A stretch of DNA of 63,627 nucleotides, filler included, from Neolecta irregularis DAH-3 (taxonomy: Eukaryota), in the NCBI GenBank assembly GCA_001929475.1. It is 5 parts of 5 records of this genome, joined end to end, with 100 filler letters (N's around TTAATTAATTAA, not from the genome) between each part and the next. Parts side by side here need not be neighbours in the genome. Positions count along the whole stretch, not along the records: positions 30,954 to 59,832 come from LXFE01004131.1; 4 more parts are not named here. One strand, written 5' to 3'. The notes under the pieces are model-generated. The model did not search any database. It saw nothing but the letters and a program-made list of their open reading frames with translations, and was not told where the DNA came from. Positions 1 to 63,627 of the stretch are shown here, one piece after another (within the stretch, counting starts at the first letter, position 1; each line of letters starts with the position of its first letter). The translations under genes and the position numbers were made by a program.

Positions 1-306
1 CCCCCCCCCCCCACCTTTTTTCTCTAAAGTGTAATGTTGATCAAAACCTGGCGGCAAGTACTTTCGCAATTTTTAACACAAGTCTCTTTATCCTACATCC
101 CCCTGGAAACCGAATTAGAGTACTGGGATTTTTAACAAGTCGAGTTGTCATAATTTGATCCCTTAACACAACAAACTCTTTCTTAAAGTAACAGTTGATA
201 TTTGAAACTTGTATACTATTCATAAATATTACAATTGATATAGTGAACATGAGGAATTGGAAAATATTCACTTCTCAATCAGAAATTGTTCCGCTAAATA
301 TCATCC

Positions 307-1780
307 TTATACGCCAACCTTTGTATCAGACACAAACTTTTCCACATATCCCCCATTCAAGAGCTCACGTCTTAGTGTTTGTACTTGAATATGATGAAAT
401 AATGGAGAGTCTACAGAAGGTCTGATGTGTTGATCCCATCCTTCTGTTCGAATTGCTTTAAAGTTTAGGCTGAACATATGAACAGAGACTTCCATCAAGG
501 AGGGGCATCCAAGAACAATATTCTTGACTACATCGAATGTTAACGGTGGACATGAGTAATCGAGCTGTAACACTCGCAGTCTTTTAGCTCGAGATAATGA
601 GAGCATGCCGTGCGTCGTGAATTTCTCGGCGTGCTGTGGGCGAAAATACACTGTGCTTAGACAGGGACATTCGTCAACAAACACTTGAAAATCCTCGTCT
701 GATATACGTGAGTAAATCTTGAGACTTTGAATCGTAGAACCAGCCAAAGCAATGGTCTTGAACAAACCATGTGGAGGATCATGCTCATTACTGACAGGTT
801 ATACATGTGCCAAATGCGTAGGATTACCTTTGATATGTGAAAAAGAAGTGCTTCAGCTTTCTCATCGCAGATGGCGAATGAACCACAGACGGTGCTGCAT
901 ATAGTCTGTTGCGGCCGTCAATTGAAACGTCAAGGTACTCCAGTTCGCTTAATTCAAAGATTTGTCCCCATTGTGTTGATGATAAACCTTCCGATGAATT
1001 TACAGACAAACGTTTTAACCAGGAAACTGGCTGTACCCAGCAATTATCACAGGTAATACTCTTCAAGCTCTTGTTCTGAATAAGTAAACTTGACAAGTCT
1101 TTGCTCGAGGAATTGCGAAATTCGAGATTTTCAAGATTTTGACATTCTGCTATGTAGTTCTTCACATCCACAGCATTGGAGGGCATCGCGAGACTGATGA
1201 TTCGTTCGGGGAATTCGAAAACAATAGTATTCATGTAATGTTGGGCGGGTCTGGAGATTAGATTTCCAAAACTCAGCGCGATGTTGAACGAGCCTGTCTG
1301 GCGGAGTAGCCGAATCATCGACAACATTGTTTGATCTGCCTTTCGTGCAAGCGCTAATGTTGGCTTGTCTGTCACTCCGAGCATAGTCCACGAATGAATT
1401 CCAAGCTGCATTGCACGTAGATTCCGCGCCGAGGGGAGAATTTTCCGAAGTGTTGCCACCTCGTGGTTGAAAAGTTTAATTGCTCTTCTAATGTCGCTGG
1501 GATTTGCATCCACCTCTTTCAAATCCCAAACCAGCCTTTTCGTATGAATGAGATTAGTCAATGCAGAAGATGCATTTTGACTTCGAGTGGACCTTTTGTG
1601 ATTTGGCAGGTTTAAACCTTTGGAGATTCTTCCCAGATCGATCTCCCTCCAGAGAATAGGAACGACCACCGCGTGGGATTGACGAGAAAGAAGAAGCACT
1701 GTGTTTAGATCAGGCGGTTCTAAATAGACTGAAATCTGCGCGAACATCTCGGGAGGGATGTTGCTAAACGTCGTGGACAT
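307..1780 (-). CDS. F-box / LRR-like protein (2 exons, intron ~791-827)
   Basis: N-terminal F-box-like motif (FSNIPPEMFAQISVYL...L...SR...VVPILWREIDL) and LRR-like units (CQNLENLEF, CPSLMEV). A GTAATC..CAG intron joins ORFs 824-1780 and 307-765 in frame. Confidence 0.75.
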
Positions 1781-3387
1781 GTAGGCAAACCTGGTTTGAA
1801 GGCGACAATATATCGCTCACTATCAATGATCCCGATCTACAATGCCGGACGGGACAGCTGGACCCAGAACCCGACGTATCTCCAGGCCAATAAAAGGGGA
1901 AGAGGGGCTGATATGAAAAGATGGACGAGAGAAGAAGCAGATCGGCTGTAAAAATGCAGGGTTGCTTCTGGACATTTCTGACGTTAGTTGCATCAGAAGA
2001 AACGCCCTAGATATCAGCTTAATCCTACCTGTGTTACATGCGACGCTCTTCTGATTCGATGATGTGACAGCAACCTCAGCCGAACCGCACCAATCGTGAG
2101 AATGTCGAGTGCTCATTGGTGTACGCAAACTTCGCGAGCGCGTTGAGTAGAACATTCAAATATTTTCATTTTCTCAAGATCTTCGGTCTCTGAAGTATTC
2201 CTGCACATATTTGCTCAGAAATTCAGTAGTTATGGTTGTAATGCTAGAGTGAGACAGATACATTTAATTATTAATACGTCCAACCCATGTAATGCAAAGC
2301 AGCGCCACAATCGTATAATACGTCAATGGCGGATCGACTTGGACGAGTAGTATTCAAATAGACAGAAGGTTATGATTGACAGAGACATAAATAGACTAAC
2401 CAGGACATATTTTGTTTACATGACAGCCCTTGCAAGTATTTTTAGGCAAACATTGCCACATTGCCTCTCTTTCGCGCCTCACTATGATGCATAAAAAATA
2501 CAAAGCCATCTTTAGCGATGGAACATGCTACAGCCGCTTCATTACATGTTGCTATCCCGGTAACCGAGATAACGCGAACTCCAACAGAGAGAAATTTCGA
2601 GAATAGTAGCCGAGAGGTCAAAATCCAACAAATTGTTAGCTGGTCTGCGAATTATGAAGCTAGAATTGATAGGGTATGTAGCTTTTGACAAGCAGTATTG
2701 CCTGACATAGTCCAAGACGCAGGCATAGGTCTCGTGATGTAACAACAAACTATATTTTGCTTCAGGAGTTGGATAGCTCTCGCTGCAATATCATTGGGGC
2801 ACATGTTTGAGCAAGCTCTGTCTAGTTGGCTCAAAGAATAGTGTGGCACGAGGCCAATTCGTCTCTAGAGCTAATGCGGACTGAAAGAATCAGCAATACT
2901 AGCAGCCTGACTGTTACAAGCCTGTCAACTTGATTACAGTCCAGGTTATTGAAACACTGGGGGCTATAACAGAAATATCAGACAGGTTAATATATTCTAT
3001 CTGACATCAGATATAAGCACACTAAACTAGCGAGTATGGAATCATCCGTTCAGAAAGCCACGTTCATTATTTCAATCGCCGTATATATGAAATTGCACTA
3101 CTGTAAGCGAGCGATCTTTTTTCAGAACCAAATGTGTTGGTCCAGATAACCTCAAATGAGGAGAATATTCTCTTGTCAAAATAATGCTTTCCTTTTTGGC
3201 TTTTTAAAATAGAGTATGTTACAAGTATCAAACAAGTGACATGAATGAATTCTGAAAATCTTCTCTGTTTCTAGGTTCGCTGTTGCCCTGGAGTAACGGT
3301 CTCAAATCATAAAAAGACCTAATACCACGACTTTGACCTTAATAGTGATATCAATGATCACTGTAGATCGCGGCCACTCCTTCCAAA

Positions 3388-4789
3388 TTAGCAAACCCTC
3401 AGACTGTTTATATTTTTCTGAGCGTTCCATTCCAAGTCAGTAAACATCCCCTCATCTAGCCTTCAGGATTAGCGTATATATTACATGACTGAACGTGCTT
3501 GAGTATTTGATATTCAGAGTGTTTCTTAATGTCTACTGGAGACAATCTAAAAGGGTTTAAACCATCTGTCATGCTGTCATCTCTGACACTACGCCCTTCA
3601 ACGAAGTTTATTACTTTTTTAGATGGTTTGTGACTAGGATCAAAGACAAGTAGGGTTCGTTGCCCCTTGCGACCGATCTCATATCCTACTATTGTCCTTG
3701 AATGACCGAAATGTTGCAGAAAGAGAGGAGGCAAATTCGATGTGGTTACCGTAGAGATTTGTGATCCCCGCTTTCTCGTATACTGGCAAAAGTAAGATTC
3801 GACATATGATAAAAGTGCATTTTGAGTGGTGAAAGCATCCTGAGTCGGTCCAAAATCGACAACAGTGGATCTACAACGTAAGGATGATATGGAAAGCGAG
3901 GCTGCTGCCTGAATCCAAGATACGTCAGCGCAACCCAAACTTCAGTTGGACCAATCCACTTCTTCGTTCCTGTCAGTCTTCCGCGTAATTGGACACGTCC
4001 TTCGGGATCAAGACCTTTTAGTAATCAGCTTGCTAAATATCATTTTTGAAAGAGAAAAGAATACCCCTATTCCAACCCTGTTCTATTGCCATTTGTAGTG
4101 TATAGATGTCAACATTTCGATTGCCAAGAGCACAATGATACTCATTGGATCTCTTCTTCCGTATGTACGACATGAGCATCATCATATTCCGATAGGCACA
4201 ACCCCATCCAAGATCTGCTCTTTGCGATCCGATAAATTCAGTACTCGAGTCCACAAGTACCGCTTCCTTCACGGTGGGATCCGATGCCAATATATCCGCT
4301 ATTGTTATCAAAAGACCTATAGAAATGAGGGAGGAAGCGGGACTTGAAAGGATATACTTGAGGGTTTTGACGCAATAGAGAAAACCCTTCCAGGATGACA
4401 TTTTCGAATCTTTGAATACCTATCTCGATTCTCTCCCAAGATTCCAGTAATAAGTGTTTGTAACATCTTTGGTGCTTTGGAAGATGCATCAAGATTCATT
4501 TCTGACCGCTGGTTTCGAAATGTGAAAGAAGTAGATGTTTCCTCTGGTTTCTAGATATTCTGAGTCCTTTGCTGATAAAAATAGGGAAATATACCTTCGA
4601 TGATCCGAGATAAATGTCATGTTGCGACCTAGTTGGAATTTCTTCAAACGCAACCAATATATCTTTATTGACGTTCGGCAGACCCATAGCACATGTCGTC
4701 TCGAGATGATGAGCAATCGAATCCTGATCTCCCCGAAAATCGAAGCATGCTGGACAAGTGAAACCAGTAGTTGAAATGATAGAATCCAT
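3388..4789 (-). CDS. mug105: ZUP1/Mug105-family deubiquitinase (peptidase C78) with N-terminal Zn finger
   Basis: Catalytic motifs DLGWGCAYRN, KKWIGPTE, QHFGHSRTIVG and LLVFDP; N-terminal CPAC..HHLETTC finger; multi-exon. Confidence 0.85.
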
Positions 4790-5968
4790 ATTCTCCCCTG
4801 TGAGAGTGTATTCCTAAAACAATAGGAGATAAAATTGGGTCAATAGGAGATATTTGAGAAATTTCAAGACTCTTCAAGATACGTGTGGGATTTCTGGTGG
4901 GGAACATCAAAGGACTGATTTACTCTGACTGGAGAGGTATTCTTCAACTGAACACGATCAGATGACACAAGAATCAATCTATGTAATTAGACTAAGAATC
5001 ACAGAATAGATTTAAAGAAATATTTTGATTCCTCTTTTCAAGAATGGTATTACTAGGGCAGCTGATGTTTTCCATCTCTTCCAACTCATTGATCTTGATT
5101 CTTGATAATTATTTCTTCCCGTTTACTTGTTTCCTCTCCCAACTCTTTGTTCCTAAACAATCATGTGAATGATTCCGTTGACTTTTCGCATTTAACTACG
5201 TTGTCTAAAAGTAAATATTCAGTTGGGAAATACTCACCGTTCTCGTTTCTGTGGAGATGTCCAAGCATTTACCAAAGATATACAGGATCCCGCGGAGAGC
5301 ATATTGATCCACGTATTCCATGAATTAGAGGCTTGGTGAACAAGCGAGTTTAGAGTGATGGCAGCTGGGTCATTGCTGGAAACGTGTTTGATTCATGGTA
5401 TCTCGAAGTTAAAATCTTGCTGTTGTTTCATCGCTTCTCCAGTTGCCAAGATCCTTCAAATGACAATTAATAGAAGATCTTTCATGGTATTTGGGGTTTG
5501 ACATAAAAACGATGGCCTCATGGAGCAAAGTCACCTTCTAGAGACTTCTAGATTGTGCCTAAGACAGATTGTAACGTAGGTGACTGTCCTGCAAGTACTC
5601 TTTGTGGTCCTTAAGCCTCCCCTTGAACCATTGTAGAGAAGGCTTTCATGAAGAAAGATGAGATGAGATGAAGGGATTCAAGGCTAGGCAGTCCTACCTA
5701 CGGTGTCATTTAGACTGAAAGCAATATTTGCTCCTTCTCTGCTAGAGGCTCGTTTTCCGATAAAAGATTAAATCGTCGCTGAAATTAAGATCGAAGAAAG
5801 TCATCAAGACATCCTTCCTCGAGTAACATGACATCGATCAAGACTTCGAAGGATCATGAAAAGAATGAATATATTTCACGTACGAACCGATCCTAACCCC
5901 TAAAAGGGAAACATTCCTGAAACAGAATCATTACGTAAAGATACGTAAAGAAAATCGCCTCATGTGCG

Positions 5969-7753
5969 TTACATTGAGGAATAGCTGTAATAATCATCTT
6001 CCCAGCCAGATACATCATCCTTTTCATCCAGAGCCTCGATCAGACCTTGAACTGTCAAGCCATATTCTTCCTCACCACCGTCAGATAGCCGCTTAGGTGG
6101 AAGGATAATCTTCCAAGTATTGTGAACGACCCCATTTTTAGCCACGATATCGGTCGTCGTGACCAGACTTTCTCCATTTACTTTTACATTGGTAAAGTGT
6201 CTGAATTTGAAGATGTCAATGCTGAGAGATCGGTCTGCCTAGAAATTTTAATAATTGCAAAAAGGGAATGGATACAAGGAGAGTCGGGACATTTATGGAG
6301 TAATGCTTTCTCTCAGACTCGGCGTCAACGAGAACATCCGTATAAACGACGTTGTTTGGAGCAATGTGAAACTGAAGGATTTTCTTGAGACAGTTTTCTC
6401 CCCATTTCGAGAACAAGAAAAACCGAACTTTAGGTCTGCGCTATTAGCAAGATCCAGACGAGGAATGAAATACGGAAGTCTGGAGAATGCGTAATTAGAA
6501 GGAACAAATACAGTTCCTTTTAATTCGTCGATCAAACCAGTTTTGTAAATAGCATACAAAAACGTTGATGAATGCTCGGCGAACAGATTCAATACTTCCT
6601 TAATTTCCGGAGGCGCAAATACAACAGAGTTTACCGAATGAAGAATACCGTTCTTGCAATGAACATCCTTGAATACAACGCGAGAGTAAAAATTGAGTTT
6701 AAGTCCGTGAAGATCGCTCGAGACTCGCATATGTTGGACAAGATCTTGGGATTTCAAGGTCGTTGGAAGCACCCGAGACGCAAAAAGACGATGAGAATCG
6801 TATACTTCTGGCGATATATGGTACGGCAAAAGCGTTCTCAATCTCTCGTCAGAAAAGTGATGCTCCTTGAGATGATCAATTGCTTCATCGGTTGGCGCGA
6901 AGAGGGTTAAAGTAGCATCGTTCTTGCTCAATTCGTCCGAGAGGTCCTGATCGTCTTTAATGAGTGCGTACAACTTTCTATGACTAGAAAGTTTAGCCGA
7001 TCTCCTCTTTAGGATGGTGTACAATGGACTGGCCTCCAAAACTTCCAGCAGAGTCTTGTCATTCTGATCATGGCAGTCTTTATCAACCTGAGGTGGAACA
7101 GGCCAGTCTAACTCCGAGGCAGGCAAAGGAGGAGGGAATAAGAGCAAGGCATCTTGGCCATCTGATACAGGGAGATGTTCCATTCGGTGGCCTTGAAATG
7201 GCCTTTGAGGCCCATGTTCGTGGGGCAAGTCGGCTCTGACCGGAAATAAAGAACTGGGCTCTGGATGTAGATGCGGGAACTGGTCGTTTTCCGGTTTTTC
7301 TTTCAGGCGGCCTGCCTTGGGAGGAATCACGATCCCAGAATTTTGTCCCGGTCTTTGATCGTTCGGCTCCCGCTGATATGGAAAGTTCGGAGTATGGAAA
7401 TGCTCGGCTCCAACAAAACTGTTTTCAGCTGGAGGAGGCGAATGCCATTGAGGAGAGATGCCTGCATCTGCCGATCGTTGGGCTGGTCCAGCTTGCTTCA
7501 AACCCGAAAGAACACCGACAGAGTTCTCACCGGAATCTGGTTTGTAGTTGAAGGTCCTGTCACTCTCACCGAGAATATGATACACCGGCGAGTCATAGCC
7601 TTTGTGATCCCTCAAATTTCCGCCCGCCGAAGAATCCGAGTCAACCAGGAATTCGGGATTCTTTTGAATGATAAAGTCTCGGCGGAAGTTGCCTGGGGGG
7701 ATCGCATAGCCCAGCACAGCAGGGAAGACAGTCGCAAGTATGTAGGTTTTCAT
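5969..7753 (-). CDS. Secreted fasciclin (FAS1) domain protein, two FAS1 domains
   Basis: Signal peptide MKTYILATVFPAVLG; FAS1 motifs TLFAPTDEA, YHIS, DVHCKNGILHSVNSV, TVFVPSNYAF, DIVAKNGVVH. Canonical short introns restore the frame. Confidence 0.85.
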
Positions 7754-8305
7754 GATTTCTGGAACTGGAATGTGGGGGCCTCAGGGCTATAAATGGCCAA
7801 GCGTTGGCACACCATTTGTCGTGGGTGGCGTGGACCACAAATGAAACGGGAAGTGTGTTGATATGGCCTATACTATCATTCCACTATTGGCATCCTTTTG
7901 CAACACGTCGCATGTCTTTTGTATTGGGCCAATCGATGTTAATGAACGTGATTCCTTTGTTTTATTGTACAGGGAGTCATGTAACTAGACAGCGAAAGCA
8001 TTATCTACGAGAAAATCTCGGCCGCTGCATGTTGAGAATCCTAGCCCTGTTCTACATGTCACAATGGGATTAGAATACTGTAGTTCTTCTGCTGGAAGAT
8101 ATACGCCGATCTCCCATTTTCCTCTTGCTGTTTAAGGATCATGCTAAGCCATTTGGGGTCGTCCTAGTTCATTAGACAGGCGTGTTGACTTGCCGACAGG
8201 GTGTTCCTTTACCTCACTTTATTGGCAAATCGGCCATGGGGTAGGAAGTATTCTCTCTACGTGATTTCGAGCATTTGTACATTTAAACAGACTCCTGACA
8301 CGCAT

Positions 8306-8340
8306 AGAACTAGGGTTAGAACTAGGGTTAGGGTTAGGGT
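8306..8340 (+). repeat. Interstitial telomere-like TTAGGG repeat
   Basis: agaactagggttagaactagggttagggttagggt. Confidence 0.6.
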
Positions 8341-8939
8341 CAAGTTCCCGTAACTCAGGCTAGATAATCTACCAAGTCTTATTTTTCCAAGGGTCTAGCA
8401 CTTACAAAAATGGTCGAAACGAAGACAATGCAAGGAGGTAGCCTTGCACATAGTCTAACATCCAATTTAAATGTTCGCAGCTTTAGCTTGAATCGTTCCC
8501 TTTGCAAGTTTCAAGTAGACTCGGTCTAGACTTTGTTCTTTAGCCCTTGCTTCTGGAAGAATTTGGAATCTAGACTATCCATTTTATTCTGTCGTTTGAG
8601 ATATTTCCTTACTCCACACCATTGGACACATTCAAAAGGTCTCAGGATCACAAATTCGGGACATTCAGTTCTCTTCATATACGACGCTCATGAGCATGAC
8701 AAATCCAAATAATCGTGTGATTCATTCCATGTGACTGGTCAGATCCAAGATAGTTATAGTTGAAACACTAATACAATAATCGATGATGCTCCCTAACTGC
8801 GTCTGCGGCGCTCTGAACAATGTGCTAGGCCTTCTCGACATGTTCTTGTCTCAAAATTATTCCACCAGCCGCAAAACATATGACCCACCTATCGTGAAGT
8901 GTGCAGCCCGTCATGAACACCCCTCTTCATAAAATTTTC

Positions 8940-10765
8940 ATCTAGAACCAGCTTTGTAATATCATCATCTTCGATGTAGAAGAATACCAAACCCATTGTC
9001 GGCCCAGAAAAGAAAGTGAATAATGTGTCTGGGCGAAGAAGCGTGGCAAACTTTTCCGTAAATGCTATTGTCTTAAGGTAAACTTGGTGTTTTCCAAGAA
9101 TATTTTCCGCAATCCCGATAACCCATATGATCTAAATACAAAACCATAATATCAAAGCACGGAAACGTCGACCCAAAGGAATCCCTCAATTTCTGGATAA
9201 GAATAATCGGAATTCATAAAGAGAATCAATCAATGACCGATTCACTTTCACTTGCCTGATTTCGTCGGTAGCTCGGCATGAGAGAAAATATACCTGTAAG
9301 ATTTTTTCGTTTGTTATTGAAGAGGACACCAATCTTTAGTTCACTGAAACCGTCAACATACCATGCCTCGAAGTTTGTAAGAAGACATTTATGACGATTC
9401 ACATGAAGCATTTTTCTTTTTGAAATACTTACCCTATATTTCTCTTTTTATTTGTTCCGAAACATTCCATATATACCAGAAACTTCATGTAAACTCCCCT
9501 AGAAATGTGGACCTGAACCCGCAGTGAAAGTACATCCACTAATCTGCCTTGTTCTGCTTACATAAAGCAAACCCACATTCGTACCCTTGTAACTTTTCAC
9601 AATATCTCGCTAAAAACAAGGTATTTCAGCCGACCGCAAACCCCAAATTTCGATCTGCATATTTCAGACATTATATAAATATATTATCGCCCTAGGACCT
9701 GAGCTAGTCGAATCGTGACCCCGGAGACGAATACTGCTATCTCCATAACCAGACAAAATCTCCTGAATTAAATATTCTTGCAGTTTGTCGTAAAGAAATG
9801 TGTTCCGCGCGAAACGTCAAATCGCGCGAAACGTAAAGGGAAATAATCAGCGCCACCACTTACCACTCCAACGCTTTGAATATACCCACCGAGATGCCTG
9901 TTATCTGTGACCCACCTCTAAGAGAACCAGCGACACTATTCACAACAAGACTATTAAAGCATTTGAGCAGCACTGCCCGGATTCCTCATCCAAGCTCCCT
10001 CCTCCCCTCTTCCTCCACGATTTTTACCATCACCAATTTCATTCGCGATTCACTATCCTATCTGTTTGGCACGGTTCTGCTTCTGACGTCGGTCCCCTGT
10101 CTTCCTAAGAGTATCTTCGTACCGGGAGTATGGGGCGTGCTGACGAGTCACCGTATGTAAATGGGGCTTAGCTTAGCTTTTCCTTTTTTTACATACAGCG
10201 TGTACTGGAAGGAAGTATGTTGTGTTCTGCAAGTATATAGATTAGTCCTCCGCCCCTCTTTCTTCTCAATCAATATATCAAAGATCATAAGTACAACTTC
10301 AAGAACCATATCGCTACTACCCTCCCATCCACCGCAGCCGACAATTACTCTATATCCATCCTTTTCCTGACTTTGACCCTTGGGACGGATTCTGCGCGAC
10401 AAGTTTTATTATGGATTTTATTATTCTACGTTTCGCTAACGTTTCATTAAAAGAATCTGGGTATCTCTTCTCGATATGCAAATTAACTTTCCTTGCCGTG
10501 GCTTATTCAATAATTTCATCGTTTTTAATCCGCTCTCCAGCTTGCTATGCATAGTCAGCAGGCTTTCAACAGCGTTTCTTTTGAAGGAGCCAGTATGTTC
10601 CGCGAACCAAAACCTTATTGTTCTATATTGCCTTCATATACCTGTTATTTACGAAATTGCCTATTTCCTTGTCCAGCAATGTTCTATTATCAAACAGTGT
10701 TTTCATATTCTGCCTCACATGGACCTTGCCATTGTTAAACGGGTCGAACTCACCAAAGGATACTC
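8940..10765 (-). pseudogene. Possible degenerate multi-exon gene of unknown family, cut by an LTR
   Basis: Coding-like minus-strand segments bounded by GT/AG (e.g. FGEFDPFNNGKVHVRQNMKTLFDNRTLL; RMKLVMVKIVEEEGRRELG*GIRAVLL with an in-frame stop). No family recognised. Confidence 0.3.
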
Positions 10766-10929
10766 TGTAAGCTATGCGCTTAGAAGAACGGTAAGACCAA
10801 GTGGAGTAACGAGCCTAAGATTCCAGCCTAGATATACAATTGTTCTGTCCCACCTGTGGAATCGTCCCACCTGTGGAATCGCACAGCCACACCCCCAAAT
10901 CTGTAACCGTCCTCCACCAACCTTACCAC
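10766..10929. mobile_element. LTR fragment, truncated by the contig end; related to the solo LTR at 34272
   Basis: Begins TGTAAGCTATGCGCTT..GAAG...TAAGACCAA...AGCCTAAG, matching 34272-34330. Confidence 0.7.
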
Positions 10930-11029
10930 NNNNNNNNNNNNNNNNNNNNNNNNNNNNNNNNNNNNNNNNNNNNTTAATTAATTAANNNNNNNNNNNNNNN
11001 NNNNNNNNNNNNNNNNNNNNNNNNNNNNN
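10930..11029. other. Artificial contig spacer
   Basis: N-run + TTAATTAATTAA (stops in all six frames) + N-run. Confidence 0.98.
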
Positions 11030-11519
11030 GTTTCACTGCTTCGAATTTGGTCACTATTTATCAAAGGATGTTTTTCGTCACCAACACTATTCAGACTGCT
11101 CCAGATCACCGTGAAGAAAGACTGAAAATCTTTATCAACTATTATTGTAAAATGTTCAACTATCACAATGGAGTTCTGGATTTCATTTTTGGTTTTCCAG
11201 CAGGAGAAAGGGCTCAGCAGATAAGTATCCTTGCTGAAAGGACACAATCTTTTCTCGAAAGCTCACTCTCCATTATCATGAGAAATGATTTCGGTATAGT
11301 TATGAGCTTCGAGCGTTCACACACTTTGTCTGGAAGTAGTACTCGGGTAGACTTAGGTTAAACAAGGTTGTAGATAGTCTGCTGCCTGAGATACCTTTTT
11401 GCAATAAATAAGGAAAAGAAATTAGTTTTTAGCGACTCCGTACATGCCAGTGTCAAAAAATCTAGAATTTCCAACTCCAAAATTGTATAAATTCCCAAAT
11501 GCTCGGATGAAATGAAGTC

Positions 11520-12494
11520 CTATGAAGGCAGATTTAGCATGTGTCCCATTTTTTCAATCTGAAAGTTTAGCTGAGCTATTAAAAGTACAAATATATACCT
11601 TTGTTTTTAAGTAGTCTCCCAGTTCTTTTCCTTGCACGCCTTTTTCTCCTTTCCACATTTTGGGGATCATAGCTTCCCGTGCTACCACCTTGATCTCTTT
11701 GTGCAAGCCCTCCACAGCAGCAATTTTACTGGGATTATTTGTCAGCAAACGTATTTCCGAGAGATTCAGATCTTTTAGGATCGATGTTGCAATGTCGTAA
11801 CTCCGAGCATCTGCCGGATGGCGTAACAACAAATTAGCTTCCACTGTATCATTACCGAGGTCTTGCAGATTGTAAGCTCTATGGATTTAGCGTGAGTTCG
11901 ATGGAGAACGTGATACTTTAATTTCTCGCCAAGGCCAATTCCTCGACCTTCCTGGCGAAGATATACGATTACTCCACAACCTTCGAGCGCCATCAAACGA
12001 GCAGCCTCGTCCAGCTGTTCGCCGCAATCACACCGTGCAGACCAAGCTGTTTCTCCAGTATAACATTCGGAATGAATTCTGACTAATGGTGCCTTTCCAT
12101 TGCCATCTTGTGGTGATGGACTATTTGGATCGATTTGTGAGGATATTCTCCCAGGAAATAACCTGCCAATATAGGCTCCTCTAATCATTCGATCCATTTC
12201 GGTCTCTCCGGATCGTGGCGCGTCAAGCGATCGGGAGCGAATGTTTGCACCAAACACGATAGCCAAGTGCTCCTTTGAGTCCATTGAATTCGTGTATAGG
12301 TGCAGAAATATTTCGGTACCAGAAGTAGTCGGTATTCTTGCGCGTACTACGCAATTTACGATAGGTAGGTTGGAAAATGGAGTACTGGGGCATTGTGGAG
12401 ATGCTGAAACATGATAGTGAGGAAAGGTCATTAGCGAAGGGGCCTTGGTCGATGGCTCTGTATTTACGATAGATGGCCAAAATTCTGAGGTCAT
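11520..12494 (-). CDS. RIB1: GTP cyclohydrolase II (riboflavin synthesis)
   Basis: Motifs [52 protein letters not shown] and KIEKMGHML; two GT-AG introns. Confidence 0.95.
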
Positions 12495-12609
12495 TGATCA
12501 AGATTCCTGTGAGGGATCAATAGGTGGAAATGAGAGGTGACATTTATGCCTACCGGCGGAGATCCAGTCAGCCGAGGTGATACGACATCTCTTAGACATG
12601 AAATATACA

Positions 12610-13960
12610 TTAATATATCGCTATGAGAACCCATCTACTATGATTTGTGGTTTTGTGTTTCCTTTTCTGTAGATCGCCTTTCCGACGTTGCCCTTGTGAT
12701 TTGATGATATTTCGCTCTATTCCCCGAACTATCCTCCGAATCGCATTTCCGAAAACCCCGTATAATAAAGCCGTCATTCCAAAATAACCCGCCAAGAATG
12801 TTAAAAACAGGAAGACAACATGTATTCGACTCACTCTTTCCTGCACATGAATTATACTCGTTCGAGTGAACTTACATTAACTCGTTCTATGTCACCATAA
12901 TAGTATTAAAGATCTGAACGTGAGCTACTTTCGTTTTCTTCAACGCACTAAGTTGATACAATGGTCTGCAGTGTTGTTCAACAATTCAATATTATCCAAA
13001 GTCGTTCAATGTGATCAACTACATCCGCAATATATAGCGCGGTCATGGGAGAAATGTGATGAAGCGGCCACGTTTCGATGATCTCTAATCGCCGGTAACA
13101 TGAGGGAAATAGGATCAAGACTGCGACGGAGTAGGGCCAACTCTTCAGAAAGTGTATGCAAATGTCGTGACAATAACATCTGTGGCACAGTCAAGACATC
13201 AGTTTCCCGTTGGTAAGCACACAAAATGCTCCGCGCATGGAATCATACTACCAATTCAGACAAAACGTCTTGGTAAACAGCGATTATGTGAAGGAGAGTA
13301 TCTACAGTCCCGTCTAAAACAGCCTGAAGCATCATGGAAGGATCCTCTGAAGCCCCCAAGGTGCTTCCTTTTCCAAGATGAGACAGAGTTGGTTCTTCAA
13401 CGGCTTTCGCAGAGTGCTGAAAAAAGGTCATAGTGGTTCCTGAATTTTGGCATAAGCGAAAATGCTACCAAACTATCTTTTGTGATAGAAATTGAAACCT
13501 GTTCGACACACTAACAGCCGAGGAATAAAAGGCGATACCCATATCCCGATGACCTAAAGATTGATGAGTATCAAGAAATACACTTTGACTAGTTCGATAA
13601 TGCCATTGAGTCAAAGTTATCCGATCTTGTAATCCCGGTAGCGGATTCCAAGAATCTTCCTTTTTAAAACTTGTTTTTCCTTTTTTTACAAGTTATAGAT
13701 TCGCGAAATGGTAATTGGAGGACATCTCCGTTTTTAACGTTTCGGATGCATACGTATCGACATCAAATCCAGGCTCCTCTCCGAGGTGGTCATTTCAAAA
13801 AGTCCATCAAAAGCATAATTCAGCTTTGGCTCCTGGTACTGAGATAATCAGATAAAGACGTAGAAAGATATCTGATACGATTTTCTCTGAAAAGGCAGCG
13901 GCTCTGGAACCGAGCTTCGTTTGAATCTATATCATAGAGAACAGGTATCAGGAGGGCTGG
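12610..13960 (-). pseudogene. CorA-family Mg2+ transporter pseudogene
   Basis: DPSMMLQAVLDGTVD, SPMTALYIADVVDH, LIFNTI and TFLAGYFGMT (GMN signature altered). Two frameshifts near 13055 and 13000, and an in-frame TAG at 12887-12889. 5' limit approximate. Confidence 0.75.
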
Positions 13961-14169
13961 TGGAACCTAGAATTGATCAGCACAATATGATAGTTGAGAA
14001 TGCATTTCCGCTTGTTCTCAATGTTTCAAGATCCCCCGAATGGTGATAAAATGAATGGGTAGATCTCATATCCGTTAAATGTGATAAATGAAAAGGTGGG
14101 TGGGGCACAGGAAATAAAAAACCTGGGGTTGACTGGCCTTTGGTTTCAGCCCGACCTCAAATTCGACAC

Positions 14170-15561
14170 ATGAATTGGACTGGTGGCAAACGTTCATCCT
14201 ACTCTAAAGTAGCATTGAATATAAAGGCGAAACAACGGGACTTTTTTTCTCAAAACCGTCTCAAGAAACGGCCCCGTAGTTCAAGTGGTACCTCGGGATT
14301 TGTGAGTGTCAAGAAAAGACCAGGAATACAATTCGACATTACTAGGACAATAAAACAACCGCTCCCTCAGTTAGATGATAACGAAGAAGACGAATTATCT
14401 TACCACAAAGAGAGCAAGAAATCTATGGAATTCGAGATAGAACCAGACCAACCCATTCTACCTGCAACCAAGAAACAAAGACTTCTATTACTAGACGACT
14501 GGTCAGGTTTGAATGAACCAACAACGGTATATTTAGAGGCCATCGCTTTCTGAGAATAGCTCTTGCAACCAAAGATCAAAACAAAACGTGTACAAAGAAG
14601 CTTTCTGATTGACAGATATCTTAATCAACATCTGAAAAAGAGTTCCTTGCAAGCCTTCGTGCCTGCTTCTACAGATGAGGTCGCGCCTGCAGGGGCTCAT
14701 TTATCTTCTCAAAGTGGGGAGCAACGGCCAACCTGTTATGCTTATATTCTAGAGAATGGGCCTTGTCAGCAAACACGGGCCGCTTCGTTGCATAGTGTTG
14801 TTTATGATGCACATTTAAGAACTACTCCTTCCGACCCAATTTGTCAAAACTACCAAGTAGAAAAGCCATACATTCCTACATCACCCCTGAATCCATATTT
14901 GAAAGGGCTACAGTCAAAGTCTCCGCTCATCGTTCCAAAGGAACAAACGTACATTCATTCGAGCTCACCTGCGTCCACGGCTTGGAGGGCATTCGAACCA
15001 GATACATTTGTAAAAATACCTGAGAACTCACTGATAAGGAATCAAGAAGACAGTGAATGGTTAAATTTTGTGAGTGTTGTATCAGGAAGCCATACTGAAA
15101 AGATGGAGAGAACGAGAGTTGAAGGAAGAAACAACCCAGGTATTGAATTGGGTGAAGACGCACAACCGTTTGCTCCAGGAGACGAGATGAGCGATGAACC
15201 GCATACCTCTATAGATAAAAGACCCTGCTTTCTGCAGTTCAAGGAGGCGATGGTACTACCGGTCTGTTCAAGTTCAACGGAAATATGCGATCGCGAAAAC
15301 AGTGGATTGGGAAGTGACATGGACAAAAGCTCTGGGCTAGCCATTTCACTTAATGAGTCCTTGACCTCGCCGTATTTAGCTAGAGAAGCAAAGAACTCTG
15401 AGGCATCCTGTGGTTGTTCTGATTTATCAAGTATGTCTACACCGCCACGTGGTGGCATGGGGGCACAGCGAATAATGTTTACGCGGCCAATGAGGGGAGA
15501 CAAGGGGTGGTCCAGAAAGATGTGTGAACATTCGGATCCAATTAGAGATTGGAACGACTGA
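14170..15561 (+). CDS. HEIP1/REDIC1 (C12orf40)-like protein, putative meiotic crossover factor
   Basis: N-terminus MNWTGGKRS..IKAKQRDFF..RLK, then a long disordered region. A 33-nt intron (14527-14559) joins the ORFs in frame. Confidence 0.6.
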
Positions 15562-15675
15562 TTGAAGGGTCTATTTAGAGGGGAGAACAGGCGTGGCTCT
15601 ATATATATAAACGCTTGTCCGACAAATACAACGGGTGCAAATTCAGGTTTAGTAGATTCGGTGGTAGTTGGAGAC

Positions 15676-16057
15676 CTAGGGCGAAGGAGCGGAGGCTGAG
15701 TTTGGAGTGTTGGGACGTATTATGCGGGTGCCTGGGAGGAGGAGAGGATTGAAGTGTCTGTCGCAATCTGCATAGCTCTGGCCCAAGCCAAAGCCCAAAC
15801 CAATCCAAGCGGGCCAAGTGCGGCCTGGGCGGGTCAACGGGGGGGAGCGACTGGATGGGGAGAGGCACGTTTGAAGAGGACGACGGAGGCGACGATTCCG
15901 ACAGCGAGACCGAGGCCCGACTTGACGATGCCGTTTGAGAGACAGAGATCCCACTGGAGTGAGGATTGAATAGGGCAGGGGAGGGTCGCACCTTTTCGCC
16001 GAGGAGATCCTCCGAGTGTCGTTGGGGAACGGGAGCCGGAGCGGGGGGCGGAGTCAT
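15676..16057 (-). CDS. MIC10: MICOS complex subunit Mic10
   Basis: SEDLLGEK|WDLCLSNGIVKSGLGLAVGIVASVVLFK|RRTWPAWIGLGFGLGQSYADC; two canonical introns. Confidence 0.92.
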
Positions 16058-16129
16058 CTTGCGGGCAGGAGTTGTGCAGTGCTGTACACATTTAGATAGC
16101 AGTCTGTCGTCGTGGTCTGTCTATAACCC

Positions 16130-16430
16130 TGTTCCTTCTGTCGTTCTGCCTGTTCTTCTGCTACTGCCTGTTCTTCTGCTTCTGACTGTTCTTCTACTTC
16201 TGCTTGTTCTTCTGCTTCTGCTTGTTCTTCTGCTTCTGCTTGCTCTTCTGCTTCTGCTTGTTCTTCTGCTTCTGCTTGCTCTTCTGCTTCTGCCTGTTCT
16301 TCTACTTATGCCTGCTCCTGTCTTTACTTCGACTGCCTATACCGCTACCTTACGCTGCCTTGCGCTACTTTACATTGTCTTACACTGCCTTACACTGCCT
16401 ATACCGCTGCCTACGCTACCTATCCCAGCT
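16130..16430 (+). repeat. Simple tandem repeat (about 18-bp TTCTTCTGCTTCTGCTTG units, then CCTTAC-like units)
   Basis: Directly visible between the divergent MIC10 and PLC1 genes. Confidence 0.9.
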
Positions 16431-16448
16431 GCTCACCAGCCGACCGCC

Positions 16449-19154
16449 ATGTCTGGGCAACCCGCTCCTCTGCGTCAGCTCGCTCCAATCCTCAACGACC
16501 GTCCACAGCCCTCCCTTGTCGTTGCTACTCCTTCCTGCCCCGCTGCATCCCCTCCCAGCTCCCCTGTCCTGCGCCGTGCCCTTGCCCTCTCTCCCGTTCT
16601 CCTTCCCGCCTCAGTTCGTCCACGCCGAGACAGCGGTACCTCTTTCCAGCTCGCCCCGCCCCTCATACGCCGCCTCTCCGGCCGCTCTACCCAAACCCCA
16701 AAACTAGACGCGGGCGGCCCCGTAGTCTCTCGCCGCATCTCCACCGCAGACCTCCCTGCAAATCTCACGGAATTGCCTATTGTCCCAGATGCAATCCGCC
16801 AAGGCACACCCATGCTCCGCTTCACCAGCAGGAAGCGCCAGCAGATCATCATCGGCATCGACCCCCAGACCGCCTGGATCTTCTGGGACCAAAAACCCCG
16901 CTGTATGCTCAACCTCTCATCCTTCCTCTAACTGCAGTCTGCGTAGACAACATACAGGCCATTCGAATTGCTGCAGATGCCCTGGTTGCAAAAAACTTGC
17001 ACGACTTGTACAAAGTCGAAGCTGCTGCCGCAGAACGTTGGTTGGTCATTGTATACCGTACAGAGTCCAATCTCAAAACTCTCCAACTTTTGGCTCCTAC
17101 CCCCGAAATGGCCATAGCCTTTCACAATACTCTCGACAAGTTACATAACTACCGTGTGGAGATGATGGGTGGCTTGGGCCAGACGCCCACTACCTTTGTC
17201 CTAAAACACCATTGGAGCACAATCGAGACTATGGACTTTGACCAAATCCGCAAGCTGTGCAAGAAACTGCATGTCAACTGCTCAAAAAGCTATCTGAGAG
17301 ACAAATTCGATGTATATGCTCTTCTATTTGTCTGCTCACCAATTATAGCAAGCAGATGTCGAGAAGAATGGCTGGCTTGGCTTTTCACAGTTTCAAGAAT
17401 TTGTCCGCTTGATGAAAAAGCGAGACGAAATCGACGAGCTCTTTTCTATTTACAGTACAAATGGAGTGTTGACCTTTGACAGCTTCAAAGAATTCCTCGC
17501 GCGAGAACAAAAAGTCTTTCGCCACGCCTTCAGGGCTAATTAGCAGTGCGAACGCTCCAACAGTGAAGTACTACGCATCTTCAGCAAGTATCAAGTAAAA
17601 TCGCCCGAAGGATTGACCGCAGAAACCTTCCTATCATATCTGCTTTCCAACGACAATCCTGTCATCACGAACGAGTACCGCGAAGAAGACATGCACCGTC
17701 CTCTAAACGAGTATTTCATCTCATCCTCGCACAACACATATCTTTTGGGCCGTCAATTTGCTAGCGAAAGTTCTTTAGAAGCATATATCCGCGTTCTTCA
17801 ACGAGGATGTCGATGTGTCGAAAGTATACAACCTCTCCAATCTATTCTCATAGTCTAGTCGATGTCTGGGATGGCGATAATGGCCCAGAGGTTTACCACG
17901 GAAGAGCATTGTACGATCTCTTGTTATCTACAACTGATCTCTTAGTACTTCCAAGCTACTTTTCGCAGACGTCATTACGACAATTGGAAAATATGCCTTC
18001 GTCGTAACTCCGTTCCCATTGATACTTTCTCTGGAAGTCCATTGCTCCCTCGAGCAGCAACTTTCCATGGTCAATCTTTTGCGGATGATTCTCCGAGATT
18101 CACTTGTAATCGGCCCGTCAGATCCAGGCCTAGCCTTTCTCCCCTCCCCCTCGGACCTTAAATACAAAATTCTCGTTAAAGTGAAAGCTTCGACGCCAGT
18201 CAAAGCAGAGTCCGAACCCGAGACTCTGTCGTCCACTACCTCAACCACAGAGTCTGAGTTTGACTGTGAGATAATGATCAGCGAACAAAACTCTGCAAAA
18301 CAGAAAAAGGGAAAGATTAAAACCAAGATTGCCGATGCTCTTGGAGAACTGGGTGTTTACACACAAGCCTGTCATTACAGAAATTTTGGTCTACCAGGTA
18401 CGTTTGCATTCAGGACTTACCAAGACAAATAGAATCAAAAACCGTCAATCACGTCTTTTCCTTCTCTGAGAAATCGGCTTTGAACGCGAGCAAGGACACC
18501 GATGGACAGCTCGCAAAACACAATATGAAGCATTTGATGAGAGTCTATCCCGGATTTTTACGTCTTACCTCACGCAACTTTGAACCACATACGTTCTGGA
18601 ATCTCGGTGTTCAAATGGTAGCCTTGAATTGGCAGACTTATGACCTTGGATTGCAAATGAATGAAGCCATGTTTGCGATCAACGGTCGACACGGATACGT
18701 TTTGAAATCAGAAATCCTCCGACCAATAACACCTAAACAGCAGGGCAAGGAAGAACTCGGGGATAACTCAAAGAAGGCAAGGTTTGTGGTACAAGTTTTG
18801 TCTGCTCAACAGCTTCCTCGCCCAAAAGGCCTCAAAACGGTGGATCCTTATGTCGTTGTCAGCCTAATTACCACTACCGAAACATTTAAAAGACGCACAG
18901 AATCTGTTGAGAATAATGGGTTCAGTCCAGTTTGGCGAGAGACGCTTTTCTTTTACTATAACTATGCAATCGCCGACCTTGTGTTTGTCCGAATTGAAAT
19001 TTTCAGCAATGAGACGCTTCAGAATGATGTTCTCATCGCCAGCTACTGCGCCAAAGTAAATGCTTTGAAGCATGGCTATCGTCATATTCCTTTATACGAC
19101 ATGCAAGGAGAACAATACCTGTTTTCTACATTATTTTTGAGATTTGGGAAGTAG
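16449..19154 (+). CDS. PLC1: Phosphoinositide-specific phospholipase C (PH/EF-X-Y-C2)
   Basis: [55 protein letters not shown] and a C2 domain; six canonical introns. Confidence 0.95.
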
Positions 19155-19335
19155 GAATTTTCTTTTCCTATCACGGAGTTTAGATAGGACTTGGTGCAAA
19201 GGGAATTTTTGTGTTTTTACCAAGAATGTGTTTCAATTTGCATTTGTATAAAAGGTAGAATTTACCGATCCATGAGGATAAAGACATGTAATGAAGTAGA
19301 CAGATTAAAATCCCGGTCCAACTTGAAAAAAATGA

Positions 19336-20750
19336 CTAGATTTCAATTTTCCACCAAGGATGATTTACGACGTCTGTGATGCTGCCTCGACGAACAGGAT
19401 CTTTTTCCAACATGATCCCGATCAAATCTTGACACTCGGGGCTGACCTTCTTCTTCAATTTCCACTCGTTGTTGATAGCAGCAAATGGCTCAGAAAATGG
19501 AATTTCTCCACATAAACAGGTATACAGCAAGACACCCAAACTCCAAACCTCTGTTTGATCAGCTAGATACGGTAGACCCTGCAAGATCTCTGGAGAGGTG
19601 AAATTGAGAGTACCATAGAAACCGGTGAGGTAGGTTGGTTTACGACCAGTTTTGCCCATGACTGGTGCCTTTATACTGACTGCTGAACCGAAATCGATCA
19701 ATTTTACGGTAAAATTCTCGTCGATCAAAATATTTTCGTCCTTGATATCCCGATGTACGATATCGAGAGCATTGAGATAGGCCACCGCACCCACAATCTG
19801 TCGAAAAATATATTTCGTCTGTCGTTCACCGAACGATTTATGCGTTTCAATACACTCGAAAAGATCGTGGCTCGCTCGACGAATCATTCCTGGACGAGGC
19901 GTCGGAACACATAATGAAGTGGCTGGTCTCTGAGATGGAATATTGCCACAGTTGAAATTTTGACGAAGTGGCGATTTCTTGAACGCCTTCCTGATCAAGC
20001 CTGGTAATTTCTTGGCATTGGAATTTTTAACCCATGGCGATCCGTGGATTTCCATGACAAGGTAGAAGAATTGACGGTCTTGATAGAAATCGAGCATTCG
20101 GATGATATTTGGGTGAGAAACGTTGCCTAGAACATGGGCTTCTACTGGCACTATACCATGGATTGGATCGCGAGCCCAGCCGTGCTTTGGTACCTTGTGC
20201 CGAAGAATAAACTTGACGGCAACTTCGATCTGATCGGATAACCTAATGGCAGAGACTACGAATCCAAAGCCGCCTGTTCCGAGTTCATCACGTAATGAGT
20301 AACGAGCCGCGAATTCCGGATGTAATTGCTTCAACTATGAGAAATGGTACGGAGGCACTTTAGTCTTACGTGATCTCGGAGATGTCTAAGGGACGTGGTC
20401 TCAGCGGTCTCGTTATCTGTGAATGGAGTACATGGTGGAGTAACGGGGAAATATGATAAGGTGGGCGGAGGAAGTGCTTTACACGCCCCTAGATCGAGTC
20501 TAGGAGGTTGGGCACGGACAGCCTCACAAGGAGAAGCCAATGGAGAAGAATTGACTGAAGAAACGCTCTCAAACGATGACGTCGATGACTGCAGTCCGGG
20601 ATTGGGACTCATTGGCGACGGTGTAGCAGAAATATTCAGGTGGGTCGTGTTGATGCTCAAAGGTGTGCGGGGAACAGTGATCTTCTTGAATCTTGACTGG
20701 TGACTAGGAGTAGCAATAAATGGCGACGGCAATGAATCGAGATGGCTCAT
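19336..20750 (-). CDS. Ser/Thr protein kinase, PASK/PIM-like
   Basis: LGTGGFGFV, VAVKFI, HRDIKDENILID, KLIDFGSA and GTLNFTSPE; one intron near 20335-20369; no PAS domain seen. Confidence 0.9.
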
Positions 20751-21642
20751 AATTGTGTCCGCTGGAGAAACGATGAGTGATGATTTAAGGAAACGCAAGA
20801 GGTTGAAGATAGATTGAAGGACGATATAAAGTATCAAGGACTGATCTGCGAAGAGCAAGCTGGATGATGGCAAGTAAAGTCGAGTTAACCAGACTCGTTG
20901 GTGATGCGAGTTCTCAGGTCTATGCAGTCAGCTTATGAAGTCTTTGATAAGACAGCCTTTCTGGTTCGTAGGTATGTGTATGAGAGCATTCCATTTACGA
21001 TGTACGCGCGAGTCTCCTTTGCTGTTCCTCAATGGATGGACCAATTCAGCCGACTTTCCTGCCGCCCTGGCTGGCGGAGTGTCGCGTCTAAGAGGCGCAT
21101 CTCGATTGTGCCCTGCCACGCGCATCACATACCGTTGATCGTACCACACGAGTGTATAGAGTTTTTCGTAGGGTCGTGTGATTATCAGCGATGTTTGATA
21201 CCAAGGACATGGTTTGTATCTCTGTAGACATGCATGAAGAATGCAAGGCCGTACCAGCAACGACCATTTTATTTCTATAGATATACTTTCACGAGACCTC
21301 TGCTACATCCGTTGCCCATAAGTGGTCTGCAAGGTCCGTTAGTATATACCGCTATGAAAGCGCAAGGGGAAAGCGGTATGCGGCAGTATTCAGAAAATGC
21401 GAGAAAGTCTCAACATTTAGTCAAGCTATTCAGCCTGACGTGCAAAAATTAATCGAATCATCAACACTGCACTGAAATGGAAATGGGAACAGCATACCTT
21501 TGATAACGACTCGAGCTCATGGTGAAAATGAAAAACCGGATTCTGACGGCGGATCCACGTGTTCCATCACGAGTGGTTCCTCATCTAGTTGCCGCCTTCC
21601 GCCAACCTATCTTATTCTTTTGTTCTCAACTTCTTTGAAACC

Positions 21643-23115
21643 ATGGTAGCTGCATCAATCCCTGTTTTGGAAAACTATGGATTGTATTCTAATGGATTTT
21701 TGCCTGCGAGTCCGCCATTGGCTAGATTAATCAACTCGTACTATGACCCCTGGGAAAGTGTCATGTCTAAATTCAACGCGCTTCTACTAGCGAGACGACT
21801 ACAGGGTGTCATTGAAGAAGTTTGTCCAGTAACTCTAACTTTTTCAACTGATCCTGCAAGTTACCAGTGTTGTCCACTCAATGTTTGGTAACCCTTCCCG
21901 AGAGGCAACGCGCGTTCATGCTACTGGGATTTCTAGCGCATGGCTATATTTGGGGAAGACCCGAGGCCTTGGATGTAAAAATATTGCAAAGATATTTTAT
22001 TGATACGCTAGACCCTTCCGGCTTGTATAGCAAAACCATGGGATGAAATTGCACAATTACTGGGAATGAGACCGGTTATCTGCGAAGCCGCTGTCTGCCT
22101 CTGGAACTATCGATCTTTGTTCGAAAACGAACCTCTAAACTTGGACAATCTTGCAACTTTGCATACATTCACCGGATCGCTCGACGAATCTTGGTTCTAT
22201 CTTGTTACGACTTCGATCGAAGCGCAGGGTGGTCCAATTTTACCTCTGATTTTATCGGCGATGTCCGCAGCTCAGAACGACGACCCAGTGGCTTTTGTCC
22301 AAAATCTTTGTCAAATAGCCACTATTCTAGATAGCCTGAACGATACGCTCGCGAGCATGTACGAGAGATGCGACCCAAGAATTTTCTATCATCGGGTACG
22401 CCCGTATCTGGCTGGATGGAACAACATGGCAGAGGCTGGACTTCCTGAAGGCGTTGTATACCAGGGCTGTGGAGATGAACGGCCCCGAACATATGCTGGA
22501 GGATCTGCAGCGCAAAGCCCACTGATACATGCCCTTGACATCGCATTAAGTGTCAAGCATCGGCCATTTGGTGTTGTTAACAAGAAAGCCGGACAATCAA
22601 GCAAGAAGAATTTCATACTTTCCATGCGTGATTACATGTATGGTCCACACCGACTGTTCCTCCAAGACCTCGAAAGCGCAGCAAATATCAGACAATACGT
22701 ATTAGAGCATCAGAACAATCACGATATTACCGCTGCTTATGATGCTTGTCTTGCAATGATTCAAGCTTTCCGAAATAAACACATACAAATAGTCACCCAA
22801 TACATCGTCAATCAGTCGCAGGCAGCACGAAATAACGACGAGGAAAACATTCCACCTACCTTTCGCCCGCCGGTAATTAACGGAATCGCCAAAACGCAGG
22901 GTGCCGTAAATGTCAAGGGTACAGGTGGGACATTCTTAATTCCCTTCCTGCGTCAATCCCGGGATGAGACGGGAGAAAACGCAGTCGGAAGTTGGGCTCG
23001 GCATTTAATTTTAAGTAGGTTTCCTGGAAGAGTCCGCAATCCTGATGAAGAAATAAGTCAGGATATGCGAGGACTGGCTAGTGTATGGTCTGAAGGCGCA
23101 ATTTGCATTGTTTGA
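21643..23115 (+). CDS. BNA2: Indoleamine 2,3-dioxygenase
   Basis: TFTGSLDESWFYLV, FYHRVRPYLAG, GGSAAQS, MRDYM, FRNKHIQIV and KGTGGT; two introns. Confidence 0.93.
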
Positions 23116-23141
23116 GCCTCGGTCATATTTATGTACATGAA

Positions 23142-24676
23142 TTATATCTCGAATGTCTCACCTACACAGCATGGACAGCCACCATGGATGGTGAGATCTA
23201 AATTAATGGCCATTTCTGGTGAAATGACAAATGTGGGAGGATGGCCAGGAGTAATTTCCAATGAGAAGTCTGGAGAGAATTGTTGCGAGTCTCCGGTTGA
23301 TGACAGTTGACGCTTCTGTTCGGCATGGCTTTTTGATCTCTCCTGATATAACACTCCCTCCAATTCGCGAACTTTTTGTTCTAATTTTTGGCGTGTTGCT
23401 GAATCATCTTCGACCGAGTCGCGCTCTAGAGCCTTGCGAAGACCAGCTGCTTCTTCAGTCAACAAGTCAGTCTCTGCAGCAAGACCAACTTTCTCATTTG
23501 TCAACTCGATATTCCTCTGTCGTAATTCTGCGAGCTGTTTGAAAAGACCAGTGTTTTCTATTTGCAAACTAGAGGCCTTTTGCTTAACTTCCTGATTACG
23601 AACGACTAAATATTGATGTTGCGTTTGTAGTGCGGCCAGTTGTGATGTTAATTGAATGGTTTTCTCGTCTGTTGATGTAGTCTGTAACGATTCGAGTGTC
23701 AATTTCATTGAGGTTATTTCTTCTTCGAGAGATGTTTTGACAACAGTCAGTTGAGCAAGCTGTTCTTCGAGATGAACGATTGTAGACTGAAGTTCGTTAT
23801 TTTTCAGATGAGTCTCATCGATTTGGGCTTGAGACTCTTGTAGTTGCTTCGACAGCTCTTCAAGACGAGTATTGGCCGTTTCATTCCCAAGGAGCTCCTC
23901 GGCCAGTTCCGCTTTCAAGTTGGAGACCACCTCGTCCATCTTTTCAATTTGTTTTGATTTTGCGTCCAGGAATGGTTGCAAATCAGGTTTGGACAATATT
24001 TCCTTCTCTTTCTGAGAGAGTTGTGCCTCTAGACTATCTAGAGTAGATTCCAACGATTCAATCGAGGAAGTCTACAAGTCAATACGATTCTAGAGTTCAG
24101 TAACCTTTTGATCCAGCTTCGCCTGAACCGATGAGAGCTCTTCAGTTACAGTCTCAAGTTTTTCATGCATTGTGTTTTTCGTTATCTCGTACGAAGATAA
24201 CTGGTCCTCATATTCACCGATCTTTCCTTGTAAAGAGAAAGTTTGTTCTTCGAAACTGTGCAACTGGTGGTTTTCATGCTGCAATTGAGATATATAAGCC
24301 TCTAATTCGGAAATTCTATGGCTCTGATCTTTCGTCTTTGCGACTGGTTGAATTGTATTTTGATTATTGGACGGCAGCGCGCCTTCTAATGTTCCTGATG
24401 GAACCAGTTCATCTTGAACAGTTTCCAATTCCGGTTCAGGGATCGGCTTGGGTATCTCAGAGATATTATCTTCCTCCAAAGGGGCGTTCCCGTCCATACT
24501 GACATTTCGTCGATCAGATGATTCTGTCTGTGTCGCATACTCCACTGGTCCAGTTTTCGCCTTTAGGCTCTTCTTTTTCATAGCATTAACCTAAAAATCA
24601 GATCCTCAGTCCAATATGTTACTGCGACCTTCTTTTTCGCTTCCGCCAGTCGAGCTTCGCGATCCGCATCGGCCAT
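23142..24676 (-). CDS. Coiled-coil golgin-like protein (Bug1/GM130-like)
   Basis: N-terminal REARLAEAKKK..KKK, long heptad coiled coil, C-terminal GGCPCCVGETFEI. Confidence 0.6.
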
Positions 24677-24826
24677 GACGCTGTGTACAAATCTATTTCC
24701 AGTGTGCTGCCCCGTTGAGCATGGTGTCTCTAAATGCTAACATTCAATATTTCTAAATAGAAAATTGCTCAAGTCAAGTACTACACTAAAATAATAGTGT
24801 AGAATAACCCAATAAAGTTGGCCTCT

Positions 24827-25589
24827 TTAACCGAGTACCCCTAAATCTAGTTTCCCTCCTTTCTCTTCAGCTTGCTTCCATGCATCACGCTCCTTGATTT
24901 GACTTATAAAGCGCCGCAAGTTCTTTCTTTTCCCATAGTCTTCGCGTAGAAGCGCTGCTTCTACAGGAAGACTCATCATGATGTCAGCCCCAGAAATTTT
25001 GTCGCCACAAAACCAAGTCTTTCCTTCCAAATCCTCCTCCAGTGCATCTAATTGAGAGCAAATATTTGGTAGAAGGAATAACCGGATGACCTGTTTACTA
25101 ATAAGAGCGACGAGCCATCGAAAAAAGAATGGGAATCTTCCCGGGAGCAAAGTAAAGAGAAGCAATTGCGTAAGATATGGCATCAACGTGCCTTTGTTAG
25201 TGACTGAGATGCAAGAGTAGGTGATACCTTCTGCATAATGCATGTAATAACTATAGCTCATCCCATCTTTGGCAAACCGTGCTCTAGGTTTCATCGTATC
25301 GTTTCCATAACGATCAACAATATATTCAACGATCGCTCCGGATCATAACGTCAGCCTAGGGTAGCTTGCTAACAAATGCTCACTCAGCAAGCGTTAATTG
25401 GCCGTCCTCAGTATCGTCGACGATCACTGGGACCTTTCCGAGAGGAGAAACTTGTTTCAGTTCCTTCGGCCCTAACATTGTTTTCGAGTTACGGTGGTAC
25501 TTTTTGATTTCATATGGCAATTTGAGCTCTTCGAGCAGCCAGATGATTCTGTGTGATCGTGAGTTCTCGAGATGATGGACGGTAAGCAT
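24827..25589 (-). CDS. GTT1: Glutathione S-transferase (Gtt1/gst3-like); intron 1 lacks an in-frame AG
   Basis: MLTVHHLENSRSHRIIWLLEEL, PLGKVPV, LAE|SGAIVEY, HYAEG and SGADIMMSLP. Confidence 0.88.
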
Positions 25590-26212
25590 GGTTGGACAAG
25601 AGATTACGAAGCTCTTAATGCTTTGTATTATAGGGTACGTTGAAGTCACATGCGCCCCGGGTAGGATTTCAAGAAGCCGAATATGGCCAGAATTTGCCAG
25701 TTATGTTTCACTACCGGCCACTGTGATACAAGTATGATTAAGCGCAACATACATTCAATAGCCTGCACTATCGACCGTTTGGGCCCACTTGAAGCATTTC
25801 AACACGGCGTATATACGCCCTTGTCTATAAGCCCTTTTTTCTTACTACACTGTGTTCCCAAGTCTACCATGCTTCTTGCTTTGTCTTGGAGTTTGCTTGT
25901 AAAAGCATCGATTTCTGATTCCATTACTCTTGGTATCCTGAAAGTTCCTTTCCAAAGGAAAGCGTCGGTTGTTTCTCTTCCTCGGGAAATCTCTCACATG
26001 TGCTTTGAAACAAAGCCTTTGAATGGCGCGACAGCATAACGGGTGCGTATCCTTTCTTGGCAGCCACTTGTATGGAAATGCCACATGTGAAGCCTGGCAC
26101 TTTGCTCAATAAATTCCTAGTGCTCGCAAGGCTGATCGACAGGCAGGCCTCAGTTCGACCCTCACTATCATCCCTATTCTTCTGCAGTATTACCTTTTCT
26201 TTTCCCTTCGAT

Positions 26213-28001
26213 ATGCAGCGCATACTCGTCTTCTTCACTTTATATCTCTCAGTCTCTCTTTGCTTATATATTCCTTCGTACACTCCTGGCAAGATGAGAC
26301 CATTATCAAAGCGAGAACCAATCTTTGACCCCTTCAGGTCGGTCGGCTCGAAGTCGAAACCGACAAATGAAGGATTTAGTCTTCTGCTTAGGCGCTCTGA
26401 GGATTTTATTACGATCCATCCCCACCTTCGCAGCGTAAGAGCGCTCAATCGGGTGTTTGAAAGGCATGCCGGACGGCTTGGAAAACTCAATAAACGGAAT
26501 TTTCAACATCCTGTGTGGAAGCAACATCAGGATTTACTTGAGCAAGACCTTGATAATCGTTGCCTTGAAGACTGCGATGAAGACCAGGACCAAGCCAATA
26601 TCGCTACTGCTAATCAAAATACACATACGCTTGCGTCTGAAAAGTCAACGAGTAATACAAGCGTTGTCTTGGATGACAGTGGTCATGACGTCGCATACAT
26701 TAGCACCATAAATATAGGAAATGACAACAAACCGTTTCGGGTGATGTATTTCCTGTTGTCGATCATATCTGTTGACCACAGTATGGATACAGGTTCTTCC
26801 AATTTCTGGGTAAGGGGCTCGTCTTGTCAATCTGTTGCTTGTGAGAATCTCTCAGCTCTAGATAAAGCAGACTCATCAACCCCTCAATCCACCAAACCAC
26901 GCTGGCAGATCGTTTATGGCTCCGGCAGTGTAGGTGGTGTTCCGGTTCTCGCCAAGGTCTCGTTTTCTGATCAGGATGACTTGAGTATCGATAAAATGAC
27001 TTTCGGGCTTGCGACTAGTTTGACGAGAGCATTCTTAAATGGCAGGGCAGACGGCATCATGGGGTTGGCTCTCACGGAAGCAAATACCCAACATGTTCCC
27101 ACCATGATGGATCAACTTGTATGTCTTCCATGAATGGAATCGATCTTATCTTTGCAGGAAAAATCTGGTCTTCTAAAAGCCAAGCTTATAGGAGTAAGCC
27201 TCGACCGACAACAAGATCATACCAAAAACGGAAAAGTTGACTTTGGCTTCGTTGATAGCACAAAATTTACTGGCAATCTTGTTACCGAAAACAATGAATC
27301 GACACATGGGTTATGGGAAATTGCTGTGGTAAGCTCTTATATTTCTGCATTTGACGAATGTAGGATGACGTCCTTATCAATGGTCAAGGTATAGGTCTCC
27401 ACAGTCGAACTGCAATCATTGACACTGGAACGACTCTTGCAATTGTTTCTCCAGCTGATGCCAAGGCTATGTTTGCACATATCCAAGGCGCACAAGCAGA
27501 CGGTCAAGGTAGTTACTCGGTTCCGTGCAACACCAAGGATACAATCGCCATTAGTTTTGGAGGTAAACCTTTCGAGATCCCCCATGAAGATTGGATTGGA
27601 GAACCTCTCGATAACACGGGGAGTCATTGTCTTTCAAAGATTATTGGAGAACGCGTTGGGTCGAATAACCAGATGCTGTTGGGAGACGTTTTCCTCAAAA
27701 GCGTAATATATTTTCTCGTTCATAATATCTAATATCATCTCAGGTTTACTCTGTGTTCGACTTTACGGCAAACACCGTTAGCCTGGCTGCGAGAGCACCC
27801 GCCACATCAACATCGGCCCCACGCGTCAGCTCAACATCAGCCCCACGCGTCGTCCCAACCCCAGCCCCAAACAGGACGCCAACCTCCACTACAAAGGGGT
27901 CAGACAATTGTCCAAAAGGAGATACAGGGCGAGATGGGACAAATTGTAAGACTACTAAAAGGTGGCCATTATTATGTGCTGTTCTGCCTCTTTTGTGTTA
28001 G
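26213..28001 (+). CDS. Secreted pepsin-like aspartic protease (A1) with Ser/Thr/Pro-rich tail
   Basis: Signal peptide MQRILVFF; DTGSS and IIDTGTT catalytic motifs; ADGIMGL; LLGDVFLKS; four introns. Confidence 0.9.
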
Positions 28002-28267
28002 ATGGACTGTTTGTGTAAGCACGAGATGTCATGTCATTGGCTTAGCGGATTACTAAGAGATCAAGAAAGTCGCATATACTGATCAGCCTTGTTTCCCTTC
28101 CATCAAGTAACCGTAAAAAGGCATTTGTGGTAAAATAACGTTTCCAACCTTCTCAAAATCGAGGACAACTATCTTTAGGCATTACCAAGATTATATAATT
28201 ACAACTGAACGACGCGCGGAAGGAAAATCACGCCCTATCCGAATTTCTTATTCACAACCACAGAGAA

Positions 28268-28986
28268 TTACTTGCCCAATTTCCTCATTAAAGCCCTTTG
28301 CAATTTTTTTCGTTTCTGAAATTTATGTTTGTTCATTTTCAGTTTTCTCTTTCGTTTAACGCTTGTTAATTCCATGTTTAATTGTTCATTTTCAGTGTTA
28401 TCGAGTGTTGTGAATGAGATTTTGCGGGGATCTGAAGATAATATTGATTGGAGATGGTCATGGAGATGGTCAAGGAGTTTAATGGTTTGAGCAGAGGAAT
28501 TTTTCCCATGGGGTTGAAGGAATGTTATACTGAAAGGTGGTTGCCCTGATAAACTATTTCCTGGTTTCCTGGGCCCATGCCGATTTTCCAGATCTAGAAC
28601 TCGTTAGAAAAAAAGAATTGGTTGTGTGTTGCCTTTGTCTTCTGATATTGTAGATCGTCCAAACATTTCTACTGCTTTGTCGATTTGTTGTTTATTGGGA
28701 CTTCCGAGGAGCAGCAGTGGAATATTCAGGGGGCGGTGACCCGCGAAAAAGGCAGATGTTGCCAAGTCTAGATTGGTGAGTGGTGTTGAAAACAATGCGG
28801 GGTTCAACCGTATGGTTCGACGTGTTGGGTACTAGGTACACGAGGCGGGAAAAATGCATTTGTAGAGTAGCGGGCGAGTGATTTCGTAGGCAGAGAATAA
28901 GGGACGACTATTTGATTTACTGAAGATGATGCAAACAGACGACGGCAGCCGTACAGCGATCTGCTTACAAGGCGCGAAATAGGCAT
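28268..28986 (-). CDS. COX24: Mitochondrial small-subunit protein mS38 / Cox24
   Basis: Mitochondrial presequence, FFAGHRP motif, C-terminal TSVKRKRKLKMNKHKFQKRKK. Confidence 0.85.
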
Positions 28987-29153
28987 GAGTTTGAAGAGTG
29001 GCGGGTGTTTTGAGAGTTGACAGGTGGATGAATGGCGTTTCAATACGACGTCGGGAAATACCGGGAGTGTGAATGCATCAAATAGTTCACTCAAACAATA
29101 ATATTGTTGATATACCAAAATGACGGTATCAAATGTAAAAGAAACTATCGGGT

Positions 29154-30512
29154 TTACAGGATAAGCTCATGCAGTGATCGTTGGACAATAATATCAGTGA
29201 CGCTCGAAAAGACATTTTTCAACAAATTTGTATCCTTGGTTGTTAGAAAAAGAGAGATCAAGACGTACAGTCGCATTTGTAAAATGGGAATATATATCTT
29301 TTGTTGGATTTCGATTCAATCGAACAAATTGTTGTTGAAAGAAAGTAGCTGTTGTTTCAAAATCTTTGCTATCTCCGGTAAGCCCTTCAAAATGGGTTTT
29401 AATAGGTGAAACGAGGATCTTTTCACGGAAAAGATCGATTTTGTTTAAGAATAGGATTATCGAAGTATTAATAAACCATTGCGAATTGCAGATCGATTCG
29501 AATAACATTAGAGCTTCTCGTACTTGGTTCTATATCGTTAAAATAGCATATTTCAAGAATTTATACTCCCTAAATGGTTAGCCCGCCTTTTTGCAAATAG
29601 GTACTTTCCTCGCGGTCTTCAACTAGACATTGATCGTAGCCACTAATAGCAACTAAAAACATCAAGGCAGTGACACTTTCGAAACAGTGAATCCATTTTT
29701 TGCGCTCAGAACGTTGACCACCGACGTCAAACATGCTGTTGCTATTAATAACGATAGAATAGGGGTGGTGTACCGATAATTTAAATCTCCGAGGTGGAAG
29801 AGCGTTTCTGTGATACCTGTTGTTTTCATACGACATCTATTGTTAGGATTTATGTTATAGAATGAAGTACCGAAGGATATCTTGGTCAGAAGGGATATAA
29901 TTAGGCTGAAATACGCGATCGATAGAATCAAAGAAATATGAAAGGTTGTCATGTAATGCGTATTCATGACCTCGTTGAACTGTAGCTTGAACACCTGAAT
30001 CTGCCCATAGGGCTTTAAATGAATCGAGGTACTCTGGAGGAAATCTTTCACGACGGCCTAGTTCGCGTTCTGTGGCGATGAGATCGATGTAGCCCTTTCA
30101 CCCTAATAAGAAAACAGGGTTCTTGGAAGAGTACGTACCATGTTTGATGGAACTTGTAATTGAATGTTAAAGTCTGCCATTGCTTCGATGACTAGACGTA
30201 AAGAGTGTAGTATATTGCTGAACACGATCGTTTTGTACGTCTCTCGTTCGAGGGTGCTGAACCCGGTGGCGTGAATCAGTTTCATTTGCTATCAAAATAA
30301 GACGGGAGATTAGACTACAAACCTTGAGGATTGTAGTTTTCCCGCTCTCACCGGCGCCTGAAAGAAGTGAGAAAAGAAGCAGCGGGAGGCAGGGTACCAA
30401 GAAGGAGTATCTTGACTTCTTGGGCCATTCGTTTTTCGTCATTCTTGATGATGCGGTCGAGGTAGCGGGACTTTTGTGTATCGGGGTCACTTTTACTTGG
30501 TACACAGCCCAT
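29154..30512 (-). CDS. Heterotrimeric G-protein alpha subunit (fungal group II / Gpa1-like)
   Basis: MGC myristoylation/palmitoylation start, [34 protein letters not shown]-terminal [13 protein letters not shown]; about eight introns. Confidence 0.93.
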
Positions 30513-30853
30513 TTCAATGAAGGAGAAAGAGGAAAGGGTGGCAGGAGGGACAAATGACGTGGAAACGAAGGCAATAAATAAATAAGGAAAAGAAGCGCGG
30601 ATTCTGGAGGGCAACAAACAGACCAGGCCTAACCAGTCCAAGCACTAAATCGCAATAAAGAACTAGGGCAGGCTCGCGTCAGACGCTATGACACTAGACC
30701 CAGTTGCGATCGAGACCAAGGGGATATAAACAGCTGCCGATCCAACAATACGAACCTCAACTTTGTCCCCATGGCTGCTCCCTCCTGTGATTTCTTCTCA
30801 GGGTTATTAGACCGCTATGCTGAGAACCCATCGCCGTGGAACGACTTTCGAGA

Positions 30854-30953
30854 NNNNNNNNNNNNNNNNNNNNNNNNNNNNNNNNNNNNNNNNNNNNTTA
30901 ATTAATTAANNNNNNNNNNNNNNNNNNNNNNNNNNNNNNNNNNNNNNNNNNNN
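30854..30953. other. Artificial contig spacer
   Basis: N + TTAATTAATTAA + N. Confidence 0.98.
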
Positions 30954-31127
30954 CCTTTTCTCTTCTACTATTTCTTCTTAACTATTAACTATGTATATGA
31001 ATTATTCAGTCTATCAGACTGTCCAGACCATCTTGACCTTTGATTTGGTCCGTCTGGACCGAAATTAATGCCAGTCTGGTCTGGTCTACTTCGACGGTCT
31101 ATTTGGTCCGGTCGGTTAGGAAAGCTG
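30954..31127. mobile_element. Possible terminus of a hAT-like DNA transposon
   Basis: Clustered GGTC/GACC subterminal-type motifs (gtctggtctggtc, ggtccggtcgg) ending in ...GAAAGCTG (CAG on the minus strand), at a contig edge. Confidence 0.35.
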
Positions 31128-32876
31128 GTCGTGAACGCGACTAGGCGCTAGAGGCGACTGATGTAAATGTGTCAAAACTGTATAAATATGCAGAAACTAA
31201 TAAAACACGAACCAACCAACCACATTCCTAATTCGAGGTTGCTATACTCGGCCGAACCCAGAGGTCTCAGTCCTATGGGGCTATTGATTGAGAGTGCATG
31301 GTATTTCGTGTTGGTCAGCACGTGTTGCCTGCATTGGCGCAGAAGTAACCGGTGTCGAGTACTAATAAACAGCACACAGTATTCCTTAAGGGGATCTACC
31401 AGAAAGTTATGTGAGGGAGAGAAGTGATGTCTCCAGCAATGGCGGCGTAGGGATGGAGGCAGGACAAGATGTAAGTTTCTATCAGACGGTCTCTTGATTC
31501 GTAGAGCGAACAACTGTCTAGCTTGAAAACCCCACCCTGCACAACACATGAAACCGGTGATATATAAATAGGAAGAAGAAATGTCTGAGCTAATAAAACC
31601 CAAATAAGACGACCGGACGTACCCCCTAACTCGTGAGACCCAGGTCTAGACCAGAAAACAGTCCTGATTCCCCCCCCCTGCCGCAGTTGGTAACAGCTTA
31701 GGAGCAGGGGCGCAGATAATTATAGGTGTTGCCAGGTATTGGTGGGTCCGCTATGGTTGCATGGGCCAGGAAGGGAAGAGTAGGTGGCGAAAATAGCAAT
31801 TGCCGTTGAACTTGCAATGTAAATTTTAAAGGGCGACCAACGGAAGTAAGGACTTGTGGGTATCCTTTCTCGACAAGTGGAAAGGAAAAGAGATCGAAAT
31901 TACCTTGTCGGAGAAAGCGTCGGACAATGCAAGTAGATTATCGAACATCTCAACTGGTGATACAGCCCATTAGAAGAGCTATTACTATCAATTGGCTATA
32001 AAAAGACAAATCTCCTTCCAATAAAAAGTAATCATCGAATCAAGAATCCCTTCTCTTTGATAAGAAATTCGTCCGCTAGATCTAGTCCTGCGGTTTCAGG
32101 GAAATATCTAAAGGGTGAAACGTCTATTTTCCACCAACTTTTTATCCATATGAATTCTCTGTGAAACGCGTTCCACTAATCATTTGCTGGAATCCTACCA
32201 ACATGCGGCGGGCGTCACCCTTTACAACCCAGATTATCGCGGCAGGCATCAAGGTCTAACAACCAAAATTTGTCACTTGTCGCGATATTAACTTTTTCTT
32301 TGATATATCGACCAAGAAAAGTCTACCTGTGTGAAAGTTCTTCTTGGAATAGGTAATTTATTGTAAGGATGAAAATATATCTGAGAGATCTAGACTTTTG
32401 CTTATAGTCAGCGAGATTTCACATTTCGCATCCCAATCTCCCATACCTAGGTACCCGGACTTGTGCATGATGTGATTCTCAGGAGTTCTAACTTATCATT
32501 TTCCCTAATCGCCACGCTATCCCCAATAATATCCAATTTCGGACCCAGGCTTAGTAGAACATGGTGAAACCATGGGTATTTCATTGTCAGTCTGTGTAAG
32601 AGGTTTATGTTAACGCGACATGTCCTGTCACACTGGTTCGTGAATCTTTCCTTGTGAAGTCTAAATCCACGCAGGGTGAAGTAATGAAGACAGTCTAAAA
32701 CTAGTTTATCAATCTTTTGTAATTTTTTCGCGTCTCGAGCCATTTTCCGGGTTATCCCCGCTTAAGATGATATATAAAAGTCTGCCTGTCTCGTATTCTA
32801 CCAAAATTCATTTACAACTCTTTGACTTTTCGAATTTTCTTTCCGCAGGACGGTCTAATATCTCGATACTCTCACT

Positions 32877-33634
32877 ATGATCCCTCTGTCGAAGCTCCTT
32901 ATTATTCTCGCTGTATCCTACAGTTCTGCTCGGTATACTGTCTTAGTGTGCGCATAACATTTAATTCGCAGTTTTGGTAACGAAAACGAGTGTGTGGGTG
33001 CAACAAAAGCCATTCAAGGTGCTCCTCCAGGGGTAGTAGAGACTTTTGCTGGTCAGTCTATTGGTATTTTTGCTTCTCGGTCTCTTGTTCACAAACTAGC
33101 GAGTCTTCTTGCTAAGGCAGACCCTTGCGAAAAGCTGAAATGGGCCGATAAAATCATCGACCAGCTCGGGAGCCTTCCTGGAGCCTTAGAGGCCGCCATA
33201 TGCTTCGTCAATGCGGAGAAAAACTATAATAATTTTGCTCAGAACCTTGTAGCTTTTTGCAATGATCCCTCTTTGCCTGTTAGTACTGATATTCGGGGAA
33301 TATTGCCAATCATATCAGAGGAAGGCCCCTTCGAAGCTCCTGGAACCTCTGGAGTTCCAATTCGTTTTGGTGCCCAGGGAACATTAACTGCAATCGAATT
33401 CAACAAATTGGCTGAGATAACTGTGAGACAAGTATTGTTTTTTAAATGGAGCTGCTCATATTGTAGCCTCTCGCACAAACCGAGGGAAAATCGATCGCTA
33501 TGCTCGCTGTCGAACTAGGCTTTATGGATATGATCGATTTCGAAAAAGTCAGTCAATTGGTAGATGCAAACTGTTCGGGTAATCAGAGTCCTACAAAAGA
33601 TACGACAATAGCACCGCATATACACATCGCCTAA
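32877..33634 (+). CDS. Conserved fungal secreted protein of unknown function
   Basis: Signal peptide then R|FGNEN; LLAKADPCEKL..AD, AEKNYN, C.DPSLP....RGILP and GKSIA motifs, recalled from a fungal secreted family. Confidence 0.65.
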
Positions 33635-34271
33635 GAAAGGCGACTAGAGGTCCATAGCAGTCGCTGATACGATGTTGGTGGAGTGTCGTAGAAGATGTAT
33701 GAACAGATAAAATAGTCCAAATTCTAGTTTGTTATCGAGTCTTAAGATTTTCATCGCCAATTCTTCAGTGCTTTTGCGATGCGTTCTAGCGAACTCATTG
33801 TTATTATGGCAGCCACTGAGGACGGGGAATTTGGTGTGGTAAGGCACTGATTCAAAAACAGCTTTTTACCAGGCGTATATAGTAAAATGGCCTGAGGAGT
33901 GCCATTTATTTTGATCTAAATGAGACGGTGTTCCTCGATATGAACTGTCGGATTGGTAAGCCCAGAATTCAGTTGGGAGAAAGTGGGCTTCCGCATTCGA
34001 AAAATATCAGGAAGGTATAGCCGGTGAAATCTATCGTTTATCTGATGATACCATTGTCAAGATGACACCCCTCAGTTGATAGAAATTTGAACATTTCTTG
34101 AAGACCTTTGAAAGCAACTGCTATTGCCTGCTCTGAATTTAGTCCATAGTTTAGCTTCGGCAAGTGTTACACAAATTGATGTCTGGTCGCATCTAAACAG
34201 ATCGTCCACTTGAAATCAGCCTCTGGATCAACAATCTCATGAAATATCGATTTCCTGAAGTAGAGGCTTGT

Positions 34272-34466
34272 TGTAAGCTATGCGCTTCGAAGTATGATAA
34301 GACCAAATGTTATAACTAGCCTAAGTATTCGTACTTCTTACAAAGGGACATGCCTAGCCTAAATATTCGCCCTTGGCTAGGAATATCCAACTTCCGCCTT
34401 CATATACTTCCCGTCAAGCCACCTTGCCGTATTGGTAAGATATACCCAAAGGTATATATCCTTACA
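34272..34466. mobile_element. Solo LTR (195 bp) with 5-bp target-site duplication CTTGT
   Basis: TGTAAG...CTTACA terminal inverted repeat; CTTGT at 34267-34271 and 34467-34471; related copy at 10766. Confidence 0.85.
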
Positions 34467-35361
34467 CTTGTCCACATGCTAGTCGATAAGTAACATTCTC
34501 ATAGCAACAATTAGGGCGAATACCTGTGCTTTGGATTACTTTTGTATCCCTGAATTTTACGATCTGGTGAAATAATTGGGTTATCCTAGCGACCTCTGTC
34601 ATTCCCACCGTCCTGGAATATAGTGATCAAATTACAGACGACATTAGCGAGCGATTGGTTTTTGCAGAAGCAACATTAACCGGATTGGAAACCGAGTATG
34701 GCAGAAGCATTCTACTAATTTAGCTAATCTGATGTTCCAATGAAGATATTTTGAAAAATCGAGGAGTCTGGATTCCCACTCAATGATGTCCAGTGTTACA
34801 ATGAGGTGATAGTCCGGATGAGTAGATATATGAAAATAGAATTACAGTAATATGATATAACTCTTAAATTCGTTATATATCAGTAAGGGTGATTTTTCAA
34901 TATGCCCGAATTATTAACTGCGGATCCTTACGGTTGCTTTCCAGTGGTGAGCCGGCAAAGCGTTCCTTAATCTCACCTCCATTATTCTCACTCACTTCTT
35001 CCGCAAAACATATGCCGCCAAGATCTGGTGCATAGAGACTTCCAATACATCGGAGATTGTCTGGGAAGTTTCGACGGAATCGCTTTGATGATGCTCGCAG
35101 AATACTTGGGGATAGGTTTAGGTAGGCAACTGATGGTCATTTTGCACCTACTGGTGTTGACTTTCTTCATATATATCTTAATAGTGTAAAAATCTTCAAT
35201 ATAGACATGGACCATTGTCAAGAAAGCAGTTGTGAGCTATTTTGCCAATTAACTGGGATGGAAGACGGTGGTGTCTGAAGCTTCATAGGGCAAATTGTCC
35301 GGCGCCCAGGAATTCCTCCAACCATTCTCTCCCTCGTCCTTCTTCTTTTTGTACACTCGTA

Positions 35362-38300
35362 ATGCGCGAAGTACCCACACCAGAGTCGGCTTCTTCTGCT
35401 CGGGACAGCTCCCGTCGCCAGTCTTCTCGTAGACAGAGCGTCATTTCAGAGGAGTCCAGCGCTGAACCCATATTGGACTACCATGTTCAGGCGACAGCAA
35501 CAAGTCGGAGAAGATCCAAGGCGGATCTCCTGCAGAAACCGAAGAAATCCAAAGGACCCATTGTCAAAGACTCCCGCGATGGAATCTCAGTCGAACTCCC
35601 AGATGGAAGGGTCCTTAGACCCGATGGTATTTCAAAAGCCCCATACTAAGGTACACTCCGCTAATTCACAAAGATTGTGTCTATTTGATTTGCGAGCCGC
35701 CACAAGAACCATACTATCTTGCACGGATTATGGAATTCACTCGATCAGACAACTCTATACCCAAAATTGATTCTATTCGCGTTAACTGGTTCTATCGTCC
35801 TCGCGACATTCATCGAAGCCACAGCGACAATCGTTACCTTTTTTCAACAATGCACAGCGATGTATGTCCTTTATCATCTGTACGTGGTAAATGTCAAATA
35901 AAACATCGGAGTGAGATCGCAGACCTCGAGGAGTATAAGAAGTCCGAGGACTGTTTTTACTACGAACGCATGTTTGATCGATATATTCAACGACACTACG
36001 AAGTAGTTCCTACAAAAGATATCCGAAATGTCCCTGAAAACGTTGGCACTGTCCTTCGTGATCGCTGGAAATTCGTTGCTGTTGAACAAGGTAAGGGTAA
36101 GGACTTGTGCATGCAACAACGAGGATGTACGAAATGTGGAAGCTGGTGTGCCAAGTATGCCTCATCACCTACAAGACCATTCTCTCACCCCACAGTGCTG
36201 AATCTGTTCGATGTGCGGTTTGCCAAAATGACTTCCATATGTTATGCATAACTCCCCCCTTATTAAAAAAACCTACGAAGGGCTTCGCGTGGACTTGTGC
36301 TCCCTGCGCTCGCGAGAAGGACAAGATCCTCGAAGCTAATTCGTTGCCCGATTTCCGTTTCAATAAACCCATGAGCAAAAGTGAATCATCCGTCGCTCCA
36401 GAGGAGGACAATGATACTGAACAGGCGCCCACTCGTAGAGAGACTCCAACACATGATGTATCAGAGCCTACAAAGGAGCAGAAATACGCGAACTCGTTAT
36501 GGCCTATACGATATCTCGGTATCCACTGTAAAATCGAAGATGCATTGGATTATGACGATCGAATATATCCAAGAGCTCAAAGTCGCATCGGGTGGAGACA
36601 TCAAGCCAATGTAGTTGAATGGTTCGGTCAACCCGTCAAATATGTGGATAGGAAAAAGAATGTCAGGAAGAAGAAAGGAAGTATTGTCAATCACCTTATG
36701 AAAGAGGACTCGATGGAAATTGACGAGAAGCCTCTGGGGAGATGGGTCCAAGAGACCCCAGTTGGTTATAGTATCGAACTCTTTTTAGTACTTATACTAA
36801 CAAGGAGCTCCTCGGGGGGAAGATCTCACCTCGACCTTACTTTACAGACCAGGGCCTATGGATACCCGCGAAATGGATGAATTCATTCTTTCGACAAAGC
36901 CAATTGCAGATAAACTCAAGGTTCAGTTGTATACTACAAATTATCTCGATGCCGTTGTAAATGTATTGCATTTGACCAACTTTGAGAAGGCGAAAGCCAC
37001 AGAAGAACTCCAAAGATTTACTCGAAAACATCTGAAAGAACCAACGTTCACGGGGCCGGAACGAGAAAGATTCGCAGAAGGTGTTAAGAAGCATGGAAGC
37101 GAATTACATCCAATCAGTTCTGAGCTCAAATATCAAAGCTCTGGTCAATGCGTACGTTTCTGGTACCAGTGGAAGAAAACCCCGATTGGTCGCGAAATAT
37201 GGGGATCTTACGAAGGACGGCGATCGAAGAAAGTCGATACGACGAAGTCTACTGCTGATCTCGGTGATAGCAGCGACGATTCCGCTTACGATAACAATAA
37301 GCTCGTGCGGCGAAAAGTTTCTTGCAAGTTTTGTTCGACCACTCGCAGTGAAATTTGGAAAAAGGCCCCCGGACCATCAACGAATGAAAGCATTCCAGCA
37401 TTATGTACTAGCTGCGCTACATTATGGAGAAAATATGCAGACACATACGAACCTAAAGTCGATAAAATAAAAAAACGAAAAGCAGAAGAAGAAATCAGCG
37501 AAGATGGCACTATTGTCAAAAAGAAGTCTAAGAATGGCAGAAAGAAAAGCCTTGCAGAGAAGGACGACAAAAAAGAAGCCGAAGATCTTGAAGAACCACC
37601 AAAGCTTTGCAATATTTGTGCCGTTTCCGAGCCGCTTTCATTTATGGCGACATGCGAGACCTGCAAAATGTCTGTTCATGAAGGTATGTGCGAGGATTCC
37701 GATTTTAGTCAATATTTAGGCTGTTATGGTATCCAGAATTCTTTTAATCGATGGAAGTGCGACGTTTGCGTCAACGAAAAAGCACCAGAAGTCTCATTGG
37801 TAAATTATCTACAAAGGCTGTTCTTGAGATCTAGATTTACGATTGTGTTTTGTGCTCGCAGATATCTGAAGAGCGACAACCTCCACACCCTCTCAAAAGG
37901 ACGATTGGTAATAATTGGGCCCACATAACATGTGCTGTATGGATACCGGAAATTCGGTTTGGCGACGTAACTCTCTTAGAACCCATAGAAGGCATCGGAT
38001 CCTTGCCAACTGCAAGATGGAAATCTGTAGGACGTCTTGCGAATTATCAGCTGATCAATAGATATGTTCGATATGCAAGATTGAAACGGGCGCTTGTACA
38101 AACTGTCACAGTTGTCATATTCCTTTCCATACGACCTGTGCTATTCAAGCAGGATATACGGTTGGGTTCGATATTCAACCAATTAAAACGAGTCGTAAAG
38201 ATCAAGTCATCACTGTTTCTTTTGGGGGAGAAAGCGGCCATATGAGCCCCGCCATTTGGTGTCGAAATCACGATCTCAAGAAGACTACTGTCCATCCCAT

Positions 38301-38669
38301 GAATGAAGTTGACGAGTCAGAACTGGTATCTAATAGTACCTCATTAAATTTGACATTTAGACTGCGTTAATGACTTATGTTCGGAATTATAAACAAGCAG
38401 ATCTCACCTTGACTGGCACAATGCGGAAAGCTCAGATTGTAGTTGCAGCGACCAAACCAATTGCAGGAAAACTACCTAGCCGTCGAAGGAGCGCTGCACT
38501 AGAACAAGAAATCGCCATCCAACCGGTCAAACAAGAGGATGATGGATGCACGGAATGCGATGTCCTTGTTAGTCCAATGTGGTGGAGAAGCGAAAGGAAC
38601 GGCAAGATGTGTCACATGTGTTTTTGGAAGAGAAGGGTAGCGTTGATGAATGGACATGCGATGGTGTAA
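35362..38669 (+). CDS. SNT2: Snt2-like chromatin protein (BAH, PHD, ELM2/SANT, GATA-like, PHD/ePHD)
   Basis: EPPQEPYYLARIMEF, VNWFYRPRD, TMHSD, PPLLKKPTKGFAWTC, YDDRIYPRA, WAHITCAVWIPE and YKQADLTLTG. Confidence 0.92.
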
Positions 38670-38769
38670 TATTTGAGATTCTACTGGGCGTTTTTTTGCT
38701 TCTGTAATTTACTGACACTGTAACTGGCGTGCCTAATAGATGTTGTAGTATGTACAAATCACAATTATC

Positions 38770-40237
38770 TTATGAACAAAAGAATTTTGCATTCTCATAA
38801 AACTCCAGCATTGGATTTTCGCCACTTTTGGTCAGCGTCTTTTCTGTTTCCGCCCATCGTTGTAGAAATTCCTTTTGTGTAGAAATTTTGTGACGGCCCG
38901 GCCTCACTATTTCTGAATAAACGTCCTTCAAGACCTCAAAGTTTGTTGGAAAAAAAATATCAAAGTAACCCTGGTGAACTAAATAGGTTGACACAGGAAT
39001 CATTTTCCGTTTGTATCGAGTTTGAACGACGGGTGCATTATACCCGTCAACGCTATCCGGCAGCTTGTAAAAATCAGACAGAAGTAATCGATGGTGTGTA
39101 AAGTATTCGCAAAGTATATCCAAAAATTGCAACAATTTCGTCGGTATATATACAGGTTTGGACAAATTGGGTGCAAAAGGGAGCTCCGCCTGTAACCTTC
39201 GAAGAAAGCGAGGGAGTCTAAACGGTGTGATTTTTTCCATGTTCATCCATCTCAAGATGAATGAATCCCTTACAGGCGTGTAAATTTCGTCGAATTCGCC
39301 TTCCTCGTCGATCACTACTTGTCCCTGATATGGTTGTTCCGAAAGCATATCGAATCGAACGACATCATGGGCAAAATTGTCCTATGGCTTAACGCTCTTC
39401 CTCCATTTATGACATACCAAGACTTCCATAGCCATGACAAAACAAGGTTCCATGACCTTTTGTTTCCACCCAAAGATACTCTGTTCGATAATCTCAATGT
39501 GAGCCTCATGGCCCGTAACTTTGCGTTGAATCTCAGCCAATGGAGCCGTAATTTCAACGACCCGGTATTGAGTTTTCTCGTATACTTCCGGTTCTTGGTG
39601 TTTTATATAATCCAGAATATTTTTCATTAATGTCCCCGTTCCCGCACCAATTTCATAAATGATTAAATCATAATAAGGAAAATCCGTCAATTTATACTGA
39701 GTAAGAAGATACCGAGCAACTGCTTCTCCGTAAAACGGCTAAGTGTTTAAAGGAAGAGTTGATTAATGAGAGCATACCTTGAACAATTCAGTTGGTGTAT
39801 GCCAAACTTGGCGTAGTGCATTATCTCCATAGCGATCCTCGAATTCTTCATACCGTTTTGCAAGAAGTAACTGAAATTCCGAACAGTCCTTTATTTCGCT
39901 GAATCGAAAATTGTCCGTGGTGAAAATCGTCGCTTTTTGAGAGAAGTAGCCATAATTCGGATTATATAATGAATCGTCTACTCTATAAATCGAGAAACCA
40001 GAGGAGAATACCAATAAAATCTCTCGTCAGTATTCTGACTTTTTTAGGTCTAGTTGTTCTGCGGGATAATTGCTGAGAGGTCACGAGTGGATATAGTTTC
40101 GAAAGCTCGACTGAATCTTTAATCAAATACGTCAATCCTGAACCGAGAGGTTGATAGTTCGACTTCGGTTCTTTTCCGGCGACAGAATAGGATCTACGTG
40201 AACATTGTTGGCAGATCCATCTGGTGGAGGTATTCAT
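38770..40237 (-). CDS. NDUFAF7: Mitochondrial protein-arginine methyltransferase (MidA/NDUFAF7-like)
   Basis: DFIDDSLYNPNYGYFS, WHTPTELF, YEIGAGTGTL, EVLDN and GYFDIFFPT. Confidence 0.88.
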
Positions 40238-40354
40238 GGTCAAATGTTGACGTTGAGAAATCACCCTCTATATATAAAACACCAACTTTTCAAAGCTAAA
40301 TCCATAAAATCAAGCTATCTCCTACAATTTCAATCTTACTCTTATATTTTTTCT

Positions 40355-42240
40355 TCAAAGCTTTTGTTCCGGCCATTGATATTGCCCAGAGTCTACAAGA
40401 TTTATAAGGGAGAAGAGAAGAGTGAGAATACATACCTCGAACATAGCCATAACTAGCAACAAACTCATCTAGGCACTGTGGACCTCGGCTTCCGTAAGGG
40501 TAGGTCTCAGGCTTGATGTCTTTGTGGTCATCGAGATAGTGTAAAAGTGGTGTGAAAATTCTGAAAATATATGAGGACAAAAGATAAAAAGTGAAATACC
40601 TCCAACTTGCATCAAGTTCATCGTCTCGGACAAAGTTTGAATGATCACCCTTGATAGCATCCAGAATAAGTGCTTCGTAAGCTTCCGGAATCTTCAAATC
40701 AGAGAATCGGCGCTTATAAGTCAAGTCAAGCTCAGTTGTTGCTGTTTGCATGCTCAAGCCAGGAAGTTTCGAGTTCATCTTGAGGTAGACACTAGAGAAT
40801 TAATTTGACATGTCGACTCCTAAAATTACGATTCATTAGGTTGAACACGGATTACTAGCTCATTCCTGGCAATATCCTTGAAGATTCCACTGGTTACTGC
40901 CTTGAATTGCACACGGATTTCAGTTTTTGCTTCATTCAATGCTACATGATTAAGCAGTGGAGCCATAAAAAAGTCATACCTTTTCCAGCCTTCACAATAA
41001 AAGGAACCCCATCCCATCGTTCATTCTGGATATACATGGTCAACGCGCAGAAAGTAGGGCATCGACTGTCTTTAGGAACTGATTCATCGTCTAAATAGCC
41101 CGGTTTCTTCCCATCCTCACTCTTTCCATATTGTCCGATTATGACATTCTTGGGATCGATAGAATGAACTGCTCTTAGAACACGAACCTTTTCATCACGA
41201 ATATCTTCGGCGGAGAAAGACAGAGGTCGTTCCATGGCGAGCATCGTCATTACCTGTAGAAGATGATTTTGCATGACATCTCGAATGATCCCGAATTCAT
41301 CAAAATATCCACCGCGGCCTTCCGTTCCAAAAGGTTCTTTGAACGTGATCTAAAGATTTACAACCTTAAGTGGAAAGCAAAAAATATACTTGGACGTTGG
41401 ATATATTATTATGATTCCAAGTTGCTCCAAAAAAGGTATTAGCGAATCGTAGGATCAATAGATTTTTGACCATTTCCTTTCCAAGGTAATGGTCAATTCT
41501 AAATGTCTGGCAAGTAAGTCAACTGATGATGATTGGAAATTGAACTTCTTCTTCTTTCCAAAGTGGACCCAAATTCTTTTGCAGCTCTCTTGAACTGTGT
41601 AGATCCTTTCCAAATGGTTTCTCCACCTAATAAAGTCAGGTACGATATGGAATCAATTCCATACAATCAATCTAGATATCCCCTTATCCGGATAGCAGTT
41701 CTTCTTTAGTCCTTTTGCGACGGAGGTGAAGACGTTTGGGGGAAGGGCCATATAAAAGATTCTGTTTCTTTCCTTTCGATCACCTTCTACTTGTTCAAGA
41801 TGTTCATTCAACCTGATGAACGCAGCGTCCTCGTCGTATTTCCCAGACACATACGTGCACAATTGAACGAATTCTTCGAGTTCGGCTGGGGTGCAGTACT
41901 TGATATTTGACCGTACTCGTGCGTGAAAATCTGTGTCGTTCATTTCAGTGCGTGCGTAACCGACAATATGAAGATCTTTTGGGAGGAAACCATTGCGAAA
42001 CTTGAGTCAAGATTATAGAAATTACAGTAGGGAAAGTATACGAGACCAAATAGAGCAGGGAACTAGGCTGTCAGGACGCCCAATCGGGACGGAATCAATA
42101 CAGTCTTCTTTTTTGCTAGGTCACCAGAAGCTCCTAAAATAACAATCGATGTGTTGGCCTTGAGTTCAACGGTTCTAAGGCGATTAATTTAAGGAAAATA
42201 ATGGAGAATACTCAAGTTTGTCATGGTCAGACCCGGGCAT
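40355..42240 (-). CDS. ZWF1: Glucose-6-phosphate dehydrogenase
   Basis: [42 protein letters not shown] and [10 protein letters not shown]; ten introns. Confidence 0.97.
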
Positions 42241-43385
42241 GGTGTTTGAAAGACAATCCTGACCAATGGGCCAAACCTGTATAGTATAGTTGCTCGGTGG
42301 TTAGTCGGATTGCGTCACAGCTTGTTTATGACGCGACCCCACACGCTGCTGAAACAAGCCGTTTGAAACTGGTATTGCATAAGAAATCAATAGTTTTTTT
42401 TTTAAATTCGATTTTCTAAGAGGAATCACTTGGGACCGATATCAGTAATGCACCCCTCTTCATTCGATAATCAGAAATTACAAAGATCAACTAGAACCAC
42501 TCTCTAGGGACTCAAGAATACCCCACAACCACCACCGGCGATCGCGTGCAGACACCCAGCTGAAATGCAGTGGCTTCGGGAGACAAGTAACATCGCGGAA
42601 GACCCCAGGAAGCAACCAATGTCTGGATGGGGGCATTGGTGGGTCGCACAGCCAATTCCGCCAAAGATGAAACCAATAGAGGCAGGATGAGGGCGTATAA
42701 GATTGTTATATAAATACTGCCTGGTCTGCTAGTCAGACCAGGCTTTAACAGCATAGTAATATACCTAGTTACTTTTCAAAGGCAACCATCGTATATCAAA
42801 TTATCCAACCCAAGTCTATTCAAGCCAACAGTCCGGACACTTTAAAGCTCACACACGCTAGTGTTTCAAGACTATTATCTTTCATGTTGTCGTATTTCTC
42901 TATTCACAGTGTTTTTTTATCCGCAAGCATCTATGAAAATGAACTGTAATTCAATCATGCCATAACTCGTCTCAAGATACTACTTTTCTAGCTGATATTA
43001 TTAATATCAAGCACCGGTATATGGTATATAAATAATTAAATGACAGGCAAACCTCGATCGATGGGTTATTCATAACCAATATCTTTAGAAATTGAAATTG
43101 TTCAGGTTGATGTCTAATATACTCGGTACAAGATACTATCAGATACTTGCTTTGTAATAAAAGAAGTTGACGAGTCCAAAACCGTGTCATCCGCTACAAA
43201 TTTTTGGATGAATTTATTCACAGGTAGTTCACGGTCACGGAGATATACCAAAGATCGCCAATGTGATTTGATTCAGAATTGATGGACAATATATCGGATA
43301 AATTGAAGGTCAAGAGAATCTTAATAGGGTGGAAAGAATACGTGTCTCGTCTCACCCACCTCGTTCTTTCTTCAACATCAAAAAA

Positions 43386-44578
43386 ATGGCATGCGGTTTA
43401 TCCAATATTTCTCAGATCGCCTCGGATGCATGTTCAGCGGTACTATCTCTATGTCTTCCCGAGCCCTCTGTTTCAATTAATCGAAAATCGTACAAGATAA
43501 TTCGGTTATTGGGCGAGGGGTAAATCTAATATAATAACAAATTTCTCACCTTTAGAGGATTCTCGTTTGTTTATCTTGTGCACGAGACTTGTTCTGGGAA
43601 TTTATTTGCGTTGAAGAAAATACGGTGTCCGTATGGGGATGTTGCTGATGCGATGAGGGAGGTGGATTCCTATAAAATGTTTAACCACAAGTCATTAATT
43701 CAGTGTGTGGTACTGGTTCCCTTTGGATGTGGGTTCACATTTAAGGACTTTAGTACGAATCAAGAACGGGATGGATCAAAATCGCTGTATATTTTATTAC
43801 CGTATTATCGGGTATGTGTGTTTTGATGGGGGGATCTCATTTGCAAAGCGGGGCAACCTCCAGGATGCAATCAATTCTAATTTGATCAACCGGACGGCAT
43901 TTCCCGAACAGGATCTGCTGCTGCTGTTCAGGGGGGTGGCACTGGCGCTGCTGGAGCTTCACGAGTACCGGATCAGCCCGCTCCCTGTGGAAGAGGATGA
44001 TGCGAATGGTTCGTCGCGGCCTTTGATGGCGAACACGAACGAAGGGGACCTTGTTCCGTATGCGCACCGGGACCTGAAGCCGGGTATTTCTTTAGCGCTG
44101 GGGGCGTCTGACAGTAGGAAATATTATGATTGGGGATGACGGGACTACGCCGATTCTGATGGACTTTGGGTCCCTTGTGCCGGCGCGGGTGACGATTGGC
44201 AGTCGGAGGCAGGCGCTTGAGCTGCAGGACACCGCTGCTGAGCAGTCTACGATGTCGTACCGGGCGCCTGAGCTGTTTGACGCGAAGACGGGGATGGAGG
44301 TGAGCGAGAAAGTGGATGTGTGGAGTCTTGGTGGGTGTCTGTTTGCATGCATGTTTGGGTACAGTCCGTTTGAAACGGAGGGCACCAGCATCCCGCTGGC
44401 GGTGATGAACGGGGCGTGGAAGTTTCCCGAGGCGCGGGCGGGCGAGTGGAGCGAGGGTGCCAAGCTGGTGGTGCGGCGGTGTCTGGTCGTGGATCCCAAT
44501 GCGCGTCCAGATGCGAGACAGGTGGTACGTCTCATCGACAGGGCGCTGGAGGGCACATCCATGCCTAGTGTTGACTGA
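43386..44578 (+). CDS. ENV7: NAK/STK16-family Ser/Thr kinase (start may be 43282)
   Basis: LLGEGGFSFVYL, ALKKIRC, PYAHRDLKPGN, ILMDFGS and STMSYRAPELFD. Confidence 0.9.
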
Positions 44579-44760
44579 ACTTGACCTGACTTGGAGTTGA
44601 GTGACTACTTCGACTTTCCTGACTGGCCTGACCTGACTTATGACCTGACTTATGACCTGACTGGCTTGATCTGACTGGCCGGCCTGACCGACCCGGCCTG
44701 GCCTAACTTTGACCTGAACAACTAGACTAACCTGGCTGACCTGTCTAACCAACCCGACCT
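44572..44760 (+). repeat. Low-complexity CTGAC/GACCT repeat tract
   Basis: Degenerate units such as gacctgactt and ctgactggc between ENV7 and LYS2. Confidence 0.85.
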
Positions 44761-44781
44761 CGTCTCTATCGCCTCCCTGCC

Positions 44782-47700
44782 ATGCCCTCTCCACTCCCCG
44801 CCGACCATCCCCGCCCGAATCCCCTCCGCACTTCACCCGCTGCACAGTCCTTCTCCCTCGACCAGCACACGCCGTCTTCTCTCCTCCTCGCCGCCCTTGT
44901 CGCCCTGGCACACCGTCTCACCGGCGACGACCACGTCTGCATCGCCACCAACACCCAGACTGCGCCCCACGTAGTCCTGCGAGTGCCCGTCACGCCAGCC
45001 CTGCCCTTCGCTGCCCTCCTCGCCCTCGTTGCAAACGCATACCCCAGCCTTCTGCATCTGCTCACACCCCAGCTCCTACAGAATGCCTCAGAGTCAATTG
45101 CACTACAACGTGCCCATGATCCGTTGCCTGCTGATCTTTGTCTCGGATTCTATACTTGCTCAGACACGCCATCTTGCCCCACAGATATATCCATTTTCGC
45201 CCAGAATACGCACCCAACCACACTACAAGTACACTACAATCAGCTTTTATTCTCCCCAGACCGCATAACCTACCTCGTACAACAACTCACTCAGATAGTC
45301 TACCAAGTCGCCCTCGATAGAAATCAAAAAGTTGGCTCAATTTCATTACTCACTCCTGCTCAAAAACTGCTTCTCCCAGATCCAACTGTCGACTTGCACT
45401 GGTCGCTCTTTCAAGGCCCAATTCAAGACATTTTTGCCTCTAATGCCCACAAACATCCAGATCGGACTTGTGTTGTGGAAACTCCACTCACAAAAGATAC
45501 ACCGTCCAGAATCTTTTCCTACCGCCACATAAATGAAGCTTCAAACATCGTGGCTCATCATCTCATCAACAAACAAATCAAAACAGGCGATGTAGTCATG
45601 GTATTTGCATACAGAGGTGTCGATTTAGTTATCGCAGTCATGGGCGTATTAAAAGCAGGCGCTACCTTTTCAGTCATCGGTCAGTCTTGCAATAAATTAC
45701 CAACTAATTGAAAAGACCCAGCTTATCCTCCTTCTCGGCAATGTATCTACCTCAAAGTCGCACAACCAGCCGGTTTAATCGTTCTTTTAAAAGCTGGAAA
45801 CATTCAAGATACAGTGAGACAATATATCACCGACGAATTGAACATTAAAGCTGAAATCCTAGCTTTGTATATTCAAGATGACGGCAAACTAATAGGACAA
45901 TCGGATTCCTTTTTTTCAAAAGAAATAAAATTTGCAAGCGTGCATCCGGGTATTGTCGTCGGTCCAGATAGTATACCCACATTAAGCTTCACAAGTGGAA
46001 GTGAAGGAATTCCGAAAGGCGTTAAAGGACGACATTTTAGTTTAACATTTTATTTTCCGTGGATGTCTCAAGAATTCGGGTTATCCCAGAATGACAAATT
46101 CACAATGTTGAGTGGAATAGCTCATGATCCTATTCAACGCGATAGTATACATATTCTGTGTTATGTTCTAATATTAGTTTTTACTCCATTGTTCCTTGGA
46201 GCTCAGTTGATAATTCCCACGGCCGACGATATTGGAACACCAGGACAATTAGCTAAATGGATGGCTAGATCCGCTGCAACAGTAACTCATTTGACACCAG
46301 GTACTCTTCTCCCCTTGTTCAACTAACACCTCTAGCAATGGGTCAGCTTCTTTCTGCTCAATGTGAAACTCAGATTCCGAGTTTACATCACGCCCTCTTT
46401 GTAGGTGATATCCTTACAAAACGAGATTGTCTTCGCCTTCAATCATTTGCCAGAAATTGTTCAGTGGTAAATATGTACGGAAGCACCGAAACCCAACGTT
46501 CTGTATCCTTTTTCCTGGTCCCGTGTTTATCTTCCGCCCCTACATTTCTCAATTCGCTAAAAGATGTCATTCCAGCTGGAAAGGGAATGAAAGATGTCCA
46601 ATTATTAGTTATTAATCGGAATGAACCGAGCCAACTTTGTGGAATTGGTGAATTAGGTGAAATTTATGTTCGAGCAGGTGGTCTTGCTGAGGGTTACCTG
46701 CAACTTCCAGACGTTACCAAAGAAAAATTTGTAGAAAATTGGTTTGTGGAAAAAGGATTTTGGAAGAATGAAGTATTTGGTAAAGAGTGGGAGGACCATT
46801 GGTTTGGTCCACGCGATCGGTTATATCGAACCGGTGATCTAGGACGATATCTACCCGATGGAAACGGTATTTCTCTTGCCTGTTGATATATTGACCCTCG
46901 AGTGGAGTGCTCTGGACGAGCAGACGATCAAGTGAAAATTCGAGGATTTAGAATTGAGTTGGGTGAAATTGACACTTTTTTAAGTCAACATCCATTTATT
47001 CGGGAAAACATCACACTTGTCAAGCGTGACAAGAAGAATGAACAAGATATTTTAATCTCGTACATTGTACTTGAACTAAAGTCGGATTTAAAAGGGCTGG
47101 TAGATGGCGATATTAATGATTTACAGGGTGATGGGATTATCCTCGATTTGAAAAAATATGAGAAATTGATCAAGGATGTCAAGGAATATTTGAAAAATAG
47201 GTTACCGTCCTATGCTGTTCCCACAGGTAGACCCCCACACCATTAATAATCTAATTGATTGTACAGTTATACTCCCGTTGCACCGGTTCCCACTTAACCC
47301 CAACGGTAAAATCGATAAACCCTCTCTTCCATTCCCTGATTCAATAACACTTACCTCCGAATCATCTTGCACAGAATCAAATTTAACCCCTACTCAACAA
47401 CTCATTTTCAATATTTGGAAGAATTTATTACCCCATACTCGCTCAATTTCTTTGCAAGATGATTTTTTTGAAATTGGAGGTCATTCGATTCTCGCTACTA
47501 GATTAATATTTGAAATTCGCAAGGAATTCGGGATCAACGAAATCTCCTTGCACTCCATCTTTTTAAATCCTACTATTAAAAGTTTAAGTCTTCAAATCGA
47601 TAATTTGGGGAATTCCGAAAAGAGTAGAAATGAATGTCAACAAGATTGCATTTTATACGCTGAAGATGCGCAGGAATTAGTTGACGGGTTGGATGATAGC

Positions 47701-49183
47701 TATGCCCCTGTTTCAATTACGCCTAAATTTCAAAATGTATTGGTTACCGGTTCCACTGGATTTCTAGGCGTCTTTATCTTACGTGATCTTGTTGAACGCA
47801 AGAGTGGAATCGGAAAGATATTCGCTCATGTTCGTGCGAAAAATGCACTAGATGGAATTACTCGATTAAGGAATAGTTGTTTGGCTTATGGTGTCTGGCA
47901 TGCAGATTGGCCTTTGAGAATTGAAGTTGTTACGGGGGATCTTACTCAAGAGCGACTTGGCGTTGATGTTGATACTTGGAGACAGTTGGCGGGAGCTGTG
48001 GATATTGTTATTCATAACGGTGCCTTGGTTTGCTTGTTTTTAATGTGTATTATTGACGGGTTAGGTTCATTGGGTGTATCCATATAGTAAATTACGAGCT
48101 ACAAATGTTCTTGGCACGATTGAAGCATTGTCATTTTGTTCTTTTGGTAAACCAAAGACTTTTATCTTTGTTTCATCAACATCGGTTTTGGATACAGAAT
48201 ATTATGTCCGATTGTCCGATACCGTTGTCGACCAGGGGTTTCCGGGAATCAGTGAAGATGACGATTTAAGCGGGTCAAAGACAGGTTTAAGCACAGGGTA
48301 TGCGCAGTCAAAGTGGGTTGGGGAATACCTTGTGCGAGAAGCTGGAGCTAGGGGACTTACTGGATGTATTGTCCGGCCTGGGTATATTACTGGAGATTCA
48401 AAATCTGGCGGTATATTTCTTCAAACTTTTGTCATTAATTCGCAGCAACAAATACTGATGATTTCCTGATGAGACTGATCAAAGGGTGTCTCCAACTCGG
48501 TCTTGCACCAGACATTCATAATTCTATCAACATGGTTCCCGTAAATCACGTCGCTCGAATCGTGACTGCCTGTTCCTTGAATCCACCAGAGTACTTTGGT
48601 GTAGCTCAGGTTACAGGCCACCCCCGAATGCGCTTCGATCAGTTATTTTCCATACTGTCGAGCTTTGGATATGATGTTGGTNNNNNNNNNNGTCGTGACT
48701 GCCTGTTCCTTGAATCCACCAGAGTACTTTGGTGTAGCTCAGGTTACGGGCCACCCCCGAATGCGCTTCGATCAGTTATTTTCCATACTGTCGAGCTTTG
48801 GATATGATGTTGGTCATACTGACTACATACCCTGGAAAGAAGCTCTTGAACGACACGTTTTCCAGGAATCAAAAAATAACGCTTTATACCCACTTGTTCA
48901 TTTCCTTCTAAACGATCTTCCTCAAAATACAAAAGCGCCTGAACTCGACGATATCAACACTCAAACTGCGCTAAGGAAAGATTTGCAGTATACAGGTGAA
49001 GACCTTTCACACGGCGCCGGCGTAGGAGAGGAGGATTTGGGAATGTACTTGGCTTATTTGAATGCCATTGGATTTTTGAGCGCTCCAACTTTGGCTAGCA
49101 AATTGAAGTTGCCGAGCGTTAGTATCGACGAGTCGATTTTAAAATCTCTTGAAAAGGTTGGAGGAAGAGGCGCAAAAGTTTAG
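44782..49183 (+). CDS. LYS2: L-2-aminoadipate reductase (A-T-R, NRPS-like)
   Basis: [45 protein letters not shown] (PCP), VTGSTGFLG and GYAQSKW. Contains a duplicated segment around a 10-N gap. Confidence 0.96.
48560..48811 (+). other. Assembly overlap duplication across a 10-N gap inside LYS2
   Basis: 48560-48681 is repeated from 48693 with an ACA/ACG difference. Confidence 0.85.
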
Positions 49184-49288
49184 ATTTGAATATAAATATA
49201 CGATATATCTCGCCTATTGGCAAATGAAACATGATGGTTATCTCGGTAACGTTTTAGTTCTAGTCAAGGACATTGTATATGCAGTCTC

Positions 49289-50380
49289 TTATTTGGTCCC
49301 TATACGCTCTCCAGTTTTGATAGCCCAATCCCAGAGCTTTTTTCGGTTTCCATCATTCATAACCCATTCTCCTGGTGTCAATGATTTTAGATTAGGTCCA
49401 TAAAAGTGCACGCCGGTAGAATGATCTTTTATTGCTAGATAAACTGCAACTTCCGCATAGTCGTCTGGCTTCTGTGCAATACCAGCCCTGGTAAGCAAAC
49501 GGGATGCGAATCCAAATATCCAATTAAACCCATTATTAGAGAGAACATTTGTTCCAACGATACCCGGAAAGAGATGGAGTACTCGGAGATTCGGATTGCG
49601 CTCAGCGAGTTCCTAAGTATGTTTCAAACAAGGTCAATACAAGTGAAATACCATTGCCATAGAGTCTAAGAAAGCACTATCTCGCAGCGCTTGCGCAAGA
49701 AATTTGACCCAATAATTCTTCAGAGTTTTGCTCAGATCTGGATCTTCTAAATCAACCTTTCCTCCTTTTGATGCTGGTGCAGCAACCCAGACTGAGGTTC
49801 CGTCTTTAAGGACAGGAAGAAGCTTGTAGGTAACAAGAAGACGACCCATACATTGGATTGTAAAGTCTTGTGCGAAACCCTTGAATGGTCAATGATAGAA
49901 CCAAATATTGAATACTTCGCATGTCAACGTAATAGATCCACCCGGCGGACTTCCAGCAGAATTGAACATATAATGTAAGCCCGTTGGTCCAAACTTCTTT
50001 TTCATCTCTGCAGCGAATCTTGAGTGAGAACAGGTGAGAAATCAACTGATTTACTTGTAAATACCGCTGATCAAGCTCAAGTCGACTTTCTCGAATTCCA
50101 TTTTGTTTTCCGCTTTGGATATTACAGATTCAGCTAATTTTTCATTTCTTCCAGCTATCGTAACCGCTGCACCGAGTGAAGATAATCGGAGAGCAATAGA
50201 TGCCTATTCGCATGAGAACGGTTCCCTACATTATATGTACGCCAATACCCTTACAGTTAGTAGAATATCTCAGAGACGGAGTACCTGTGTCCCACCAATG
50301 ACCAGAGCTTGTTTTCCAGCCAGAGAGACTTCTCTGTTTGCAGACTTTGCAGTGATTACTGCGACTGTAGTGGCGAACAT
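49289..50380 (-). CDS. Short-chain dehydrogenase/reductase
   Basis: ALVIGGTQ|GIG|ASIA Rossmann motif, VTIAGR, KVDLS and HLFPGIVGT. Confidence 0.85.
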
Positions 50381-50763
50381 TCTAGCAGTGGAGGACAAAT
50401 GACATCGCGGTACCCTCCTTTTTATGACCCCCCAGCTGGTTATTTTCTCAACCACAAAGGATGCAGGACATGTTCTGGTGGAAACTGTTTTGACAAGAGA
50501 AGAAAAGGTGTACAATTGACCCATTTTTAGGCGTGATTAGAGTTGGCAAATTTGCCATAGCTATCACAGTGACTTGAGCTCCTGTGCTTAGATATCGAGT
50601 GTTTTTAGAACAACGCAAGACTGTTTCTTGCTGTTATGAAAGATCAGAGGCATCCATATGGATACAGAACTTTTAGCGGAGATTAAATTTGACCAGGATA
50701 GAACTCGACGACTGATCTTACTCAAAATCTACACAACACCACTGTTGGTCCAACTTTGCCACT

Positions 50764-53700
50764 ATGGACCACAGTCAGTATAACTACAATGCCATGTCAA
50801 ACCTGGTTATCCAGGCTGACAAGCGCTTCGTTGGCAAGCGCGGCGATGAGCCCACCGGCGAACCCACATCTCTTGCTGGAAAGATCGATCCGAAAGAAAT
50901 GGGAAGCCGTGCCAGAAGGCCAAATCCCACAGAGAAGAAACTCCCTAAGGACTCATCAAAACCTAAAAAGGAGAAAAAGAATAAATATATTGGATACGCT
51001 AATGTAATTGAAGCTACCGAGGATTTAGAGGGTTTGCTGTATCGCCCTCGAACGAAGGAAACTTCAGAAATTTACGAAAAGATATTGGCTTTTGTTCACG
51101 AGGACCTCGGCGACCAGAGTCAGGATATTGTCAGATCAGCAGGAGACGCTGTACTCGAGATACTAAAGTCAGATGGTCTAAAAGATCTTGACAAGAAAAA
51201 AGAATGTGAAAGGATTCTAGGGGCTACGATGTCTTCAGAAAAGTTTGCTCTGTTAGTCAATTTGGGTCGTAAAATTACAGACTACGGTGCAGACGAGGAA
51301 GAAAAAATGCGAGATGTAGATGACGATGGCGAAATTGACGACGAACAAGGAGTCGCTGTCATTCTCAATGAATCTGAATCAGAAGAGGAAAGCGATGAAG
51401 ACAGTCAACCCGATGTTGCAGATGATGCAGCAGAACCTGGATATTCCGGTGTTGTTATTGGCGATGAAGAGGTAAAAGATTCCGACCCAGAAGTAATCGA
51501 TCGGACTATTGTGGGCGATGTCTCAAAGGTCGATAATAATGCGGAAGATAAGGTATCAGCGCACGGAATTGATGCATTTTGGCTCCAGAGAACAATTGCT
51601 GCACAATATCAAGACCCTTATGTCCTTCAAGAAAAAACTTCAGCCGCGATGGAAATTCTTCGATCAACAACCAGTATCGGCGAAATTGAGAATGGCTTGA
51701 TGGAGCTTTTTGAATTTGAAAACCACAAGTTGGTCCAGCTACTCGCGAAGAATCGTGATGCAATTGTCTGGTGCACTCAGATTGATCTTGCACCTGACGC
51801 TGATGCCCGTCGGGGATTGGAAATTCAGATGGAGGAACAAGGCCTCTCTTGGCTCCTTCGCGAACTTCGAGGCGATCGAAACGCAAAGGATGTAACCTCA
51901 CAGACAACCGCCAAACCAGACGCCGATGCCATGGATGTTGACGACTCTAGATCAATCTCCAGAGGAAAAGTTGTTTCGGAGTCGCTCAAACCAAGCACTG
52001 CACCAATAGATCTTGAAAGTCTTGCTTTTACCCAAGGAGGTCGTCTCATGACCAACAAACAGGTTAAGCTTCCTGAAGGAACGACTAAACGAGAAAAAAA
52101 AGGGTACGAAGAAATACATGTTCCCGCGCCTCCTCAGAGACCTATTGGCGATCAAGTTACTTTAGACCGTTTGCCCGCTTGGACAAAAGCAATTTGGCCT
52201 CCTGGCATGACACATCTTAATCCTGTTCAGTCAAAGATTTTCCCGGTAGCATTTGGCACAGATGAAAATATATTGATTTGTGCCCCTACAGGTGCCGGAA
52301 AAGTATTTACGCCTCTCTTTAAATAATGCTGATAGTTTAGACAAATTGTGCTCTATTATGTATCATTAACGAACTTGCCAAATACCGCAATTCTGATGGT
52401 TCTTTTAATACAGAGAACTTCAAGATTGTCTATATCGCTCCTTTGAAAGCGCTTGTACAAGAAATGGTTGAAAATTTCACCAAAGCATTGGACAAACACC
52501 CATATAACGTCAAGGTCGCTGAACTGACTGGAGATCGCCAGCTAACAAAGCTGCAAATTTCGCAGACCCAAATTATTGTCACCACGCCAGAGAAATGGGA
52601 CGTTATTACGCGAAAAGCAACCGATACGAGTTACACGAATCTTGTAAGATTAATTATTATTGACGAAATCCATTTGCTTCACGATGATCGTGGACCGGTA
52701 TTGGAGAGTATTGTGGCAAGGACATTACGAAAGATGGAACAAACTCTCGAACCCGTTCGTCTCGTCGGATTGTCTGCTACACTACCCAATTTCAACGATG
52801 TCGCAACATTCCTTCGAGTTGATCAGCAAAAAGGACTTTTTTATTTCGATGCATCACACCGGCCTTGTCCATTACAGCAACAATTTATCGGTATCACGGA
52901 AAAGAAAGGCATAAAACGATTACAAACAATGAACGAATGTGCATATGAGAAATGTCTTGAATATGCTGGTCGAGAACAAGTTCTCGTTTTTGTGCATTCT
53001 CGTAAAGAAACCGCCAAGACAGCAAAATATATCAAAGACAAAGCCCTTGAAGAAGAAACAATTACAAAGTTTCTAAGATCAGACGCCGGTGCCCGAGAAG
53101 CTTTGGCTGCCGACGCTGAAGATTCAAAGGATGGCAATCTTCGGGAGTTGTTGCCTTATGGATTTGCTATACATCACGCCGGTATGACTCGAGCGGATCG
53201 AACATCAGTAGAGGAATTATTCAAAAAGGGTCTTGTTCAAGTTCTCGTTTCGACGGCTACTTTGGCCTGGGGTGTGAATCTTCCTGCGCACACTGTTATC
53301 ATCAAGGGAACACAAATCTACTCGCCAGAGAAGGGTCGATGGATCGAACTTTCCCCCCAAGATGTCATTCAGATGCTCGGAAGAGCCGGGCGACCTGGCT
53401 ATGATACCTATGGTGAAGGTATCATTATTACAGCTCACTCAGAGTTGCAATATTATCTCAGTTTGATGAATCAGCAGCTTCCTATAGAAAGTCAATTCGT
53501 TGGGAAACTTGCTGATAATTTTAACGCGGAGATTGTCTTGGGCACTGTCAGAAGTATGAAGGAGGCTGTGGAATGGCTTGGATACACCTACTTGTGCGTT
53601 TTAAAGTCTAAAACTTGTTTTTGCTGATTGATTAGGTATATCCGAATGCGCAAGTCTCCTGGGCTGTACGCCGTTGGTGCTGATTACGCCGATGACACCC

Positions 53701-56700
53701 TTCTAGAACAGAAGCGAGTCGATCTCATATTTTCTGCTGCAGTCAAACTTCGTGAATGCGGTTTGTTAGTGTATAATGAGAAGACGGGTCGTTTTCAATC
53801 TACCGAGCTCGGTCGAATTGCCGCACACTATTACATCAACCACGATTCAATGCTGGCATATGCGAAATCGTTTCGTCCCAAGCGAATTGGGCGAGGTCCA
53901 GAAGATCCCCATGTGCCACAAGAAGTCCCGTTCATGTCCTTTATTGAATTGTTTCGTATTTTTTCAGAGTCTGCAGAATTCAAGTATATCCCTGTTCGAG
54001 AAGATGAAAAAATGGAACTTGCAAAACTTATTGAACGTGTTCCCATTCCAGTTGAAAAAGGCGTGGATGATCCAAAAGCAAAAATCAACGTTCTTCTTCA
54101 AGCTTATATCTCTCGTTTAAAGCTTGAGGGATTCGCCTTGGTAGCTGATATGGTCTACGTGACTCAATCTGCTGGCCGAATACTCCGCGCTGTATTCGAA
54201 ATAGCTCTCAAACTTGGTTATGCGCAGGTTGCCAAACAAGCACTCGACATGTGTAAGATGGTTGACCAGCGGATGTGGATGACGATGTCTCCTCTTCGCC
54301 AATTTACATCCTGTCCTGCAGATGTCATTCGCCGAGTTGAACGTAAAGATTTTCCTTGGACTCGATACTTTGATCTTGATCCTCCTGAAATGGGAGAATT
54401 GCTCGGTTTACCAAAATTCGGTCGTCTAGTCCATGGTCTCGTTCACAAATTTCCCCGTCTCAAGCTTCAGGCTCATGTGCAACCAATCACACGCTCGCTT
54501 CTCCGAATAGAACTGAGCATCACGCCTGATTTCCAATGGGATGAAGCTATTCATGGATTCGCAGAGCAATTCTGGATTATCGCAGAAGATAGCGACGGAG
54601 AGCGGATTCTTTTCCACGATAGTTTTGTCCTTCGTCAGAAATATGCCACGGATGAACATATCATCGATCTTACTGTTTCCGTTTCAGATCCTATTCCACC
54701 GAATTATTTCATTACTGTCGTGTCGGATCGTTGGATGCACTCAGAAACCAAGTTACCCGTGTCCTTTCGTCATTTGATTTTACCCAAGAAATACCCTCCT
54801 CCAACTGAATTACTCGAACTTCAATCTCTACAAGTGAATGCTCTTCGAAAACCTGAATTTGTCTCAATATATTCATCAACCTTTAAACACTTCAACAAGA
54901 TTCAAACGCAGACTTTTAACACGCTATATAATACGGATGACAATGTATTCATTGGAGCACCTACTGGCAGCGGTAAAACTGTTTGCGCCGAATTTGCCCT
55001 TTTACGTCATTGGTCGAAAGCTGATTCAGGCCGTGCTGTGTATATTGCTCCAACTCAAGATCAAGTTGATCAGAGACACGGTGATTGGAAGGAACGCTTG
55101 GGCAATATCGCGGGTGGAAGGGCAATTGTTATGCTAACTGGAGAACTTAGCGCCGACTTGAAACTTCTTGAACAAGGTGATCTTATCCTTGCTACACCTC
55201 TACAATGGGATGTTGTTTCAAGACGTTGGCGACAGAGAAAGAATGTTCATACTGTCAAGCTTTATATCGTTGATGACCTCCACATGCTTGGATATGGACA
55301 AAATGGATCGACATATGAAGTCATCGTATCCAGAATGCGGTACGTCGCTGCACAACTCGAAGTCAAGAGCCGTATTGTTGCACTGAGTGTTTCTCTTGCA
55401 AATGCTCGAGATCTCGGAGAATGGATCGGCGCAAATAAACAAACCGTTTACAACTTTAGTCCTGAAGCACGATCGATTCCGCTTGAAGTTAGTATCCAAT
55501 CTTTTACTATTCCGCATTTCCCTTCATTGATGCTTGCAATGGCCAAACCTACATACCTCGCCATCTCTACAATGTCAACAAACAAACCAGCTATCATTTT
55601 CGTTTCAAGTAGAAAACAAGCTCGTGCCACAGCCTTAGAATTACTTACATTCTGCGCAGTTGACGACGATGAAGACAGATTTCTAATTGCTTCCAAAAGT
55701 GATTTGAAACCCCATCTAAATCGTCTAGAAGATAAAGGCCTAGCAGAGGCTTTGGAGCATGGTATCGGATATATCCATGAATCACTTAGTAAGAACGATC
55801 GCCACATAGTCGAGCATTTATATGAGAATAGAGCTTTTCTGGTTCTTTTGGCCTCAAGAGAAGTTTGTTGGTCTATCAAGGCTGTTGCTCATATGGTTGT
55901 TATTATGGGGACTCAATACTATGAAGGTCGAGAGCATCGTTATATTGATTATCCTCTTGTATAAACCCCGTTAACCTCCATTAATATTTGCTAATTGTAT
56001 AGTGTGATGTACTACAAATGTTTGGAAAAGCCGGAAGAGCTCATGAGGATGCACTTGGTCGAGCAGTCCTAATGACACCCGCTGTAAAAAAGGAATATTA
56101 TAACAAATTCCTTAAGGAATCTTTACCTATCGAAAGTCATCTTCAGCACTTTTTGCACGATGCATTCGTCACTGAAACATCCACTAAAACCATCGAGAAC
56201 AAGCAAGATGCAGTTGATTGGATTACCTGGACATATATGTATCGAAGACTTGATGCTAATCCGGGATTTTACGGTCTACAAGATGTTTCGCATGGGGCGC
56301 TTTCGGATTTCTTGAGCGATCTCGTCGAGAATACACTTAATGACCTTGTGGAAGCCAAGGTTATCAACATTGAAGATGATGTGAATATAGAACCCCTTAA
56401 TCAAGCCATGATCAGTGCGTACTATAACATCACTTATATCACGATGCAAACTTTCCAATTGAGTAGGCTATTTACCTTTGTTATAAGCTAAAATATTCTA
56501 GGTTTAACTGAACGTACTAAACTTAAGGGCTTACTCGAAATTATTACATCAGCCGCAGAGTTTGAAGATTTGCCGATTCGTCATCACGAAGACATCGTTT
56601 TAAAAAGAATATATGATCGTATTCCGGTAAAGCTTTCTCAACCGGATTTTGAATCTCCGCATTTTAAAGCGTTTGTGTTACTTCAAGCGCACTTTTCAAG

Positions 56701-57469
56701 ACTTGCTTTACCTCCGGACTTGGTTGTTGATCAATCTGCTGTGTTGTCTAAAGTTTTGAATTTGCTGAGTGCTTGTGTTGATGCCATGTCTTCTGAGGGT
56801 TTCTTCAATGCAATTTATGCCATGGAGATGTCGCAGATGTGTGTACAAGCTATCTGGGATCGAGATAGTCCTTTAAAACAGGTTCCTCACTTTACTCTGG
56901 ACGTTCTTGAACGATGCAAAGAAGCCGGGTATTTCTATTGGATTGATCAATAATTGACTGGTAGCGTTGAATCGGTGTTTGATATCATGGATTTAGACGA
57001 CAAGCGAGATGGAATTTTACAAATGGATGCACGACAACTTGCTGCTGTAGCCACCTTTGCGAATAAATATCCCAATCTCGAGTTAACTTTTGAACTAGAG
57101 GGGCCAGATGAAATTACCTCGGGAACTCAGACTGTTATCAAGATTGATCTTGTTCGAGAAACGGATGACGAAGATGATGTCGATACAATCGTTCACGCAC
57201 CATTCTACCCTTTGAAAAAAATGGAAAGTTGGTACCTTGTCATCGCAGATCCTGTTGCAAAAGCCTTGTTTGGTATCAAACGAGTGACACTGAATCGACG
57301 GTTATCAGTGAAAATGGACTTTGTGGTTCCCACTGCGGGAAAAAAGAATTATGTTTTGTATTGTATTTGTGACAGTTATGCTGGCTGTGATCAGGAATTT
57401 CCTGTCGAATTTACTGCAGCACAAGGAGAAGAAGAGAGTGAAAATGAGGATGCAATGGATGAAGATTGA
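50764..57469 (+). CDS. BRR2: U5 snRNP 200-kDa helicase Brr2
   Basis: [15 protein letters not shown]-terminus; two Ski2-like helicase/Sec63 cassettes ([31 protein letters not shown]). Confidence 0.98.
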
Positions 57470-57523
57470 ATGGGATAAGATTAATACACGAGATTACATT
57501 TCAAACGCCAAAACATTGCCAAT

Positions 57524-58606
57524 TTAATTTACCTTTTTGCTTGATTGATAACCAACTCCTTTACAACTAACCAAAATACCTCCATTTTCCACATCAGGCC
57601 GTAAAATAAATTCTGTTGCAAAAAAGGTTTGCATATCGCGCAACAACTGGACCATATTTTCATCTGGTTCACTTCCAATTCTAATCTTGCTCAAATCTTG
57701 GCTGGCAAGAACCATACTTTGCAATAACAAAGTCCGGCCAATGGTATCTACACAACCCCCCTTTTCAATTTCGCAAAGCAACATCCTTGCGCATTTTATA
57801 CCGATATCGTCTGCGCTTTCTCCGGCGCTTCCGGTGGTTTCTGCGGAATATAAACAGCCTGTGGTTGATTCTGCTACCAGTGACAAGGCAAACCCGGGTG
57901 ATTTCCCACTTTCTTGGCCCCTATATACATCGGTGTAAATGTAAATGTCGGGGATAAAGCGGTTCAGTACGCTTCTAGTTGACTCGACTAGACGGTTTGC
58001 AATGGCGGGTGACACGCGAGTTGATGAAGCGATGCCTCTTATCCTTTTAATTTTACCGGGAGTTGTGAAATGCAGTGTACTGAAATGTCGGATCTGTTTA
58101 GAGCAGGTGAAATGGATTTCTCCTCCACCCAATGGCGGTGCTCCTCTTTTCAAGATGCGTAATTCTAGGCCGTCATCGACGCCTATTCGTTTAAGTAGTG
58201 GCAATATTGCTGTTCGTAGCGTATCGACTCCAATATCTAGGTCGTTTGAAGTGATGCCGGTCAACGTGATACCCACTGGAGATTTGCAGAGAGGGGCGAT
58301 GAAGATTAGAGGTTCGAGAAAATAACCGAGGGCTCTTGATAAACAACATTCATGGGAGAATTTCCCGCCGACGAGGATTCCGGGACGATAGAGCACTGTT
58401 GTGCCGGTATATGAAATTTCGATAACGGATCCATTTGTGAGTTTTTCAAGTAGTCGTAGAAACGATACTTCGAAATCTTTTAATCCTGGTTCGAGATCAT
58501 CTGGACGGATCTCTTCGAATCGTACTTGTCGACCGGTTAGTGTCGATAGAATCAAACGAGATCTGAAATGTCCGTGGCCTGTGAATTTGAGGGTAGTAGG
58601 AGCCAT
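57524..58606 (-). CDS. RCL1: RNA 3'-phosphate cyclase-like 18S rRNA biogenesis protein
   Basis: FRSRLILSTLTG, EISYTGT, KRGAPPLGGGE, DIYIYTD and SPGF; intronless. Confidence 0.95.
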   Translation of the reverse strand: MAPTTLKFTGHGHFRSRLILSTLTGRQVRFEEIRPDDLEPGLKDFEVSFLRLLEKLTNGSVIEISYTGTTVLYRPGILVGGKFSHECCLSRALGYFLEPLIFIAPLCKSPVGITLTGITSNDLDIGVDTLRTAILPLLKRIGVDDGLELRILKRGAPPLGGGEIHFTCSKQIRHFSTLHFTTPGKIKRIRGIASSTRVSPAIANRLVESTRSVLNRFIPDIYIYTDVYRGQESGKSPGFALSLVAESTTGCLYSAETTGSAGESADDIGIKCARMLLCEIEKGGCVDTIGRTLLLQSMVLASQDLSKIRIGSEPDENMVQLLRDMQTFFATEFILRPDVENGGILVSCKGVGYQSSKKVN

Positions 58607-58646
58607 AAATTAATTTTTTTGCCGCCACATTTTTGTTGGCTGATCA

Positions 58647-58771
58647 TGTGACTGTATCAAAATACTCGTCATGAGTTTGTCATGTGACCTTGTACATCTA
58701 TGACGTTATTTCAGATGGTCAGATTAGCTAGTGGCTATTGACCAATATCATGGACTATGTAATTGTGACTG
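58647..58771 (-). promoter_or_regulatory. Two Homol-D-like boxes (CAGTCACA) upstream of RCL1
   Basis: TGTGACTG at 58647-58654 and 58764-58771 on the plus strand, plus near-matches. Confidence 0.4.
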
Positions 58772-58968
58772 AAGGACGGCGTAATTATAGGTGTGATTGC
58801 AGGACGATAAAAGGGTATATATAATATATGCAATTTTGTGACATGGTACTATTGTGTAAAGAACAAGAGGTAAATATATCTTACGGTCAAAGAAAGGAAG
58901 AACGAAGGAGGCAAAACTGATATATCACGCGCGCTTGAAATAAACAACCAGGGGAAAGGGCATTTATG

Positions 58969-59649
58969 TTATTCATCCTTGTAGAATTTCTTGAGCCATA
59001 TTTCTGCTTGCCTGTACTCTAACCGGACCTGTTCAAGGGTGTCTTTGATGCGTCTGAGGCAGAGGTCTGGATCGTTCACGGAATGGGCTCCTGTTTCGTC
59101 TTTACCAGCGCCGAAATTCTGGATTCGTTCGCAGGAAGCCTTTACTTTTGTGAGGCCAAGGGCAGCGGAAGAGCCTTTTAGGAAGTGACCGAGGGAGCCG
59201 AGGGTGTTGAGGTCTGCTTTTTCTCTGATAGAATTAGCGGGATTGGAGGATGAGAAGAATACAGGGCTGCTTGTATTTTATGAAAGGTGTCTTCAGCCTG
59301 GTCAAAGTAGTGCCAGACGATGCCCTTTGAGAATTCTCGCTCTCCGTCGTCGTCCATTTCAAGGAGCTGGTCAAAGATGGATCTGTCCATAAAGTCGTGT
59401 TCATGGTCGGTGTCGGTGTCAGTGTCAGTGTCTTTGTCTTTGACTTTGACTATGTCTTTCTCTTTGTCTTTGACTTTGTCGTGGTCGGTGTCTTTGTCAT
59501 GGTCAAAGTGGCCATGGGTGGATGCTATTGAGTGGGAGGAGCTTGGGGGGTCTTTCGAAGCGGAAGCGGCTGTTGAGGAAGCAGTAGCCGGGCGGGGCTG
59601 CGAGTGGGTCAGTGGGGGAGAGCGGGCGCGGGGATACAGGGGCGGGCAT
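58969..59649 (-). CDS. YPD1: Histidine phosphotransfer protein (HPt)
   Basis: FDQLLEMDDD..REFSKGIV, LGHFLKGSSAALGL and CERIQ; N-terminal DK/DT repeat; two introns. Confidence 0.92.
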
Positions 59650-59744
59650 GGTGGATGGGCGAGAGACAGACAGGGCCGGGGGTGGGAGAGAGAGAGAGAG
59701 GGTGGTGGAGGCACCTTGCAGCCTGCTTGGCCAAGCAACGCCCA

Positions 59745-59832
59745 CGCGGCATCTCTATGTCTATAAAGCGGCATCTACGCCATCACGGCATGTATCATGT
59801 CTGTAGCGGCATCTACGCCATCACGGCATGTA
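59745..59832 (+). repeat. Tandem repeat (about 38 bp, GCGGCATCTACGCCATCACGGCATGTA...) at the contig end
   Basis: Repeated copies run into the spacer. Confidence 0.75.
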
Positions 59833-59932
59833 NNNNNNNNNNNNNNNNNNNNNNNNNNNNNNNNNNNNNNNNNNNNTTAATTAATTAANNNNNNNNNNNN
59901 NNNNNNNNNNNNNNNNNNNNNNNNNNNNNNNN
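59833..59932. other. Artificial contig spacer
   Basis: N + TTAATTAATTAA + N. Confidence 0.98.
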
Positions 59933-60837
59933 CGCGTTGTGCGCCTTCATGTGCAGCCCGCACGCGTTGCTGCCGGTCAGCGCGGCGGGCAGCGGGCAGC
60001 GGGCGCGCACCACAGCGAGTGCCGCTTGTCCGGCGTGCGGCGCCACAGCGGCGTGGTGTCTGTGCCGCAGTTGGAGCAGCGCGGCTTGCGGTCCGCCACA
60101 GGCGGGGGCGCGGGTGCGGGTGCGGGTGCGGGTGCGGGCGAGGACGAGAACGCGCAGTCGCAGCCGTCGTCCAGGCACGGCGTGTCCCATGGCGTGTCCC
60201 ACGGCGTGTCCCACGGTGGTGCGAGGTGTGGCTGGGCATACCGCCAGGCGCTGTATGCAAAGGCGGTGGCGGCCGGCGAGAGCTGCGGGCTCGATGACAC
60301 ACGGCTCTTGCCAGGACTGTCCAGCCCAGGGAGACTCTGACTCTGACTGTGACCGAGACTCTGACTGTGACCGAGACTCTGACTGTGACTCTGACTCAGA
60401 CTCCCAGTCATGTCCATACTGTCAGCCATACTGTCAGCCATACTGTCGGCCAGGCTGCCCGCCATACTGTCAGCCAGACTGCCAAAGCTCGGCGTGCGCG
60501 GCTCCCCGCGCATCCACGGGTGCAGGTGCATCGGAGATCCACTATCGCCCGCCTCAAACTGCCCCTCCACGTTCAGGTAGTCGTGCATGCTGTCGTCATA
60601 CACCGAGAATAATGCCGGCTCCCGCGCAAACGCCATCCTGTTGGCTGCTGCAGGCCGGCGCGCACTCCCGCTTTTAAGCTCCTGCCCCGGATAGACCAGA
60701 TTCGCAAAATCGCCAGGGTTCTTCAGTCCACCTCGTTTCCCACCTGCATCGCCGTTAGCTGCCGTGACGCAATCTGCGGCCGCAGGTGGGACATGCGTGC
60801 TTCTCTCCCCTTCCAAAGTAAAAGGCCATACGTTCAA
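59933..60837 (-). CDS. GATA zinc-finger transcription factor, 3' truncated by the gap
   Basis: [28 protein letters not shown] (C-X2-C-X18-C-X2-C), split by a GT-AG intron; start uncertain. Confidence 0.85.
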
Positions 60838-61116
60838 TTGTGAACCCCGCTATTTATGCGATCATCCCGAGGGCTGCGATGCAAGGTTCGCAAGTGCGCA
60901 AGCATGGAAAATCATCCTTCTTGGAGGTGTCACATCCTCTCCTCAAAACCGCCCCACGTCCTCCTCCTGCCCGGTTTCCCCCGACCCCCTAGAAATAGCG
61001 CCTCCACACCAAAACCCAGGCTACATACGCCAGTCCCCTTGGATTGAATCCTGCGATGCAGCCACTCCATGCCCCGCTCTGCCTTTCAGATAGCTCCCTG
61101 CTGCACACAGATCAAG

Positions 61117-62387
61117 ATGGATACTCGGCACAAACATGTGAGCCCTATTCCAGAATCCTTACAGATCTCTTTAGACCCGGTTTTCGAACGACGATCGCGT
61201 CGCAAAATGCTCCACGACCCCTGTATACCTCAAATTGAAGTATCAAAGTCTCGAACCAAGACAAGCAAGATATCAAAGAGAGTGTCAAGACCTTGTAAAC
61301 AGAATGGTCTAGATCCTATAATCCCATCTTCAAACCGCCTAACGGTAATTTACCGCTGGTGCACACTACGCTAAACCCTGCAAGCTGAGAAATCCTCGCC
61401 GCGTTGGCATCTTCAGCAAGGGCAAAGCTTCATCGCCTGCAAAGCCCACAGGACGTACATGCAATTCCTCTCCTGTTTTGACCTCTGCAGTCCCAGACCT
61501 TGCATTCTCCGAAATGAAGTTTCTCCGAAAATCATTCTCTACATCTCAAATAGTTAATTCAGAACCTCATGCCCCCACAATTCTGCCCGCTAAAAGACAA
61601 AGGCAAAATAGTACCTCTTCAGAGAAAGCATACACATGGAGTAACAGCGACACCCAGCCATCGAAAATTCACGCAACCCTCGAGTACGCCACTTGCGAAA
61701 TGGAAGCCAACTCTCCAATAGCATATAGTTCAATAAACATGGTCAATCACAATCCATACCAAACTGTAAATGATTTGCCGGATGGCAATCATGCTGCAAA
61801 AAAACTTGATTTGCCTAGCTCACATGACGCTGACATCAGTATTCCAGAGCAGCTAAAGGCTAGGAAAACGCCGAGTATCAAAGAGGCAGGTTTCCCCTTG
61901 CTTGATTTCCTAACTTTAGAGTTCAGGTTCGCCTCTTTCTGCATTGCTTCGAGAGTTTCAAGAGGCAACCCGGACAGCATGGGTCACTGCCAGGTTACAA
62001 ACCAATTCTCTTTCTGATGACTCTCGACAAAGAGGGCAAGACTATCATTATCAACAGACTAAACAGCCTCCTCGCTGCAAGCTTCCAAGACACGATACTT
62101 TAACTGAAAGCTACAATGAACCTTTCCATGAAGCCCCTGACTTGGGACAAGATACAGACCTGAACTTTGACGAAATGGATTCTTCTCTTATTGACAGCTC
62201 ATACCCAGCACACCCACAGATTCTTCACTCTGACGAAAAGGAACCCCNNNNNNNNNNCCAAACTTCTCTTATTGACAGCTCATACCCAGCACACCCACAG
62301 ATTCTTCACTCTGACGAAAAGGAACCCCTCGAAACCTATCTTGATGTTCCCTATCACGGATTTTGGAAAAGACATCGCCCGTATTAA
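61117..62387 (+). CDS. Conserved fungal hypothetical protein (possible PRR19-like)
   Basis: Spliced motifs FERRSRRK, RLT|LRNPRRVGIFSKGKAS, LPDLAFSEMKFL and C-terminal GFWKRHRPY; three canonical introns; overlap duplication around a 10-N gap at 62248-62257. Confidence 0.7.
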
Positions 62388-62454
62388 TATTGCTTCATGC
62401 ACCTAGTTCCTTAATGCCTTTTGTAGTTCTATTGCTGTTGACATGTCCTCATCG

Positions 62455-62554
62455 NNNNNNNNNNNNNNNNNNNNNNNNNNNNNNNNNNNNNNNNNNNNTT
62501 AATTAATTAANNNNNNNNNNNNNNNNNNNNNNNNNNNNNNNNNNNNNNNNNNNN
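62455..62554. other. Artificial contig spacer
   Basis: N + TTAATTAATTAA + N. Confidence 0.98.
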
Positions 62555-62676
62555 CCTGCCTCAGAGGCTCGGCAGGCAGACGGGTCAGATTTCGAGGGAG
62601 GCTGCTAATCCGCCTGCCCGCCTGGCACATGGATTTAACTGGGTGTCACCATATTGCAAGCATTGGAGAATATAAA

Positions 62677-63011
62677 AGGGTACGTTTGGTTCGCGCTAAA
62701 TTTCATAAAATGTGATTGGAATTTCAGGCGCGCGTTTGGTGCGCGCCACAAAGTACCAGGACTAGGTCACAGATCATTGACTTTCAAAGCAAGTCCTTTC
62801 GGTCAAGATGTCGCCTAGAACATCGTCCTCCACTTGAATCAGTCCGAGCAGTGAATCAGTCCGAGCAGTGAATCAGTCCGAGCAGTGAATCAGTCCGAGT
62901 AGTGAATCAGTCCGAGCAGTCAGATTTCGACATATAAATGTGGAGCCCACCAAACGCGCGCCTGAATTCCAATCACATTTTATGAAATTAAGCGCAAACT
63001 AATCGCACCCT
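62677..63011. mobile_element. MULE-like MITE with ~75-bp terminal inverted repeats and an internal 17-bp x5 tandem array
   Basis: 62677-62750 is the reverse complement of 62939-63011. Imperfect 9-bp target-site duplication gaatataaa/aaatgtaaa. TGAATCAGTCCGAGCAG x5 at 62835-62919. Confidence 0.8.
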
Positions 63012-63046
63012 AAATGTAAAAGAAATGATATATTAATACACATTAA

Positions 63047-63348
63047 ATTACCATTCAGCTTCACTGGCACTGGGCTGCTGCAATAATATCTGGCTGGAGT
63101 TTAGATCAAAGAGCTCAAGCATAACCTGCCTCACTAAATGCTCGTTCTACACTTGATGCTGGTATTGTCAAGATATCAAGAGCCAGGCGGCTGAGTTAGT
63201 AATCTGGTAGTCGGTTCCAATCAATGCCATCATAATTGTCATCATTATCCAGGACCAGGGGTTAATCTCGCGGAGTGATACTGAAGGTGTCTGGTCTGAA
63301 AATTGAAATGTTGGCTGTCATAGGATCCTGAGGTATGCTGGAATCCAT
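63047..63348 (-). mobile_element. Internally deleted hAT transposase remnant
   Basis: YDGIDWNRLP N-terminal-type motif fused to the dimerisation domain LSRLALDILTIPASSVERAFSEAG...KLQPDIIAAAQC, with stops. Confidence 0.75.
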
Positions 63349-63485
63349 ATTGATGATTGGAATTCACATTTCAATATGATAATATTGGGCAATGCAGACA
63401 ATATTTGGTAGGTTAATGTCTCATTGAAAGACAATATCACATTCAGTTTCATGATATTTTGGATGGCGAACGCGCCTAATATCGT

Positions 63486-63627
63486 TCATGCAATCCTCAA
63501 CCAATCAAGCACCTTGATCAACAACCCGTTATTCCCCAGCCTCTCAACCTCCCTACGCGCCATCCCATCAAGAATCTCCAACACCTTCTTCGTGTACTCA
63601 AAAGACAAGGTCTCCTCCTTGATATAC
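63486..63627 (-). CDS. BTS1: Geranylgeranyl diphosphate synthase, C-terminal fragment
   Basis: YIKEETLSFEYTKKVL.....RREVERLGNNGLLIKVLDWL matches the GGPPS C-terminal helices; runs off the window. Confidence 0.65.
   Translation of the reverse strand, partial: YIKEETLSFEYTKKVLEILDGMARREVERLGNNGLLIKVLDWLRIA

What the first reader, a model, noticed from the sequence alone, without database searches (positions are those of the whole stretch)
43550..45600. GC-rich island with a G-to-C skew flip centred on a simple repeat, independent of gene orientation (hotspot-like signature)
Seen in sequence: the 3' half of ENV7 becomes abruptly GC-rich and G/T-skewed. The 5' end of LYS2 is GC-rich and C/A-skewed. 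The switch sits on the CTGAC repeat (44572-44760). Both genes are on the + strand, so coding or transcription strand cannot explain the flip, and codon usage returns to AT-rich within about 1 kb. Inference: left-G/right-C is the polarity expected from cytosine loss on resected 3' ssDNA either side of a recurrent double-strand break. Raised GC fits GC-biased gene conversion. This suggests a long-lived meiotic hotspot marked by a repeat. A replication-associated skew is the alternative.
Basis: partly seen in the sequence, partly recalled or inferred. Interest (0 to 1): 0.7.

Follow-up and report, generated by a model that had tools for sequence, protein, structure and literature searches.

The report
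GC-rich, strand-skewed islands centred on repeats
A fungal genome carries short GC-rich islands, each centred on a simple repeat, in which G piles up on the strand pointing towards the centre; this looks like the scar of a recurrent DNA break, probably a meiotic hotspot, but recombination itself was not measured.

Summary
At 43.6-45.9 kb, GC rises from about 0.40 to 0.65. GC skew flips from +0.33 to -0.46 on a CTGAC-type repeat. The effect is strongest at four-fold sites, and introns follow it. An independent DNA contig and a spliced contig span the centre, so it is not a chimeric join.

A second full island lies at 16.1 kb, a half-island at a contig end (59.2-59.8 kb), and a weaker one on a separate 2.5-kb contig. 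All share the polarity and have tandem repeats at or near the centre.

Fungal genes are known to be C-biased at 5' ends and G-biased at 3' ends (PMC3315797), which gives this polarity at any intergenic region. Even so, 19 ordinary intergenic regions here show no flip. In the small contig the flip lies inside a gene whose 5' end is G-rich at silent sites.

Only one strong base rises per flank, so this is not plain GC-biased gene conversion. Best reading (0.45): a recurrent break-and-resection centre, probably a meiotic hotspot. Genome-wide and population tests could not be run.

The parts
43386..44578 (+). ENV7/STK16-like protein kinase gene, CDS join(43386..43519, 43556..43709, 43746..43811, 43849..44083, 44118..44578). 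Exons 4-5 lie in the island.
   Evidence: Translation has no internal stop and carries HRDLKPGN and DFG motifs. Pkinase hit on the last exon. All four introns are skipped as GT..AG in the spliced contig of run X2. Orthologues are named env7 / serine-threonine kinase 16.
43550..44600 (+). Left flank: the + strand is G-rich (the strand running 5'->3' towards the centre).
   Evidence: GC skew +0.2 to +0.68 in 60-bp windows. Third-position skew is +0.4 to +0.68 from 43506 onwards. Four-fold sites have G .63 and C .13. Introns 2-4 have skew +0.25, +0.62, +0.33.
43880..45050 (.). GC-rich core plateau, about 1.17 kb, GC 0.55-0.73, with edges 60-100 bp wide.
   Evidence: GC3 is 0.65-0.88 in ENV7 exons 4-5 and 0.72-0.82 in the first 85 LYS2 codons.
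44572..44760 (+). Central degenerate tandem repeat (units such as TGACCTGACTTA). It covers the ENV7 stop-to-LYS2 start spacer and is the point of the skew flip.
   Evidence: Tandem Repeats Finder rows 44618-44679 and 44629-44662. CTGAC occurs 9 times here and GTCAG 0 times. D peaks at 44601. The stretch is covered without a break by the spliced contig, 44117-45036.
44601..45850 (+). Right flank: the + strand is C-rich. The skew outlasts the GC enrichment by about 0.8 kb.
   Evidence: Skew -0.35 to -0.69. Third-position skew is -0.4 to -0.78 out to about 45850. Four-fold sites have C .58 and G .14, then C .37 and G .09.
44782..45679 (+). LYS2 (alpha-aminoadipate reductase) exon 1. The gene continues to about 49183.
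   Evidence: 100% identical to an NCBI protein named L-2-aminoadipate reductase [Neolecta irregularis DAH-3]. AMP-binding, PP-binding and NAD_binding_4 hits on downstream exons. The amino-acid-implied skew of residues 1-100 is -0.48/-0.47, against -0.11/+0.05 (sd 0.10) in 13 orthologues.
45037..45072 (+). 36-nt GC..AG intron at the right edge of the GC core. It is read as coding in the public protein.
   Evidence: Skipped in the spliced contig of run X2. GC 0.61, skew -0.55. The residues are present in P0002.
15430..17203 (.). Second full island with the same anatomy. The G-rich left flank is non-coding. Central repeats lie at 16128-16432. The C-rich right flank is PI-PLC exon 1, starting at ATG 16449.
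   Evidence: GC up to 0.68; skew +0.3 then -0.5. D=0.68 at 16121. An 18-mer is repeated 10.2 times, plus 10- and 20-mers. PLC exon 1 four-fold sites have C .55 and G .06. There is no codon periodicity in 15600-16100.
59231..59832 (.). Half-island at the right end of the 28.9-kb contig. It becomes G-rich towards the contig end, with tandem repeats. It holds the 5' part of a YPD1-like HPt gene on the - strand.
   Evidence: GC up to 0.66, skew up to +0.57. Tandem Repeats Finder rows 59406-59498 and 59769-59829. Spacer at 59833-59932. Calling the gene YPD1-like rests on my reading of the translation, not on a search.
59933..61285 (.). Island on a separate 2.5-kb contig. GC reaches 0.76, and a weaker flip lies at about 60300.
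   Evidence: D=0.46, within the shuffle null maximum of 0.47. The left flank is not skewed at silent sites.
59977..60636 (-). GATA-finger gene exon that contains the flip. ATG at 60636. The in-frame tandem repeats at 60319-60495 are absent from the closest relative.
   Evidence: GATA Pfam hit. The relative P0242 aligns from its first Met, and the repeat block falls in a gap of the relative. In codons 1-47, four-fold sites have G .71 and C .14 on the coding strand, n=21.

Best explanation
Each island is the compositional scar of a recurrent DNA double-strand break at the central repeat. The break is most likely a stable, promoter-proximal meiotic recombination hotspot.

Proposed mechanism (inferred, not shown):
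1. The break is resected 5'->3' on both sides.
2. For about 1 kb the strand that ends 3' at the break is single-stranded.
3. Damage on that tail, and error-prone gap filling opposite it, turn other bases into G on the tail strand (C>G and A>G-type changes).
4. The left flank therefore becomes G-rich and the right flank C-rich on the + strand.
5. Because the products are G:C pairs, the same process, with or without a fixation bias towards GC, raises GC.
6. Repeated faulty repair at the break point itself generates and remodels the short tandem repeats.

Shown here: the anatomy, the polarity, the scale, the silent-site and intron signal, the protein drift, and the restriction to a few loci.
Inferred: the break, its meiotic nature, and the polymerase chemistry.
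For: (1) RECURRENCE. The three strongest + to - flips in the window (D 0.68, 0.67, 0.46) coincide with the three GC-richest places. The correlation of D with GC is 0.41, reached by 0 of 2000 circular shifts. 0 of 200 block shuffles reach the first two flips.

(2) A DISCRETE CLASS. 19 ordinary intergenic regions have mean D +0.026, sd 0.145, 11 of 19 positive, p=0.45. The two full islands have +0.53 and +0.74.

(3) NEUTRAL SITES CARRY IT. The signal is at four-fold sites, in introns and in the non-coding left flank of the island at 16 kb.

(4) POLARITY AND REACH. Both match the strand-asymmetric mutations in the 2-kb flanks of human meiotic breaks. C>G, A>G and C>A peak 700-800 bp off centre, and the authors attribute C>G to REV1 (PMC7615360, passages). 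Mouse resection tracts average 1100 nt (start of the abstract of 10.1101/2019.12.17.876854).

(5) ONE BASE PER FLANK. Only G rises on the centre-directed strand (.15 to .63), while C falls (.23 to .13). A strand-specific mutation process predicts this; symmetric gene conversion does not.

(6) REPEATS AT THE CENTRES. 18 of the 25 Tandem Repeats Finder rows fall in the four island intervals, which cover 8.5% of the window. The repeat block in the GATA gene is absent from its closest relative.

(7) NOT KEYED TO A GENE START. On the 2.5-kb contig the flip lies about 340 nt inside a gene. The first 47 codons of that gene are G-rich at silent sites, the opposite of the fungal 5' C-bias rule.

(8) PROTEIN DRIFT. 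LYS2 residues 1-100 are shifted 3.7-5 sd towards amino acids with C-rich codons. ENV7 differs from a close relative at 7 of 118 codons outside the island and 28 of 231 inside it. The island differences lean towards GC in this genome (mean +0.52 per codon at positions 1-2).

(9) PRECEDENT. GC-rich intergenic peaks in Cryptococcus are experimentally tied to meiotic hot spots and gene conversion (PMC3390403, abstract and passages).

(10) NOT AN ASSEMBLY ARTEFACT. A DNA contig of run X1 spans 42500-45165 with 2 differences. That run may come from the same sample as the assembly.
Against: - No recombination, polymorphism or polarised-substitution data could be obtained.
- The polarity is equally what the known fungal gene-end skew gives at any intergenic region. 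Only the small-contig case separates the two models, and it is weak: D=0.46 lies within the shuffle null, there are only 21 four-fold sites, and its left flank shows no silent-site skew (+ strand -0.07).
- The A>N component reported in humans predicts a mirrored AT skew. That is not seen. T is at least as common as A on the coding strand in ENV7, in the LYS2 core and in PLC exon 1 alike.
- The GC core is a plateau with sharp edges, not a decay from the centre.
- Recalled and not checked here: tetrad studies find little or no GC bias of gene conversion in several fungi.
- Only three or four loci from 63.6 kb were examined.
Confidence: 0.45

Rival explanations
1. An extreme form of the known transcription-linked gene-end skew of fungi. 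Strong, possibly bidirectional, promoters with CT-rich repeats would impose a C-bias on the non-template strand of whatever is transcribed away from them. That would include an antisense transcript running back into the 3' half of ENV7.
For: - A 5' C-bias and 3' G-bias at four-fold sites and in UTRs, with a flat AT skew, is documented in most unicellular fungi (PMC3315797).
- A C-skew at transcription start sites in plants and fungi is reported in PMC555766 (listing and start of the abstract only).
- Both full islands and the half-island include a gene 5' end with a C-rich coding strand: LYS2, PI-PLC and the YPD1-like gene.
- At the two full islands the repeats lie 17-22 bp upstream of the downstream ATG, pyrimidine-rich on the coding strand.
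- The AT skew does not flip, as in that paper.
Against: - 19 other intergenic regions, six of them divergent promoters, show no significant flip.
- It gives no reason for GC3 of 0.7-0.88 reaching 0.7 kb into an upstream gene.
- That paper reports a negative correlation of skew with GC content; here the skew peaks where GC peaks.
- The GATA gene has a G-rich 5' end at silent sites, with the flip inside the gene.
- No antisense transcript is shown, and the only RNA-like contig carries no strand information.
Confidence: 0.22
2. A mitotic fragile site. The central repeat itself breaks or stalls forks in vegetative cells. Resection and error-prone repair then write the same strand-asymmetric pattern without any link to meiosis.
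For: - The anatomy is the same as in the best explanation: central repeats, symmetric flanks of about 1 kb, one base enriched per strand.
- The repeats are lineage-specific and therefore unstable.
- Recalled and not checked here: repeat-induced mutagenesis with strand-biased clusters around fragile motifs in budding yeast.
Against: - The repeats are short (60-300 bp) and imperfect, with 71-100% matches, which would make weak fragile motifs.
- GC enrichment of this size is more usual for meiotic processes.
- Nothing here separates mitotic from meiotic breaks.
Confidence: 0.1
3. A replication origin or narrow initiation zone, made of GC-rich, G4-flanked DNA, whose leading/lagging asymmetry produces the skew jump.
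For: [quoted passage not shown] Origins therefore give a downward GC-skew jump, the polarity seen here (PMC3459929, passages).
- The islands are spaced 16-28 kb apart.
- Every canonical G4 motif in the window lies in an island flank, on the strand pointing towards the centre.
Against: - Replication jumps in yeast are about 9% in amplitude and fade over about 20 kb. Here the jump is about 70-80% and fades within 1.2 kb.
- No TA-skew jump is seen.
- The G4 motifs may simply follow from the G-richness.
Confidence: 0.1
4. An artefact or foreign DNA: a mis-assembly at the repeat, a contaminant, or a segment acquired from a GC-rich donor.
For: - The core has sharp edges.
- One island coincides with a contig end.
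Against: - Independent contigs of a DNA run and of a spliced run cross the centre.
- Both genes are complete, spliced, conserved fungal genes whose GC-poor and GC-rich parts are continuous.
- The same two-sided anatomy recurs at other loci.
- CpG observed/expected is 0.74-0.95 in the islands against 0.93 in the background, so this is not a methylation-escape island either.
Confidence: 0.03

Closest known systems
[quoted passage not shown]
   Same: The coding strand is C-biased at gene 5' ends (LYS2, PI-PLC) and G-biased at a 3' end (ENV7). The skew is present at four-fold sites and beyond the coding region. It affects amino-acid usage. The AT skew does not flip.
   Different: There the pattern is a genome-wide average over most genes, and the skew correlates negatively with GC content. 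Here it is confined to 2-4 of about 22 intergenic regions. It is far stronger (silent-site skew about 0.6-0.8), coincides with GC spikes and central tandem repeats, and in one case sits inside a gene against the 5' rule.
GC-rich intergenic recombination hot spots of Cryptococcus (Hsueh 2006, seen in a search listing only; Sun 2012, PMC3390403, abstract and passages)
   Same: Short GC peaks lie in intergenic DNA between conserved genes. Conversion tracts are 0.6-2.1 kb, similar to the island width.
   Different: There recombination was measured. No strand skew or central repeat came up in the passages I read. Here recombination is unmeasured.
Strand-asymmetric mutagenesis around human meiotic breaks (Hinch et al. 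2023, PMC7615360; passages)
   Same: Same polarity (the forward strand loses C left of the break, and the complement applies on the right). Same reach of 1-2 kb. C>G and A>G classes create G on the tail strand. Indels occur at the centre.
   Different: The human signal is a de novo mutation spectrum at short-lived PRDM9 hotspots, and the passages read describe mutations rather than standing base composition. Here the signal is standing composition, and the predicted A/T asymmetry is not mirrored.
Replication-associated skew jumps in yeasts and the large skew jumps at Candida albicans centromeres (Marsolier-Kergoat 2012, PMC3459929; passages)
   Same: The downward jump polarity of yeast origins. 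The amplitude (74%) and short range (about 3 kb) of the C. albicans centromere jumps resemble the islands.
   Different: Origin jumps are about 9% and fade over about 20 kb. Three or four islands in 64 kb cannot all be centromeres.
Runaway GC evolution altering conserved proteins in gerbils (PMC6573468 and PMC7403616; search listing and start of abstracts only)
   Same: A local compositional drive strong enough to change conserved protein sequence, as in the LYS2 N-terminus and the ENV7 C-terminus.
   Different: The gerbil case is a large chromosomal region attributed to GC-biased gene conversion. Here the units are about 1.2 kb and strand-asymmetric.

Membership tests
Fungal gene-end GC skew (5' C-bias, 3' G-bias) | Coding strand C-biased at 5' ends and G-biased at 3' ends, including four-fold sites | tested here: met
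   LYS2 codons 1-85 have C .58 and G .14. PLC exon 1 has C .55 and G .06. ENV7 codons 119-349 have G .63 and C .13.
Fungal gene-end GC skew (5' C-bias, 3' G-bias) | A general property of most genes of the genome | tested here: not met
   19 non-island intergenic regions have mean D +0.026, 11 of 19 positive, p=0.45. Gene limits were approximated from ORFs and Pfam hits. Only 63.6 kb was examined.
Fungal gene-end GC skew (5' C-bias, 3' G-bias) | The sign follows the position within the gene, with 5' always C-biased | tested here: not met
   GATA gene codons 1-47 have four-fold G .71 and C .14 on the coding strand (n=21), and all third positions G .53 and C .28. The start codon is supported by the relative P0242.
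Meiotic recombination hotspot with GC-biased gene conversion | Locally elevated crossover or gene-conversion rate | not testable with these tools
   No genome is held. Reads are served only as contigs. No population data.
Meiotic recombination hotspot with GC-biased gene conversion | A kb-scale peak of GC at silent sites | tested here: met
   GC3 is 0.65-0.88, against 0.40 in the background.
Meiotic recombination hotspot with GC-biased gene conversion | AT-to-GC bias that raises both G and C | tested here: not met
   In each flank only one strong base rises. On the left C goes from .23 to .13. On the right G goes from .15 to .14.09 and .06.
Meiotic recombination hotspot with GC-biased gene conversion | Excess of AT-to-GC substitutions relative to a sister lineage | tested here: inconclusive
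   Protein level only. The 28 island differences from P0122 lean towards GC in this genome (mean +0.52), and several are derived by outgroup comparison (I>A, Y>W). No sister DNA was found.
Break-flank strand-asymmetric mutagenesis (resected 3' tails) | Mirror-image base asymmetry about a point, with the 3'-tail strand depleted of C | tested here: met
   The flips at 44601 and 16121 exceed all 200 shuffles. C is depleted on the centre-directed strand in all flanks measured at silent sites except the left flank of the small contig.
Break-flank strand-asymmetric mutagenesis (resected 3' tails) | Reach comparable to resection tracts (about 1-2 kb) | tested here: met
   The third-position skew runs from about 43506 to about 45850, which is 1.1-1.2 kb on each side.
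Break-flank strand-asymmetric mutagenesis (resected 3' tails) | Mirrored A/T asymmetry (A also lost from the tail strand) | tested here: not met
   The left-minus-right AT-skew difference is +0.42, -0.05 and +0.04 at the three flips. At four-fold sites A is lower than T in the left flank, but also in PLC exon 1 and the LYS2 core on the right.
Yeast-type replication origin skew jump | A downward GC-skew jump of about 9% that fades over about 20 kb, with a TA-skew jump | tested here: not met
   The polarity is met. The amplitude is about 0.7-0.8 and the reach about 1.2 kb, with no consistent AT jump.
CpG island (methylation-free island in a CpG-depleted genome) | CpG observed/expected high in the island and depleted in the background | tested here: not met
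   Background 0.93; islands 0.74-0.95.

The most novel reading that the evidence does not exclude
The islands are footprints of evolutionarily persistent break hotspots. Gap filling opposite damaged bases on the resected 3' tails, for example dC insertion of the Rev1 type, writes G into the tail strand. The same process at lower intensity would be the unexplained cause of the widespread 5'-C / 3'-G skew of fungal (and perhaps plant) genes. On this reading Neolecta shows the saturated state, in which skew, GC content, minisatellite birth and protein drift all come from one repair pathway.
Probability: 0.15. Interest if true: 0.85.

Novelty: new variant of a known kind. Interest (0 to 1): 0.6.

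Why it matters
Two known but unconnected facts meet in one sharply defined structure. The first is that fungal genes carry opposite GC skews at their two ends, for reasons never settled. The second is that meiotic breaks mutate their flanks in a strand-specific way.

If the islands are break hotspots, base composition alone would map several hundred hotspots in an unculturable fungus. That figure is my extrapolation from 3-4 islands in 64 kb to the 14.5-Mb genome. It would also offer a mutational explanation for gene-end skews. And it would show that such a process can override selection on conserved enzymes such as the LYS2 N-terminus.

If the islands are instead extreme promoters, they are still a useful, strong case for finding the mechanism of the fungal gene-end skew.

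Neither the genome paper nor four literature searches turned up a description of these islands. In the main text of PMC5309816 the terms 'GC-rich', 'skew' and 'recombination' each occur 0 times. bioRxiv supplements and the paper's own supplements were not seen and could bear on this.

Tried and rejected
- WHOLE-GENOME TEST. No genome is held for this window, so the genome-wide polarity test could not be run.
- EARLIER FINDINGS.
- SISTER-SPECIES DNA. A metagenome scan with the close ENV7 relative P0122 returned 14 loci. None was close: the longer matches were 23-36% identical, and short finger-motif matches reached up to 75%. Substitutions could not be polarised at the DNA level.
- SEQUENCING RUNS. 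Two holders were listed and none is on record as RNA. One (X2) nevertheless behaves as spliced. Both are served as contigs, so strand, depth, heterozygosity and transcript ends could not be read. Antisense transcription remains untested.
- STRICT INTRON MOTIF SCAN, meant to orient genes. It found only 9 candidates and was dropped.
- CODON-PHASE ANALYSIS OF THE 2.5-KB CONTIG. All six frames are open in the GC-rich part, so it was uninformative alone. It was resolved only through the relative P0242.
- CpG-ISLAND EXPLANATION. Rejected.
- C-TO-T DEAMINATION AS THE MAIN DRIVER. Rejected, because T falls and the AT skew is not mirrored.
- SYMMETRIC GENE CONVERSION AS THE SOLE DRIVER. Rejected, because only one strong base rises per flank.
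- WEAK GC PEAKS at 7012-7852 and 35224-35666. They show no clear flip and were not counted as islands.
- LITERATURE. A search for a hotspot 'nucleotide skew' paper found no occurrence of the term. My recollection of a purine/pyrimidine skew at mouse hotspots is therefore unverified and was not used.

Full report
WHAT THE WINDOW IS

The first LYS2 exon translates to a protein 100% identical to an NCBI record named L-2-aminoadipate reductase [Neolecta irregularis DAH-3]. The next best hit is 47% identical. The genome paper gives 14.5 Mb, N50 16 kb and 44% GC. Its main text contains no occurrence of 'GC-rich', 'skew' or 'recombination' (PMC5309816, passages).

The window is not one molecule. Spacers of N44-TTAATTAATTAA-N44 lie at 10930-11029, 30854-30953, 59833-59932 and 62455-62554. 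They cut it into pieces. One piece, 30954-59832, is exactly the 28,879 bp on record as the contig of that protein. The finding lies well inside this contig.

A + to - skew flip stays + to - after reverse complementation, so the arbitrary orientation of contigs does not affect polarity.

THE OBSERVATION

It is confirmed.
- In 300-bp windows GC climbs from about 0.40 to 0.59-0.65. GC skew goes from +0.17..+0.33 to -0.41..-0.46.
- At 60-bp resolution the GC-rich core is a plateau from about 43880 to 45050 with edges of 60-100 bp. The skew domain is wider, about 43550-45850.
- D is the skew of the left 800 bp minus the skew of the right 800 bp. It peaks at 44601 with D=0.67, above all 200 shuffles of 100-bp blocks (null mean 0.35, maximum 0.47).
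- The flip sits on the degenerate CTGAC-type repeat (Tandem Repeats Finder 44618-44679; CTGAC 9 times, GTCAG 0 times).

Gene models: ENV7 is join(43386..43519, 43556..43709, 43746..43811, 43849..44083, 44118..44578). LYS2 starts at 44782.

A contig of a DNA run spans 42500-45165 with two differences. A spliced contig of a second run skips all four ENV7 introns, runs unbroken from 44117 to 45036 across the stop codon, the repeat and the start codon, and then skips a 36-nt GC..AG intron at 45037-45072 and the later LYS2 introns. The region is therefore not a chimeric join and both genes are on the + strand. The DNA run may be the sample the assembly came from, so it is not fully independent support.

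SILENT SITES

Four-fold-site composition:

| Region | A | C | G | T |
|---|---|---|---|---|
| Background (30 ORFs with Pfam hits, 3344 sites) | .29 | .23 | .15 | .33 |
| ENV7 codons 119-349 | .06 | .13 | .63 | .17 |
| LYS2 codons 1-85 | .12 | .58 | .14 | .15 |
| LYS2, next 202 codons | .32 | .37 | .09 | .22 |

Introns follow the gradient. ENV7 introns 1-4 have GC .22.44.43.53. The LYS2 GC..AG intron has GC .61 and skew -.55.

Two points matter for mechanism.
- Only one strong base rises in each flank, and the other falls or stays at background. The 'GC-rich island' is really a G island on whichever strand runs 5'->3' towards the centre.
- T falls rather than rises on that strand, and the AT skew does not flip (left-minus-right AT-skew difference +0.42, -0.05, +0.04 at the three flips). 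Simple C-to-T deamination is therefore not the main driver.

THE ISLAND IS ONE OF SEVERAL

The only three + to - flips with D above 0.3 coincide with the three GC-richest places in the window. The correlation of D with GC is 0.41, reached by 0 of 2000 circular shifts.
- Island at 15430-17203. It has a non-coding G-rich left flank with no codon periodicity. Central 18-mer and 10-mer repeats lie at 16128-16432. PI-PLC exon 1 forms the right flank, with four-fold C .55 and G .06. D=0.68.
- End of the 28.9-kb contig (59231-59832). This is a half-island, G-rich towards the break and carrying repeats.
- The 2.5-kb contig 59933-62454. GC reaches 0.76 and a weaker flip lies at about 60300. Its D of 0.46 is within the shuffle null.

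18 of the 25 Tandem Repeats Finder rows fall in these four intervals, which cover 8.5% of the window. All canonical G4 motifs of the window lie in island flanks on the centre-directed strand. That may simply follow from the G-richness.

McLean and Tirosh (PMC3315797, parts 1-2 of 4 read) showed the following for most unicellular fungi. Coding strands are C-biased at 5' ends and G-biased at 3' ends. This holds at four-fold sites and in UTRs. There is little A/T change. Amino-acid usage is affected.

It follows that tandem, divergent and convergent intergenic regions all give a + to - flip. Two + strand genes therefore do not exclude a gene-linked cause, and shared polarity among islands is not diagnostic.

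WHY THE ISLANDS ARE STILL NOT JUST THAT PATTERN

(a) From ORFs and Pfam hits I drew an approximate map of 24 genes. At the 19 intergenic regions outside islands, D averages +0.026 (sd 0.145, 11 of 19 positive, p=0.45). The two full islands give +0.53 and +0.74. The islands are a discrete class.

(b) That paper reports a negative correlation of skew with GC content. Here the skew peaks with GC.

(c) On the 2.5-kb contig the flip is inside a gene. A relative, P0242, aligns from its first methionine to a - strand GATA-finger ORF with its ATG at 60636. The in-frame repeat block at 60319-60495 falls in a gap of the relative. The 47 codons before the repeats have four-fold G .71 and C .14 on the coding strand (n=21), the opposite of the 5' rule.

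This is the only case that separates the models, and it is weak. The flip is borderline and the sample is small. The short left flank shows no silent-site skew; its skew there comes from Pro/Ala/Ser-rich coding.

EFFECTS ON PROTEINS

LYS2 residues 1-100 imply a position-1/2 skew of -0.48/-0.47. In 13 orthologues the values are -0.11/+0.05 (sd 0.10). The difference vanishes beyond residue 250, and the N-terminus is truncated and poorly alignable.

ENV7 differs from a close relative (P0122) at 7 of 118 codons before the island and at 28 of 231 within it. The island differences lean towards GC in this genome (mean +0.52 per codon at positions 1-2). Several are derived by outgroup comparison, such as I>A and Y>W. 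The drive is therefore recent enough to have acted since that split.

WHAT IT IS NOT

- Not a methylation-type CpG island. CpG observed/expected is 0.74-0.95 in the islands and 0.93 outside.
- Not symmetric GC-biased gene conversion alone.

MECHANISM

The best fit is a recurrent double-strand break at the repeat.

In human hotspots, de novo mutations in the 2-kb flanks are strand-asymmetric. C>N and A>N fall on the forward strand left of the break, where that strand is the single-stranded tail. C>G, A>G and C>A peak 700-800 bp off centre. The authors attribute C>G to REV1, and indels concentrate at the centre (PMC7615360, passages). Mouse resection tracts average 1100 nt (start of an abstract).

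Accumulated over a long time at a stable site, such changes would enrich G on the tail strand, deplete C, raise GC, and generate tandem duplications at the centre. That is the anatomy seen here.

GC-rich intergenic peaks are experimentally linked to meiotic hot spots and gene conversion in Cryptococcus (PMC3390403, abstract and passages). A fungal precedent for part of this therefore exists.

Points against:
- the non-mirrored A/T pattern;
- the plateau shape of the core;
- the complete absence of recombination data.

RIVALS

- Transcription-linked gene-end skew in extreme form at strong or bidirectional promoters (0.22). Both full islands and the half-island include a gene 5' end. At the two full islands the repeats lie 17-22 bp upstream of the downstream ATG, pyrimidine-rich on the coding strand. 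Antisense transcription is untested.
- A mitotic fragile repeat (0.10).
- A replication origin (0.10). In yeasts the leading strand is A+C-rich, which gives the right polarity. But the jumps are about 9% over about 20 kb, against about 75% over 1.2 kb here (PMC3459929, passages).
- Artefact or foreign DNA (0.03).

VERDICT

This is a real, recurrent, sharply structured compositional feature. Neither the genome paper nor searches turned up a description of it. It combines two known kinds, fungal gene-end skew and GC peaks at hot spots, in an extreme, repeat-centred, strand-asymmetric form.

The proposed mutational chemistry needs revising from C loss plus gene conversion to gain of G on the tail strand. 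The genome-wide, sister-species and population tests remain to be done.

Noticed in passing
10930-11029, 30854-30953, 59833-59932, 62455-62554: N44-TTAATTAATTAA-N44 spacers show that the window is several contigs laid end to end. Neighbouring pieces need not be adjacent in the genome. 10-N gaps also occur at 48682-48691 and 62248-62257.
   Followed up: yes
45037-45072: A 36-nt in-frame GC..AG intron is spliced out in the RNA-like contig but translated in the public LYS2 protein. Orthologues have residues aligned there, so it may be a young or alternative intron. Its non-canonical GC 5' splice site fits the local drive towards GC.
   Followed up: partly
44782-45100: The LYS2 N-terminus lacks the conserved first 25 or so residues and a stretch of about 35 residues present in most orthologues, and is rich in Pro/Ala/Leu/His. 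A conserved enzyme appears to have been remodelled by the island.
   Followed up: partly
59977-60636 (- strand): The GATA-finger gene carries lineage-specific in-frame repeats (SLADSM-, SQSLGH-, PWDT- and PA-type) that are missing from its closest relative. The second half of the finger continues in another frame, which suggests an intron next to the contig end.
   Followed up: partly
15827; 59606-59624; 60104-60118 (+ strand); 16538; 44999 (- strand): Every canonical G-quadruplex motif in the 63.6-kb window lies in an island flank, always on the strand pointing towards the island centre.
   Followed up: partly
59406-59498 (- strand): The YPD1-like HPt gene has a hexamer repeat encoding Asp/Lys/Thr runs just upstream of its conserved domain, inside the half-island. 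The gene name rests on my reading of the translation, not on a search.
   Followed up: no
7012-7852 and 35224-35666: Two weak GC peaks (0.51-0.52), one in a fasciclin-domain gene and one at the 5' end of a BAH-PHD-Myb gene, show no clear skew flip. They may be faint or decaying islands, or unrelated.
   Followed up: partly
62835-62920: A near-perfect 17-mer tandem repeat (5.1 copies, 97% matches) lies on the last, short contig piece, outside any GC island.
   Followed up: no
8451, 21111, 30611, 48401: Moderate + to - flips (D 0.26-0.30) occur at ordinary GC content. The one at 21111 lies at the 5' end of a - strand kinase gene, next to a divergent intergenic region. They may be the weak generic gene-end skew.
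   Followed up: no
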